A stretch of 41,582 nucleotides of DNA from contig JADFJG010000001.1 of NCBI GenBank assembly GCA_022566265.1, positions 63,647 through 105,228 of the forward strand. Direction: 5' to 3'. The stretch is from Pseudomonadota bacterium. GTDB taxonomy: Bacteria; Pseudomonadota; Alphaproteobacteria; SMXQ01. The first letter of the stretch is position 1, and each line of letters opens with the position of its first letter. The position numbers were made by a program, and so were the translations under genes. The notes beneath the pieces were generated by a model. It saw nothing but the letters and a program-made list of their open reading frames with translations, was not told where the DNA came from and did no database searches. This document shows positions 1-41,582 of this stretch, piece by piece.

Positions 1-762
1 CACCAGCGCCTCGACCACGGCGGGCAGTTGTTCTTCGACGACGAAATCGGCGACCTCGACCGCGCTTACCGGAATGCCGCCGGTGCCGCCGCCGGCGAAC
101 ACCTTGAAGCCGACCTTGCCGTCCTTCCGGGTGGCGATCAGCCCGAGGTCATGGATGTGGGTGGAGGCGCAGTCGGTCTCGCAGCCCGAGACGGTGGTCT
201 TGAACTTGCGCGGCATGTGCTGGACCAGGGGATGGCGGATCCAACTCCGCGCCAGGCGCTGGGCCACCTTGCCGGCATCGACGTGCTCGCGCGGGCAGAC
301 CCCGGCCAACTGGCAGGAATTCATGTTGCGCAGCGAATTGCCGCAGGCCTCCCGGGTGGTGATGCCGCGGTCGCAGAGATATTGCAGCACCTCGGGCGCG
401 TCGTCGGGCGAGATGTAGTAAATCTGGATGGCCTGGCGCGTCGTCAGGTGGAGCTTGGCGCCGGCCCAGCGCCGGTTGGCCTCGGCGACCGCCCGCGCCC
501 CGTCGACATCCATGATGCCGCCCGGGAACTTGATGCGTATCATATGGACGTCGGGCTGCAACTGGCCGTAAACGCCGTAGCGCAGCCGGAAGGGCTGCCA
601 TTTCGAATTGTCCCACACGCCGGACTTGAACTTGCCGTAAGCCTCGCGAAACTCCTCGACATCGGTCTGGAGAGCGAGAGGCTCGGCCGCCAGCACGCCG
701 GCGCCATTGCCGGCGCCATTGCCGGTCCCGGGCCCAGGAATCTCGACGGTCACTTCAGACAT
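1..762 (-). CDS. Nitrite/sulfite reductase (siroheme, 4Fe-4S), N-terminal part; runs off the left edge
   Basis: Manual minus-strand translation from ATG at 762: MSEVTVEIPG...FRLRYGVYGQ...MIRIKFPGG...LHLTTRQAIQ...MPRKFKTTVSGCETDC...HDLGL...GFKVFAGGGTG. These are hallmark NirA/CysI/Sir motifs. Absent from the ORF track because it is truncated. Confidence 0.9.
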   Translation of the reverse strand, partial: MSEVTVEIPGPGTGNGAGNGAGVLAAEPLALQTDVEEFREAYGKFKSGVWDNSKWQPFRLRYGVYGQLQPDVHMIRIKFPGGIMDVDGARAVAEANRRWAGAKLHLTTRQAIQIYYISPDDAPEVLQYLCDRGITTREACGNSLRNMNSCQLAGVCPREHVDAGKVAQRLARSWIRHPLVQHMPRKFKTTVSGCETDCASTHIHDLGLIATRKDGKVGFKVFAGGGTGGIPVSAVEVADFVVEEQLPAVVEALV

Positions 763-814
763 GGCGTTACCCCATAAACACAGTTATTCTTTGTACAATA
801 CCAATTACAACAGA

Positions 815-842
815 ATTATAATGTGGATACACAATTTGTCAA
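815..842 (-). promoter_or_regulatory. sigma70 promoter, TTGACA-16 nt-TATAAT, for the nitrite/sulfite reductase
   Basis: Minus strand reads TTGACA (842-837), aattgtgtatccacat, TATAAT (820-815), about 50 nt upstream of the ATG at 762, in an AT-rich intergenic region. Confidence 0.8.
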
Positions 843-1040
843 TGTTTATTATGTGAAATTCAATAAACCACATAATTATTATGTATAAAGAAATGGCCCG
901 GTTTTCCTGCCCCCCGGCGGCTCTGGTCGGTTCCGCCCGGCGGCCTCCCGGCGCGCCCAAGCCACGTCTTGTGCCCCATCCTGAAAACGCCGATAGTTCC
1001 CGCCTTTCGCCGTGGCCTTCGGGTGTTTATCGCCTTGCCG

Positions 1041-2165
1041 ATGGAGAGCGGGGCGAACGAGACGAGGAGACGAGGATTGGCATCATCGGCACCCCCCGGC
1101 GCCCCGGCGGCGAACGAGGAAGCCGACCGGCGGATCGCCATGTGGCTGTTGGTCTGCGGCGCCATGATCTTCGCCATGGTGGTGATCGGCGGGGTGACGC
1201 GGCTTACCCAGTCGGGGCTTTCCATGGTCGAATGGAAACCCCTCCTCGGCATCCTGCCGCCGCTCGACGACGGCGAATGGCGGCGGCTCTTCCGCGAATA
1301 CCAGCGCTATCCGGAATACTGGGTGCTGAATACCGGCATGACGCTTGACGATTTCAAACGCATCTTCTGGTTCGAGTACACCCACCGGCTGTGGGGCCGG
1401 CTGATCGGTTTGGTGTTTCTCCTCCCCTTCCTCTATTTCCTCAGCCGAGGGCGGATCGGCAAGCGCCTCGGCCTCCATCTGGGGATCATCTTCGCCCTTG
1501 GCGCGCTCCAGGGGGGGCTGGGCTGGTACATGGTCAAGAGCGGCTTGGTCAAAGACCCGGCCGTCAGCCAGTACCGCCTGGCGGCGCATCTTGGGGCCGC
1601 CTTCGCGATCTACGCCTATATCCTGTGGATCGCGCTCGGCCTCCTCGCCGGCCGGGCGGCGCGGGCGCGGGGGGCCGGGGTCCGGGGATCGAACCCGGGG
1701 TTGAAGCGGTTGGCGATCTTCGTCGTCGCCTTGGTTTCCCTTACCGTGATGTCCGGCGCCTTCGTCGCCGGGATCGACGCCGGGCTCGGCTACAACACCT
1801 TCCCCCTCATGGGCGGGCAATGGGTGCCGGACGAAATCTTCCTCCTCGACCCGCCGATCGCCAATTTCTTCGAGAACGCCGCCACCGTACAGTTCAACCA
1901 CCGCGTGCTTGGCATCCTTACCCTCGCCGCCGTCATCCTCTTGTGGCTGGTATCACGGCGTTTCGAATTGCCGCCGCGCGCCCGCCTGGCCCTCGACCTC
2001 ACCCTGGCCATGGCCGTTCTCCAGCCGGGGCTCGGCATCGCCACCTTGTTGCTGGCCGTTCCCGTTGCCCTCGCCGCCGCCCATCAGGCCGGCGCCCTGG
2101 CGCTCTTCACGCTGGCGCTGGTGGCGGTCCACGAGCTGTTTGCGGCGAAACCCGACACCCCGTAA
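1041..2165 (+). CDS. ctaA: Heme A synthase (COX15/CtaA type 2)
   Basis: GGVTRLTQSGLSMVEWKP, FWFEYTHRLWGR, QGGLGWYMVKSGL, VQFNHR and AHQ motifs; multiple TM helices. Start codon uncertain (969-1077). Confidence 0.93.
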   Translation: MESGANETRRRGLASSAPPGAPAANEEADRRIAMWLLVCGAMIFAMVVIGGVTRLTQSGLSMVEWKPLLGILPPLDDGEWRRLFREYQRYPEYWVLNTGMTLDDFKRIFWFEYTHRLWGRLIGLVFLLPFLYFLSRGRIGKRLGLHLGIIFALGALQGGLGWYMVKSGLVKDPAVSQYRLAAHLGAAFAIYAYILWIALGLLAGRAARARGAGVRGSNPGLKRLAIFVVALVSLTVMSGAFVAGIDAGLGYNTFPLMGGQWVPDEIFLLDPPIANFFENAATVQFNHRVLGILTLAAVILLWLVSRRFELPPRARLALDLTLAMAVLQPGLGIATLLLAVPVALAAAHQAGALALFTLALVAVHELFAAKPDTP

Positions 2166-2255
2166 CAACGCTTTGCTTCACCGCCGGAGCATGGCAAGAT
2201 CACGCCCTTGATTGCGAAATTGTCCGGACGAGACATAAACATCGGGGAGGTTCGA

Positions 2256-3254
2256 ATGCGGACATTGCTTCTTGCCATCATCGGCGCGCTGGCGGTTCTT
2301 GGCGGACCGGCCGGCGCCCAGCCCTATAATTTGACGCTTAGCGGGGCGAGCCCTGGCGGCCTGTGGTCGACCATCGGCGTCGGCATCGACGCGGCAATCG
2401 CGGCGGCCTATCCCGGCTCGACCATCACCTACCAGACATCTTCGGGCGGCCTCGCCAACGTGTCCTTGGTCGCCAGCGGCAAGGTGCCCATGGGCATCGC
2501 CGCCGACATGGAGCTGACGGCGGCCTACATGGGACGCAAGCCCTTCAAGGCGCCGATCAAGAACGTCCGGGTCCTGCTCAGGACCTACGGCGCCTCGGCC
2601 CGCTTCCAGATGACCCATGTGCTGTTGAACAAGTCCTTCGCCGACAAGCACGGCATCAAGGTATTTTCCGACATCGTCGCCAAGAAGGTACCGCTGCGCG
2701 TGGCCATCAACCGGCGCGGCAACATGGACGGCGATATCAGCGCCATGATGTTGGCCGGCATGGGCGCCAGCCTCAAGAACATCGAGAAATGGGGCGGTCA
2801 GGTGGTGCGCGCCGCCTCGCGCGAGATCGTCTCGCTGATGCTCGACCGGCGCATCGACATGGCCCATTTCGGCATCGCCTACCGCCACCCCCGGGTGCGC
2901 GAGATCGCCAAGGGCATCACGCCGGTATTCTTGGACACATCTTTCAGCGTCGCCCAGAAGGTGGCGGACTTCATGGGCGGCAAGGTCTGCCTGGTCAAGG
3001 CGGAAGAGTACGAGTTCCTCGATCGGAACGTGACGACGGTGTGCGTCGGCACCGTCATCCTGGTGAACGAGAACATGGACGAAGCAACGGCCTACAACCT
3101 GACCAAGGGGATCCTGACCAACATCGACAAGTTCAAGGCGGCGCATCGGTTGCTCAAGAAGAAGGTCACCAAGCAGATGATGGCCGATCCCGCGGTCGTC
3201 CCGTTCCATCCCGGCGCCGCGAAATATCTGCGCGAGGCCGGGCTTTTGCGGTAA
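2256..3254 (+). CDS. TAXI-family TRAP transporter solute-binding protein
   Basis: Signal peptide after a GGAGG RBS; GASPGGLW, SSGGLANV and C-terminal VPFHPGAAKYLRE motifs; adjacent to a fused TRAP permease. Confidence 0.9.
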   Translation: MRTLLLAIIGALAVLGGPAGAQPYNLTLSGASPGGLWSTIGVGIDAAIAAAYPGSTITYQTSSGGLANVSLVASGKVPMGIAADMELTAAYMGRKPFKAPIKNVRVLLRTYGASARFQMTHVLLNKSFADKHGIKVFSDIVAKKVPLRVAINRRGNMDGDISAMMLAGMGASLKNIEKWGGQVVRAASREIVSLMLDRRIDMAHFGIAYRHPRVREIAKGITPVFLDTSFSVAQKVADFMGGKVCLVKAEEYEFLDRNVTTVCVGTVILVNENMDEATAYNLTKGILTNIDKFKAAHRLLKKKVTKQMMADPAVVPFHPGAAKYLREAGLLR

Positions 3255-3261
3255 GGCGCCA

Positions 3262-3315
3262 AGGCGCGGCGCCGGCGCGGTCAGCGGGGGAACCCTGACC
3301 GCCGACGCCGCGCCT
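3262..3315 (+). other. Intergenic GC-rich stem-loop between the TAXI binding protein and the permease
   Basis: aggcgcggcg (3262-3271) pairs with cgccgcgcct (3306-3315); gcggtcag (3277-3284) pairs with ctgaccgc (3295-3302). No U-tract. Confidence 0.6.
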
Positions 3316-3382
3316 GGCGGCCGCGGGTAACTGCCTTCGGATGCATCACCCCCCCAACGAAAGTAAGTACTAGGGGCGCACG

Positions 3383-5305
3383 ATGGCGCGGTTGAGGCTG
3401 TTCGCCCCCGACACCTGGTTTTCGGTCGGCGTCCGCCGGCGGCCCAAGGGCCGGCTCGCCTGGCTGATCACGCCGTTCGCCGCGGCGATCGCCGTCTACG
3501 TGCTGCTGGCGGCGGCGGTCATCATCATCGCTCCCTGGACCCTTACGGCGATTTTCCTTTGCGGCATGCTGGCGCTGGCCTTCCTTACCGTCGGCGCCTT
3601 TGCCGATTCCGACGCCGAGCGGCCATCGAAGATCGACTGGGCGCTCTCGGGCTTGAGCCTCGCCGTCGGCATCTATTTCGCGATCAACGCCGCCGCCATC
3701 GTCGATCGCATCTCGCTTCTCGATCCGCTTTCCGGGTGGGACCTGCTGTTCGCCACCGCGCTCTTCCTGTTGACCCTGGAGGTGACGCGGCGCACCACCG
3801 GCCTCGGGTTGACCGTCGTCGTGCTGATCTTCGTCGCCTACAACTTCCTCGGCCATATGCTGGGCGGCGTGCTCGGGCACGGCTACATAGACTACCGGCA
3901 CTTCATCGACATCATGGTGTTCACCACCGATGGCATCCTCGGCCTGCCGGTGCGCGTCGCCGCGACCTACGCCTTCCTGTTCGTCCTCTTCGGCACCGTG
4001 CTTGGCTTCGCCGGCGGCGGCGACTTCTTCTTCGACATCGCCGCCGTGATCAGCGGCCGCCGGCCGGGGGGGCCGGCGAAGATCGCCGTCATCTCCTCGG
4101 GCCTTTTCGGCATGATCTCGGGCAGTCCCACCTCCGACGTGGTGACCACCGGCTCGATCACCATTCCGATCATGCGCCGGCTCGGCTATCACCGCGCGCT
4201 GGCGGGCGCGGTCGAGGTCGCGGCCTCCACGGGCGGTTCCCTGGTGCCCCCGGTGATGGGCTCGGCGGCCTTCATCATGGCCGAATATACCGGCATCGAG
4301 TATCGCGACATCGCCATCGCCGCCCTCCTGCCGGCGCTGCTCTATTACGTCTGCGTCTACGCCCAGGTCCACTTCCTCTCGCTCAAGATCGGCTTGGCGC
4401 GACTGGACGAGGACCAGGTTCCCAGGCTTTGGACGACGCTGCGTCGTGGCGGGCTGTTCTTCGTGCCGCTGGTGGTGCTGACGGCGTTCCTGCTCGCCGG
4501 TTATACGCCGACGATGGCGGCGGTGTGGGGCACGGTGTCGATCCTCGCCGTCGCCGGCTTGCGGAAGCACTCGCGCGTCGGGCCGGTCAAGCTGTTCAAG
4601 GCGCTGGCCGAGACCAGCTACCGCATGGTGCCGGTGGCCGGGGCCTGCGCCGCCGCCGGACTGGTCATCGCCGGCATCACCATGACCGGACTGGCGCTCA
4701 AATTCGCCCACGTGATCTACGCCATCACCGACGCCCAGGTCTTCCCCTCGCTGCTCATCGCCGCCGCCCTGACCATCGTGCTCGGCCTCGGCATGCCGAC
4801 GCCGAGCGCCTATGTCCTCGCCGCCGTCCTGCTGGGGCCGCTGCTCGCCGATCTCGAGGTGCCGGTGTTATCGGCCCATCTGTTCCTGCTCTATTACGCG
4901 GTGATGTCGGCGATCACGCCGCCGGTGGCGGTGGCGGCCTACGCCGCCTCGTCCCTCGCCGAGGCCAATCCGCTCCATATCGCCGTCCTCGCGGTACGCC
5001 TGGCGCTGGCCGCCTTCATCGTGCCATTCGCCTTCGTCTACGGGCCGGAGCTGTTGCTCGTCGGCTCGGCGGGCGGCATCGCCGTCGCCTTCGCGACCGC
5101 GGTCGCCGGCGTCATCTGCCTGGCGCTGGCGGTCGAGGGTTACTGGAGAAGCGCCCTTCCCTGGTGGGCGCGGGGGTTGCTGACGGCCGCCGGGGGCTGT
5201 TTCCTGGCGCCGTGGACTCTCGGTATCCTCATCGGCGCCGCCCTCGCCGCCATCGCCCTGGCGTCGTCCACGGATCGGTGGCGAACCCGCCGCGGTGAGG
5301 CGTGA
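3383..5305 (+). CDS. TRAP transporter 4TM/12TM fused permease (TAXI type)
   Basis: GGPAKIAVISSGLFGMISGS, EVAASTGGSLVPPVMGSAAFIMAE, LGLGMPTPSAY and SAITPPVAVAAY motifs. Confidence 0.93.
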   Translation: MARLRLFAPDTWFSVGVRRRPKGRLAWLITPFAAAIAVYVLLAAAVIIIAPWTLTAIFLCGMLALAFLTVGAFADSDAERPSKIDWALSGLSLAVGIYFAINAAAIVDRISLLDPLSGWDLLFATALFLLTLEVTRRTTGLGLTVVVLIFVAYNFLGHMLGGVLGHGYIDYRHFIDIMVFTTDGILGLPVRVAATYAFLFVLFGTVLGFAGGGDFFFDIAAVISGRRPGGPAKIAVISSGLFGMISGSPTSDVVTTGSITIPIMRRLGYHRALAGAVEVAASTGGSLVPPVMGSAAFIMAEYTGIEYRDIAIAALLPALLYYVCVYAQVHFLSLKIGLARLDEDQVPRLWTTLRRGGLFFVPLVVLTAFLLAGYTPTMAAVWGTVSILAVAGLRKHSRVGPVKLFKALAETSYRMVPVAGACAAAGLVIAGITMTGLALKFAHVIYAITDAQVFPSLLIAAALTIVLGLGMPTPSAYVLAAVLLGPLLADLEVPVLSAHLFLLYYAVMSAITPPVAVAAYAASSLAEANPLHIAVLAVRLALAAFIVPFAFVYGPELLLVGSAGGIAVAFATAVAGVICLALAVEGYWRSALPWWARGLLTAAGGCFLAPWTLGILIGAALAAIALASSTDRWRTRRGEA

Positions 5306-5362
5306 GGCGCGCAATTGATCGTTTGATCTCTATGCTTTTCGCGCCTTTGGCATTAGAATCGG

Positions 5363-6598
5363 GTGATGAACGAGCCCTTGCCCTATAAATGGCCCGAGGA
5401 GGGAAACAGCAGGATCCCTTACTGGGTCTATTCCGATCCCAGGGTCTATGAGAGGGAGCAGGAGCGGGTCTTCGGCGGCGCCTCTTACAGCTTCGTCGCG
5501 CTCGAAGCGGATATCCCCAATCCCGGCGATTTCAAGCGCACCAGGATCGGCGACAGGCCGGTCGTCGTCGTTCGCGATACCGACGGCGGCGTCAACGTCC
5601 TGGTCAACCGCTGCGCCCATCGCGGCGCCCGATATTGCTACCGCGAACACGGCAACGCCAAGGAGTTCACCTGCCCCTATCACCAGTGGACCTACGACCT
5701 CACCGGCGCCCTTACCGGCGTTCCGTTCCGCCACGGGGTCAAGAAGCAGGGCGGCATGCCCGACGATTTCAAGCTCGAGGACCATCACCTCGAGGCCCTG
5801 AAGTGCGCCCTTAGGGGCGGCGTTATCTTCGCCTCCTTCGATCACTCCATGCCCGCGTTCGAGGATTATCTCGGGCCCAAGATGCTGGGCTACTTCGACC
5901 GGGTGTTCGACGGGCGCGAGCTCGGCATCCTGGGCTATTCGCGCCAGCGCATGCGGGCCAACTGGAAGCTCATGTTCGAGAACCTCAAGGACCCCTATCA
6001 CGCCAGCCTGCTGCACGTCTTCCTGGTCTCCTTCGGGCTGTTCAGGGCCGACAACCCCTCCCAGGTCCAGATGGACGAGAAGACCGGCATGCACTCGGTC
6101 CAGGTCTCGCGCCGCGGCGAGCAGAAGGCCTCCGAGGGGACGCGGGAAATGCGCCAGTTCGACCAGGAACTCCGGCTTCACAACCCGGAGATGCTTCAAC
6201 CCGTGCCCGAGTTCCCCGGCGACGCCACGGTGGTCATGCAGACGATCTGGCCCAACCTCATCGTCCAGCAGCAGTCCAATACGCTGGCCATGCGCCAGAT
6301 CCAGACCCTGGATGCCGAGACGTTCGAGCTGCACTGGACCTTCTTCGGTTACGCCGATGACGATGACGCGATGACGATGAGGCGTTTGCGCCAGGCCAAC
6401 CTGATGGGTCCGGCCGGTTTCGTCTCGGTCGATGACAGCGAGGTGATGGAGGCGGCCCAGTTCGGCCTCGGCAAATATCCCGACTCCGAGGCGGTGGTCG
6501 AGATGGGCGGTCGCGGCGTCGAGGACCAGGACCACATGGTCACCGAAGTGTCGATCCGGGCGTTCTACGATCACTACCGCAATGTCATGGGCTTTTGA
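5363..6598 (+). CDS. Rieske ring-hydroxylating oxygenase alpha subunit, salicylate hydroxylase (NagG)-like
   Basis: Rieske motif CAHRG...CPYHQW; mononuclear Fe motif ENLKDPYHASLLH; RRLRQANLMGPAGFVS and DHMVTE segments recall NagG-class enzymes. Confidence 0.9.
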   Translation: MMNEPLPYKWPEEGNSRIPYWVYSDPRVYEREQERVFGGASYSFVALEADIPNPGDFKRTRIGDRPVVVVRDTDGGVNVLVNRCAHRGARYCYREHGNAKEFTCPYHQWTYDLTGALTGVPFRHGVKKQGGMPDDFKLEDHHLEALKCALRGGVIFASFDHSMPAFEDYLGPKMLGYFDRVFDGRELGILGYSRQRMRANWKLMFENLKDPYHASLLHVFLVSFGLFRADNPSQVQMDEKTGMHSVQVSRRGEQKASEGTREMRQFDQELRLHNPEMLQPVPEFPGDATVVMQTIWPNLIVQQQSNTLAMRQIQTLDAETFELHWTFFGYADDDDAMTMRRLRQANLMGPAGFVSVDDSEVMEAAQFGLGKYPDSEAVVEMGGRGVEDQDHMVTEVSIRAFYDHYRNVMGF

Positions 6599-6631
6599 CC
6601 CGGTAATGGCGCGGCAAAGGCGGCGGTAAGG

Positions 6632-7111
6632 ATGACGGACGATCCACGCTTGTTGCGCTACGAAGTCGAGGAGTTGTTTTTTGCCTATGTCGAGTGTCTC
6701 GACGAGGGCGAGATCGAACGCTGGCCCGATTTCTTCACCGAGGATTGCCTCTACAAGATCATCTCGCGGGAGAACTTCGAACGCGGACTGCCGCTCGCAG
6801 CCATGCTGTGCGAGGGCAGGGGCGGGCTCATGGACCGGGTCGTCAGCGTGACCACGACCAGCGTCTATCACGACCGGGCGCTGCGGCACCTCCTCAGCAA
6901 CATCCGCGTCAAGGGGGTGGCCAACGGCGTCATCGACGTCCAGGCCAATTACGCCGTGCTCGAGACCCTGACCAACGAGTTCACCACGGTGTTCAACGCC
7001 GGCAAGTATCTCGACAAGCTGGTGCGCCAGGGCGACGGCCTCAAGTTCAAGGAAAAGCTCTGCGTCTTCGATTCGGTGATGGTGCCGACCTCGCTGATCT
7101 TCCCGATCTGA
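6632..7111 (+). CDS. Ring-hydroxylating oxygenase beta subunit (NagH-like)
   Basis: WPDFFTEDCLYKIISRENFERGLPL, ANYAVL, GKYLDK and C-terminal SLIFPI; directly follows the alpha subunit. Confidence 0.9.
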   Translation: MTDDPRLLRYEVEELFFAYVECLDEGEIERWPDFFTEDCLYKIISRENFERGLPLAAMLCEGRGGLMDRVVSVTTTSVYHDRALRHLLSNIRVKGVANGVIDVQANYAVLETLTNEFTTVFNAGKYLDKLVRQGDGLKFKEKLCVFDSVMVPTSLIFPI

Positions 7112-7130
7112 GCTTCGTGTCCACGCCCGG

Positions 7131-7184
7131 GCCTGGGCTTCACGGCGGCGTTACTCGATAGTCCGCCTGGGCTTCGCGGCGGCG
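7131..7184. repeat. 20-bp direct repeat (2 copies, 1 mismatch) between convergent genes
   Basis: gcctgggcttcacggcggcg (7131-7150) and gcctgggcttcgcggcggcg (7165-7184). Confidence 0.7.
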
Positions 7185-7224
7185 AGACAGGCTGGGTCAG
7201 TCTCCCCGCCCGCCCTGACGGTGC

Positions 7225-8730
7225 CTATACCGCCGGGGTGCCTGTCGCCGCGGCCCCGGCTACATGCACGATGCGCTCGGAGGGGAAGCGCACCGTCACC
7301 GTGGTGCCGGCCCCTTCCTCGCTCTGCAGGTCGAGCGAGCCGCCATGCATCTCGGCCAGCGACTTGGCCAGCGGCAGGCCGAGGCCCGTTCCCCCGTATT
7401 TGCGCGCCAGCGTGCTGTCGACCTGCCCGAAGGGCGAGAGCGCCGTCGGGATGTCCGCAAGGGCGATGCCGATGCCGTTGTCGATGACCTGGAAGACATA
7501 ACCGGAATCCTCCCGCCACCAGGCCTTGAGGGTGACCTCGCCGGCGGCGGACGTGAACTTGACCGCGTTGGACAACAGGTTGACCAGGATCTGCTTGAGC
7601 TTGCGCGCATCCGCGTGAAGCACCGGAAGGTCTTGGGGAATATCCGTCTTGAGCTTCACACCACTGTTCTCGGCGCGCTCCTTCACCAGCACCATGCAGG
7701 CCCGGATGGTCATGGCGACGTCGATGTCCTCCTCGTCCAGCTCGAGCCTGCCGGTCTCGATCTTGGAGAGGTCCAGGATGTCTTGGATCAGCGCCAGCAA
7801 ATGGCGGCCGGAAGCGTTGATGTCCCTGGTGTACTCCTCGTATTTGGAATTGCCCAGCGGACCGAGCGTGGCGTTGCCCATCAACTCGGAGAAGCCGAGG
7901 ATGGCGTTCAACGGCGTGCGCAGCTCGTGGCTCATATTGGCCAGGAACTCGGACTTGGTGCGGTTGGCGAGCTCCGCCTGTTCCTTGGCTTCACGCATTT
8001 CCTCCGCCTCCCGCCGGCGCGAGGTGATGTCACTGATGGACCCGGCCATGCGCCGGGGGTTGCCTTGTTCGTCCCATATCGCCTGGCCCTTCGAGTGGAT
8101 CCAAACATAGTGGCCGTCCTTGTGGCGCAAGCGGAATTCCGCGTCGTAGGGAACCCGCGCATCGAGATGGGTACGCACCGCCGCCATCACCTGATCTCGA
8201 TCATCCGGGTGCAGCGCATCGGCGAATGTCTGCCTGACGTTGTCGAGCTCATGGTCCTCATATCCGAGAATCTGTTTCCAGCGCGGCGAGAAATAACTTT
8301 GATTGCTCTGGATATTCCAGTCCCACAAACCCTCGTTCGTCCCCGAAACCGCGACGGCATAGCGTTCCTCGCTGTCCCGCAGTTTTTCGACGACGCGGGC
8401 CGTGTTCTTGTTGGTCGCGGCGAAGCCGAATGAAATGGCGCCGATTCCGAACAGCTCGACGATCCAGAAGGAATTGAGATGCACGTCCCTCATCACCGCC
8501 ATCGCCTGGATTTTCGGCATGAACAGCGGGAACACGTACATCGTCACCAGATCCGCGACATAGAACAGGGCGATCAGGAACAGACCCAAGACGACGGAAA
8601 TAAGGCCGATGGAGGCCATCGAGAGTGAGAAATTTCGCTGGTGGGAGACGAAGACGTAAAGGCAATACCCGACGCTCCCGATGATCAGGAGGTCGGTGAT
8701 CGTCATCAAGGTGACTGATTCCCCGATCAT
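7225..8730 (-). CDS. Membrane-anchored PAS-domain sensor histidine kinase (PleC/DivJ-like H-box)
   Basis: N-terminal TM helices; PAS_3 (GLWDWN...HPDD...FRLRHKDG); H-box KSEFLANMSHELRTPLNAILGFSE; N box NLLSNAVKFT; G boxes DNGIGI and GTGLGL. Confidence 0.92.
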   Translation of the reverse strand: MIGESVTLMTITDLLIIGSVGYCLYVFVSHQRNFSLSMASIGLISVVLGLFLIALFYVADLVTMYVFPLFMPKIQAMAVMRDVHLNSFWIVELFGIGAISFGFAATNKNTARVVEKLRDSEERYAVAVSGTNEGLWDWNIQSNQSYFSPRWKQILGYEDHELDNVRQTFADALHPDDRDQVMAAVRTHLDARVPYDAEFRLRHKDGHYVWIHSKGQAIWDEQGNPRRMAGSISDITSRRREAEEMREAKEQAELANRTKSEFLANMSHELRTPLNAILGFSELMGNATLGPLGNSKYEEYTRDINASGRHLLALIQDILDLSKIETGRLELDEEDIDVAMTIRACMVLVKERAENSGVKLKTDIPQDLPVLHADARKLKQILVNLLSNAVKFTSAAGEVTLKAWWREDSGYVFQVIDNGIGIALADIPTALSPFGQVDSTLARKYGGTGLGLPLAKSLAEMHGGSLDLQSEEGAGTTVTVRFPSERIVHVAGAAATGTPAV

Positions 8731-8984
8731 GGAAATTTTGGGTCCGGGCCCTCGCGCTCAGCCAGACTGTGGGATGTCGGGCGATATACAACTAGACGGA
8801 TGTAAATAATTTATTAACCATATCGGACGCCGGGCATTCCAAGCCCACGGCCTTCGGTGTTTCGCCGGGAAAATGGCTAGAAAACGGGTCTGAACAGGGG
8901 ATCGAGCCTTGCCGCGGGTTGTCATTCGATGCCGATTCATGCTAATCTATCAGGAACTTGGGGTGCGTCCTATGGGAGGTTCCG

Positions 8985-9431
8985 ATGATCCCGATGTTCG
9001 GTCATAGAGGCCGCGGTTCGGTCAAATCAGGCGTCATCACGGCGATATCCATGCCCTTCCTGGTCCTGATCCTGGTGGCGGCGCTGGCCTTCCCGGCGAT
9101 GGCGCAAGGCAAGGGACTCGGCACAGGCAAGGGAGTGGCTACGGGTAAAGGCCTGACCACGGGTCAGGGGGTGGCAATCGGCAAGGGTCTCGCGACGGGC
9201 AGGGGTTCGGCCGACGCCGCGGTGCGTATTCTCGACGCCGTCGGCGCCGCCACCGGCACCGTCGGCACCGGTGGAGGCTTGCCGCCCGGGCTCGCCAAGC
9301 AAAACCCGCTGCCACACGGATTGGCCAAGCGCGGCGGCAACCTGCCCTATGGGCTCGCCAAGGGTCACGCCGTGCCGCCCGGTCTGGCCAAGCGGGGCGG
9401 CAATCTGCCGCCGGGGCTGAGGCGCCGCTAG
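8985..9431 (+). CDS. Hypothetical secreted low-complexity protein with GxG(L/V)xT and PxGLAK repeats
   Basis: GGAGG RBS before ATG 8985; hydrophobic signal ending AMA/Q; two blocks of internal peptide repeats. Confidence 0.7.
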   Translation: MIPMFGHRGRGSVKSGVITAISMPFLVLILVAALAFPAMAQGKGLGTGKGVATGKGLTTGQGVAIGKGLATGRGSADAAVRILDAVGAATGTVGTGGGLPPGLAKQNPLPHGLAKRGGNLPYGLAKGHAVPPGLAKRGGNLPPGLRRR

Positions 9432-9449
9432 CCCCCGAGCGCGCGGCGC

Positions 9450-10073
9450 TTACCCGCCGCCGGTGATTTCCAGATATTCGTCGGTCATGCGGCCGAGACC
9501 GTTCTTCAGGAAGGTCTCGCGCATCGAGTGGCCGTTGCCGGCGCTGGCGATCATCTCCTCCTTCGGTGTCGGCTCGCTGACCTCGGGCCAGTGGCCCGGC
9601 TGGGGCCCCGCGCCCTCCGCCGCGATCGCCATCGGCTCGACATCGTCCACCGCCGGGGCTTCCAGAAGCTCCATGCAGTCCCACGACGCTTCGAGCGGGA
9701 TATTGTTGGGATCGAAGAAATAGATCGACCAGATGATGCCGTGATCGACGGCGCCGGTGACCTCGATGCCCGCCGCCTCGAGCTTGTCCTTGAGGCGGAA
9801 CAAATCCTCGCAAGAGCCGACGGTGAAGGAGACGTGATCGAAACCCTGGGGATTATCGGTCGGCGTGCCGTGGGACTTGCGCTCCATCGGCCGGGCCTCG
9901 TCATATTCGAAGAACGCCACCTGGTTGTCGCCGCATTGGAAGAAATAGTGGCGGAAGCCTTGGTGACCGATGCCGGCCACCAGCTCCATGCCCAGCAGGT
10001 CGCGGTAAAAGCGGATGGTCTTCACGAGATCATTGGTGATGAAGGCCAGATGGTTGATGCCCTTGAGAAGCAT
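9450..10073 (-). CDS. VOC (glyoxalase/dioxygenase superfamily) protein
   Basis: ATG at 10073 with GGAGGA RBS; GINHLAF...FYRDLLG, GFDHVSF and SIYFFDPNNIPLE motifs. Confidence 0.88.
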   Translation of the reverse strand: MLLKGINHLAFITNDLVKTIRFYRDLLGMELVAGIGHQGFRHYFFQCGDNQVAFFEYDEARPMERKSHGTPTDNPQGFDHVSFTVGSCEDLFRLKDKLEAAGIEVTGAVDHGIIWSIYFFDPNNIPLEASWDCMELLEAPAVDDVEPMAIAAEGAGPQPGHWPEVSEPTPKEEMIASAGNGHSMRETFLKNGLGRMTDEYLEITGGG

Positions 10074-10274
10074 GGCGTCCTCCCCTTCCCGTGCTGTTGG
10101 CGCTACGGCGATCACCATAGAGCTATGCACGGGTGGGGGTAAGCTCAAGCGGCACGGACGGCGGCCAGGGTTCCGCTGGCTAAGCGGCGCCAATTGTGGC
10201 ATAGGATTTCCCGCCGCCGCCCCGATAGGCCGGGCGCCATGGCGAGACCGAAACACGACGAGCGCCGAGATAGG

Positions 10275-11993
10275 ATGTCCGGGACCGGGACCGAGGCCGA
10301 GGAACGAAGCGGGGATTTCATCCGCGATATCATCCGCGCCGATCTCGATGCGGGGCGCGCCGATGCCGTCGTCACCCGCTTCCCGCCCGAGCCCAACGGC
10401 TATCTCCATATCGGCCACGCCAAGTCGATCTGCCTGAATTTCGCCATCGCCGATGAGTTCGGCGGGCGCTGCCACTTGCGCTTCGATGACACCAACCCGA
10501 CCCGGGAAGAGCACGAGTTCATCGCTTCCATCATCGATGACGTCCGCTGGCTCGGCTTCGACTGGGGCGATCGTCTCTATTTCGCCTCCGATAATTTCGA
10601 GACCCTCTACGGATGGGCCGAACACCTGATTTCAGCGGCCAAGGCCTATGTCGACGATCTCTCCCAGGACGAGATCCGCGACTATCGCGGCACCCTGACC
10701 GAGCCCGGCAGGAACAGCCCGTATCGCGATCGCGCGGTCGATGAGAACCTCGATCTCTTCCGCCGGATGCGCGCCGGCGAGTTCGCGGAAGGCGCCCGGG
10801 TGCTGCGGGTCAAGATCGACATGGCGTCGGGAAACATCAATATGCGCGACCCGGTGATCTACCGCATCCTGCACGCAGAGCACCCGCGGACGGGCAACGA
10901 CTGGTGCATCTACCCGACCTATGACTTCGCCCACGGCCAGTCGGACGCCATCGAAGGGGTGACCCATTCGCTCTGCACGCTTGAGTTCGAGGACCACCGC
11001 CCGCTCTACGATTGGCTGATCGACAATCTGCCGGTGCCCAGCCGCCCCCGGCAATACGAGTTCGCGCGCCTCAACCTGTTTTACACCGTGCTGTCGAAGC
11101 GGATACTCACCGGTCTCGTCGCCCGTGGCCAAGTCGGGGGCTGGGACGATCCACGGATGCCGACGATCTCGGGCCTCAGGCGGCGCGGCGTGCCGGCGGC
11201 GGCGATCCGCGACTTCATCAAGCGCGTCGGCATCTCGAAAAGCGACAATACGGTCGAGGTCGCGCTGCTCGATCACTGCATCCGCGAGGGGCTGAACAAG
11301 ACGGCCGAGCGCCGCCTCGCGGTGCTGCGGCCGCTCAAGGTGGTGATCGAGAATTACGATGAAGGCGCCGGGGAGGAGCTCACCGCCATCAACAACCCCG
11401 AGGACGCCGCCGCCGGCACGCGCACCGTGCCGTTTTCGCGCGAGATCTACATCGAGCGGGACGACTTCATGGAGGACCCGCCGAAGAAGTTCTTCCGCCT
11501 GGCGCCGGGGCGCGAGGTCAGGCTGCGTTACGCCTATTTCATCACCTGTACCGAGGTGATCAAGGACGATGCCGGCGAAGTGACCGAATTGCGCTGCACC
11601 TACGATCCGGCGACGCGCGGCGGCAACGCGCCCGACGGGCGCAAGGTGAGAGGGACCCTCCATTGGGTCTCCGCCGCCCATGGCGTCGAGGCCGAGGTCA
11701 GGCTTTTCGATCATCTCTTCACCCGCCCCGATCCGGGCAAGGAAGGCGACATAGCCGACGATCTCAACGCGGAATCGCTGACCGTGCTCAAGCATTGCCG
11801 GCTGGAACCGGCGCTGGCCGACGCCCGGCCGGGCGAGACCCTGCAGTTCGAGCGCCAGGGCTATTTCTGCCTCGATACGGACTCCTCGCCCGACAAGCTG
11901 GTGTTCAACCGCACCGTCGCGCTTCGCGACAGCTGGGCGAAGATTCAAGGAAAAGGAAAGGGTGGGCGAAGGCCACAGTTCCCATTATCATAG
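10275..11993 (+). CDS. glnS: Glutamine--tRNA ligase
   Basis: [23 protein letters not shown] (HIGH), [13 protein letters not shown] (KMSKS equivalent), [21 protein letters not shown]. Confidence 0.96.
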
Positions 11994-12263
11994 GCGGTGT
12001 GATGTCTGATCGTCGGCTGCGCGCTCGAGCACTTCCACCTGCCTCAGCACGAGCAAGATGGACTCCTCGCTATGAACGCCTCGCTCAAGGACCAGATTAT
12101 TGCTAGTAGGGGGGCGAGGCGCCTCTAGCCACCAGCCTGAGTGCCTAGTTCTCGCTAGGTTGTTGCCAAGCGGTTTGTGCGAAGGTGGCTCGCCAGCACC
12201 TCTCCGACTTGGCTCTCTTATGAACTGAACTGTAGCGTGATGAGTGTCGGTTACGACTACCTA

Positions 12264-14870
12264 ATGCAGATTATTGAGCCCGCCGCATCGAGAGAGCATC
12301 GGCTCTCAGCAATCCGCGGGTTCGCAGAGGAACTCGGTTGGACACCGAGCTATGAAATAGAACTCCCGCTTGGGGTGGATGCGGCGAAAAATCACCTCGT
12401 GGTCGAGCATGGGTTAGAGAATGCAGCCGTTTTATCTTTTCTCGACTTCCCAGCACGGTCTTCTGATCTAGACGGCGACGCTCTTCGTTCGCTTCTTACA
12501 TTGTCATACAATAACCTCGTCGAATGGCATGCTTTTGTTTCAGGCTCCGAGGTCAGATATATTAACAATCTTACCGACCCTCATGTTGACGTCATACAAC
12601 CTATCTCTCGTTCAAACATCACTCCTATTTCCGATGGGTACTTTGATGAGCTGTGGCGCCAACATCGTTACAAACGAAGTATTGTAAGTTGCGACGATTT
12701 ATTGATCCATACAATTTCCCGTTGGAAGAGAATTTTAAAAGCCGACTATCACGGTCTCATCGACAACAAGAACATATCTGCCTTGTTCAATGCGATTATT
12801 TTTGTGCGCGGTTGTGAAGACCACATCGGTACGTACAAAAAGAGAACGACGAAAATATTGCTTGAATTGTTATCGGGGATCAAAACTAGGGAAATTGATC
12901 TTGCTGCAATTATAAACGATTCATTTCAAGCCTTGGAAATATCATATAATATAGAGACTCTCTTAGATTTCGAAAACTTGGCTGTGTTCTCGACCCTTGA
13001 TAAATCGACTGCATATGACTTATTCAAAGATTTTTATAGACCTTCTGTATCTCCATATGAATTCAATTTCGCTTTTATGTCCAAACATGCACTTAGTCGA
13101 ATTTATGAAAAATATGTTTCCGTATTGGAATTCGATGAGAAGAGTGATGGTCAGCTGAGCTTCATTCCAACCGTGCCCGTTGAGCGACCAACAACCAAGA
13201 TTGGTGCAATTTATACACCTCAATTTATTGCAAGTTTTTTTGCTCGGTATGTACGCGACAACATGACCCCTAGGGCATTTCGGAAATTCCGCTCGTTCGA
13301 TCCGGCTTGTGGCTCAGGAATTTTTCTAAGAACATTGCTTGAATTACAATGCGATCCGCTTGTGCCGGATGTAACGCCGCAAACAATCCAGAATAGTTTT
13401 GCTTCGATATATGGAATCGATCGCGATCCAAACGCATGCCATGCTACAAGGCTATCGCTATCTCTCTTACATTTGGTCGCTACAGGGCGTTTACCAGAAC
13501 AAATTAACGTTCAGATCGCAGACGCCGTAGAATTGGCGTTAAAAGATCGGCTTGAACCGCACTCTTTCGACGTGATATTGGCCAATCCCCCGTATATAAA
13601 GCTTGAGCATTTGACTGAAGAAGAAAGAATCATTTATGGACAATATTTGAAGGAAGATGATGTTGGTCGGATCGATTCATATATCGCGTTTACAAAATTG
13701 TGCTTGGAGAAGGTTGAGGAAGGAGGATTTGTATGTTTGGTCTTACCTCAGAGCTTTCTTTTCGCAGATAACACTAGATTTTTAAGACAAAAAGTTTCGC
13801 AACAATTCGATGTGCGGTGCTTAGTTGACCTATCATCCGTACAAGTATTCGAAGATGTAGGAGTATCGAATGTCTTGCTGATTGTACAACGGAAATTACG
13901 CGGCGTAAGTGAGCGGGTTAAGGCGCAAATAGTAAGGTGTCAAGAATTTGTCGGTGCGTCATTACAAGCGTGCTTAAACGGTAAATCAATAGACACGCCA
14001 TATTATAATGTATTTCAGGTTGATCAGGCATGGTTTTCAAGAAAGGAGTGGGTAGTTCTGAGGCCTGATGAAATGCGTTTAACGGAAAGGCTTAACACTT
14101 TCCTGCCACTTTCTCATTTTCTGAACGTGCATCAAGGTGTTATAACGGGAGATGACGAGATATTTATTAGACGCGTTTCTGAAATCCCAACTGGCGATAG
14201 AAAACTATATCAGTCGTATCTGCCTGATCGACAAATCTTTCGGTATAAGCTCCCGTCGAGGTTGGAAGAAACAATTTTCTATCCCTTTCTTGATGGCGTT
14301 GCTCTCAATCATGAATATATAGAAACTAATTTTCCGCAAACCTGGACCTATTTATTGCAACACCAGCAGCGGCTCGAAGCAAGGAGCTCGGTAAGACGCG
14401 GCTATGCGCCTTGGTGGCGCCCGGTTTGGCCTAGGGATCCAAAGCGGATTCTTCGACCAAAGATTGTCTGTCCTCATTTGATGCTTGCACCAAGATTTGC
14501 GGTTGATACGAAAGGGACATTGTTAGTGAGCCGCTCGCCATTTTTGATTTCTAAATCATCTGAGGAAGAAATCACGTTTCTTAAATTTTTCTGTGCGATT
14601 CTAAACTCTACGGTTGTCCAATGGTACATATCGCGTCATTCGTACAAATATAGTAGAGGTTACCATAGAATTGAAGTTAGCTTGCTTAAAAACGTCCCTG
14701 CGCCTAACCCGGCTGCTATAAGTAAACAGTTGATGAACAGGGTTATTAGTTTGGTTGATGATTGCATAGCGTTGGGCCCTACGCCACAGAAGGAAGAGGA
14801 GATTGACAAGATAGTGTCGGATATCTACGAACTTTCAACCGAAGAGAAAAAAATCATCTACGGAGAATAG
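12264..14870 (+). CDS. N6-adenine DNA methyltransferase with type IIG/Eco57I-like architecture (N-terminal nuclease-like domain, MTase, TaqI-C-like specificity domain)
   Basis: GAIYTPQFI (motif X), FDPACGSGIFL (motif I), IYGIDRD, FDVILANPPY (motif IV), C-terminal PKI...FAVD...ILNS segments. Start could be 12177-12264. Confidence 0.88.
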   Translation: MQIIEPAASREHRLSAIRGFAEELGWTPSYEIELPLGVDAAKNHLVVEHGLENAAVLSFLDFPARSSDLDGDALRSLLTLSYNNLVEWHAFVSGSEVRYINNLTDPHVDVIQPISRSNITPISDGYFDELWRQHRYKRSIVSCDDLLIHTISRWKRILKADYHGLIDNKNISALFNAIIFVRGCEDHIGTYKKRTTKILLELLSGIKTREIDLAAIINDSFQALEISYNIETLLDFENLAVFSTLDKSTAYDLFKDFYRPSVSPYEFNFAFMSKHALSRIYEKYVSVLEFDEKSDGQLSFIPTVPVERPTTKIGAIYTPQFIASFFARYVRDNMTPRAFRKFRSFDPACGSGIFLRTLLELQCDPLVPDVTPQTIQNSFASIYGIDRDPNACHATRLSLSLLHLVATGRLPEQINVQIADAVELALKDRLEPHSFDVILANPPYIKLEHLTEEERIIYGQYLKEDDVGRIDSYIAFTKLCLEKVEEGGFVCLVLPQSFLFADNTRFLRQKVSQQFDVRCLVDLSSVQVFEDVGVSNVLLIVQRKLRGVSERVKAQIVRCQEFVGASLQACLNGKSIDTPYYNVFQVDQAWFSRKEWVVLRPDEMRLTERLNTFLPLSHFLNVHQGVITGDDEIFIRRVSEIPTGDRKLYQSYLPDRQIFRYKLPSRLEETIFYPFLDGVALNHEYIETNFPQTWTYLLQHQQRLEARSSVRRGYAPWWRPVWPRDPKRILRPKIVCPHLMLAPRFAVDTKGTLLVSRSPFLISKSSEEEITFLKFFCAILNSTVVQWYISRHSYKYSRGYHRIEVSLLKNVPAPNPAAISKQLMNRVISLVDDCIALGPTPQKEEEIDKIVSDIYELSTEEKKIIYGE

Positions 14871-14878
14871 ATTGAGAT

Positions 14879-15427
14879 ATGATATTGCTCACTTCAGAGA
14901 AAATGAGATCGCGAACACCGGAATTGCAGAATTTATTTTCTGCATTGATAAGGTTTCAGCCAGCCCAGATATTTTTTCGAAGTCACCATACCCAGATTTT
15001 CACTGGGCTTGGCCCCGATATCGTTGGAACCAACTTGAGAGAAGCGCGTCATCCTAGTCGAGTCAGACATGTTTTCATTAATTATTTTGAAGTTTGGAGT
15101 TCGTTGGACGGCGGCAAACGGTATGCGCTGGATCGTGCGTACTTTCACCTTGATATACCTCGTGCTGATGGGACAGGAGATGAAGAACTTTTGGCGCTAC
15201 ATTGTGACCCGAACACTGATCCGTTAGACCCGTCTTATTCCTATAAACGGGGACCACATATGCACTTGGCATTTAAGAGCTATGACTTTCATAAATCTCA
15301 CATCGCACTGTGTATTCAGAATGTTGAACAAACGTGCTCGGACTTCAGAATCTTTTCCAAAGCCTTTTCCGCCCTAATAGATATGATCAATATAGAATTT
15401 CTGGAACGGTTAAAGTCGAACTTATAA
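14879..15427 (+). CDS. Hypothetical 182-aa protein with an HxDP...PHxH motif, tightly linked to the methyltransferase
   Basis: Starts 8 nt after the MTase stop; same AT-rich composition; LLALHCDP...YKRGPHMHL...HKSH. Confidence 0.75.
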   Translation: MILLTSEKMRSRTPELQNLFSALIRFQPAQIFFRSHHTQIFTGLGPDIVGTNLREARHPSRVRHVFINYFEVWSSLDGGKRYALDRAYFHLDIPRADGTGDEELLALHCDPNTDPLDPSYSYKRGPHMHLAFKSYDFHKSHIALCIQNVEQTCSDFRIFSKAFSALIDMINIEFLERLKSNL

Positions 15428-15534
15428 TAGCGGCCGACTCGTCGAGTAACGTAGAATTCATGGCATTCTTTGCATCTGTAGCAACTTGACATCCGGCACC
15501 ACCCCGTAACCATTCTTGGGAGGCAAGGCCGGAG

Positions 15535-16659
15535 ATGACGATACGACCGCCCGCCGAAGTCGGCGATTCCCTCGAAGACGTGGACACGCCGGCCCTTGTC
15601 GTCGATCTCGATAGTCTGGAGCGCAATATCGAACGCATGGCGCGGGCGGTGGCGGATACCGGGGTACGGCTTCGGCCCCACGCCAAGTCCCACAAATGCC
15701 CCGAGATCGCGCTCAAGCAGATCGCCGCCGGCGCCATCGGTATCTGCTGCCAGAAGGTCTCCGAAGCGGAAGCGATGGCGGACGGCGGCATCGACAATAT
15801 CCTGGTCAGCAACGAGGTCGTCGGCCGGCCCAAGCTCGACCGCCTGGCGGCGCTGAGCCGCAAGGCGTGGATCGCCGTCTGCGCCGACGATGCCGGCAAT
15901 ATCGACGAGTTGGCGGCGGCGGCCGGGCGCGCCGATACGGTGTTGAACGTCCTCGTCGAGATCGACGTCGGCGCCGGGCGCTGTGGCGTCGGGCCGGGCG
16001 GGCCGGCGGTGGTTTTGGCCAAGAGGATCGCCGGCCACTCCCGGCTTCGATTCTCTGGGCTGCAGGCCTACCACGGAAGCGCCCAGCATATCCGCGCCCA
16101 TGACGAACGCCGCCGGGCGGTCGAGGGCGCGGCGGAGATGACCCGGAAAACGGTCGCATTGCTCGCCCGGGACGGGCTCGAGTGCGACATCGTCGGCGGC
16201 GCCGGCACCGGCACCTATGCCTTCGAGGCCATGAGCGGCGTCTACAACGAGCTGCAGCCCGGTTCCTACATCTTCATGGATGGGGATTACGGGCGCAATC
16301 TCGGCGCCGACGGCCGGGCATTCGATGAGTTCGGGCAGAGCCTGTTCGTTTTCGCCACGGTCATGTCCCGCCCCACCCCGGACCGGGCGTTGGTCGACGC
16401 CGGGCTCAAGGCCTTCGCCGTCGATTCCGGCCTGCCGACGGTCCATGGCGTCGCCGATGTCGAATGCGTCGGGGCGTCGGACGAACACGGCGTCCTTGCC
16501 ATCACCGGCGACGGCGCGGGCTTTGAGCTCGGCGACAAGGTCCGGCTGGTGCCGGGGCACTGCGACCCGACGGTCAACCTCTACGACTGGCTGGTCGGCA
16601 TCCGCCGGGGCGCGGTCGAGTGCCTGTGGCCGGTGACCGCGCGGGGCGCCGTGCTTTAG
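15535..16659 (+). CDS. DSD1-family PLP-dependent enzyme (D-threonine aldolase / 3-hydroxy-D-aspartate aldolase-like)
   Basis: DTPALVVDLD, LRPHAKSHKC (PLP Lys), GLQAYHGSAQH, GAGTGT, ELQPGSYIFMD, SDEHG, PGHCDPTVNL. Confidence 0.92.
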   Translation: MTIRPPAEVGDSLEDVDTPALVVDLDSLERNIERMARAVADTGVRLRPHAKSHKCPEIALKQIAAGAIGICCQKVSEAEAMADGGIDNILVSNEVVGRPKLDRLAALSRKAWIAVCADDAGNIDELAAAAGRADTVLNVLVEIDVGAGRCGVGPGGPAVVLAKRIAGHSRLRFSGLQAYHGSAQHIRAHDERRRAVEGAAEMTRKTVALLARDGLECDIVGGAGTGTYAFEAMSGVYNELQPGSYIFMDGDYGRNLGADGRAFDEFGQSLFVFATVMSRPTPDRALVDAGLKAFAVDSGLPTVHGVADVECVGASDEHGVLAITGDGAGFELGDKVRLVPGHCDPTVNLYDWLVGIRRGAVECLWPVTARGAVL

Positions 16660-16709
16660 ACAGGGTCGGGCCCCATGGTCCAGAACATTCATCGGCAAGG
16701 ATTGGGGAG

Positions 16710-17228
16710 GTGAGGCCACGCTCCCGCTGTCTGGCCGGCCTGATGATCGCGCTCTCGGGCGCGGCGATGACGCCCGCCGCCGGCGCGGAGCCCGCCGGCA
16801 CGGCCATCGATCATGCGCTGTTCGACGCCAACCACTGCCTGACCGGCATCCGGCCGTCAGGCGAGGAAAGCGCCGTGGAGTTCCACTGGGGTTGCGCCAA
16901 GATGAAGCTCATCACCATCTCCTGCGTCTTCGACCGCGCCGGCTATCTCGGTCTCGGTCCGCGCTTCGCCCGGCCGGGCTGGCACTGCAACCATCCCCTG
17001 CCGGTGCTGGCGGACGAGACCGGCCGGCGCATCAGCGACGTGGCGGTCGGTGACCCCGGCGGCCCGGCGGTCTGGGCGGCCTGCGCCGTCGCCGATTTGG
17101 GCGAATTCGCTTCGCGCCGGAAGCCCTATCACCGGACCGCGTGTTATCGCGCCATGATCGCGATCGGCAAGGCGGTTAACGGCACCGGCCGCGATCCGCA
17201 AATGGTGGCGGACGAGTTGCCGCCATAG
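16710..17228 (+). CDS. Hypothetical secreted Cys-containing protein
   Basis: Signal-like segment LAGLMIALSGAAMTPAAGA; six Cys in the predicted mature part; start uncertain. Confidence 0.55.
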   Translation: MRPRSRCLAGLMIALSGAAMTPAAGAEPAGTAIDHALFDANHCLTGIRPSGEESAVEFHWGCAKMKLITISCVFDRAGYLGLGPRFARPGWHCNHPLPVLADETGRRISDVAVGDPGGPAVWAACAVADLGEFASRRKPYHRTACYRAMIAIGKAVNGTGRDPQMVADELPP

Positions 17229-17229
17229 G

Positions 17230-17560
17230 GTGGCCATGGGGCGGACGGAGGTCACGCCGTTTCCCGACAACCCCTGGCACCGGATACGGAAAGCCGCCGG
17301 CATCGAGGAAGTCCGACCGCACGATCTCCGCCGCGCGGTCGGCTCGTGGCTCACACAAGGCGGGGTCGATCTCAACCGCGTCAAGGACGCCCTGCGCCAC
17401 GCCAACATCGAGACGACGTCGATCTACGCCCCTGGGTGAGGACGCGGCGAAGCCGGTCATGGAGGAACACGCCAAGCGCATCATCGAGGCCGCGGGCAAA
17501 CATAGGCCGGCCGAGGTTGTCGGCCTTGACCGTCAGAAGTCGAACTCGAACTTGACGCGG
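17230..17560 (+). pseudogene. Tyrosine recombinase/integrase C-terminal remnant, frameshifted
   Basis: WHRIRKAAGIEEVRPHDLRR...LRHANIETTSIYA carries the HxxR, H and catalytic Y boxes. A frameshift at ~17431 continues as LGEDAAKPVMEEHAKRII. The N-terminal domains are absent. Confidence 0.85.
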
Positions 17561-17662
17561 CTACGGTCGCTCCCGAACCCGGCGGCGACAGGGCCGATTT
17601 ACCGACCCGCCGGCGCGGCCGTTTATGCGGCGATGCCTGGACAATTCCGCCAAGGCGCCAGA

Positions 17663-17692
17663 TTGACACTCCGCGACAGTGAAGATAACAAT
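17663..17692 (+). promoter_or_regulatory. Candidate sigma70 promoter for the amidohydrolase-MoxR operon
   Basis: TTGACA (17663-17668), 17 nt spacer, TAACAAT; about 240 nt upstream of 17931. Confidence 0.4.
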
Positions 17693-17930
17693 GACCGGGT
17701 GCGTGATGAAAAATAAGCTGGCGCCCATGAACGGGCGGTCGGCGGGATACGAATCCCAGATCTCACGTGGAGGAAACAGGGGGCTCCGGAACGGTACCGA
17801 ATCGAATTGAGAACGCAAATACGCTTCGGCCGCGGCGGGTGACGCCGCGCGCCGGCGCCGCGATTTTCAGGCCTTCGGTTGCCTAAAGCCGTTGGAAAAA
17901 ATTATCAATATCTAGGGAAGGACAATCGAC

Positions 17931-20156
17931 ATGATGAGGCGAGGATTGTGGGGCGTCGTATTCATGGTCATGGGCGTCGCATTGATGACCGTGGCCCCCT
18001 CGGTGAAAGTCACCGCCCAGGTTCCCGATGCCGTTCTGGCCTGGCCGGATATTTTATACGTCAATGGCAGGATCGTGACCTTCGATGATACCAAGGTGAA
18101 CGACAACCCCGGGTCCGTCGTCGAGGCCATGGCGGTGCGTGACGAGAAGATCCTGGCCCTTGGGTCCCGGCGCGATATCATGAAGATGAAGGGGCCGAAG
18201 ACCGAGGTGGTGGACCTCAAGGGCGCCAATGTCCTGCCCGGCCTCATCGACAGCCACAATCATATCCAGGGCCCGGCGGCGAGGCGGGCGACCAGCATCT
18301 TCAAGCTGTCCACCACGACACCAGGCTATTACGTGAGAATCAAGGTCGAGAAGACCCCCGAGGAGACCCTCGCCAAGATCAAGAAGGCGATCGACCAGCT
18401 GCGCGCGGCGGTGAAGGTGGGCAAGGATGACTGGATCAGCATCGAACTCAAACGCGACAAGAAAAAGGGCTACCCGTCGATTGCCACGGTTTCGCACCTG
18501 ATGGATACCAAGGACCCGAAGGACGCCAAGATCACCCAGCGGCACCTCGACGGGATGGTGCCCGATCGCATGTTCCTGGTCCATAGCGCGGCGGGGATTC
18601 AACGCCTGAGGCGCATAAAGATGAACCAATGGTTCCGGGTCGACCGGGGTCCCGACGGCAAGCCCATTAAGAAGCCGCTGTTCAAGATCAAGTTCTCGTG
18701 GCTGCCATGGCAATACCGCACACCGCCCGGACGCCCGATCCTGTCCGCCATGGCGCTCGATCACGAGCGTGGGATCATCGCCGCGGACACGCCGGCGAGC
18801 CACCGGATCAACCTTCTCAATTCCTATGGATATGAGCGCACCAAGGAGCTGTGGCCCGACATCGATGGGGCGCTGACCAAGGACGACCGGGGCATGAAGG
18901 ACGCGGCAAAACGGGGGCTGATCAAATCATCGCCCTTGCGCGGCGAGCTCCAGGATATCTGGAAGTCGAAGCCCACCCCGGCGCAATTCGCCGAGGGGGT
19001 CAAGTCGACCGCCTTCGACCGCATCTGGAAGCTTGGCGTCACCCAGATCAGCACCCGGCTCGACGAGCCGTTCGAGGTGGCGGGCTTCTACAATTTGTGG
19101 CGCGAGGAAAAACGCGTGCCGTACCGCATCGGCTGGCACTACGAACATCACCGGCTGCCCGCCGTGGGCCCGGAGGTTTCGCGGTCCCTCTACACCACCA
19201 TCGGCAACCAGTCGGTGGGCGCCGATTACAATGCCTGGGTCTGGCTGCTCGGCGTCGGCTCCGAGGGCGACGGCGATTCCGTCACCCGGGCCTGCCTCGG
19301 CCCCGATCTTCCGGCGCTTCCCGGCAAGGAAAAATACGTCAAGGAGGAACTCGAGCGCTGCCCGCCCTGGGTGAGGGGTGACAAGAAAAACCTCGGCCCC
19401 TTGGGCGAGGGCGTGTGGAAAGCCCTCAACACCGGCTGGAGGATGGTCGGCCTGCATGGCGTCGGCAGCCACATGATCCGGTTGTTCGTCGATCGGCTCG
19501 AAGAGGCGATGAAGATGAATCCCGATATGACGCTGGAGCGGGTTCGCGCCGCCCGGCACGGGTTCTCCCACGGGACGATGATCGGCAAGGTGCCGGAAGT
19601 GATGGCGATGGCCCGCAAATACAATCTCTACCTGCCGGTGGACGTGGCCCGCAGCATTCGCGACGAGACCGAGGCCATCGACGCGTTCTATGGCCCCGAA
19701 GGCTATGAGTTCCAGGCCCCGATCGCCAGCATGATCGATGCCGGCGTGAAGGTCCTGGCCGACGATGCCAGCTTCGAGGACGTCGAGGTCTTCGTCACCC
19801 GGAACAATCCGGATACCAAAAAGACCATGCAGCCCAAGGAGAAGATCGATCGTGTCACCTCCTACAAGCTGCACACCATCATTCCCGCCGAGTTCAATTT
19901 CTCGGATACGCTGACCGGCAGCCTGGAGGTCGGCAAGTTCGCCGACTTTATCGTCATCGACAGGGACTTCCTCGACACCAAGGCGGTGCCCGACGACAAG
20001 ATCGGCGATATCAAGGTGTTGATGACGGTGATATCCGGCGCCGTGGTGTGGACAAACGATGCCGCGCCCGAGGCGCTGAAGAAGTTGCCGCATGTCTATG
20101 GACGCCAATACAAGCTGCACCGGAAAGCAAAATACGCGTTGGGCAGCACGGGATAA
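17931..20156 (+). CDS. Exported metal-dependent amidohydrolase (Amidohydro_3/YtcJ-like), copy 1
   Basis: Signal peptide MMRRGLW...VTA/Q; VDLKGANVLPGLIDSHNH (HxH), GLHGVGS, HGFSH, GSLEVGKFADFIVIDRD, VLMTVISG. Confidence 0.88.
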   Translation: MMRRGLWGVVFMVMGVALMTVAPSVKVTAQVPDAVLAWPDILYVNGRIVTFDDTKVNDNPGSVVEAMAVRDEKILALGSRRDIMKMKGPKTEVVDLKGANVLPGLIDSHNHIQGPAARRATSIFKLSTTTPGYYVRIKVEKTPEETLAKIKKAIDQLRAAVKVGKDDWISIELKRDKKKGYPSIATVSHLMDTKDPKDAKITQRHLDGMVPDRMFLVHSAAGIQRLRRIKMNQWFRVDRGPDGKPIKKPLFKIKFSWLPWQYRTPPGRPILSAMALDHERGIIAADTPASHRINLLNSYGYERTKELWPDIDGALTKDDRGMKDAAKRGLIKSSPLRGELQDIWKSKPTPAQFAEGVKSTAFDRIWKLGVTQISTRLDEPFEVAGFYNLWREEKRVPYRIGWHYEHHRLPAVGPEVSRSLYTTIGNQSVGADYNAWVWLLGVGSEGDGDSVTRACLGPDLPALPGKEKYVKEELERCPPWVRGDKKNLGPLGEGVWKALNTGWRMVGLHGVGSHMIRLFVDRLEEAMKMNPDMTLERVRAARHGFSHGTMIGKVPEVMAMARKYNLYLPVDVARSIRDETEAIDAFYGPEGYEFQAPIASMIDAGVKVLADDASFEDVEVFVTRNNPDTKKTMQPKEKIDRVTSYKLHTIIPAEFNFSDTLTGSLEVGKFADFIVIDRDFLDTKAVPDDKIGDIKVLMTVISGAVVWTNDAAPEALKKLPHVYGRQYKLHRKAKYALGSTG

Positions 20157-20249
20157 GCGGAACCGATAAAAGGTATATTTTTGGCGGGGGTTCCCCGGTT
20201 TCCTGAAGCCCTCGGGAAAAATTATAAATTTCTGGGAAGGACGATCGAC

Positions 20250-22475
20250 ATGAAGAGGCGAGGATTGTGGTGCGTTGTGTTCGTGGTCATGGGCGTTGCC
20301 TTGATGACCGTGGCCCCCTCGGTGAAAGTCACCGCCCAGGTTCCCGATGCCGTCCTGGCCTGGCCGGATATTTTATACGTCAACGGCAGGATCGTGACCT
20401 TCGACAATACCAAGATGAACGACAATCCCGGGTCCATCGTCGAGGCCATGGCGGTGCGTAACGAGAAGATCCTGGCGCTGGGGTCCCGGGGCGAGATCAT
20501 CAAGATGAAGGGGCCGAAGACCAAGGTGGTGGACCTCAAGGGCGCCAATGTCCTGCCCGGCCTCATCGACAGCCACAATCATATCCAGGTCCGGGCGGGG
20601 GTCCGGGCGACGCAGATCTTCAAGCTGTCAACCACCACGCCCGGCTATTACGTGAGAATCAAGGTCGAGAGGACGCCCGAGGAGACCCTCGCCAAGATCA
20701 AGAAGGCTGTCGACCAGCTGCGCGCGGCGGTGAAGGTGGGCAAGGATGACTGGATCAGCGTTGAGCTGAAACGCGACAAGAAAAAGGGCTACCCGTCGAT
20801 TGCCTCGGTGTCATTCCTGATGGATGCAAAGGACCCTAAGGATGCCAAGATCACCCAGCGGCACCTCGATGAGATGGTGCCCGATCGCATGTTCGTGGTC
20901 CACAGCGCCGCCGGGATTCAACGCCTGAGACGCATCAAGATGAACCAATGGTTCCGGATCGACCGGGGGCCCGACGGCAAGCCCATTAAGAAGCCGCTGT
21001 TCATGATCAAGTTCTCGTGGCTGCCGTGGCAATACCGCACGCCGCCGGCGCGCCCGATCCAATCCGCCATGGCGCTCGATCACGAGCGTGGGATCATCGC
21101 CGCGGACACGCCGGCGAGCCACCGGATCAACCTTCTCAATTCCTATGGATACCAGCGCACCAAGGCACTGTGGCCCGACATCGATGGGTCGTTGACCAAG
21201 GATGCCCGGAGCATGAAGGACGCCGCCAAACGGGGGCTGATGAAATCATCGCCCCTGCGCCACGAGTTCATGGAGGTCTGGAAATCTAAGCCCACCCCGG
21301 CGCAGTTCGCCGAGGGGGTCAAGTCGACGGCGTTCGACATCATCTGGAAACTTGGCGTCACCCAGATCAGCACCCGGCTCGACGAGCCGTTCGAGGTGGC
21401 GGGCTTCTACAATTTGTGGCGCGAGGAAAAACGCCTGCCCTACCGCCTCGGCTGGCACTACGAGCAACACGCAATGCCTGCCATAGGCCCGGCGGTCTCG
21501 CGGTCCCTCTATACCACCATCGGCAACCAGTCGGTGGGCGCCGATTACAACCCCTGGACCTGGCTGCTTGGCGTCGGCTCCGAGGGCGACGGCGATTCCG
21601 TCACCCGGGCCTGTCTCGGCCCCGATCTTCCGGCGCTTCCCGGCAAGGAAAAATACGTCAAGGAGGAACTCGAACGCTGCCCGCCCTGGGTCAGGGGTGA
21701 CAAGAAAAACATGGGGCCGCTGGGCGAAAGCATGTTGAAAGCCCTCGACACCGGCTGGAGGATGGTCGGCCTGCACGGCATCGGCAGCCACATGATCCGG
21801 TTGTTCGTGCACAGGCTTGAAGACGCGATGAAGAAGAATCCCGACCTGACCCTGGAGCGGGTTCGCGCCGCCCGGCACGGGTTCTCCCACGGGACGATGA
21901 TGGGCAAGGTGCCGGAAGTGATGGCGATGGCCCGCAAATACAATCTCTACCTGCCGGTGGATGTGGCGCGAAGCATTCGCGACGAGACCGAGGCCATCGA
22001 CGCGTTCTACGGTCCCGAAGGCTATGAGTTCCAGGCCCCGATCGCCAGCATGATCGACGCCGGCGTCAAGGTCCTGGCCGACGATGCCAGTTTCGAGGAC
22101 GTCGGGGTGTTCGTCACCCGGAACAATCCGGATACCGGAAAAACCATGCAGCCCAAGGAGAGGGTCGATCGCGTCACGTCTTACAAGCTGCACACCATCG
22201 TTCCCGCCGAGTTCAATTTTTCCGAGACGCTCACCGGCAGCCTGGAGGTCGGCAAGTTCGCCGACTTTATCGTCATCGACAGGGACTTCCTCGATACCAA
22301 GGCGGTGCCCGACGACAAGATCGGCGATATCAAGGTGTTGATGACGGTGATATCCGGCGCCGTGGTGTGGACCCACGACGATGCGCCCGAGGCGCTGAAG
22401 AAATTGCCGCATGTCTACGGACGCCAATACAAGCTGCACCGGAAAGCAAAATACGCGTTGGGCAGCACGGGATAA
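20250..22475 (+). CDS. Exported metal-dependent amidohydrolase (Amidohydro_3/YtcJ-like), copy 2
   Basis: ATG at 20250 gives the same 2226-nt length as copy 1; same motifs; very similar sequence. Confidence 0.88.
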   Translation: MKRRGLWCVVFVVMGVALMTVAPSVKVTAQVPDAVLAWPDILYVNGRIVTFDNTKMNDNPGSIVEAMAVRNEKILALGSRGEIIKMKGPKTKVVDLKGANVLPGLIDSHNHIQVRAGVRATQIFKLSTTTPGYYVRIKVERTPEETLAKIKKAVDQLRAAVKVGKDDWISVELKRDKKKGYPSIASVSFLMDAKDPKDAKITQRHLDEMVPDRMFVVHSAAGIQRLRRIKMNQWFRIDRGPDGKPIKKPLFMIKFSWLPWQYRTPPARPIQSAMALDHERGIIAADTPASHRINLLNSYGYQRTKALWPDIDGSLTKDARSMKDAAKRGLMKSSPLRHEFMEVWKSKPTPAQFAEGVKSTAFDIIWKLGVTQISTRLDEPFEVAGFYNLWREEKRLPYRLGWHYEQHAMPAIGPAVSRSLYTTIGNQSVGADYNPWTWLLGVGSEGDGDSVTRACLGPDLPALPGKEKYVKEELERCPPWVRGDKKNMGPLGESMLKALDTGWRMVGLHGIGSHMIRLFVHRLEDAMKKNPDLTLERVRAARHGFSHGTMMGKVPEVMAMARKYNLYLPVDVARSIRDETEAIDAFYGPEGYEFQAPIASMIDAGVKVLADDASFEDVGVFVTRNNPDTGKTMQPKERVDRVTSYKLHTIVPAEFNFSETLTGSLEVGKFADFIVIDRDFLDTKAVPDDKIGDIKVLMTVISGAVVWTHDDAPEALKKLPHVYGRQYKLHRKAKYALGSTG

Positions 22476-22556
22476 ACCGAACCGATATAAAGACACTTTC
22501 GCTCCGTTCATACTTCGGCATGAACGGAGCGAAAATTTATCAGTGGGGGCAACGCT

Positions 22557-23567
22557 TTGACGACACAGGAACTGCGTGAAGGGCAGCTTTCGCTCGACGA
22601 AGTCCATTCCAAGATGAAGATGCTGGAGGCCGAGATCCACAAGCGCATCGTGGGCATGGACGAGTGCATCAAGTACACCCTGATCTGCCTGTATGCGGGC
22701 GGGCATATCCTGATCGAAGGGGTGCCGGGTCTCGCCAAGACCCTCTTGTTCAAGACCTTGGCCGAAGCGACCCACGAGGAATTTCGCCGCATTTCCTTCG
22801 CCGCCGACCTGCTGCCGAAGGACATCGTCGGGATCGAGCATTTCGATCCCGTCACCAAGCAGGTGGAACTGGTGGTGAAGGGGCCGATTCATACCAACAT
22901 CTTGCTTGCCGACGAGCTCAACCGCGCGCGCACCACTTCCAAGGGGTCGATCCTCGAACCGATGGAGGAGGGCCAGGTGACGACCGAGCTCGGCGGGACC
23001 TACAAGCTCGGCAAGATGTTCATGGTGGTGGCGACGCAGAACCCGGTGGAAGAGGAAGGCACGTTCGGTCTCGGACGCGCCGAGAGGGACCGCTTCTTGA
23101 TGATGGTGCCGATCGGCTATCCGACGCCGGAAGAGGAGGAAGCCATCATCCAACGCTACGGCGTCGAGGGCGGCATGCCCCCGGTCACTCCGGTGGTGGG
23201 CGAGGACGATATCCTGGCCGCGCGCCAGGCCATGCGGACACTGGTTCACGTGGAGCCCGCCATCGTCGGCAAGATCCAGCAGATCGTCAACCAAACGCGG
23301 CCCGAGCGGAGCTCGATCGACGAGGTGCGCCGGCTGGTCGAAATTGGCGGCGGCGGTTCGCCCCGGGCCGGCATCTATATTATCCAGTCCGCGCGCGTGC
23401 ATGCCGCTTTTCGGGGCAACGAATTCGTCACGCCCCAGGATATCGCCGAGGTGCTGATGCCGATCTTCCGTCATCGCATCGTCTTCAAGCCAGGCGAAGT
23501 CGAACCGGAGGACAGCGAAATGCGCATCGCCGAAATCGTCGACAAGGTCATCAGGGAAGTGCTGTAG
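22557..23567 (+). CDS. moxR: MoxR-family AAA+ ATPase (MxaR-like)
   Basis: GHILIEGVPGLAKT (Walker A), DLLPKDIVG, LLADELNRA (Walker B), VATQNPVEEEGTF, DRF, GSPRA, RHRI. Confidence 0.95.
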   Translation: MTTQELREGQLSLDEVHSKMKMLEAEIHKRIVGMDECIKYTLICLYAGGHILIEGVPGLAKTLLFKTLAEATHEEFRRISFAADLLPKDIVGIEHFDPVTKQVELVVKGPIHTNILLADELNRARTTSKGSILEPMEEGQVTTELGGTYKLGKMFMVVATQNPVEEEGTFGLGRAERDRFLMMVPIGYPTPEEEEAIIQRYGVEGGMPPVTPVVGEDDILAARQAMRTLVHVEPAIVGKIQQIVNQTRPERSSIDEVRRLVEIGGGGSPRAGIYIIQSARVHAAFRGNEFVTPQDIAEVLMPIFRHRIVFKPGEVEPEDSEMRIAEIVDKVIREVL

Positions 23568-23569
23568 CC

Positions 23570-24469
23570 TTGGACCGGAAGGAACTACTGCGCGAAATAC
23601 CCCGAACACCCATACGCTTCGTTCCGAGAAAACGGGTGGTCACCTTGCAGCCGGGGCAGTGGACCAGCCCCCATGAAGGCAAGGGATTCGAGCCCATGGG
23701 CTACCGGGACTTCGTGATGGGCGATGACCCGCGCCGCATCAATCTCCCGGCATCTTCGCGCCGCGGCACGCCGACGGTGGTCGAACGCGTGGCCCTGCGG
23801 GAGCTCAAAATGATGGTGGTGGTGGACCGTTCGGCGTCCATGGGGGTCCGCGACAAGCTCGCCATCCAGTTGCAAGCGGCCGCCCTTTTGCTGTATTCCG
23901 CGTGGAAATCGGACATGACGTTCGGATTGGCGGCGAGGACCGAGGACGGCCTGCTCGGCTTTGGCCAGGGATTGGGCTCGCGCCATTTCTATCGCCTCTA
24001 CCGCACTTTATGGACCCTCTTCGGGGACGCGGGGGACGGGCGGATAAAGGGCATACGCATGGCTCTGAGCCGGTGCCTGCCGCCCAACGCGATTCTCATT
24101 TACTGCTCGGATTTCCTCGACGGCCGGGGCAGCCTGGTCGACCTGTCCCATCTTGCCAAGGGCGGCCGGCGCTACGATTTCATCCCGGTGATCGTTCAGG
24201 ACGCCCTCGAATACAGTTTCCCCCTGGTCGAGAAAGGAACCTTCGTGAGCTTCGCCAATCCCGAGACCGGCGCGCGGGAAGAGGCATGGATATCGCCGAA
24301 AACGTCACAAAGGGTCCGCGCCACGCACGAGGCGCGGTTCAAGGAACTGACGACGGTGCTGGGCGTGCGCGGGGTCGGGTATCTTCACCTCGACAGTCCG
24401 CGACTGGGGGACATCGGCACCCGATTCAACCGGTTCTTCCAGCAACGAAAAAGCGGGGGGGCGGTGTGA
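23570..24469 (+). CDS. DUF58 protein (MxaS-like MoxR partner)
   Basis: TTG start 2 nt after the moxR stop; GKGFEPMGYRDFVMGDDPRRINLPASSR and VVDRSASM motifs. Confidence 0.88.
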   Translation: MDRKELLREIPRTPIRFVPRKRVVTLQPGQWTSPHEGKGFEPMGYRDFVMGDDPRRINLPASSRRGTPTVVERVALRELKMMVVVDRSASMGVRDKLAIQLQAAALLLYSAWKSDMTFGLAARTEDGLLGFGQGLGSRHFYRLYRTLWTLFGDAGDGRIKGIRMALSRCLPPNAILIYCSDFLDGRGSLVDLSHLAKGGRRYDFIPVIVQDALEYSFPLVEKGTFVSFANPETGAREEAWISPKTSQRVRATHEARFKELTTVLGVRGVGYLHLDSPRLGDIGTRFNRFFQQRKSGGAV

Positions 24470-26180
24470 TACCTTTCGCGCGCAGCCGCCTTGTCGTGTT
24501 CGCGGCGCTGGCCGCCGCCGGCGCCGTCTTGGCGGGCGGGCTGGTGGTCGGCTCCTCGATGATGGGCTGGCCGAGCCAGTTGTTCCGCTTCACCCAGGCG
24601 CCGCCCGAGGCGCTGCCCGAGGGCACCGATATCGCCGGTTGGGCGTCATTCGACCGCGACAGCTATTTTATCGGCGAAACCATACGATACCGGGCGCGCA
24701 TCCTGTATCGGCGTGACCGGATCGTGCCCAACCTCGATACCTTCATGCGCAGCCTGCCTTTCTTTCCATTCGAAAAGCGCCAAGGCTTCGAGTCCACGCG
24801 CGGGCTTGACGGCGATATCGAGGAGTATCGGCTCGATTACCTGTTGCACGGCGTGAAGGTCGAGCCGCCAAGGACCTACCAGCTGGACCCGGCGGTGGTG
24901 TTCTATCAGCCCAAGACCGCGTCCGCCGGTCAATTGCAATCGATCAGGATTCCGACGCCGGCCATCCATATCACCGAATATTATCCCAGGGACATTTCCG
25001 CGATCCCGCTACTGGCCCTCAAGGGGACGATCCACGACCCGGCCCGGCTCCGGCAATGGCTGATCGGGGTGAGCGGCGGAATCCTCCTGGCGTTCGCCGG
25101 TTTCCTGCCGTGGTGGTTCGCCCGCCGGCGCCGCGCGGATGAGCTTTCCGAGCCGGAACGTCTGTGGCGTGAGTTCCATGACATCGACCGCGCCTCTGCG
25201 ATGCGCGTGCCTACCTTCTCAGGTGCGAGCGTATTTTTTCGCGCCTTCTCCAGACCCGCACCCGAACCGGCCCCAGATCCTTGTGGGCGGGCGACTATCC
25301 CGAGGACGCGTTCTGGCAAGACGCCGCGGCAAGGGCCCATCGCGGCTTGCGGGACCTCTACCGGCGATCGGGTCTTTCCGAAGACGACGTGCGGCGGATA
25401 AGCGGGCTGCTCGACCTCGATGCCATTTTTTCCTCCATCGTCGCCGAGGACCGGCTGCGCCGGGAGAAGGAGCCGTCTTTCGCCGCCCGCCTGCGCCGGC
25501 AACCCCGGGTTCTCGCCGCCGCCGGGTTTTGCCTCGCGGTGGCGGCGCTGATGTTCGCGCTGGCGGCGCGGCCCGGGGTGTGGCTGTCGCCCGATGTGGC
25601 GCGCTATAACAAGGCCGTGGCGGCCTCCTCCGGCGACCTCCCGTTGATCGAGGATGCCTTCGCCATGTCGGCGCTCGGCAACCGGGTCGAGGACGGGACC
25701 ATCAAGGCGGCGGCGCTGTATAACGCCGGAACCGCGCTGGCGCATTTGAGAGAATCCCGCGACACGCCGCTCCGCGAGCAGGAGCTGTTCGAAGCGCTGT
25801 TCAATGAAAAGGCGTCCCTGGCGGCCTATCTCGACACCCCGGAAGAGGTCGAGCTGTTCCTCAAGAGCGAGAAGTGGCTGCGCCAGGCCGAGCGCCATCT
25901 GCAAGAGGCGGCGCGCGCGGATCTGGGCGATGAGGACATCCGCAGAAACCTGGAACTGGTGATCAAGCGGCACCGGGCCGTGTTGGGCGCGCTCAGGGCC
26001 TTGTTCGAGGCGGGCCGGGGGGGAGGAGCCGCCAGGAAGGGCGCCAAGGGCATCAAGCTCAAGGACTCCCAACGCAAGGCCATTGTCGACGTACTCAACA
26101 TGAAGTGGCCGGACAAGTTCAGGGACGAGAAGGGCGAAGGCAAAAAGGACACGGGCTACGGTGTCTCGGAGCATTATTAA
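24466..26180 (+). pseudogene. Membrane protein, MxaA/BatD-like N-terminus fused to an MxaK/BatC-like TPR C-terminus; one apparent frameshift at ~25200
   Basis: GTG start overlaps the DUF58 TGA. The first frame gives TM-DSYFIGET...-TM up to REFHDIDRAS. The -1 frame continues DARAYLLRCERIFSRLL...TM...ALYNAGT...LQEAARADLGDEDIRRNLELV to the stop at 26180. It could be a sequencing error or two separate genes. Confidence 0.65.
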
Positions 26181-26222
26181 GACACCCCGCGCGACGGCGG
26201 GGCTTCAAGGTGTGACCAGGCG

Positions 26223-27350
26223 GTGAATGTCATCGGCGACATCATCGATTCCGTGAGTTTCACCGCCCCCGCGGGGTTCCTGGTGAGCCTTCCTTTCTTT
26301 GCGCTGATTGGCTGGCAACTGGCCAATCGCGGCGGACGCGGCACGGTTGCCCTCACCGGACTGGAGTATCTTTCCGCCCATAGCTGGTTTTCCGCGGCGC
26401 CAAGACGGTGGCTGCGCGCCGGGCTCTGGGGGCTGCTGGCGGCGGCGATCGGCGTGCTCTGGGCGGGCCCGGTGGTTCACTCGGACCGGCCCCTGTTCGC
26501 CGGCGCCAACCAGACCGTTCACAAGAATTTCGTCCTGTTGTTGGACATCTCGCGGTCGATGACCGTTTCTCTGGGCCAGGAGAAAAACGTCTCCCTTCCC
26601 GGCCAACCGGCACCACCGCCAACGGACGGCGGCAAGGACAAGAAGGACAAGAAGGAGAAGGTGCCGCGTTATCAGGCCGCGCGCGAAGCCCTGATGGATT
26701 TCGTCGCCCGATTCGACGGTGAGCGCATCGGGCTTATCCTGTTCAGCACCGAACCGATCCTGGCCCGCTGGCCGACGGTGGAAACAGAGAACCGGTTCTG
26801 GGAGGTCCTCGAGGAAGACATCGGCCAAGGCGTGGACTCCCAGATCCAGGCCTTTTCGTCCTTGACCAATACCAACAAGGCGCTCGCCCTGGCGCGCGAC
26901 GTGTTCGCCAGCCAGGATGTCGTCGGCGACGGCGCCGTCATCTTGATTACCGATGCCGAGGACGACGTGCGGAACATCGGCGTGGCCGCCCGCAACCTGC
27001 GAAAGGACGGGATCAGGCTCTATATCATCGGCGTCGGCATCTCCCAGAAAATCGCCGACGGCCTGTCGCGGGACTTCGCCGCCGATCCGGGATTCCGGAT
27101 ATTCCGGGTCGATTCCGAGAGTGAGATGCGCGAAGCCTATAGGCTGGTCGGCGAGGTCGAGGAACTGCCCCGGTTCAGGCTGAACCGGAAAGAATTCACC
27201 ACCGACATCCGTTGGATCCTGGCGCTCGCCGTGATGGTGTTGGCGGGCGCCATCCTCTGCATCCTTAACGTCGCCTTCCACCAGTCGCCAGCCGCGGGTG
27301 GAAGCGTGGCCAATGCCGAAGGGGGCCGCCATGGGCTTCGCATTTCCTGA
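26223..27350 (+). CDS. Membrane-anchored VWA-domain protein (MxaC/BatA-like)
   Basis: Two N-terminal TMs; MIDAS LLDISRSM, RIGLILFS, TNTNKAL, ILITDAED; C-terminal TM. Confidence 0.9.
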   Translation: MNVIGDIIDSVSFTAPAGFLVSLPFFALIGWQLANRGGRGTVALTGLEYLSAHSWFSAAPRRWLRAGLWGLLAAAIGVLWAGPVVHSDRPLFAGANQTVHKNFVLLLDISRSMTVSLGQEKNVSLPGQPAPPPTDGGKDKKDKKEKVPRYQAAREALMDFVARFDGERIGLILFSTEPILARWPTVETENRFWEVLEEDIGQGVDSQIQAFSSLTNTNKALALARDVFASQDVVGDGAVILITDAEDDVRNIGVAARNLRKDGIRLYIIGVGISQKIADGLSRDFAADPGFRIFRVDSESEMREAYRLVGEVEELPRFRLNRKEFTTDIRWILALAVMVLAGAILCILNVAFHQSPAAGGSVANAEGGRHGLRIS

Positions 27351-28317
27351 GGCCTTTGTCCTTATCGTCGTGCTGCCGCCCGTGATCTGGGTACTGTGGC
27401 GGGGCGAGCGGCGGGCCCGGAGCGCGCTTCGCGCGTTCCATGCGCCCGCGCCCGGAAGATGGCACTTCATCTGCCGCGCCGCCCTCGCCGCCTTGTTCAT
27501 CGCCTCGTTGGTCGCCATCGGGGCGCGGCCCTATACCGAGACCCGCAGCACCGGTGATTTTCTTTTTCTCGTCGATGTTTCGCGCAGCATGAATGCGCGG
27601 TATTCCTGTGGCGAGCCGACCTTCCTCGATCGCTCGAAAAAGGTCATGCGCGACGTGATCGCCAAGGTTCCCGAGGGCAAATTCGGCATCGTCGCTTTCG
27701 ACAGGCTGGCCATTCCCATCACCCAGATGACCTACGATCGCGCCTATCTCGAGGAGGTGATCGAGCACGGGCTGTTCGTCGGGCTGAGCTATCAATCGAC
27801 GGCGACGAAGATCGGAAACGCGCTTTCCGTCGTCGCCGGGAAGAAGAATCGCCTGCCGGAAATCTATGGCAATGTGTCCCAGGTGATTCTTCTAAGCGAC
27901 GGCCATGTCGGGGGCAGCTACCAGAGACGGCTTCAAGGGGCCTTGGAGGAACTGCGAAAAACCGGGATCATGGTTCTCAGCGTGGGGATCGGCAATCCCG
28001 GAGAAACGCCGATCCCGGCGCGGGCGCCGGGTGGCGCATGCACCCGCGAGCTCGCCAGCGCCGAGGGCAAAACCGTTCTCATCCCTCTGCGCGACGACAT
28101 CCTGACCTTCATCGCCGCCGGGACCCGGGGCAAATACTTTGGCGAGGGCGCGACGGGCGCCCTGGTGAAGTTCCTGAGGGAGACCGGCCTGAGAAAAATC
28201 TCCCCCGGCGTGGTGCTCGACAAGAAACAGCGCGCCGACGCCAGTTTTTGGTTTCTCGTGTTCGGCACCATCGCGGCGTTCGGGCTGTTCATGGCCAACA
28301 CGTTAAGAATGGGATGA
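27331..28317 (+). CDS. Membrane-anchored VWA-domain protein (MxaL/BatB-like)
   Basis: Overlaps the previous stop; two N-terminal TMs; MIDAS LVDVSRSMNA, GIVAF, TKIGNAL, ILLSDG, VGIG; C-terminal TM. Confidence 0.9.
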   Translation: MGFAFPEAFVLIVVLPPVIWVLWRGERRARSALRAFHAPAPGRWHFICRAALAALFIASLVAIGARPYTETRSTGDFLFLVDVSRSMNARYSCGEPTFLDRSKKVMRDVIAKVPEGKFGIVAFDRLAIPITQMTYDRAYLEEVIEHGLFVGLSYQSTATKIGNALSVVAGKKNRLPEIYGNVSQVILLSDGHVGGSYQRRLQGALEELRKTGIMVLSVGIGNPGETPIPARAPGGACTRELASAEGKTVLIPLRDDILTFIAAGTRGKYFGEGATGALVKFLRETGLRKISPGVVLDKKQRADASFWFLVFGTIAAFGLFMANTLRMG

Positions 28318-28448
28318 CGTCACCGTTGTCGACCGCCGCGCCGCCCGGCAGGGAAGCGGCCGATGCCGGTCCCCATGGCCGCAAAAACGGTGCCGGGCAG
28401 CCCCGCGCTTTGAGCGGCGCTTGGTGATCACGGCTCGGCGCCGCCGGA

Positions 28449-29396
28449 CTAGCGTGCCCGCTTCCGCTTCGCCTTTGCCCCGACGCGCTTGCGCTTGACC
28501 TTCAGCCCGGCCCGCTTCATCACGCCGTCGAGCCTTTTCGCCACCGCGGCCGTCGCCGGCACCATCGGCAGGCGGTGCTCGTTCTTCTCCAATATCCCCA
28601 TCCGCATCATGATGTATTTGATCGGGATGGGGTTGGTGTCGAAGAACACCGCCTCGTTGAGCTCGGCGAGCTCGTAGTGGAGTTTGCGCGCCTCCCCGAG
28701 CCGCCCCTTGGCCGTCATCTCATAGAGATCGGCGACCTTGCGCGGCGCCACGTTGCCGACCGCGTTCATCATCCCGGCGGCGCCGATACAGAGCATCGGG
28801 AAGCTCAGGTCCTCGAGCCCGACGAAGACCCTGAAATCGAAGCCGAAGCGCGCCAGCATGTGGGTGACGAAGCCGAGGTCGTTGACCGCGTGCTTGATGC
28901 CGACGAGATTCGGCGTCTTCTCGACGATGCGTTCCAGCGTCGAAAGCTGGATCGAGACCGCCGCGCGCCCGGGGATGTGATAGATCATCATCGGCAGGGC
29001 GGTGCGCCGGCCGAGGCGGATGTAGTACTGGGCGAGGCCGCGCTGGGGCGGGCGGATGTAATAGGGCGTCACCACCAAAAGGGCGTCGGCGCCGGCTTTC
29101 TCCGCCCCTTCGCCGAGCACCGTGGTCTCGGCCTCGTTCTGCGAGCCGGTCGCCGCCACCACCGGCACGCGGCCCGCCGCCGCCTCGACGGCGACCTCGC
29201 AGAGGGCGATGCGCTCCTCGATGGTGAGCGTGCTCGGCTCGCCGGAGGTGCCGGTGACGACGATGCCGTGGCTGCCCTCGGCGATCTGGTGCTCCACCAA
29301 TCGGGCGTAGGTGTCGTAATCCACCTTGCCACGTTTGAGCGGGGTGACGAGGGGCGGATAGGAGCCGCGCAGGAAGTTCCGTTTCAGTTTTATCAA
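28449..29396 (-). CDS. DapA/NAL-family class I aldolase (HpaI-not-DapA or hydratase-aldolase type)
   Basis: LRGSYPPLVTP, GTSGE, VTPYYIRP, IYHIPGR, VGIKHA (Schiff-base Lys), TNPIPIK; lies in a catabolic context. Confidence 0.85.
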   Translation of the reverse strand: MIKLKRNFLRGSYPPLVTPLKRGKVDYDTYARLVEHQIAEGSHGIVVTGTSGEPSTLTIEERIALCEVAVEAAAGRVPVVAATGSQNEAETTVLGEGAEKAGADALLVVTPYYIRPPQRGLAQYYIRLGRRTALPMMIYHIPGRAAVSIQLSTLERIVEKTPNLVGIKHAVNDLGFVTHMLARFGFDFRVFVGLEDLSFPMLCIGAAGMMNAVGNVAPRKVADLYEMTAKGRLGEARKLHYELAELNEAVFFDTNPIPIKYIMMRMGILEKNEHRLPMVPATAAVAKRLDGVMKRAGLKVKRKRVGAKAKRKRAR

Positions 29397-29414
29397 GGCG
29401 CTTGCCGCCCTTTT

Positions 29415-30548
29415 CTAATTGGTTACCGCCTTTTCCCGGTTGGTCTCGAAGCCGGCGTGGGAGCCGAGCAAGGAGACCGGACCCTTGAGCTCTTCCTGCC
29501 ACAACAGCGAATCCATGTTGATGTTGAGCGGCATGTCCTGGATCGTCAGCTCATAGACCGGCCCTTCGTCCGAGGCATGGTTGTGGATCGCCCAGCCCGG
29601 CGCCGAAAGCATCAGGTCACCGGCCTTCCACGGGTAGCGCTTGCCTTCGACCACGCTGTAGCCGTTGCCGGCGAAGTAGTAGTTCAGCGCCGCCGAGGCA
29701 TGGCGATGCGGTCGGTCGACGATGCCGCCGGGGCGGATGGTGAGGGTAGCGAAAAAGTTCGGCGTCGTGCCGTTGGTGCGCCCGGTGACCGGATCGTAGA
29801 GCAGATAGAGGCGCCGGCCCTTATATTTCGGACCCAGGCTCACCAGCTTGTCGAGCTCCACCTTGACTTTCTTCCATGGCCAATGGTGGGGCTTGATCTC
29901 GACCGGTTCGGGGTTGATGAGCTTCTCGTAAGGCATCAGCCAGCCGCCGTCCTCGGTGAGCTCGAAGGTGCCGTAGGGGTTCTGGGATCCCTCCTCCATC
30001 TCCTCCGCCGCCTCGGTCATGTCATTGTCCGGGGCGCCGTGGAGTGGCGGGTCCTCATCCACCAGGTGGATGTTCAGCCGCTCGAGCATGGCGCCGTTGG
30101 AGTAGCGCAGACGCACCTGCATATCGCCGGTCTCATTGACATATTCGTGCACCGCCATCGATGGCGTGGTGATGACGTCGTACTGGCTGAATTCGAAGGT
30201 CTCGCCGTTGATCGCCATGGAACCCGCGCCCTGGATGCAGAAGTTGACGATGTTCGAGTTCTGGCGCACTCGCTGGGTGCGCTCGCCCGGCAACAGGACA
30301 TCGACGGAGACATCGATACCCGGCGCCAGGCCGAGGCTGCGGTCGTCGGCCTCGGGATGGGCGATCATCGAACGGCGCACGCCGTTGTTGGGACGCGCAA
30401 AACCCGCGAGCCGCGCGACCTCGGCCTCGATGTCCTCCTTGGAGATCACCACCGGCGGCCAAAGGTCGAGCGAATGATCGCCGTGGATATGCTTGTCCGG
30501 TGTCTGCCGGCCCGACTTATCGACGAATTTCGCTTTCGGATCACTCAT
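29415..30548 (-). CDS. Bicupin ring-cleaving dioxygenase (gentisate / 1-hydroxy-2-naphthoate 1,2-dioxygenase family)
   Basis: ATG 30548 with GGAGG RBS; N-cupin LLPGE...ITTPSMAVHE; C-cupin PHRHASAA...WKAGDL...PGWAIHNH; IQDMPL. Confidence 0.8.
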   Translation of the reverse strand: MSDPKAKFVDKSGRQTPDKHIHGDHSLDLWPPVVISKEDIEAEVARLAGFARPNNGVRRSMIAHPEADDRSLGLAPGIDVSVDVLLPGERTQRVRQNSNIVNFCIQGAGSMAINGETFEFSQYDVITTPSMAVHEYVNETGDMQVRLRYSNGAMLERLNIHLVDEDPPLHGAPDNDMTEAAEEMEEGSQNPYGTFELTEDGGWLMPYEKLINPEPVEIKPHHWPWKKVKVELDKLVSLGPKYKGRRLYLLYDPVTGRTNGTTPNFFATLTIRPGGIVDRPHRHASAALNYYFAGNGYSVVEGKRYPWKAGDLMLSAPGWAIHNHASDEGPVYELTIQDMPLNINMDSLLWQEELKGPVSLLGSHAGFETNREKAVTN

Positions 30549-30589
30549 CGTTACCTCCCTCCTGTTCGCCCCAATGATGGCCCCTGGGG

Positions 30590-31588
30590 TCAGGTCAGAT
30601 TCGGTGTCGTGCGCTTGGGATGGGGATATTTCGCCCCCACCCCCCGATCCACCGCCCGGCGGTAGATCTCGACGGCGGACGCCATGTCGGCCATCCCCAT
30701 GCCCATGAACTTGTATATGGTGATATCGGCGTCGCCGGGGCGCGCTTTTTGCTCCTCGACCAGCTTGCAGATGGGGACGACATCGTCCCAGCCGCCGTTG
30801 GCGGGGCCGAAATAATCGATCAGCTCCTTGGAGCCCTTCTGGCATTGGGCCATGTTGTCGACCACCACCTTGGTACAGCGCGCAAATACGTCCTGGGCGA
30901 TCTCGGCGTTGGCCGGGATGATGGCGCCGCCGGCGTTGATGTGGGCGCCCGGCGCCACCATGGCGGCAAACAGGAACGGCTCCTTGGCCCGGGTGAAGGT
31001 GGTGATGATCGGCGCGTCCTTGACCGCGGCCTCGACCGAGGGGCAGTCGAGGACCTCGAATTCGTATCTCGACTTCAGCAGGGCGACGAACTCGGCGCGG
31101 TTCTCAGGTGTCGGGCTGAACACCCGGACGCGCTTAAGCGCGCGCACCGTCGCCACCGCCGCGACCTGGGGCAACGCCTGATGGCCCGAGCCGATGATCG
31201 CAAGCTCGTCCGCGTCCTCCCCGGATAGCCATTTGGTGGCGACGGAGGAGAGCGCGGCGGTGCGCATCTGGCCGAGCGAAAAAGCCTCGATGATGGCGCG
31301 GATCTGGCCGTCGTCGCTGCCGTGGAGGACCATGATCGGCGCCGCGCCACCGTGGGCGTTGCTCCATACCTTGACCCCCACCAGGCCGTCGCCGGTGAAC
31401 TGCGCCCCGGTGACGTTGAGGCTGCCGCCCGGCCACACGGTCTGGGTCTTGGTCATGTTCTGGGCCTTGCCCTGGGCCTCGAGCAGAAGCCCCTTCTCGA
31501 GCGCCTCGATGGAACCGCTCAAATCGATCAGCGAGCAGACATCGGTCTCGGTCAGCCACAAAAAGCTATCGGGAACCTCGATTGCCAT
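30590..31588 (-). CDS. Ornithine cyclodeaminase / mu-crystallin family NAD(P)-dependent imine reductase
   Basis: GVKV, LGQMRTAALSSVATKWL, IIGSGHQA, GAHINAGGA, YKFMGMGMAD. Confidence 0.88.
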   Translation of the reverse strand: MAIEVPDSFLWLTETDVCSLIDLSGSIEALEKGLLLEAQGKAQNMTKTQTVWPGGSLNVTGAQFTGDGLVGVKVWSNAHGGAAPIMVLHGSDDGQIRAIIEAFSLGQMRTAALSSVATKWLSGEDADELAIIGSGHQALPQVAAVATVRALKRVRVFSPTPENRAEFVALLKSRYEFEVLDCPSVEAAVKDAPIITTFTRAKEPFLFAAMVAPGAHINAGGAIIPANAEIAQDVFARCTKVVVDNMAQCQKGSKELIDYFGPANGGWDDVVPICKLVEEQKARPGDADITIYKFMGMGMADMASAVEIYRRAVDRGVGAKYPHPKRTTPNLT

Positions 31589-31655
31589 CCTCAATTCCTC
31601 CCCGATGGCGATGGAACCGGCGTCTCGAACCCCAAGGCGTTCAGGACCGGGGCGC

Positions 31656-32216
31656 TCACGCCACTTTCTCCTCGGCGAAGATGGACTCGACCGGCGGGGT
31701 CAGCGCCAGGGTGTTGCGAAAGATCGCGTGGGTGACGTTGCGCCCGATGGCCAGCAGCACCGCCACCGCGTGCTCCGGCCCGATGGCGCGAACCACCTCG
31801 TCGAATTCCGCCTCCACCCCGTGGCCGCGGCCCTCGATGGCGGCGAGGACGAACTTCTGCACCTTGCGCTCGTCCTCGCCGAGCGCCGTCGACGCGTCCC
31901 CCTTGAGGGCATTCACGTCGCCAATCCAGTCCCTGCCGAAGCCGAGCTTTTCGCTGAGGCGTTCGTGCTGGTTGCGCTCATAGACATTGCCCATGACGCC
32001 GGCGACGGTAAGGGCCACGAGCTCCACCAGCTTGTCGGGCAATTCCGCCTTCAAGGCCTCGGTGAAGTCGCAGAACGACAACATGGATTTCGGCGCGTTG
32101 GCGCCGATCCGCCAGATCTCGCCGCAATAGCCCAGCCTCTCCACCTTGGGACGCAGGGCGTCCGCCAGTTCGGGCATGAAATCGTCGTATTCGATACGCG
32201 GGATGCGATCGCTCAT
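31656..32216 (-). CDS. Carboxymuconolactone decarboxylase/AhpD-like protein (no CxxC)
   Basis: LPDKLVELVALTVA...NVYERNQHERL matches the AhpD/CMD core helix pattern, with YExxxH in place of CxYCxxxH. Confidence 0.7.
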   Translation of the reverse strand: MSDRIPRIEYDDFMPELADALRPKVERLGYCGEIWRIGANAPKSMLSFCDFTEALKAELPDKLVELVALTVAGVMGNVYERNQHERLSEKLGFGRDWIGDVNALKGDASTALGEDERKVQKFVLAAIEGRGHGVEAEFDEVVRAIGPEHAVAVLLAIGRNVTHAIFRNTLALTPPVESIFAEEKVA

Positions 32217-32266
32217 CCTAAACCCCCGTCGGCCCGGCGCCGGCCCATGTTGGCCAAAAGCATTCC

Positions 32267-32596
32267 TCAACCCGCCGGCAGTTCGACATAGATGTCCTCG
32301 CCCTCGACCCTCACCGGATAGGTCTTGATATCCTCCTCGGCGGGCGGCCCCACCACCTTGCCGGTGGCGATCTCGAAGCGGGCGGCATGAATGGGACACT
32401 CGACGCAGCCATCCTCGACATAGCCGTCGGCGAGCGAAGCGAAGGCATGGGTGCAGGTGTCGTCGGTGGCGTAGAAGCTGCCGCCGTGATTGAAGATCGC
32501 CAGGACGAACTCGCCGATGGTGACCTGTTTCGCTTCATCCTCTTCGATTTCGCCGACCTTGGCGACGAGGTGAGAATTCGATTGCCGTTCACTCAT
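32267..32596 (-). CDS. Rieske [2Fe-2S] ferredoxin of a multicomponent oxygenase
   Basis: DDTCTHAFASLADG...VECPIHAARFEIATG. Confidence 0.93.
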   Translation of the reverse strand: MSERQSNSHLVAKVGEIEEDEAKQVTIGEFVLAIFNHGGSFYATDDTCTHAFASLADGYVEDGCVECPIHAARFEIATGKVVGPPAEEDIKTYPVRVEGEDIYVELPAG

Positions 32597-32713
32597 TAAC
32601 CATAAATCCCGATGTACCGGCTGTTCGATTATATAGCCGGGCCGCGTGAAAAAAGCGGCCGTGATGACCTCCCTGGAATGCCTTGTAAACCGCCGGAACC
32701 GGTGGGGGGCAAA

Positions 32714-32767
32714 TTACATATATATCTAAGCTTTTAATAGCTTGGGTTCCTTTCGGGGGCTTGTCAA
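32714..32767 (-). promoter_or_regulatory. Candidate sigma70 promoter plus palindromic operator for the ferredoxin-cupin operon
   Basis: Minus-strand TTGACA (32767-32762), 17 nt, CAAGCT; immediately downstream is the near-palindrome TTACATATATATCTAA (32714-32729; 7 of 8 pairs match). Confidence 0.55.
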
Positions 32768-32848
32768 CCCTCGATCGGAAAGCCGCCCGACAGCCCCGAA
32801 ACGGCCCGATTCCGCCCCTTAACGGGCCCCTCTCAACGGCCCCCCCGC

Positions 32849-34072
32849 CTAACGGGCGAGGTCCCTGAGCTTGATGCCCTCGTCGGCGAGATCGGCGTCG
32901 GCGACCGGGGTTTTCCTCTCGATCAGGAACTTGGCGATCCTGACCTCGCGCCCGAGGTTGAAGGCGTTGACGGCGACGACGACGTCGCCTTCCATATAGA
33001 AAACGATGAACCTGGCAGAAGCCGGATCGCCGCGCCATACCAGCCGGTCCCAGCTTTGCGGCGCGCCGGCCATCTGCAGGTTGATGTCGTATTGGTCCGA
33101 CCAGAACCAGGGGACCTCGGCGTAAGGGGCGCCGGCGCCGCACATGTTGCGCGCCACGGCAATTCCCTGATTCTGGGCGTTCTGCCAGGATTCCAGCCTG
33201 ACCCTGTGGCCGAGGATGGGGTTGGGGTGATTGGCGACGTCGCCGGCGGCATGGATATCGGCATCGGAGGTCTGGCCGAAGACATCGACGACGATGCCGT
33301 TATCGACCTCGAGGCCCGCCTCCGCCGCCAAGTCCGCGTTGGGGACGATGCCGATGCCGACGATGACCGCGTCGGCGTCTAACGCCCGGCCGTTGGAACA
33401 CACCACGCGGCGCACCCGGCCCTCGCCTTCGAACCGTTCGACGCCGACGCCGGTCAGCACCTCGACGCCGTGGGCGCGATGCACATCGGCGAGAAGGCGG
33501 CCGATCTCGGGATCGGCGACGCGGCCGAGGAGTGCGTCCTGCATTTCGACGACGCTGACCGCGCATCCCCTGGCGCGGGCCGAAGCCGCGACCTCGAGGC
33601 CGATGAAGCCGCCGCCGATGATGACGATGGAGGCGTCCCGGACCAACGCCTTGCGGATCGCCAGTGAATCGTCGATGCCGCGGAGATAATGGACGCCGCC
33701 GAGCTCGGCGCCCGGCAGCGTCAGCCTTCGCACCCGCCCGCCGGTGGTCAGCAGGAGCTTGTCATAGCCGAGGGTCTCGCCATCGCCGAGCCTGAGGCGG
33801 TGCGCCGCCGCCTCGATCCCTTCGACCCGGACGCCCGGGCGATGCTCGATGCCCTTGCCGGCATAAAATTCGGCGGGGTTGAGGAACGTCCGCTCAACCC
33901 CGTCATCATCGCGGAGAAGCTCCTTCGACAGCGGCGGGCGTTCGTAGGGCGGGTAATCCTCCTCGCCGATGAGGACGATCCGGCCATCGAAGCCCTGGGA
34001 CCTCATGGCTTCCGCCGCCCGGCCGCCGGCATGGCCGGCGCCGGCGATGACGAATGTCCGATCCCGCGCCAT
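32849..34072 (-). CDS. FAD-dependent ferredoxin reductase (HcaD/putidaredoxin reductase type)
   Basis: IAGAGHAG, PYERPPLSK, IIGGGFIGLEVAA, AAGDVA, RLESWQNA, VPWFWSDQYD. Confidence 0.93.
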   Translation of the reverse strand: MARDRTFVIAGAGHAGGRAAEAMRSQGFDGRIVLIGEEDYPPYERPPLSKELLRDDDGVERTFLNPAEFYAGKGIEHRPGVRVEGIEAAAHRLRLGDGETLGYDKLLLTTGGRVRRLTLPGAELGGVHYLRGIDDSLAIRKALVRDASIVIIGGGFIGLEVAASARARGCAVSVVEMQDALLGRVADPEIGRLLADVHRAHGVEVLTGVGVERFEGEGRVRRVVCSNGRALDADAVIVGIGIVPNADLAAEAGLEVDNGIVVDVFGQTSDADIHAAGDVANHPNPILGHRVRLESWQNAQNQGIAVARNMCGAGAPYAEVPWFWSDQYDINLQMAGAPQSWDRLVWRGDPASARFIVFYMEGDVVVAVNAFNLGREVRIAKFLIERKTPVADADLADEGIKLRDLAR

Positions 34073-34239
34073 GATCTCCTCTCCTCCCGCCCCCGGTTCG
34101 GCCAGGCGGTTCCCCTTATAGGCCAAAATTCGATTAGGCCAAAGCGCCGCCAAAGCCCGGCCTCCTCTGTCCCGGCGCTCAATGAGTGCCGGCCGTTAAT
34201 GCTTTTCTAGGAAAATTCGGATAGACACGGTACAGCCGT

Positions 34240-34255
34240 GTTAATTTCGGGTTAA
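34240..34255 (-). promoter_or_regulatory. CtrA-binding box (TTAA-N7-TTAAC)
   Basis: Plus strand GTTAA-tttcggg-TTAA equals minus strand TTAA-cccgaaa-TTAAC, about 90 nt upstream of the AAA ATPase ATG. Confidence 0.65.
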
Positions 34256-34346
34256 GTTGTATTTCCGGCTTTGCGATGTTTAGCCGGGCCTTGGGGCCAG
34301 CGCCGCGCGCGCGTGATGCATCGGGCAAACCTGGGAGTTCGAGACC

Positions 34347-35687
34347 ATGATCGAAGAGATCGAACCCGCGCTTGACGATCATCCGATCGCGCCCAGGACG
34401 ATCGAGGGCACCGGCCTCTCCGCCGATCTGCTTCTCCATCTCATGCTCAAGACGATGTATGTGTCGGGGCCGGTCACCCCGGCCAGGTTGTCCAGGAATC
34501 TGGCGCTCCCCCGCTCGATCATCACGGTGCTGATCGACGACGCCAAGGAAAAAGGCCTGGTGGAGGCCCTCGGCGCCCTCGGCGACAGCCTGGTTTCGGA
34601 ATTGAGATATGGCTTGTCGGGCAAAGGCACGGAGTGGGCCATCGAGGCGCTGAACCAATCGCAATATATCGGCCCGGCGCCGGTCACCTTGACGGACTAT
34701 GGGAAGCAGGTTCAGAAACAGCTGATCGCCAACGAACAGATCCGCCCCGAAGCGCTTGCCGAATGCTTTACCCATTTGGTCATGCCCCAGGAGCTGGTCA
34801 AACTGGTCGGGCCGGCGGTGAATTCCGGGCGCACCATCTTGCTGTACGGTCCGCCGGGAAACGGCAAGACGGTCATCGCCCAGGCGATCGAAAACGTGTT
34901 CGAGCAGACCATTTTCGTCCCCCACTGCTTCGAGGTCGACGGCTACATCATCAAGATGTTCGATCCGACCATTCACAAGGTGGTCGGGCCGGCGCCGGGC
35001 TCGGAGGAAGAGGAGGACACCGAAGTCCGCCAGGAACAGCAGTCGGACCGGCGCTGGATCCGCTGCCGCCGGCCGGTGGTCTACACCGGCGGCGAGCTGA
35101 CGCTGGAAATGCTCGATCTCGCCTTCAACCCGATCTCGAAATTTTACGAAGCGCCTTCGCAGCTCAAGGCCACCGGCGGTCTGTTCTTCATCGATGATTT
35201 CGGCCGCCAGTTGGTCAACCCACAGGACGTGATCAACCGGTGGATCATTCCGCTCGAGACGAGAATTGATTTCCTGACCCTTCACACCGGAAAGAAGTTC
35301 CCGACACCGTTCGACGAGCTGTTGATGTTCTCGACCAATATTCCGCCGGAGAAGCTGGTGGATTCCGGCGCGCTGCGCAGGATCCACTACAAGATCGAGA
35401 TCGGACCGCCGAACAAGGAAGACTATGTGACGATCTTCGAGAACGTGTGCAAGGACTACGAAATCGAGCTTCCGTCCGATCTGTTGGCCTACCTGTTCGA
35501 CGATTATTACACGGCGAAGAACGTCGATCTCGCCAGGTACCATCCCAAGTTCATCGTCGATCAGATCAAGTCCATATGTGAGTACGAGGGCGTGCCGTTG
35601 GTGCTGGAGCGGGATCTGGTGGATGTCGCCCTGGCGAACCTTTACGACCACGTGGCCATGGGATTGGCTGACGTGGGCCGGGCTTAG
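34347..35687 (+). CDS. AAA+ ATPase with an N-terminal helical/wHTH-like region, function unknown
   Basis: LLYGPPGNGKT (Walker A), FFIDDFGRQ (Walker B), FSTN, LRRIHYKI, YIGPAPVTL. Confidence 0.85.
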   Translation: MIEEIEPALDDHPIAPRTIEGTGLSADLLLHLMLKTMYVSGPVTPARLSRNLALPRSIITVLIDDAKEKGLVEALGALGDSLVSELRYGLSGKGTEWAIEALNQSQYIGPAPVTLTDYGKQVQKQLIANEQIRPEALAECFTHLVMPQELVKLVGPAVNSGRTILLYGPPGNGKTVIAQAIENVFEQTIFVPHCFEVDGYIIKMFDPTIHKVVGPAPGSEEEEDTEVRQEQQSDRRWIRCRRPVVYTGGELTLEMLDLAFNPISKFYEAPSQLKATGGLFFIDDFGRQLVNPQDVINRWIIPLETRIDFLTLHTGKKFPTPFDELLMFSTNIPPEKLVDSGALRRIHYKIEIGPPNKEDYVTIFENVCKDYEIELPSDLLAYLFDDYYTAKNVDLARYHPKFIVDQIKSICEYEGVPLVLERDLVDVALANLYDHVAMGLADVGRA

Positions 35688-35856
35688 AATCGGCCGCCCG
35701 GGCCCGCTTGACTCGCGCCAGGCCATGGCCTACTCATTAGCCGACAACGTATAGAAAGAATACGGCGATCGCGGACCGGAGTAGGATCAGGCGTCCAGGT
35801 TTTGGACGTTTTTTCGCGCTCGGGGCCATGCCCGGACCGGACATTCCCGGGACATT

Positions 35857-35909
35857 GGCCGCCGGTAGCGGGAGAGGGGGCCGCCGGTAGCGGGAGAGGG
35901 GGCCGCCGG
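35857..35909. repeat. 22-bp perfect tandem repeat (2.4 copies) upstream of the UbiD gene
   Basis: ggccgccggtagcgggagaggg at 35857-35878 and 35879-35900, partial copy to 35909. Confidence 0.85.
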
Positions 35910-35971
35910 CCGCGGCGGAGGAAACGACCGCGTCCACAGTTCTTAAATGTGTTCAGGGCAGAGGGAGCCGA

Positions 35972-37438
35972 ATGATGAGTGGCGGGAATCTCCAACATAA
36001 ATTCACCTACGATGACCTTCGCGAATGGATCGTGGAGGCGGACAAGCTGGGCGAGGTGCGCTATGTCGACGGCCTCTCCTGGGAGCGGGAGATCGGCATG
36101 GCGACCGAGCTTCTGCACCACAGTGATCCGGCGCCGGCGGCGCTTTTCGACAATATACCGGGGTATCCCAAGGGCTTTCGCGTGCTGACCAATTTCTTCG
36201 GCGGCAAGCGACAGAACATGACCATCGGCTTCGCCCAAGGGCTCAACCGGCTGGAGCTCAGCGAAGGCTTCCTCGAGGTATACGAGAACGAGGACAACCA
36301 GCCGGTGCCCCATGAGATCGTCGATGACGGTCCGATCTTGGAAAATGTCATAACCGGCGACGACGTCGACATCACCATGTTCCCGACCCCGAAGTGGCAC
36401 GAGGACGATGGCGGGCGCTATATCGGCACCGGCTGCTTCAACGTCACCCGCGACCCCGAGGAAGACTGGATCAATGTCGGCACCTACCGGGTGATGATTC
36501 ATGACAAGAAGACCGTCGGATTTTACATCTCACCGGGCAAGCACGGCCGCATCCACCGTGACAAATACGCCGCCCGCGGCGAGATGATGCCCTCCGTCAT
36601 CGTATTGGGCGGCGATCCGATGACCTTCCTGATGTCCTCGTCCGAGGTGCCCTACGGGCTTTGCGAGTTCGACCTGATGGGCGGCCTCAGGGGCAAGCCG
36701 CTGAAATGCGTCAAGGGCAAGATCACCGGCCTGCCGTTCCCCGCCAACGCCGAGATCGTTATCGAGGGCTGGATCGACCCCAAGGAATTCCGCCTCGAGG
36801 GGCCGTTCGGCGAGTGGACCGGATATTACGCATCGGACGTGCGCGAAGAGCCCGTCATGCACGTCGAGGCCATCTATCACCGCAACGACCCGATCATGCT
36901 CGGCTGTCCGCCGCAACGCCCGCCGGACGAGTTGGCGCGTTACCGGGCGGTGGCGAGATCGGCGCTTCTGAAGCGGTCGATCAAGGCCGCCGGCGTGCCG
37001 GACGTCACCTCGGTCTGGGCCCATGAGGTCGGCACCGCGCGCATGCTGGTGGCGATATCGATCAAGCAGCGTTACGCCGGCCACGCCGCCCAGGCCGGCC
37101 ATGTCGCCTGTCAGTGCCACGTCGGCGCCTATGCCGGCAAGTACGTCATCGTCGTCGACGACGACATCGATGTCTCCGACCTCGAACAGGTGATCTGGGC
37201 GATGCTCACGCGCTCCGATCCGGCGACGTCCATCGACATCGTCCACAACGCCTGGTCGACGCCGCTGGATCCCAGGATCCCGCCGGAAGAGAAGGCGAAG
37301 GGGAACTTCACCAACTCCCGCGCCGTCATCGACGCCTGCCGCCCGTACCACTGGCGCGACCAGTTCCCCAAGGTCAACATGCCGAGCGCCGAATTGGCCA
37401 AGGAGACCCGCGAGCGGTTCTCCTATCTCCTCGACTGA
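35972..37438 (+). CDS. UbiD-family prFMN-dependent (de)carboxylase
   Basis: DLREWI, DGGRYIGT, NVGTYR, PANAEIVIEG, EGPFGEWTGYY, VIVVDDDIDV, VIDAC. Confidence 0.93.
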   Translation: MMSGGNLQHKFTYDDLREWIVEADKLGEVRYVDGLSWEREIGMATELLHHSDPAPAALFDNIPGYPKGFRVLTNFFGGKRQNMTIGFAQGLNRLELSEGFLEVYENEDNQPVPHEIVDDGPILENVITGDDVDITMFPTPKWHEDDGGRYIGTGCFNVTRDPEEDWINVGTYRVMIHDKKTVGFYISPGKHGRIHRDKYAARGEMMPSVIVLGGDPMTFLMSSSEVPYGLCEFDLMGGLRGKPLKCVKGKITGLPFPANAEIVIEGWIDPKEFRLEGPFGEWTGYYASDVREEPVMHVEAIYHRNDPIMLGCPPQRPPDELARYRAVARSALLKRSIKAAGVPDVTSVWAHEVGTARMLVAISIKQRYAGHAAQAGHVACQCHVGAYAGKYVIVVDDDIDVSDLEQVIWAMLTRSDPATSIDIVHNAWSTPLDPRIPPEEKAKGNFTNSRAVIDACRPYHWRDQFPKVNMPSAELAKETRERFSYLLD

Positions 37439-37470
37439 TACCAAGGGTCATTATCAAGGACCTTTGGTAT
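37438..37470. repeat. Palindromic hairpin (REP-like or terminator) right after the ubiD stop
   Basis: ATACCAAGGGTC-attatcaag-GACCTTTGGTAT, a 12-bp stem with one G-T pair. Confidence 0.65.
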
Positions 37471-37784
37471 AAGGCGCGGGCGGTTTCGCGGTCGCCGGTC
37501 CGCGATCGAACGCGGGGGGCGAAAACGAGCACGACGGCCCGGTTCGCGATTGAAACCGCCGGCGTCACGATCAAATGGAAGCTCGAGGGAAGCGGTCTTC
37601 GGACCGCTTCTTAATTCATGGGCCCGCCTGGCGTAGAGGCGCGAGGAATTGACGGGTGACTTTTGAACACAAATTGTTATAACCGATTAACTTTTCGGAA
37701 GGGACGGGCTTACAAGGGCCCGTTCCGATCTGATCGCCGCTCGGGTCAGAGCAAACCCGGCTAATATGGGAAATAGATTGATCA

Positions 37785-38858
37785 ATGAGGGCAGGCAGGA
37801 TGAGCTTCGTTGCGAAAGGGCTTTTCAACATGTTCCATCCGTTTCGGTTTGTCGGACGGCCGACGCGGTCTTTCGCGGCGTCAATGGCAATCACCGTTTT
37901 CGTCGTCGCTGTCTGGGCGGTCCCTGCAGCCATTTCGGCCGAGGCGAGGGAAGAGAAAACGGTGACGGTGGCCATGTCCCTGACGCCGCTCTCGGCGCCC
38001 ATAATCGTTGCGAAAAGCAAGGGATACTTCACGAAGAATGGCCTCGACGTGACCATCAAGGAATTCATCGGTGGCTTCCGCACCATCAAGGCCGTTTTCG
38101 AAGGTAAAGCCGACATCGCCACGAGTTCGGAGGCCGTGGTCATGTTCAACAGTTTCGAGCGGACCGACTTCGCCGTCATCTGCACCTTCGTTTCGTCCGA
38201 TAATGATGTGAAGATCCTCACCCGAAAAAACACGGGCATCCGCACGGTGCGCGAAATGGTTGGCCATCGCGTTGGCACCGTGACGGGTGCGTCGGCTCAG
38301 TTCTTTCTGGATGAAACCCTCATGTTGAATGGCATCGACGACTCTCAGATCGAGATGGTGCATGTTAATCCCGAAGACTCTCCGTCGTCCCTGGCGAACG
38401 GCGACGTCGATGTCGTCGTGGTGTGGGAGCCCCTAGCCTATTTGACCGAGAAGAAGTTGGGTAGGGAGGCCGTAGTGGTGCCCCACGAAAGAGCCTACAC
38501 GGAGACTTTTAACGCCGTGGTCCTGCGGGAATATGCGGATAAGAACCCGGAGGTCCTTGAACGCTTTGTTCGCGCGCTCATCGAAGCAATTGAATTCATT
38601 CGGGTCAATCCCGACGAATCCCAGCGCATCGTCTCGGAGCGCATCAACAATGACTTCGAGTTCGTCAAGGCGGTGTGGAAGGATTTCGAATTTGGCGTCA
38701 GCCTTCATCAGTGGCTCATAAACACTCTTGAAGCGCAGGCGCGCTGGGCTATTAGTCATCATCTGGTGACCGCCGACAGGATTCCCAATTATTTGGATTT
38801 CCTTCATCTGAAAGCCTTGGATAGGGTACGCTCCGACTCGATAACGGTGTTCCGCTAA
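37785..38858 (+). CDS. SsuA/NMT1-like periplasmic solute-binding protein, with no adjacent ABC permease or ATPase
   Basis: Signal peptide; KGYFTKNGLDV, GKADIA, GDVDVVVVWEP, NPEVLERFVRAL, IPNYLDF. Start uncertain (37785-37885). Confidence 0.85.
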   Translation: MRAGRMSFVAKGLFNMFHPFRFVGRPTRSFAASMAITVFVVAVWAVPAAISAEAREEKTVTVAMSLTPLSAPIIVAKSKGYFTKNGLDVTIKEFIGGFRTIKAVFEGKADIATSSEAVVMFNSFERTDFAVICTFVSSDNDVKILTRKNTGIRTVREMVGHRVGTVTGASAQFFLDETLMLNGIDDSQIEMVHVNPEDSPSSLANGDVDVVVVWEPLAYLTEKKLGREAVVVPHERAYTETFNAVVLREYADKNPEVLERFVRALIEAIEFIRVNPDESQRIVSERINNDFEFVKAVWKDFEFGVSLHQWLINTLEAQARWAISHHLVTADRIPNYLDFLHLKALDRVRSDSITVFR

Positions 38859-38889
38859 GTGTCGATATTGCACCGGACTGGACCGAACG

Positions 38890-41582
38890 ATGCCCTTCGG
38901 TAGGACCCGAATAACAACAATCGTCTTCGCTGGCGCGCTGATTTCGATGGTCGCCAGTGTGTTGATCGGGACGGGCTTGTGGTTCGCCCACCAGAATTAT
39001 CGCGAAGCGGTGATGGGGGACCGCTTCGCCGCGGCGGTCGTCACGGCGGCATTCCAACTCACGACCCTGACCGGAGATTACCTGCTCTACCGGGAAGAAC
39101 GAGCGGCGATTCAATGGGTCCGCAAGCACGAATCCCTGGGTGAATTGTTGCGAAATCCCGGGTTCGGCGCCGGCAAGGGGGACCGGATTATTTCGCGGCT
39201 TGGCCGCGATCATTCCGTGGCTGGGAATTTGTTCGCGCGCGCCACCAAGATACCGGTGGAAAATCAAGCTAGCGGGAATTCCCCCGAAGCCAATGTGATG
39301 CGCGAGAAGAGATTGATGACCGCGTTGCTGACGGCGACGCAAGCAATGGTGTCCCAGGCTTCGCTGCTGTCGAAGCAAAATCGGCTGGTGCTGGACGCGG
39401 CCATCGAATGGACCACACGGTTAATCCTAGGATTCGGTTTGTTGTTGATGGGTCTGTTTATGGGCCTGTGGTTGGTGCTGGCGCGGCGCGTCGTATTGCC
39501 GATCCGGGAGTTAAAGAAAGGCATCGATGCGTTCGGCGGCGGCGACCTCGATCATCGCCTCTTGTCGAGGCATGCCGATGAGATCGGGGAGGTGGCGGTC
39601 GCGTTCAACGAGATGGCGGGGAGGCTGCGGGAAACCTTGGTCTCCCGGGACGAGATGGCCAAGGAGGTGGCGGAGCGCAAAGAGGCGGAGCGGGAAATCT
39701 CCGAGAAATCGGCGCTGCTGGAGACGACGTTCGAGAGCATGTCCCAGGCCATCGCCGTCTTCGACGCCGATCTCAAGCTCATCGCCAACAACCAGAGATA
39801 TCTCGATCTTCGTGCCTACCCGAAAGGCTATATTCATCCCGGATTGCCCTACGAGGAGATCGTCCGTTTCAACGCCGAGCGGGGCGAATACGGCCCCGGC
39901 GATAGCGAAAAACAGGTGAAGGAGCGGCTCAACGCGGCAAGACAAGGGAAACCGTGGCGAACGGAATACACGAAAGCCGACGGCACCGTCCTTGCCGTCG
40001 GGTTCGACCCAATACCGGACGGCGGCTTTGTCGCCACCTTCGCCGACATCACCGAGCGCAAGAAATCCGAGGGGGAGATTGCCGAGAAATCGGCGGTGCT
40101 GGAGACGGCGTTCGAGAGCATGTCCCAGGGCATGACCGTTTATGACGCCGATCTCAAGCTCATCGGCTTCAACCAAAAATATATCGAGATCCTCGGCTAT
40201 CCCGCTGACTTCATTCGCATCGGCAGGCCGTTCGAGGAAATCGCCCGGTTCAGGGCCGAACGCGGCGAATACGGTCCGGGCGATGCCGAGAAGCTGGCGG
40301 CGAAATCGGTGAAAGCGGCGCGCCAGGGAAAGGCGACGCGCGACGAATTTACCCGGCCCGACGGCGCGGTATTCGCGATACGGCGCGACCCGCTGCCGGA
40401 CGGCGGTTTCGTCACCACCCTCACCGACATCACCGAGCGCAAGAAGGCCGAGGATGAGGTCGCCGAAAAATCGGCGCTGCTGGAGACGACGTTCGAGAGC
40501 ATGTCCCAGGGCATCGTCGCCTATGACGGCGATCTCAAGCTCGTCGCCTTCAACCAGAACTTCGTCGATTTCGGCGGTTATCCTGCCGACTTCATCCGCC
40601 TCGGCATGCAATATCAGGATATCGTCCGTGCCAGGGCGAAGCGCGGTGATTACGGCCCCATCGAGGACATCGACGCGCTGGTGCGTGAGCGCGTCGCCGC
40701 CCGGCGAAAGGGCGAAGTCATCCACCGCGAGCGCACCTTGGCGGACGGGCGGGTCATCACCGTCAGGCGCGATCCCATGCCGGACGGCGGTTACGTGACG
40801 ACCCTCACCGATATCACCGAGCGCAAGCGGGCGGAACAGGAAATCGCCGAGAAGTCGGCGGTGCTGGAGACGACGTTCGAGAGCATGTCCCAGGGGATTG
40901 TCGTCTATGACGCCGATCTCAAGCTTGTCGCCTACAACCAAAAATTCATCGATCTCCAGGGCCTGCCGCCTGAATTCCTTCGTTTGGGCATGCCGTACGA
41001 GGATTTCTTCCGGTTCAACGCCGAACGGGGCGAATACGGCCCCGGCGATGTGGAGGAACAGGTGAGAGAGCGCATCGATCGGGCGCGTCAGGGCGACGCG
41101 ATCGGGATCAAGCGCACGCGCCCGGACGGCACCGTCCTGGCCATCCAACGCGACCCCCTGCCGGAGGGAGGCTGTGTCACCACTTTCACCGACATCACCG
41201 AGCGCAAGCGGGCGGAAGAGGAGATCGCCGAGAAGTCGGCGGTGCTGGAGACGACGTTCGAGAGCATGTCCCAGGGGATTGTCGTCTACGACGGCGATCT
41301 AACTATCGTTGCTTTCAACCAGAACTACGTCGATTTCTGCGGCTATCCGCCCGACTTCATCCGTCTCGGCATACAGTATCAGGACATCGTCCGCGCCAAG
41401 GCGAAGCGCGGCGATTACGGTCCGGTGGCCGACATCGAGGCGCTGGTGCGTGAGCGCGTGGCGGGGCGGTGGAAGGGCGGAGTCATTCGGCGCGAGCGCA
41501 CCCTGCCGGACGGCAGGATCATCGCCGTCAGGCGCGATCCCATGCCGGACGGCGGTTACGTGACAACCCTCACCGACGTCAG
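38890..41582 (+). CDS. Membrane sensor protein (2 TM, periplasmic helical domain, HAMP, at least five tandem PAS domains); truncated at the right edge, output domain not visible
   Basis: Manual translation from ATG 38890: MPFGRTRITTIVFAGAL...DYLLYREERAAIQW...TM...PIRELKKGIDAFGGGDLDHR...DEIGEVAVAFNEMA (HAMP), then repeated EKSALLETTFESMSQ...DADLKL...N...DGG..T..DITERK. Confidence 0.9.
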   Translation, partial: MPFGRTRITTIVFAGALISMVASVLIGTGLWFAHQNYREAVMGDRFAAAVVTAAFQLTTLTGDYLLYREERAAIQWVRKHESLGELLRNPGFGAGKGDRIISRLGRDHSVAGNLFARATKIPVENQASGNSPEANVMREKRLMTALLTATQAMVSQASLLSKQNRLVLDAAIEWTTRLILGFGLLLMGLFMGLWLVLARRVVLPIRELKKGIDAFGGGDLDHRLLSRHADEIGEVAVAFNEMAGRLRETLVSRDEMAKEVAERKEAEREISEKSALLETTFESMSQAIAVFDADLKLIANNQRYLDLRAYPKGYIHPGLPYEEIVRFNAERGEYGPGDSEKQVKERLNAARQGKPWRTEYTKADGTVLAVGFDPIPDGGFVATFADITERKKSEGEIAEKSAVLETAFESMSQGMTVYDADLKLIGFNQKYIEILGYPADFIRIGRPFEEIARFRAERGEYGPGDAEKLAAKSVKAARQGKATRDEFTRPDGAVFAIRRDPLPDGGFVTTLTDITERKKAEDEVAEKSALLETTFESMSQGIVAYDGDLKLVAFNQNFVDFGGYPADFIRLGMQYQDIVRARAKRGDYGPIEDIDALVRERVAARRKGEVIHRERTLADGRVITVRRDPMPDGGYVTTLTDITERKRAEQEIAEKSAVLETTFESMSQGIVVYDADLKLVAYNQKFIDLQGLPPEFLRLGMPYEDFFRFNAERGEYGPGDVEEQVRERIDRARQGDAIGIKRTRPDGTVLAIQRDPLPEGGCVTTFTDITERKRAEEEIAEKSAVLETTFESMSQGIVVYDGDLTIVAFNQNYVDFCGYPPDFIRLGIQYQDIVRAKAKRGDYGPVADIEALVRERVAGRWKGGVIRRERTLPDGRIIAVRRDPMPDGGYVTTLTDV
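39703..41582 (+). repeat. Five tandem PAS-encoding repeats of ~381 bp
   Basis: Unit starts (ga[g/a]aa[a/g]tcggcg.tgctggagacg.cgttcgagagcatgtcccagg) at 39703, 40084, 40465, 40849 and 41230; periods 381, 381, 384, 381. Confidence 0.92.

Follow-up and report, generated by a model that had tools for sequence, protein, structure and literature searches.

Type IIG and type IIL restriction-modification enzymes are regarded as single-protein systems, and automatic annotation labels their genes 'N-6 DNA methylase' or 'Eco57I domain protein'. The single-chain enzymes BpuSI (3S1S), MmeI (5HR4) and DrdV (7LO5) have the same domain order as the large protein described here and are of similar size. They act, however, as lone proteins, whereas the large protein is accompanied by a small partner gene in 59 of 59 informative loci. 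The methylases M.BseCI (7QW5) and CamA (7LNI/8CXZ) match its residues 316–863 from end to end, over both the catalytic and the TaqI_C-type recognition domain, but these are ~580-aa enzymes which lack its 310-aa front end of nuclease fold and helices. A precedent for a small partner is the heterodimeric type IIS enzyme BtsI, whose small catalytic subunit is inactive alone and active when bound to the large DNA-recognising subunit (PMC2909958, available excerpt). The likeness is one of concept only, a small catalytic plus a large recognition subunit; the large subunit of BtsI is not a methylase, in contrast to the large protein here, which carries one.

We analysed a stretch of 41,582 nucleotides of alphaproteobacterial DNA (the window), in which two adjacent genes form a compact islet. 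The pair includes a fixed second subunit, which belongs to an unannotated family, and the databases searched name no such system. The islet is best read as a self-contained system that moves horizontally and descends from single-chain type IIG/IIL enzymes. More specifically, and with confidence somewhat short of even, we take it to be a type IIG-derived restriction-modification system of two subunits, of which the small one would supply or license cleavage. The features are as follows (residue numbers of the large protein count from the ATG at 12264).

11945..15517, no strand: inserted islet, ~3.5 kb (GC drop, empty-site comparisons)
12240..14870, + strand: large subunit gene, probable start, 876 aa, type IIG/IIL-like architecture (ORF, Pfam, family alignment)
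12264..12668, + strand: N-terminal restriction-endonuclease-fold domain, residues 1–135 (AlphaFold2 model, fold matches, conservation)
12687..13139, + strand: helical connector, residues 142–292, with LFNAIIFVRGCED and SKHALSRIYE (fold matches, conservation)
13194..13898, + strand: gamma-class N6-adenine methyltransferase domain (Pfam Eco57I and N6_Mtase, PDB profile search)
13296–13319, + strand: motif I, FDPACGSG (motif search)
13584–13595, + strand: motif IV, NPPY (motif search)
13899..14867, + strand: target-recognition region with TaqI_C-type C-terminal domain (Pfam TaqI_C at 709–812; continuous CamA/M.BseCI match)
14879..15427, + strand: small partner gene, 182 aa, unannotated family (ORF, family alignment)

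The islet and its two genes

The pair is an insertion of 43% GC within a chromosome of 64% GC. The large gene has 42.9% and the small gene 42.8% GC, compared with 64.5% and 63.0% in the rest of the window, so that both genes are indeed of foreign composition, as the preliminary description had it. A leader of 295 bp at 57% GC precedes the two 43% GC genes, and the islet is flanked by a class I Glu/Gln-tRNA synthetase gene on one side and an Ala_racemase_N/D-ser_dehydrat gene on the other. In a genome of the same genus (G014) both flanks are found at 93% identity and ~49 bp apart, representing an empty site. Metagenome contigs without the islet, present in three of the four runs examined, join position 11944 to 15518 (runs X2 and X3) or to 15495 (X4). 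The pair occurs in one of 31 genomes of the order and is missing from all 30 relatives. Neither tRNA genes nor flanking direct repeats marking the islet were found, a promoter and terminator scan of it returned fewer sites than shuffled sequences, and plasmid and phage collections contained no tblastn match to the small protein, a result that counts against the two-subunit reading. Such a patchy, mobile, low-GC, presence/absence pattern is the behaviour of defence or selfish restriction-modification genes.

The ORF call for the large gene runs from a GTG at 12177 to 14870 (+ strand). The ATG at 12264, which gives 868 aa, is an internal one, 8 codons downstream of another at 12240. Since the family start consensus MxxxYxxxxxIT fits the ATG at 12240 (MSVGYDYLMQII), the gene probably spans 12240–14870 and encodes 876 aa; the large ORF proposed initially is a real gene, with its start at 12264 probably placed 8 codons too far downstream. 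The small ORF begins 8 nt after the large stop codon, with GGAGAA 12 nt upstream of its ATG. Both genes are real and not chance ORFs, because the N-terminal part of the large protein has 468 relatives at E ≤ 1e-3 and the profile search with the small protein retrieved at least 483 clusters at 50% identity. All motifs quoted earlier for the two proteins can be located in the translations: LGW (24–26), KNHLVVEHGLENAAVLSFL (42–60), LTLSY (78–82), LFNAIIFVRGCED (174–186), FDPACGSG (345–352) and NPPY (441–444) in the large protein, LLALHCDP (104–111) and GPHMH (125–129) in the small one.

Architecture of the large protein

The methylase part is readily recognised. Pfam matches to Eco57I (71.7 bits, E 1.1e-19, cut-off 25.3), N6_Mtase (58.6 bits, 8.3e-16, cut-off 20.4) and TaqI_C (38.6 bits, 1.5e-9, cut-off 26.5) all exceed their cut-offs, and a PDB profile search leads, over residues 316–863, to CamA (6.3e-46) and M.BseCI (1.2e-45). 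Both FDPACGSG and NPPY are present, in agreement with the methylase motifs having been called intact. Variability of the target-recognition region does not exceed that of the other domains, so hypervariability says nothing here about specificity. Only the methylase part is hit by the type IIG models of PADLOC, and the NCBIfam scores against BREX-1 PglX (52.2 bits, cut-off 500) and MADS MAD2 (33.5 bits, cut-off 720) are below threshold. No named system in PADLOC-DB 2.0.0, NCBIfam 20 or Pfam corresponds to the pair; such a match had been set out beforehand as a refutation of the idea.

Residues 1–310 match no Pfam family, and their assignment comes from an AlphaFold2 model of residues 1–314 (pLDDT 89.7). 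In this model residues 1–135 resemble the nuclease domain of BpuSI (Z 8.4, rmsd 3.5, 123 aligned) and those of HsdR (Z 7.6 and 7.0), followed by tRNA-splicing endonuclease (Z 6.8, rmsd 2.8, 81 aligned), Hjc (Z ~6) and DrdV (Z 5.6); DrdV is also the top Foldseek match of the N-terminal model (E 3e-3). The connector (142–292) resembles the N-terminal helical domains of HsdM and the MmeI connector with Z of 9.2–6.6, namely PacII M (9.2), StySJI HsdM (8.8) and MmeI residues 160–318 (6.6). A PDB sequence profile search with the N-domain gave chance-level matches only. The order of nuclease-fold N-domain, helical connector, gamma N6A methylase and C-terminal recognition domain in one polypeptide is the full type IIG order, and the modelled likeness to BpuSI, HsdR, HsdM and the MmeI connector upholds the type IIG layout suggested before.

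The N-domain had been described as an apparently dead nuclease lacking D...(D/E)xK. The lack is confirmed by the alignments: the residues invariant in 44 aligned relatives (F20, W26, P28, H44, E48, G50, A55, F59, S81, N83, W88, H89 and N102) include no Asp or Lys, and across 108 sequences neither reaches 90% conservation. Therefore the classical PD-(D/E)xK triad is missing, in contrast to BpuSI, which cuts with E21/D60/E76/K78 (PMC3185434, available excerpt). The word 'dead' is, however, an overstatement. The mean column identity of the N-domain (0.40) equals that of the recognition domain (0.40–0.43), and the domain is not decaying, because H44, E48, H49, the S81-Y82-N83-N84 stretch and W88-H89 are near-invariant, as are G50 and N102. 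Judging by these alignments, the N-domain appears to be under strong purifying selection despite the missing triad, its classical active site apparently replaced by another conserved set of residues.

What is the role of this set? It could form an active site of non-canonical type, in which case the small protein would have a function other than that of a nuclease subunit. The large protein would then be a complete single-chain type IIG enzyme with a His/Glu site in its N-domain, and the small protein an accessory such as a timing regulator, an assembly factor or a sensor of DNA ends or modification. Conservation of H44, E48, H49, Y82, N83, N84, H89 and N102 at 94% or more argues in this direction, as does the parity with the recognition domain; the fold matches include His-dependent tRNA-splicing endonucleases beside BpuSI and HsdR, and in BpuSI a histidine triad adjoins the active site (PMC3185434, available excerpt). 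We nevertheless consider this arrangement unlikely. E48 is the sole conserved acidic residue in 1–135, so there is no metal site of the usual two-carboxylate kind, the invariant residues of the small protein resemble those of an enzyme and not of a regulator, and Pfam scans of the small protein contain neither a helix-turn-helix nor another recognised binding domain. A complex prediction of the N-domain and connector (314 aa) with the small protein scored 0.00, which is uninformative either way.

The small partner protein

The small family carries a distinct set of near-invariant residues: R12, Y69, E71, W73, Y88, H108-C-D110, Y122-K123, H127-x-H129 and H141. Among 141 representatives E71, W73 and H127 are conserved in 100%, H108, H129 and H141 in 99% and D110 in 94%. 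Searches of Pfam, NCBIfam, PADLOC and PHROG gave no family match, scans of 139 members against PHROGs and NCBIfam produced singletons only, and PDB sequence profiles returned chance-level matches (for this family and the N-domain, ribosomal S17/S11 and Atg16). The likeness to DUF6516/TumE or DUF2290 put forward in the preliminary description did not hold up: neither appeared for 25 members in Pfam at E ≤ 10 (7 families), nor among the best 25 of 31 Pfam families for 139 members, in scans where HMMER filters drop very weak matches.

The structural model is similarly isolated. No clear match exists among PDB folds, the best being Med17 with a Z of 6.8 in VIA, which falls under the range that this tool gives for chance matches, and Foldseek found none at E ≤ 1e-3, in BFVD likewise. 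PD-(D/E)xK, HNH, GIY-YIG and PLD folds are absent from the structural matches listed, and no nuclease family or fold is recognised, which counts against the two-subunit reading. H127, H129 and H141 fall in the least confident stretch of the model (pLDDT ~58). The histidines together with C109 could also form a structural zinc site instead of a catalytic one. Separately, p32-like Foldseek matches suggested a DNA mimic, which we rejected, as the median pI of the family is ~7.8.

One likeness deserves closer consideration. The LaLHCDP...GPHlHv segment (H108-x-D110...P-H127-x-H129) aligns with motif III (H-x-D...H-x-H) of MOB relaxase/HUH enzymes (PF03432), with a local hhalign P of 0.0014 that was reached by none of 40 column shuffles. 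It might follow that the pair is not a restriction system, and instead serves in epigenetic or other DNA transactions or in abortive infection, with the methylase guiding or gating either an enzyme of relaxase/HUH-like or primase-like type or a non-nuclease effector. Sub-threshold matches point the same way: six of 139 members hit Prim-pol 4 (best E 0.016), one of 139 hits VirD2 and one of 25 hits Relaxase, joined by weak Foldseek matches to herpesvirus UL52 primase (prob 0.28–0.69). The immediate neighbours of the pair, mostly housekeeping genes and not defence islands, also favour such a role and count against the two-subunit reading. However, the hhalign probability is 17.7%, the global alignment fails, the small protein has a 12-residue insertion relative to the relaxase motif and no fold match to these enzymes, and no relaxase, Rep or primase is found among the 50 structural matches listed (weakest Z 3.9). 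There is no conserved tyrosine at the HUH-enzyme position, and no catalytic tyrosine was identified. None of the 139 members reaches the 25-bit cut-off of Prim-pol 4 (PF18188), and no PF18188 members for a comparison profile were found in 401 genomes, where no control genome matched either. Given also the patchy, mobile, low-GC occurrence, which fits defence or selfish restriction-modification genes, a function outside restriction seems improbable to us.

Linkage of the two genes and a possible division of labour

The N-domain retrieved 80 metagenome loci, 61 of which extend as far as the C-terminus of the methylase, and 59 of these have 300 nt or more of downstream sequence. In all 59 (51 distinct at 95% identity) the small gene comes next on the same strand, without a single solitary methylase. 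From the small-gene side, the large gene lies directly upstream in nine of ten genome loci (two of the nine cut by contig ends), the tenth being a truncated orphan. The two genes are therefore linked as had been anticipated, and a failure of this linkage had been named beforehand as grounds for abandoning the idea. Their junction is tight, the small gene starting −29 to +8 nt from the large stop codon in 53 of 54 loci, with modes at +1 and at −4 (ATGA overlap), and no third gene recurs in 89 loci. The proteins co-diverge (r 0.85–0.89 with every domain, 49 gene pairs); all domains of the large protein correlate equally with the small one, so that domain-specific co-evolution is uninformative. 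Longer fused large-small forms were sought and none was found, which is weak evidence against the two-subunit reading, and full-text literature searches (main texts) found no account of the pair, a weak negative.

A methylase followed by a tightly coupled nuclease is a common order in ordinary type II systems. The large protein could accordingly be a protective methylase, with an N-terminal module of other use, and the 182-aa protein an autonomous sequence-specific endonuclease of an uncharacterised family. The methylase part is indeed closest to genuine type II methylases, M.BseCI and CamA. Sequence is a notoriously poor guide to restriction endonucleases, some of which are small His-metal enzymes. 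Against this, the 310-aa type IIG-like front end is kept in all relatives, and orphan methylases are absent from the 59 informative loci. In addition, an intact small ORF stands beside a frameshifted or stop-interrupted large gene at L002, L004 and L010, as well as in 8 of the 53 distinct metagenome loci, a situation that should be lethal with an autonomous nuclease, though assembly errors or silent inactivating point changes are possible. We thus disfavour an ordinary separate restriction enzyme and regard such a system as distinctly unlikely.

In the two-subunit reading, which we prefer, the large protein would read the DNA sequence via its recognition domain and N6-methylate adenine in host DNA, while the conserved non-canonical N-domain and the helical connector would act as a docking or licensing module. 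The small protein would bring a divalent-metal centre (H108/D110/H127/H129/H141/E71), which may either cut unmethylated incoming DNA or complete a composite active site. Alone it would presumably be unable to find DNA targets, and so would do no harm where the large gene is disrupted. The initial proposal, that the small protein takes over the killing, is plausible.

A bolder version, which we hold as possible but rather doubtful, is that the small protein represents a new family of nucleases with a fold that has yet to be described. Its metal centre, H-x-D...P-H-U-H with E71/H141, would either have converged on the three-histidine site of relaxases or be distantly related to it. The protein would work only when docked on the restriction-fold domain, catalytically re-purposed, of a methylase that reads DNA sequence. 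If true, this would define a distinct and widespread two-subunit class of restriction-modification, with 483 or more clusters (50% identity) in at least five phyla. A nuclease activity of the small protein would give restriction enzymology a further catalytic family, might provide a useful nicking or cutting module targeted by a programmable methylase-type reader, and would account for many methylases annotated as 'orphans' in genomes from soils and seas. Were it not a nuclease, the strict coupling would still mark an unknown activity tied to DNA methylation. The genome loci come from Alphaproteobacteria, Acidobacteriota, Chthoniobacteraceae, Fibrobacteres and Ignavibacteriota.

Architecture of the large protein

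The islet appears as a GC trough at about 12.0-15.5 kb of the window (41-48%, against 60-69% on either side); the large gene has 42.9% and the small gene 42.8% GC, and the remaining window 64.5% upstream and 63.0% downstream.

11945-15517, islet, low-GC insertion of about 3.5 kb
from 12177, large ORF as listed, GTG start
12240-14870, large gene, ATG start, 876 aa, start set by the relatives' consensus N-terminus
14879-15427, small ORF, 182 aa

We place the large gene at 12240-14870 because the ATG at 12240 reads MSVGYDYLMQII, in agreement with the consensus N-terminus MxxxYxxxxxIT of its relatives, and 876 aa is the usual length in the family; the ATG at 12264, used in the preliminary description, gives an 868-aa protein, and large-protein residue numbers are counted from it. 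The small gene starts 8 nt after the large-gene stop, with GGAGAA upstream. All motifs quoted in the preliminary description were found in place in both proteins.

Pfam matches in the large protein are confined to the methylase (Eco57I, 1.1e-19; N6_Mtase, 8.3e-16) and the C-terminal specificity domain (TaqI_C, 1.5e-9); residues 1-310 have none. The best PADLOC models are plain type II methylases, PADLOC type IIG models cover the methylase part only, and the protein scores far under the cut-offs of the NCBIfam BREX and MADS models. When a profile of 44 relatives was compared with solved structures, it matched CamA (6.3e-46) and M.BseCI (1.2e-45) over residues 316-863; the back two thirds is therefore an adenine methylase of the ordinary BseCI/CamA type, complete with recognition domain.

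What is the front part then? Its 314 residues have a confident predicted fold (pLDDT 89.7). In structural comparisons of this model residues 1-135 resemble the nuclease domains of BpuSI, a type IIG enzyme (Z 8.4, rmsd 3.5, 123 aligned), and of two type I HsdR proteins (Z 7.6 and 7.0), as well as tRNA-splicing endonucleases (Z 6.8), DrdV (5.6) and Hjc resolvases (about 6), and residues 142-292 resemble HsdM-type methylases in their N-terminal helical domain (Z 9.2 and 8.8) and the MmeI connector (Z 6.6), all these Z values being only at or just above the chance range stated by the tool. The best Foldseek matches are weak (DrdV, E 3e-3; BsaXI, E 2e-2). We consider the fold match credible since the nuclease domains all fall on 1-135 and the HsdM/MmeI connectors all on 142-292; the type IIG layout proposed earlier is therefore right.

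Within 1-135, the positions conserved in at least 90% of 108 relatives are F20, A21, W26, P28, S29, H44, V47, E48, H49, G50, L51, A55, F59, L77, L78, S81, Y82, N83, N84, L85, W88, H89 and N102, and a 44-sequence alignment agrees. Since neither set contains a conserved Asp or Lys and there is a single conserved acid, compared with the catalytic E21, D60, E76 and K78 of BpuSI (excerpt of PMC3185434), the classical nuclease triad is absent. The preliminary description had called the domain apparently dead; its non-canonical nature, with the triad missing, stands, but deadness does not follow, as the N-domain has a mean column identity of 0.40, the same as the recognition domain (0.40-0.43) and near the value for the connector (0.43), and the HLVVEHG and SYNNLVxWH blocks are nearly invariant. 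The domain is not a relic. Inactive restriction-fold domains have been argued to serve often as nucleic-acid sensors in defence systems (excerpt of PMC12839542), and by analogy sensing is one candidate role here. That the large protein is instead a complete, non-canonical type IIG enzyme, with the small protein as an accessory factor, seems unlikely.

The small protein and its family

The small protein has no match in Pfam, PADLOC or NCBIfam. A word search found 16 unnamed metagenomic relatives, and a profile built from 25 diverse members retrieved 483 clusters at 50% identity (443 at E<=1e-10), the best 150 of which are all stand-alone, most of about 170-200 aa with a few shorter fragments; where relatives carry a public name, it is 'hypothetical protein'. 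The most conserved positions are rich in histidine, and the His/Asp/Glu pattern is of a kind that could bind a divalent metal, as in hydrolases and nucleases.

Conservation of small-protein residues in 141 representatives
E71, W73, H127: 100%
H108, H129, H141: 99%
R12, Y69, Y88: 96%
D110: 94%
Y122: 92%
K123: 91%

The predicted model (pLDDT 83.7 overall, about 58 over 121-150, the stretch holding H127, H129 and H141) is an antiparallel sheet packed by N-terminal helices and a long C-terminal helix. It has no Foldseek match at E<=1e-3 among solved or viral structures and no clear fold match, the best by VIA being to Med17 (Z 6.8). The suggested resemblance to DUF6516/TumE or DUF2290 was not borne out: neither family is among the seven, all listed, in a Pfam scan of 25 members, nor among the matches listed (the first 25 of 31 families) for 139 members.

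The sole recurring weak signals are of the relaxase/primase 'palm' type: Prim-pol 4 in 6/139 members (best E 0.016), Relaxase in 1/25, VirD2 in 1/139, and herpesvirus UL52 primase in weak Foldseek matches of the model (prob 0.28-0.69). When eight relaxase N-domains were aligned and compared with the small family by hhalign, LaLHCDP...GPHlHv was set on relaxase motif III (H-x-D...H-x-H), a match that needs a 12-residue insertion (P 0.0014, probability 17.7%); none of 40 column-shuffled controls reached this P, the best giving 0.021. We regard this likeness as motif-level, picked post hoc and no evidence of homology. A non-restriction module in which the small protein acts as a relaxase-/primase-like or other effector seems unlikely.

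Linkage of the two genes and a possible mechanism

From the small-gene side, ten genome loci were sampled (Alphaproteobacteria, Terriglobales/Acidobacteriaceae, Chthoniobacteraceae, Fibrobacteres and Ignavibacteriota), and the large gene lies directly upstream in nine, two of them cut by a contig end. The tenth, L001, from an alphaproteobacterial MAG, holds a C-terminally truncated orphan small gene (9983-10438, 151 aa, 39% identity) with no methylase nearby, probably the remnant of a decayed cassette.

The large-gene side gives the unbiased direction. Among the best 80 of 231 metagenome stretches encoding the N-domain, 61 reach the methylase C-terminus and 59 continue for at least 300 nt, and in all 59 (51 distinct after merging at >=95% identity) the small gene comes next on the same strand, so that the conserved linkage of the pair is upheld. 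Most of the 19 loci outside those 61 stop within the methylase. The small gene is present in L053; L020 has a truncated methylase and lacks it. In L046 and L048 (one cluster), an internal deletion variant, the methylase breaks off at profile position 416 and the small gene, itself intact, follows directly. The predicted small-gene start lies -29 to +8 nt from the large-gene stop in 53/54 loci, with modes at +1 and -4. When ORFs of 90 aa or more from 89 loci were compared all against all, no other real recurrent gene emerged, further 'families' being antisense shadows of the methylase. Small-protein pairwise identities correlate with those of each large-protein domain (r 0.85-0.89), the small protein diverging faster (mean identity 35% vs 44-52%). 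The two genes are one evolutionary unit. L088 has the 3' end of a small gene ~3.5 kb upstream of a further large gene, perhaps a tandem of two cassettes.

The large gene is interrupted beside an intact small ORF in three genome loci: by a frameshift in the N-domain in L002 (annotated by NCBI as an 800-aa remnant), by two in-frame stops in L004 and by frameshifts in L010. In metagenomes it is split in 12/61 loci (8/53 distinct), and the small gene in L026 and L036, a ratio that is about neutral once the fivefold length difference between the genes is allowed for. One doubly frameshifted allele (99-100% identity) recurs in four separate metagenome records (L018, L019, L022 and L027), which shows that this broken form really exists in nature and did not arise from a single assembly error. 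An intact small gene is thus tolerated next to a broken methylase, although single records could be assembly errors. This counts against an autonomous restriction enzyme accompanying a classical methylase, which we hold to be decidedly improbable, and agrees with a small protein that is dependent on its larger partner.

We tentatively favour, as quite possible, a restriction-modification system of two subunits derived from type IIG: the large protein would read and methylate DNA, the small one would provide or complete cleavage via a putative metal centre, and the re-purposed N-domain and connector would couple the two. A conceptual precedent is BtsI, a heterodimeric type IIS enzyme whose small subunit is inactive alone (excerpt of PMC2909958). 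Restriction-modification of type IIG ancestry is an already known kind; new here are a small partner that is obligatory and belongs to an unannotated family, and the replacement of the residue set in the N-domain. A full-text literature search found no description of the pair, and an earlier in-silico mention is possible (e.g. in REBASE, DefenseFinder or supplements).

Insertion site and genomic surroundings

Among 31 genomes of the same order the small gene occurs only in that of the window. In G014, a same-genus genome, both islet flanks are present at 93% identity, about 49 bp apart. Contigs from two marine metagenome runs (X2 and X3) join 11944 straight to 15518 with 13 other letters between, one from X4 joins 11944 to 15495 with 63 letters between, and one from X1 crosses the left junction with the islet. 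The islet-less joints have depths of 53, 12 and 216 (X2, X3 and X4) and the islet bins a summed depth of 0-16, contig depths not being cell fractions. Islet-bearing and islet-less forms clearly both exist in nature. Islet DNA encodes the final 16 codons of the Glu/Gln-tRNA synthetase ORF (11945-11993), and the gene ends differently in G014 and the islet-less contigs; therefore the insertion rewrote the enzyme's C-terminal tail.

The neighbour scan covered 77 ORFs of 220 aa or more lying no further than ~1.3 kb from the pair, which are most but not all of the 154 flank ORFs. Three was the highest count for any Pfam family (RecA, short-chain dehydrogenases and radical SAM), Mrr_cat was seen twice, and PADLOC gave only single defence-type matches among the 77 (SoFic, AbiEi, Hhe, MzaA, DinG, UvrD/GajB-like). 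The cassette therefore lands mostly among housekeeping genes, as in the window, and resembles many selfish restriction-modification cassettes, not a defence-island fixture.

The islet has no integrase, transposase, tRNA or flanking repeat of its own. Elsewhere in the window's genome, contig C115 carries two MobA/VirD2-type relaxase genes, at 2324-2758 (E 2.1e-23) and 4591-4944 (3.9e-13), which suggests a conjugative or mobilisable element there. Another feature lies outside the islet, ~1.8 kb downstream:

17230-17436, + strand, 69-aa ORF matching just the C-terminal third of the phage integrase family (PF00589 114-166/172, E 3e-13), a tyrosine-recombinase remnant

Synteny with G014 is lost from ~16658, and 16658-17198 matches another G014 contig at 92% identity; the break could simply reflect the end of a contig, or mark a second variable spot beside the integrase remnant.

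What the first reader, a model, noticed from the sequence alone, without database searches (positions are those of the whole stretch)
17931..28317. mxaRSACKL-like MoxR/VWA maturation module attached to exported amidohydrolases instead of methanol dehydrogenase
Seen in sequence: two exported HxH metallo-amidohydrolases are followed on the same strand, with short gaps or overlaps, by MoxR, DUF58, a TM/TPR protein and two MIDAS-intact membrane VWA proteins. Established: in methylotroph mxaFJGIRSACKLD clusters, the enzyme genes are followed by mxaR (MoxR), mxaS (DUF58), mxaA, mxaC (VWA), mxaK (TPR-like) and mxaL (VWA), which are needed to make active, Ca2+-loaded MDH. The order here (enzyme, R, S, A+K, C, L) nearly reproduces that, but no PQQ dehydrogenase is in the window. 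Inference: this is a dedicated envelope-spanning metal-loading or folding chaperone whose client is a periplasmic amidohydrolase. I know of no described client of this type for these systems.
Basis: partly seen in the sequence, partly recalled or inferred. Interest (0 to 1): 0.85.

Follow-up and report, generated by a model that had tools for sequence, protein, structure and literature searches.

The report
Amidohydrolases with their own Mxa-like module
Two exported metal-dependent hydrolase genes sit in front of a MoxR ATPase and membrane VWA protein set like the one that loads calcium into methanol dehydrogenase, and this pairing recurs in distant marine bacteria, pointing to a new client for such machines.

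Summary
Window 17931-28317 (+ strand) holds two 741-aa signal-peptide Amidohydro_3 paralogues (91% identical), MoxR (AAA_3), DUF58, one membrane gene with no Pfam family, and two TM-TM-VWA-TM proteins with intact MIDAS motifs. That membrane gene is 571 aa and intact in relatives. The window breaks it by a 1-nt deletion near 25198, which other samples lack. Its two halves match MxaA and MxaK weakly and in the same order (hhalign 31% and 72%; controls 0.5% or less).

The link to the amidohydrolase is not chance. Among module copies found without using the amidohydrolase as query, 15 of 17 evaluable ones have an amidohydrolase-clade gene 96-487 nt upstream on the same strand, at identities down to 24%. 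The membrane protein family is tiny (21 hits in 5.8 billion proteins). Both genes are missing from 28 of 31 genomes of the window's order. The genome holds no PQQ dehydrogenase or MxaI.

The likeliest reading is a dedicated Mxa-type periplasmic maturation or metal-loading module whose client is the amidohydrolase. The function is inferred, not shown. I found no paper describing this. I rate it a new variant of a known kind.

The parts
17931..20156 (+). AH1: exported 741-aa Amidohydro_3 (YtcJ-like) metal-dependent hydrolase, the proposed client
   Evidence: PF07969 scores 91.5 bits. H109/H111/H509 are invariant and H547 nearly so in 104 relatives. It has a single N-terminal hydrophobic segment at aa 9-27. 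The AF2 model has pLDDT 84.7. The best Foldseek hits are 3icj and 3igh, E 1.8e-18, TM 0.68 normalised to the target.
20250..22475 (+). AH2: tandem paralogue of AH1, 91% identical, with about 60 nt of duplicated 5' leader
   Evidence: These are the only two copies in the genome.
22495..22536 (.). 19-bp perfect-stem hairpin in the AH2-MoxR spacer. It could be a partial terminator, an RNA-stabilising element or a processing element.
   Evidence: On the + strand it is followed by AATTTATC only, so it is not a canonical T-tract terminator. Its function was not tested.
22557..23567 (+). MoxR-type AAA+ ATPase, cytoplasmic, with no TM segment
   Evidence: AAA_3 scores 151.4 bits and AAA_lid_2 54.9 bits. 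Walker A GVPGLAKT and Walker B LLADE are readable in the translation. It belongs to a separate 19-row clade with SH-aLRT 100. It is 65-70% identical to orthologues in gammaproteobacterial clusters.
23570..24469 (+). DUF58 (MxaS-like) protein, cytoplasmic, with a DxSxS motif
   Evidence: PF01882 scores 73.3 bits. hhalign against MxaS gives 98.1%. No TM segment.
24466..26180 (+). MxaA-like plus MxaK-like fusion membrane protein, 571 aa when intact, broken in the window by a 1-nt deletion near 25198. Predicted layout: TM1, a 175-aa periplasmic domain, TM2, a 132-aa cytoplasmic loop, TM3, a 204-aa periplasmic helical domain.
   Evidence: It is one ORF in L001 and L006. A 99%-identical intact protein, P0125, exists. 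Contigs of DNA run X1 (18 of 18 depth) and one contig of RNA-library run X20 carry a net +1 nt at 25194-25198. hhalign gives 31% (E 5e-4) against MxaA and 72% (E 3.5e-5) against MxaK.
26223..27350 (+). VWA7: TM-TM-VWA-TM membrane protein with an intact MIDAS motif; the VWA domain is predicted to be periplasmic
   Evidence: VWA scores 39.9 bits. MIDAS is kept in 18 of 18 relatives. hhalign gives 97.3% against MxaC and 92.4% against MxaL. Topology is and by analogy with BB0173 (PMC5700661, abstract and passages read).
27298..28317 (+). VWA8: second TM-TM-VWA-TM MIDAS protein. Its true start may lie a few codons downstream of 27298.
   Evidence: VWA_2 scores 40.6 bits. MIDAS is kept. hhalign gives 97.8% against MxaC and 96.9% against MxaL.

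Best explanation
The region is one conserved accessory gene cluster. It encodes one or two Sec-exported, YtcJ-type amidohydrolase-superfamily enzymes together with their own Mxa-type MoxR/VWA inner-membrane machine.

Proposed mechanism:
1. The apo-hydrolase reaches the periplasm unfolded.
2. Two membrane proteins (VWA7, VWA8) present MIDAS-bearing VWA domains to the periplasm.
3. A fusion protein supplies an MxaA-like and an MxaK-like periplasmic domain, joined by a 132-aa cytoplasmic loop.
4. The cytoplasmic MoxR ATPase with its DUF58 partner acts on the cytoplasmic parts of these proteins.
5. ATP-driven remodelling on the periplasmic side then opens or loads the hydrolase's metal site. This parallels MxaRSACKL, which is needed for Ca2+ incorporation into methanol dehydrogenase.

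Shown here: gene content, motifs, predicted topology, deep conservation of the AH-module pairing, and absence of an MDH-type client.

Inferred: binding, the identity of the metal, ATP coupling across the membrane, and that the hydrolase rather than another protein is the client.
For: 1. Parts.
- Amidohydro_3 x2, AAA_3, DUF58 and VWA x2 are present.
- The 571-aa gene aligns collinearly to MxaA (N half) and MxaK (C half) from 10 real mxaRSACKLD clusters. hhalign gives 31% (E 5e-4) and 72% (E 3.5e-5). It gives 0.5% or less against MxaR, S, C, L and D.

2. Synteny from the AH side.
- Of 18 genome loci found with the AH, 12 have 800 nt or more downstream.
- 9 of the 12 have the module directly downstream.

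3. Synteny from the module side.
- 24 module copies were found with the fusion protein or MoxR as query.
- 17 have 300 nt or more upstream. 15 of the 17 have an AH-clade gene ending 96-487 nt upstream on the same strand, at 24-91% identity to AH1.
- The exceptions are L038 and L087.

4. Rarity. The fusion family has 21 hits at E<=1e-3 in 5.8 billion proteins. Only about 16 full-length AH homologues at 34% identity or more were listed.

5. Co-inheritance.
- AH and VWA identity matrices correlate over 11 loci: Spearman 0.55-0.60, reached by 0-3 of 2000 permutations.
- In the window's order (31 genomes) the AH is in 2 and the fusion in 3. Both are absent from 28, including the same-genus genome G570, which is 97% complete.

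6. No alternative Mxa-type client. There is no PQQ dehydrogenase and no MxaI in the 94.7%-complete genome. A second, generic MoxR operon (BatA_N+DUF4159 type) lies elsewhere.

7. Compartment. VWA7 and VWA8 have the TM-TM-VWA-TM layout of BB0173, whose VWFA domain was mapped to the periplasm (PMC5700661, abstract and passages). The AHs have signal peptides.

8. Precedent. All six of mxaR, S, A, C, K and L are needed for Ca2+ incorporation into MDH reconstituted in E. coli (PMC12276312, passages read).

9. Presence in RNA libraries. Pieces of AH1, AH2, MoxR, DUF58, the fusion gene and VWA7 occur at 99% identity in contigs of three metatranscriptome libraries from two studies. This is a weak hint of expression, because DNA carry-over is not excluded.
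Against: - No experiment or structure shows binding or metal transfer.
- The MxaA and MxaK similarities are weak. The MoxR is only 28% identical to MxaR and forms its own clade.
- 3 of 12 evaluable AH loci (L002, L004, L005) have no adjacent module, and 2 of 17 module copies (L038, L087) have no adjacent AH. Adjacency is therefore not obligatory.
- In L006, L009, L017, L018 and others the cluster lacks MoxR-DUF58, which lie up to about 0.9 Mb away.
- Other exported or envelope proteins recur nearby in gammaproteobacterial loci and could be clients: PQQ dehydrogenase in 5 of 51 loci, Abhydrolase_10 in 9 of 51, TonB-dependent receptors, and a CopD-cytochrome c fusion in 9 of 51.
- The hairpin between AH2 and MoxR means co-transcription is not established. 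No RNA-library contig listed bridges that spacer.
- Most amidohydrolases, from recalled general knowledge, acquire metal without a chaperone.
- The Mantel correlation is expected for any genes inherited as a unit.
Confidence: 0.5

Rival explanations
1. The cluster is a functional unit, but the amidohydrolase is a pathway enzyme rather than the client. The module would mature or regulate another envelope protein of the same nutrient-acquisition locus, such as a TonB-dependent receptor, a PQQ dehydrogenase, an alpha/beta hydrolase or a CopD-cytochrome c. The AH would simply be co-expressed.
For: - Gammaproteobacterial loci carry several other envelope genes: 3-4 tandem divergent TonB-dependent receptors, a CopD+cytochrome c fusion directly after VWA8 (9 of 51 loci), Abhydrolase_10 (9 of 51) and PQQ dehydrogenase (5 of 51).
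- L038 and L087 have the module without an adjacent AH.
- Cupin, OCD, DHDPS and CMD genes recur beside the AH or the module (window; L005 and L038).
Against: - None of these other genes is in the window's cluster or in L001, L085 or L086.
- The window genome has no PQQ dehydrogenase.
- The AH is the only partner that is both near-universal and immediately adjacent on the same strand: 15 of 17, plus 9 of 12.
Confidence: 0.22
2. The module is a scaffold or switch rather than a metal inserter. The periplasmic MIDAS/VWA and MxaA/K-like domains would tether the soluble hydrolase, or its two halves in the split forms, at the inner membrane. MoxR would gate assembly or activity in response to the cytoplasmic state.
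For: - In relatives the AH is split into two separately exported polypeptides at the loop that is disordered in the window model. L002 has a TAA stop, then GGAG, then ATG, then a new signal-like segment. The low-pLDDT segment is 257-289. Such halves would need assembly.
- From recalled general knowledge, MIDAS domains are protein-binding modules.
Against: - There is no evidence of tethering.
- The closest characterised system (Mxa) affects metal content, not localisation (PMC12276312, passages).
- The window's AHs are single-chain.
Confidence: 0.15
3. This is a generic Bat-like MoxR/VWA envelope-homeostasis operon that merely lies beside unrelated hydrolase genes.
For: - MoxR-DUF58-VWA operons are widespread, and the Bat operons have no established client (PMC3557215, abstract in listing; PMC5700661).
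- VWA8 gives weak sub-threshold hits to the Leptospira BatA and BatB models.
- The protein-atlas neighbours of the fusion protein are BatD+TPR clusters at 0.77-0.78. That score is a lead only.
Against: - The AH-module adjacency persists down to 24-35% AH identity in alpha- and gamma-proteobacteria and in paralogous copies within one genome.
- The genome already has a separate generic MoxR operon.
- The MoxRs of these clusters form their own clade, apart from the generic paralogues of the same genomes.
- The BatA_N and BatD Pfam families are not detected.
Confidence: 0.05

Closest known systems
mxaRSACKL accessory genes of the methanol dehydrogenase cluster (mxaFJGIRSACKLD) of methylotrophs
   Same: - The parts list matches: a MoxR ATPase, a DUF58 protein, an MxaA-like membrane protein with a periplasmic domain, an MxaK-like TM plus helical protein, and two TM-VWA-TM proteins.
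- The module lies directly downstream of genes for a Sec-exported periplasmic metalloenzyme.
- Profile matches: MoxR/MxaR 99.9%, DUF58/MxaS 98%, VWA/MxaC 97-98%, VWA/MxaL 92-97%, fusion/MxaK 72%, fusion/MxaA 31%.
   Different: - The client candidate is an amidohydrolase-superfamily enzyme, not a PQQ quinoprotein. The genome has no MxaF, MxaI or PQQ dehydrogenase.
- A and K are fused and precede both VWA genes (R-S-AK-C-L instead of R-S-A-C-K-L).
- No MxaD or MxaJ is present.
- The MoxR is 28% identical to MxaR and in a separate clade.
- The metal is unknown.
Bat (Bacteroides aerotolerance) type MoxR-DUF58-BatA/B-BatC-BatD operons, e.g. Borrelia bb0170-bb0176
   Same: - MoxR plus DUF58 plus two membrane VWA proteins with the TM-TM-VWA-TM layout. 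The VWA domain of BB0173 was mapped to the periplasm (PMC5700661).
- A further membrane protein combines a BatD-like and a TPR-like part, as in the fused BB0170 (passage read).
- The atlas neighbours of the fusion protein are BatD+TPR clusters at 0.77-0.78.
   Different: - No BatA_N, BatD or TPR Pfam hit.
- NCBIfam BatA and BatB scores are far under their cut-offs (36 against 380).
- Bat operons have no assigned client, whereas this module has a constant enzyme neighbour.
Other MoxR/VWA metal-insertion or remodelling pairs (NorQ/NorD, CoxD/E/F, CbbQ/CbbO, RavA/ViaA)
   Same: An AAA+ MoxR-family ATPase works with VWA/MIDAS proteins encoded beside a specific metalloenzyme client. The NorQD abstract was seen in the listing. 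The other pairs are recalled from memory.
   Different: Those pairs act in the cytoplasm or on the cytoplasmic face of the membrane, with soluble VWA partners. Here the MIDAS domains are predicted to be periplasmic and the client is exported.
YtcJ-like Amidohydro_3 hydrolases (PDB 3icj, 3igh)
   Same: The fold matches (Foldseek E 1.8e-18 and 3.8e-16, TM 0.68 normalised to the target). The HxH motif and later histidines are conserved.
   Different: The window enzymes are about 270 aa longer, with large insertions. They are exported, have an invariant Cys pair (C455, C477), and are split into two genes in some relatives. The substrate is unknown.

Membership tests
Amidohydrolase superfamily, Amidohydro_3 (PF07969) | Profile score above the curated cut-off | tested here: met
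   91.5 and 96.6 bits against a cut-off of 29.7.
Amidohydrolase superfamily, Amidohydro_3 (PF07969) | HxH at the first barrel strand and later His ligands | tested here: met
   H109, H111 and H509 are invariant and H547 is kept in 90% or more of 104 aligned sequences.
Amidohydrolase superfamily, Amidohydro_3 (PF07969) | Acidic residue at strand 8 | tested here: inconclusive
   Position 611 is D, D or E in the three clades of alignment A1. HMMER aligns the PDB GTD Asp one or two residues away. Model coordinates could not be inspected.
Amidohydrolase superfamily, Amidohydro_3 (PF07969) | TIM-barrel plus beta-sandwich fold | tested here: met
   The AF2 model has pLDDT 84.7 and pTM 0.84. The top Foldseek hits are all amidohydrolases, led by 3icj and 3igh.
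Amidohydrolase superfamily, Amidohydro_3 (PF07969) | Metal-dependent hydrolytic activity | not testable with these tools
   Needs purified protein, metal analysis and a substrate screen.
MoxR (MRP-type) AAA+ ATPase | AAA_3 core plus AAA_lid_2, and Walker A/B motifs | tested here: met
   151.4 and 54.9 bits. GVPGLAKT and LLADE are read in the translation.
mxaRSACKL system | MxaR-like and MxaS-like genes adjacent | tested here: met
   hhalign gives 99.9% and 98.1% against alignments from 10 mxa clusters.
mxaRSACKL system | MxaA homologue | tested here: inconclusive
   hhalign probability 31%, E 5e-4, 143 columns in the periplasmic domain. Controls give 0.5% or less. No BLAST similarity.
mxaRSACKL system | MxaK homologue | tested here: inconclusive
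   hhalign probability 72%, E 3.5e-5, 96 columns in the helical domain. No BLAST similarity.
mxaRSACKL system | Two membrane VWA proteins (MxaC, MxaL) | tested here: met
   hhalign gives 97-98% against MxaC and 92-97% against MxaL. This does not tell which of the two window proteins corresponds to which.
mxaRSACKL system | Gene order R-S-A-C-K-L | tested here: not met
   Here A-like and K-like are one gene placed before both VWA genes. The 10 mxa clusters all have R-S-A-C-K-L-D.
mxaRSACKL system | Linked PQQ methanol dehydrogenase MxaF/MxaI | tested here: not met
   G000 has no match to PF02315. PF01011 gives only a weak repeat match in a 462-aa ORF of the 94.7%-complete genome.
mxaRSACKL system | MoxR orthologous to MxaR | tested here: not met
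   28% identity. The two form separate groups with full support in a quick ML tree of 34 rows.
mxaRSACKL system | Needed for metal incorporation into the linked enzyme | not testable with these tools
   Shown for Mxa in PMC12276312 (passages). Untested here.
Bat operon (BatA-E) | BatA N-terminal domain PF07584 in the VWA proteins | tested here: not met
   Not reported at E<=0.01. It is found in the genome's other MoxR operon (58.6 bits).
Bat operon (BatA-E) | BatD (PF13584) and TPR proteins | tested here: not met
   No hit, even at E<=10, for the fusion protein. The only support is an atlas lead at 0.77-0.78.
Bat operon (BatA-E) | TM-TM-VWA(MIDAS)-TM architecture | tested here: met
   Hydropathy and charge pattern and MIDAS motifs.

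The most novel reading that the evidence does not exclude
Mxa/Bat-type MoxR-DUF58-VWA inner-membrane sets are a general class of ATP-powered machines that work across the membrane to complete the metal sites of Sec-exported periplasmic enzymes. This cluster would be the first case with a non-quinoprotein client, an amidohydrolase-superfamily enzyme. Cytoplasmic ATP hydrolysis would be relayed through the 132-aa cytoplasmic loop of the MxaA/K-like fusion to periplasmic MIDAS domains. Those domains would hand a divalent cation to, or open, the apo-hydrolase. In relatives they might also assemble its two separately exported halves.
Probability: 0.35. Interest if true: 0.8.

Novelty: new variant of a known kind. 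Interest (0 to 1): 0.66.

Why it matters
MoxR/VWA operons of the Mxa and Bat type are among the most widespread bacterial gene sets without a mechanism. Methanol dehydrogenase is the only well-defined periplasmic client.

A second, unrelated client would do three things:
- It would argue that these modules are general periplasmic metalloenzyme maturases.
- It would give a compact five-gene system with a simple readout (hydrolase activity and metal content) for asking how a cytoplasmic AAA+ motor acts on a periplasmic target.
- It would explain why such exported amidohydrolases may fail in heterologous expression without their module.

It also marks out a rare enzyme clade of marine-sediment bacteria. 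That clade sits in nutrient-uptake loci and its substrate is unknown.

Tried and rejected
- **Complex prediction.** AH1 residues 31-741 with the VWA8 periplasmic domain 76-314 returned 'no answer' (score 0.00, mark 0.32). It is evidence neither way. Only VWA8 was tried, not VWA7 or the fusion domains.

- **First AF2 model of AH1.** A 14-row alignment gave pLDDT 48.4 and the model was discarded. A 104-row alignment gave a usable model. I could not inspect coordinates, so active-site geometry is unchecked.

- **RNA and tRNA scans.** No Rfam family and no tRNA in the window. The low-GC stretch at 12-16 kb is not an rRNA operon.

- **PADLOC.** No defence-system model matches any of the six proteins, so a conflict-system reading was dropped. 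The bpMoxR Pfam hit (30 bits) is far below AAA_3 (151 bits).

- **Promoter and terminator scan.** Two promoter-like sites were found against 2.4 expected by shuffling, so they are not informative.

- **Pairwise BLAST of the fusion protein against MxaA and MxaK.** Nothing significant. Only profile-profile comparison gave a signal.

- **Pfam at E<=10.** No family for the fusion protein, MxaA or MxaK. MxaK gives TPR_11 at E 0.11.

- **RNA-library contigs.** Parts of the stretch have no cover (for example 19807-20608 and 21812-23014). No contig listed bridges AH2-MoxR. The tool states that holes prove nothing, so co-transcription remains open. The library contigs cannot exclude DNA carry-over.

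- **MoxR tree.** This is the quick tree. The careful search did not finish in the time allowed.

- **Rows left out of the synteny count.** L012 is cut before the fusion gene. L039 and L043 have a fusion gene too diverged for the TM5 query. Seven copies have 290 nt or less upstream: L035, L040, L090, L092, L095, L096 and L097. L095 has 290 nt upstream with no AH hit and is ambiguous.

Full report
**1. What is in the window**

The + strand between 17931 and 28317 carries eight reading frames that make seven genes.

- AH1 (17931-20156) and AH2 (20250-22475) are 741-aa proteins, 91% identical. They match Amidohydro_3 at 91.5 and 96.6 bits against a cut-off of 29.7. No NCBIfam model fits them above its cut-off.
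- Each has a single N-terminal hydrophobic segment and nothing else membrane-like. The RR in the window copies is not conserved in relatives, whose N-termini end in AQ-type sites. I read this as Sec export, which is an inference.
- H109-x-H111 and H509 are invariant, and H547 nearly so, in a 104-sequence alignment that includes ordinary YtcJ-like enzymes.
- An AF2 model built on that alignment is confident (pLDDT 84.7, pTM 0.84). Its best PDB neighbours are the YtcJ-like hydrolases 3icj and 3igh (E 1.8e-18 and 3.8e-16). Triazine, atrazine and molinate hydrolases and deaminases follow. The fold is not in doubt, but the substrate is unknown.
- Then come MoxR (22557-23567; AAA_3, 151 bits), DUF58 (23570-24469; 73 bits), a Pfam-less membrane gene (24466-26180), and two VWA proteins (26223-27350 and 27298-28317).
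- Downstream genes converge from the other strand: DHDPS-family, bicupin, ornithine cyclodeaminase-like and CMD-like.
- Upstream lie GlnRS, a low-GC type IIG restriction-modification-like island, a D-serine-dehydratase-like gene, and 1.3 kb without a recognisable gene.

**2. The frameshift**

- The 'TM/TPR protein' reads in two frames in the window.
- In the 87%-related locus L001 and in distant L006 it is one ORF of about 571 aa.
- The DNA alignment shows one base missing in the window.
- A 99%-identical intact protein, P0125, places the break between residues 244 and 246, which is window position about 25198.
- Contigs of a marine-sediment DNA run (18 of 18 depth units) and one contig of an RNA library carry a net +1 base at 25194-25198.
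- The gene is therefore intact in the population. The window's break is an assembly artefact or a rare allele.

**3. Is the module Mxa-like?**

I fetched real mxa clusters to test this.

- A search for MxaI (PF02315) found one hit in 401 genomes of the window's class.
- A search with that genome's MxaA found 12 matches among 151 genomes of that order, 10 of them strong.
- Ten loci all showed R-S-A-C-K-L-D.

Profile-profile comparison (hhalign in the script box) gave:

| Window protein | Mxa protein | Probability |
|---|---|---|
| MoxR | MxaR | 99.9% |
| DUF58 | MxaS | 98.1% |
| VWA7, VWA8 | MxaC | 97.3%, 97.8% |
| VWA7, VWA8 | MxaL | 92.4%, 96.9% |
| Fusion, N half | MxaA | 31% (E 5e-4; 143 columns inside the periplasmic domain) |
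| Fusion, C half | MxaK | 72% (E 3.5e-5; 96 columns in the helical domain) |
| Fusion | MxaR, S, C, L, D (controls) | 0.5% or less |

- The two weak matches are collinear and lie outside the TM segments.
- Pairwise BLAST sees nothing for A or K, and only 28% identity between MoxR and MxaR.
- In a quick ML tree of 34 MoxR sequences the cluster-linked MoxRs (19 rows) form one group. MxaR (10 rows) forms another, and the generic paralogues of the same genomes fall outside both (SH-aLRT 100 for each).
- The protein atlas lists the fusion's own 84-member cluster. After it come BatD+TPR clusters at 0.77-0.78, which are leads only.
- My reading is that this is a third lineage of the same architectural class as Mxa and Bat. 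It is not an Mxa orthologue.

**4. Topology**

- VWA7 and VWA8 each have TM1, a short loop rich in K and R, TM2, a VWA domain of about 240 aa and a C-terminal TM.
- This is the layout of Borrelia BB0173, for which the VWFA domain was mapped to the periplasmic side (PMC5700661, abstract and passages).
- The MIDAS residues are conserved across 18 relatives.
- The fusion protein has three TM segments. Its K/R-rich 132-aa middle loop is predicted cytoplasmic and both large domains periplasmic.
- MoxR and DUF58 have no TM segment.
- The predicted assembly therefore spans the inner membrane only.

**5. Is the amidohydrolase really linked to the module?**

*From the AH side.*
- The clade is rare. One search listed 12 full-length homologues at 50% identity or more and 4 at 34-35%, then shorter or much more distant YtcJ-like proteins.
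- A scan of one genome per species returned 18 loci.
- Twelve have 800 nt or more after the AH, and nine of those have the module directly downstream.
  - Five have MoxR-DUF58: L001, L011, L012, L013, L015.
  - Four go straight into fusion-VWA-VWA: L006, L009, L017, L018.
- L002, L004 and L005 do not have it. Yet the genomes of L002 and L005 carry 5 copies and 1 copy of the fusion gene elsewhere.

*From the module side.*
- The fusion family has only 21 hits in 5.8 billion proteins.
- Module copies were found with the fusion protein in four AH-bearing genomes, with MoxR in four more, and with the fusion alignment in a metagenome scan (16 loci). Together these gave 24 copies.
- Seventeen have 300 nt or more upstream. 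Fifteen of those have an AH-clade gene ending 96-487 nt upstream on the same strand, at 24-91% identity to AH1.
- The exceptions are L038, which has an EutA-like ATPase and TctAB upstream, and L087.
- The first two sets come from genomes chosen because they hold an AH. The metagenome set (6 of 7) is free of that bias.

*Where MoxR-DUF58 is missing locally.*
- An orthologue at 65-70% identity lies elsewhere in the same genome, against 39% or less for generic paralogues.

*Co-inheritance.*
- AH and VWA identity matrices over 11 loci correlate (Spearman 0.55-0.60; reached by 0-3 of 2000 permutations) and give the same three groups. Two of those groups coexist in single genomes. This shows inheritance and duplication as a unit, not function.
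- In the window's order (31 genomes, one family) the AH is in 2 and the fusion in 3, one of which sits at a contig start in an 86%-complete genome. Twenty-eight genomes lack both, including the same-genus genome at 97% completeness.

**6. Other candidate clients**

- The window's genome (94.7% complete) has no PQQ dehydrogenase and no MxaI.
- It has a second, generic MoxR operon of the BatA_N+DUF4159 type.
- In gammaproteobacterial relatives the cluster sits in larger loci that hold:
  - tandem divergent TonB-dependent receptors;
  - a CopD+cytochrome c fusion right after VWA8 (9 of 51 loci);
  - Abhydrolase_10 (9 of 51);
  - PQQ dehydrogenase (5 of 51);
  - TctABC, cupin and OCD genes.
- None is as constant or as close as the AH (34 of 51 loci hold one). 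They keep alive the rival that the AH is a co-expressed pathway enzyme.

**7. Expression and habitat**

- Near-identical DNA occurs in marine-sediment and marine metagenomes of nine studies.
- Contigs of three metatranscriptome libraries from two studies hold pieces of AH1, AH2, MoxR (low depth), DUF58, the fusion gene and VWA7.
- The tool warns that DNA can be present in such libraries. No listed contig bridges the AH2-MoxR spacer, which holds a 19-bp hairpin. Co-transcription is open.

**8. Mechanism, novelty and verdict**

- By analogy with MxaRSACKL, I propose that this module completes the metal site of the exported amidohydrolase. All six Mxa genes are needed for Ca2+ incorporation into MDH reconstituted in E. 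coli, and MDH from the mutants can be rescued by Ca2+ in vitro (PMC12276312, passages). MoxR/VWA pairs in general act in metal insertion (NorQD abstract).
- Binding, the metal and energy coupling are inferred. The one complex prediction gave no answer.
- Four literature searches found no paper that links a MoxR/VWA module to an amidohydrolase. The library lacks most subscription journals, so this is not proof of absence.
- I rate it a new variant of a known kind. It is well supported as a conserved gene cluster, with moderate confidence (0.5) in the maturation mechanism.

Noticed in passing
window 12177-15427: A 45-49% GC island in a 62-67% GC contig. It holds an 897-aa Eco57I / N6_Mtase / TaqI_C (type IIG restriction-modification-like) ORF and a 182-aa ORF without a family. 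It is probably horizontally acquired.
   Followed up: partly
window ~25194-25198: A single-base deletion splits the 571-aa fusion gene in this assembly only. Other samples show two indel haplotypes, both with the frame intact.
   Followed up: yes
L002 2904-5147 (also L004; proteins P0013-P0026): In a gammaproteobacterial clade the amidohydrolase is two genes: about 258 aa, then TAA, GGAG, ATG and a 486-aa protein that starts with its own signal-peptide-like segment. The split falls at the loop that is disordered (residues 257-289) in the window AH model. Fourteen database clusters are such C-halves.
   Followed up: partly
L006 16921-18630 and the equivalents in L009, L011, L013, L017, L018, L036, L040, L042: A CopD plus cytochrome c fusion (569 aa) directly follows the second VWA gene in 9 of 51 loci. 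After it come 3-4 tandem divergent TonB-dependent receptors. This may point to the metal or to the uptake route. It is absent from the window.
   Followed up: partly
L006 1239-3107; also L007, L008, L016, L083: A 622-aa PQQ-dependent dehydrogenase (PF01011, 176 bits) lies a few kb from the AH-module cluster in 5 of 51 loci. In those genomes a quinoprotein could share the module.
   Followed up: partly
window 28449-32399 (- strand); L005 6603-10254; L038 13867-17438: A DHDPS-family, bicupin, ornithine-cyclodeaminase-like and CMD-like gene block recurs next to an AH (L005). In part (cupin, OCD) it recurs next to a module without an AH (L038). It is likely part of the same catabolic pathway.
   Followed up: partly
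window 22495-22536: A 19-bp perfect hairpin in the 82-nt AH2-MoxR spacer. The AH1 and AH2 leaders share about 60 nt including the ribosome-binding site, so the duplication included the 5' leader.
   Followed up: partly
L068 (own genome, contig C6, 5518-12529, - strand): A second, generic MoxR operon: MoxR, DUF58, a 946-aa BatA_N+DUF4159 protein and a 715-aa protein without a family.
   Followed up: partly
window 38890-41580: An open-ended 897-aa sensor with a HAMP domain and five PAS_7 repeats (619 bits). It lies next to an NMT1-like binding protein and a UbiD-family decarboxylase.
   Followed up: no
L038 6422-7930: An EutA-like (reactivase-type) ATPase gene directly precedes MoxR in one of the two module copies that lack an adjacent amidohydrolase.
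   Followed up: no
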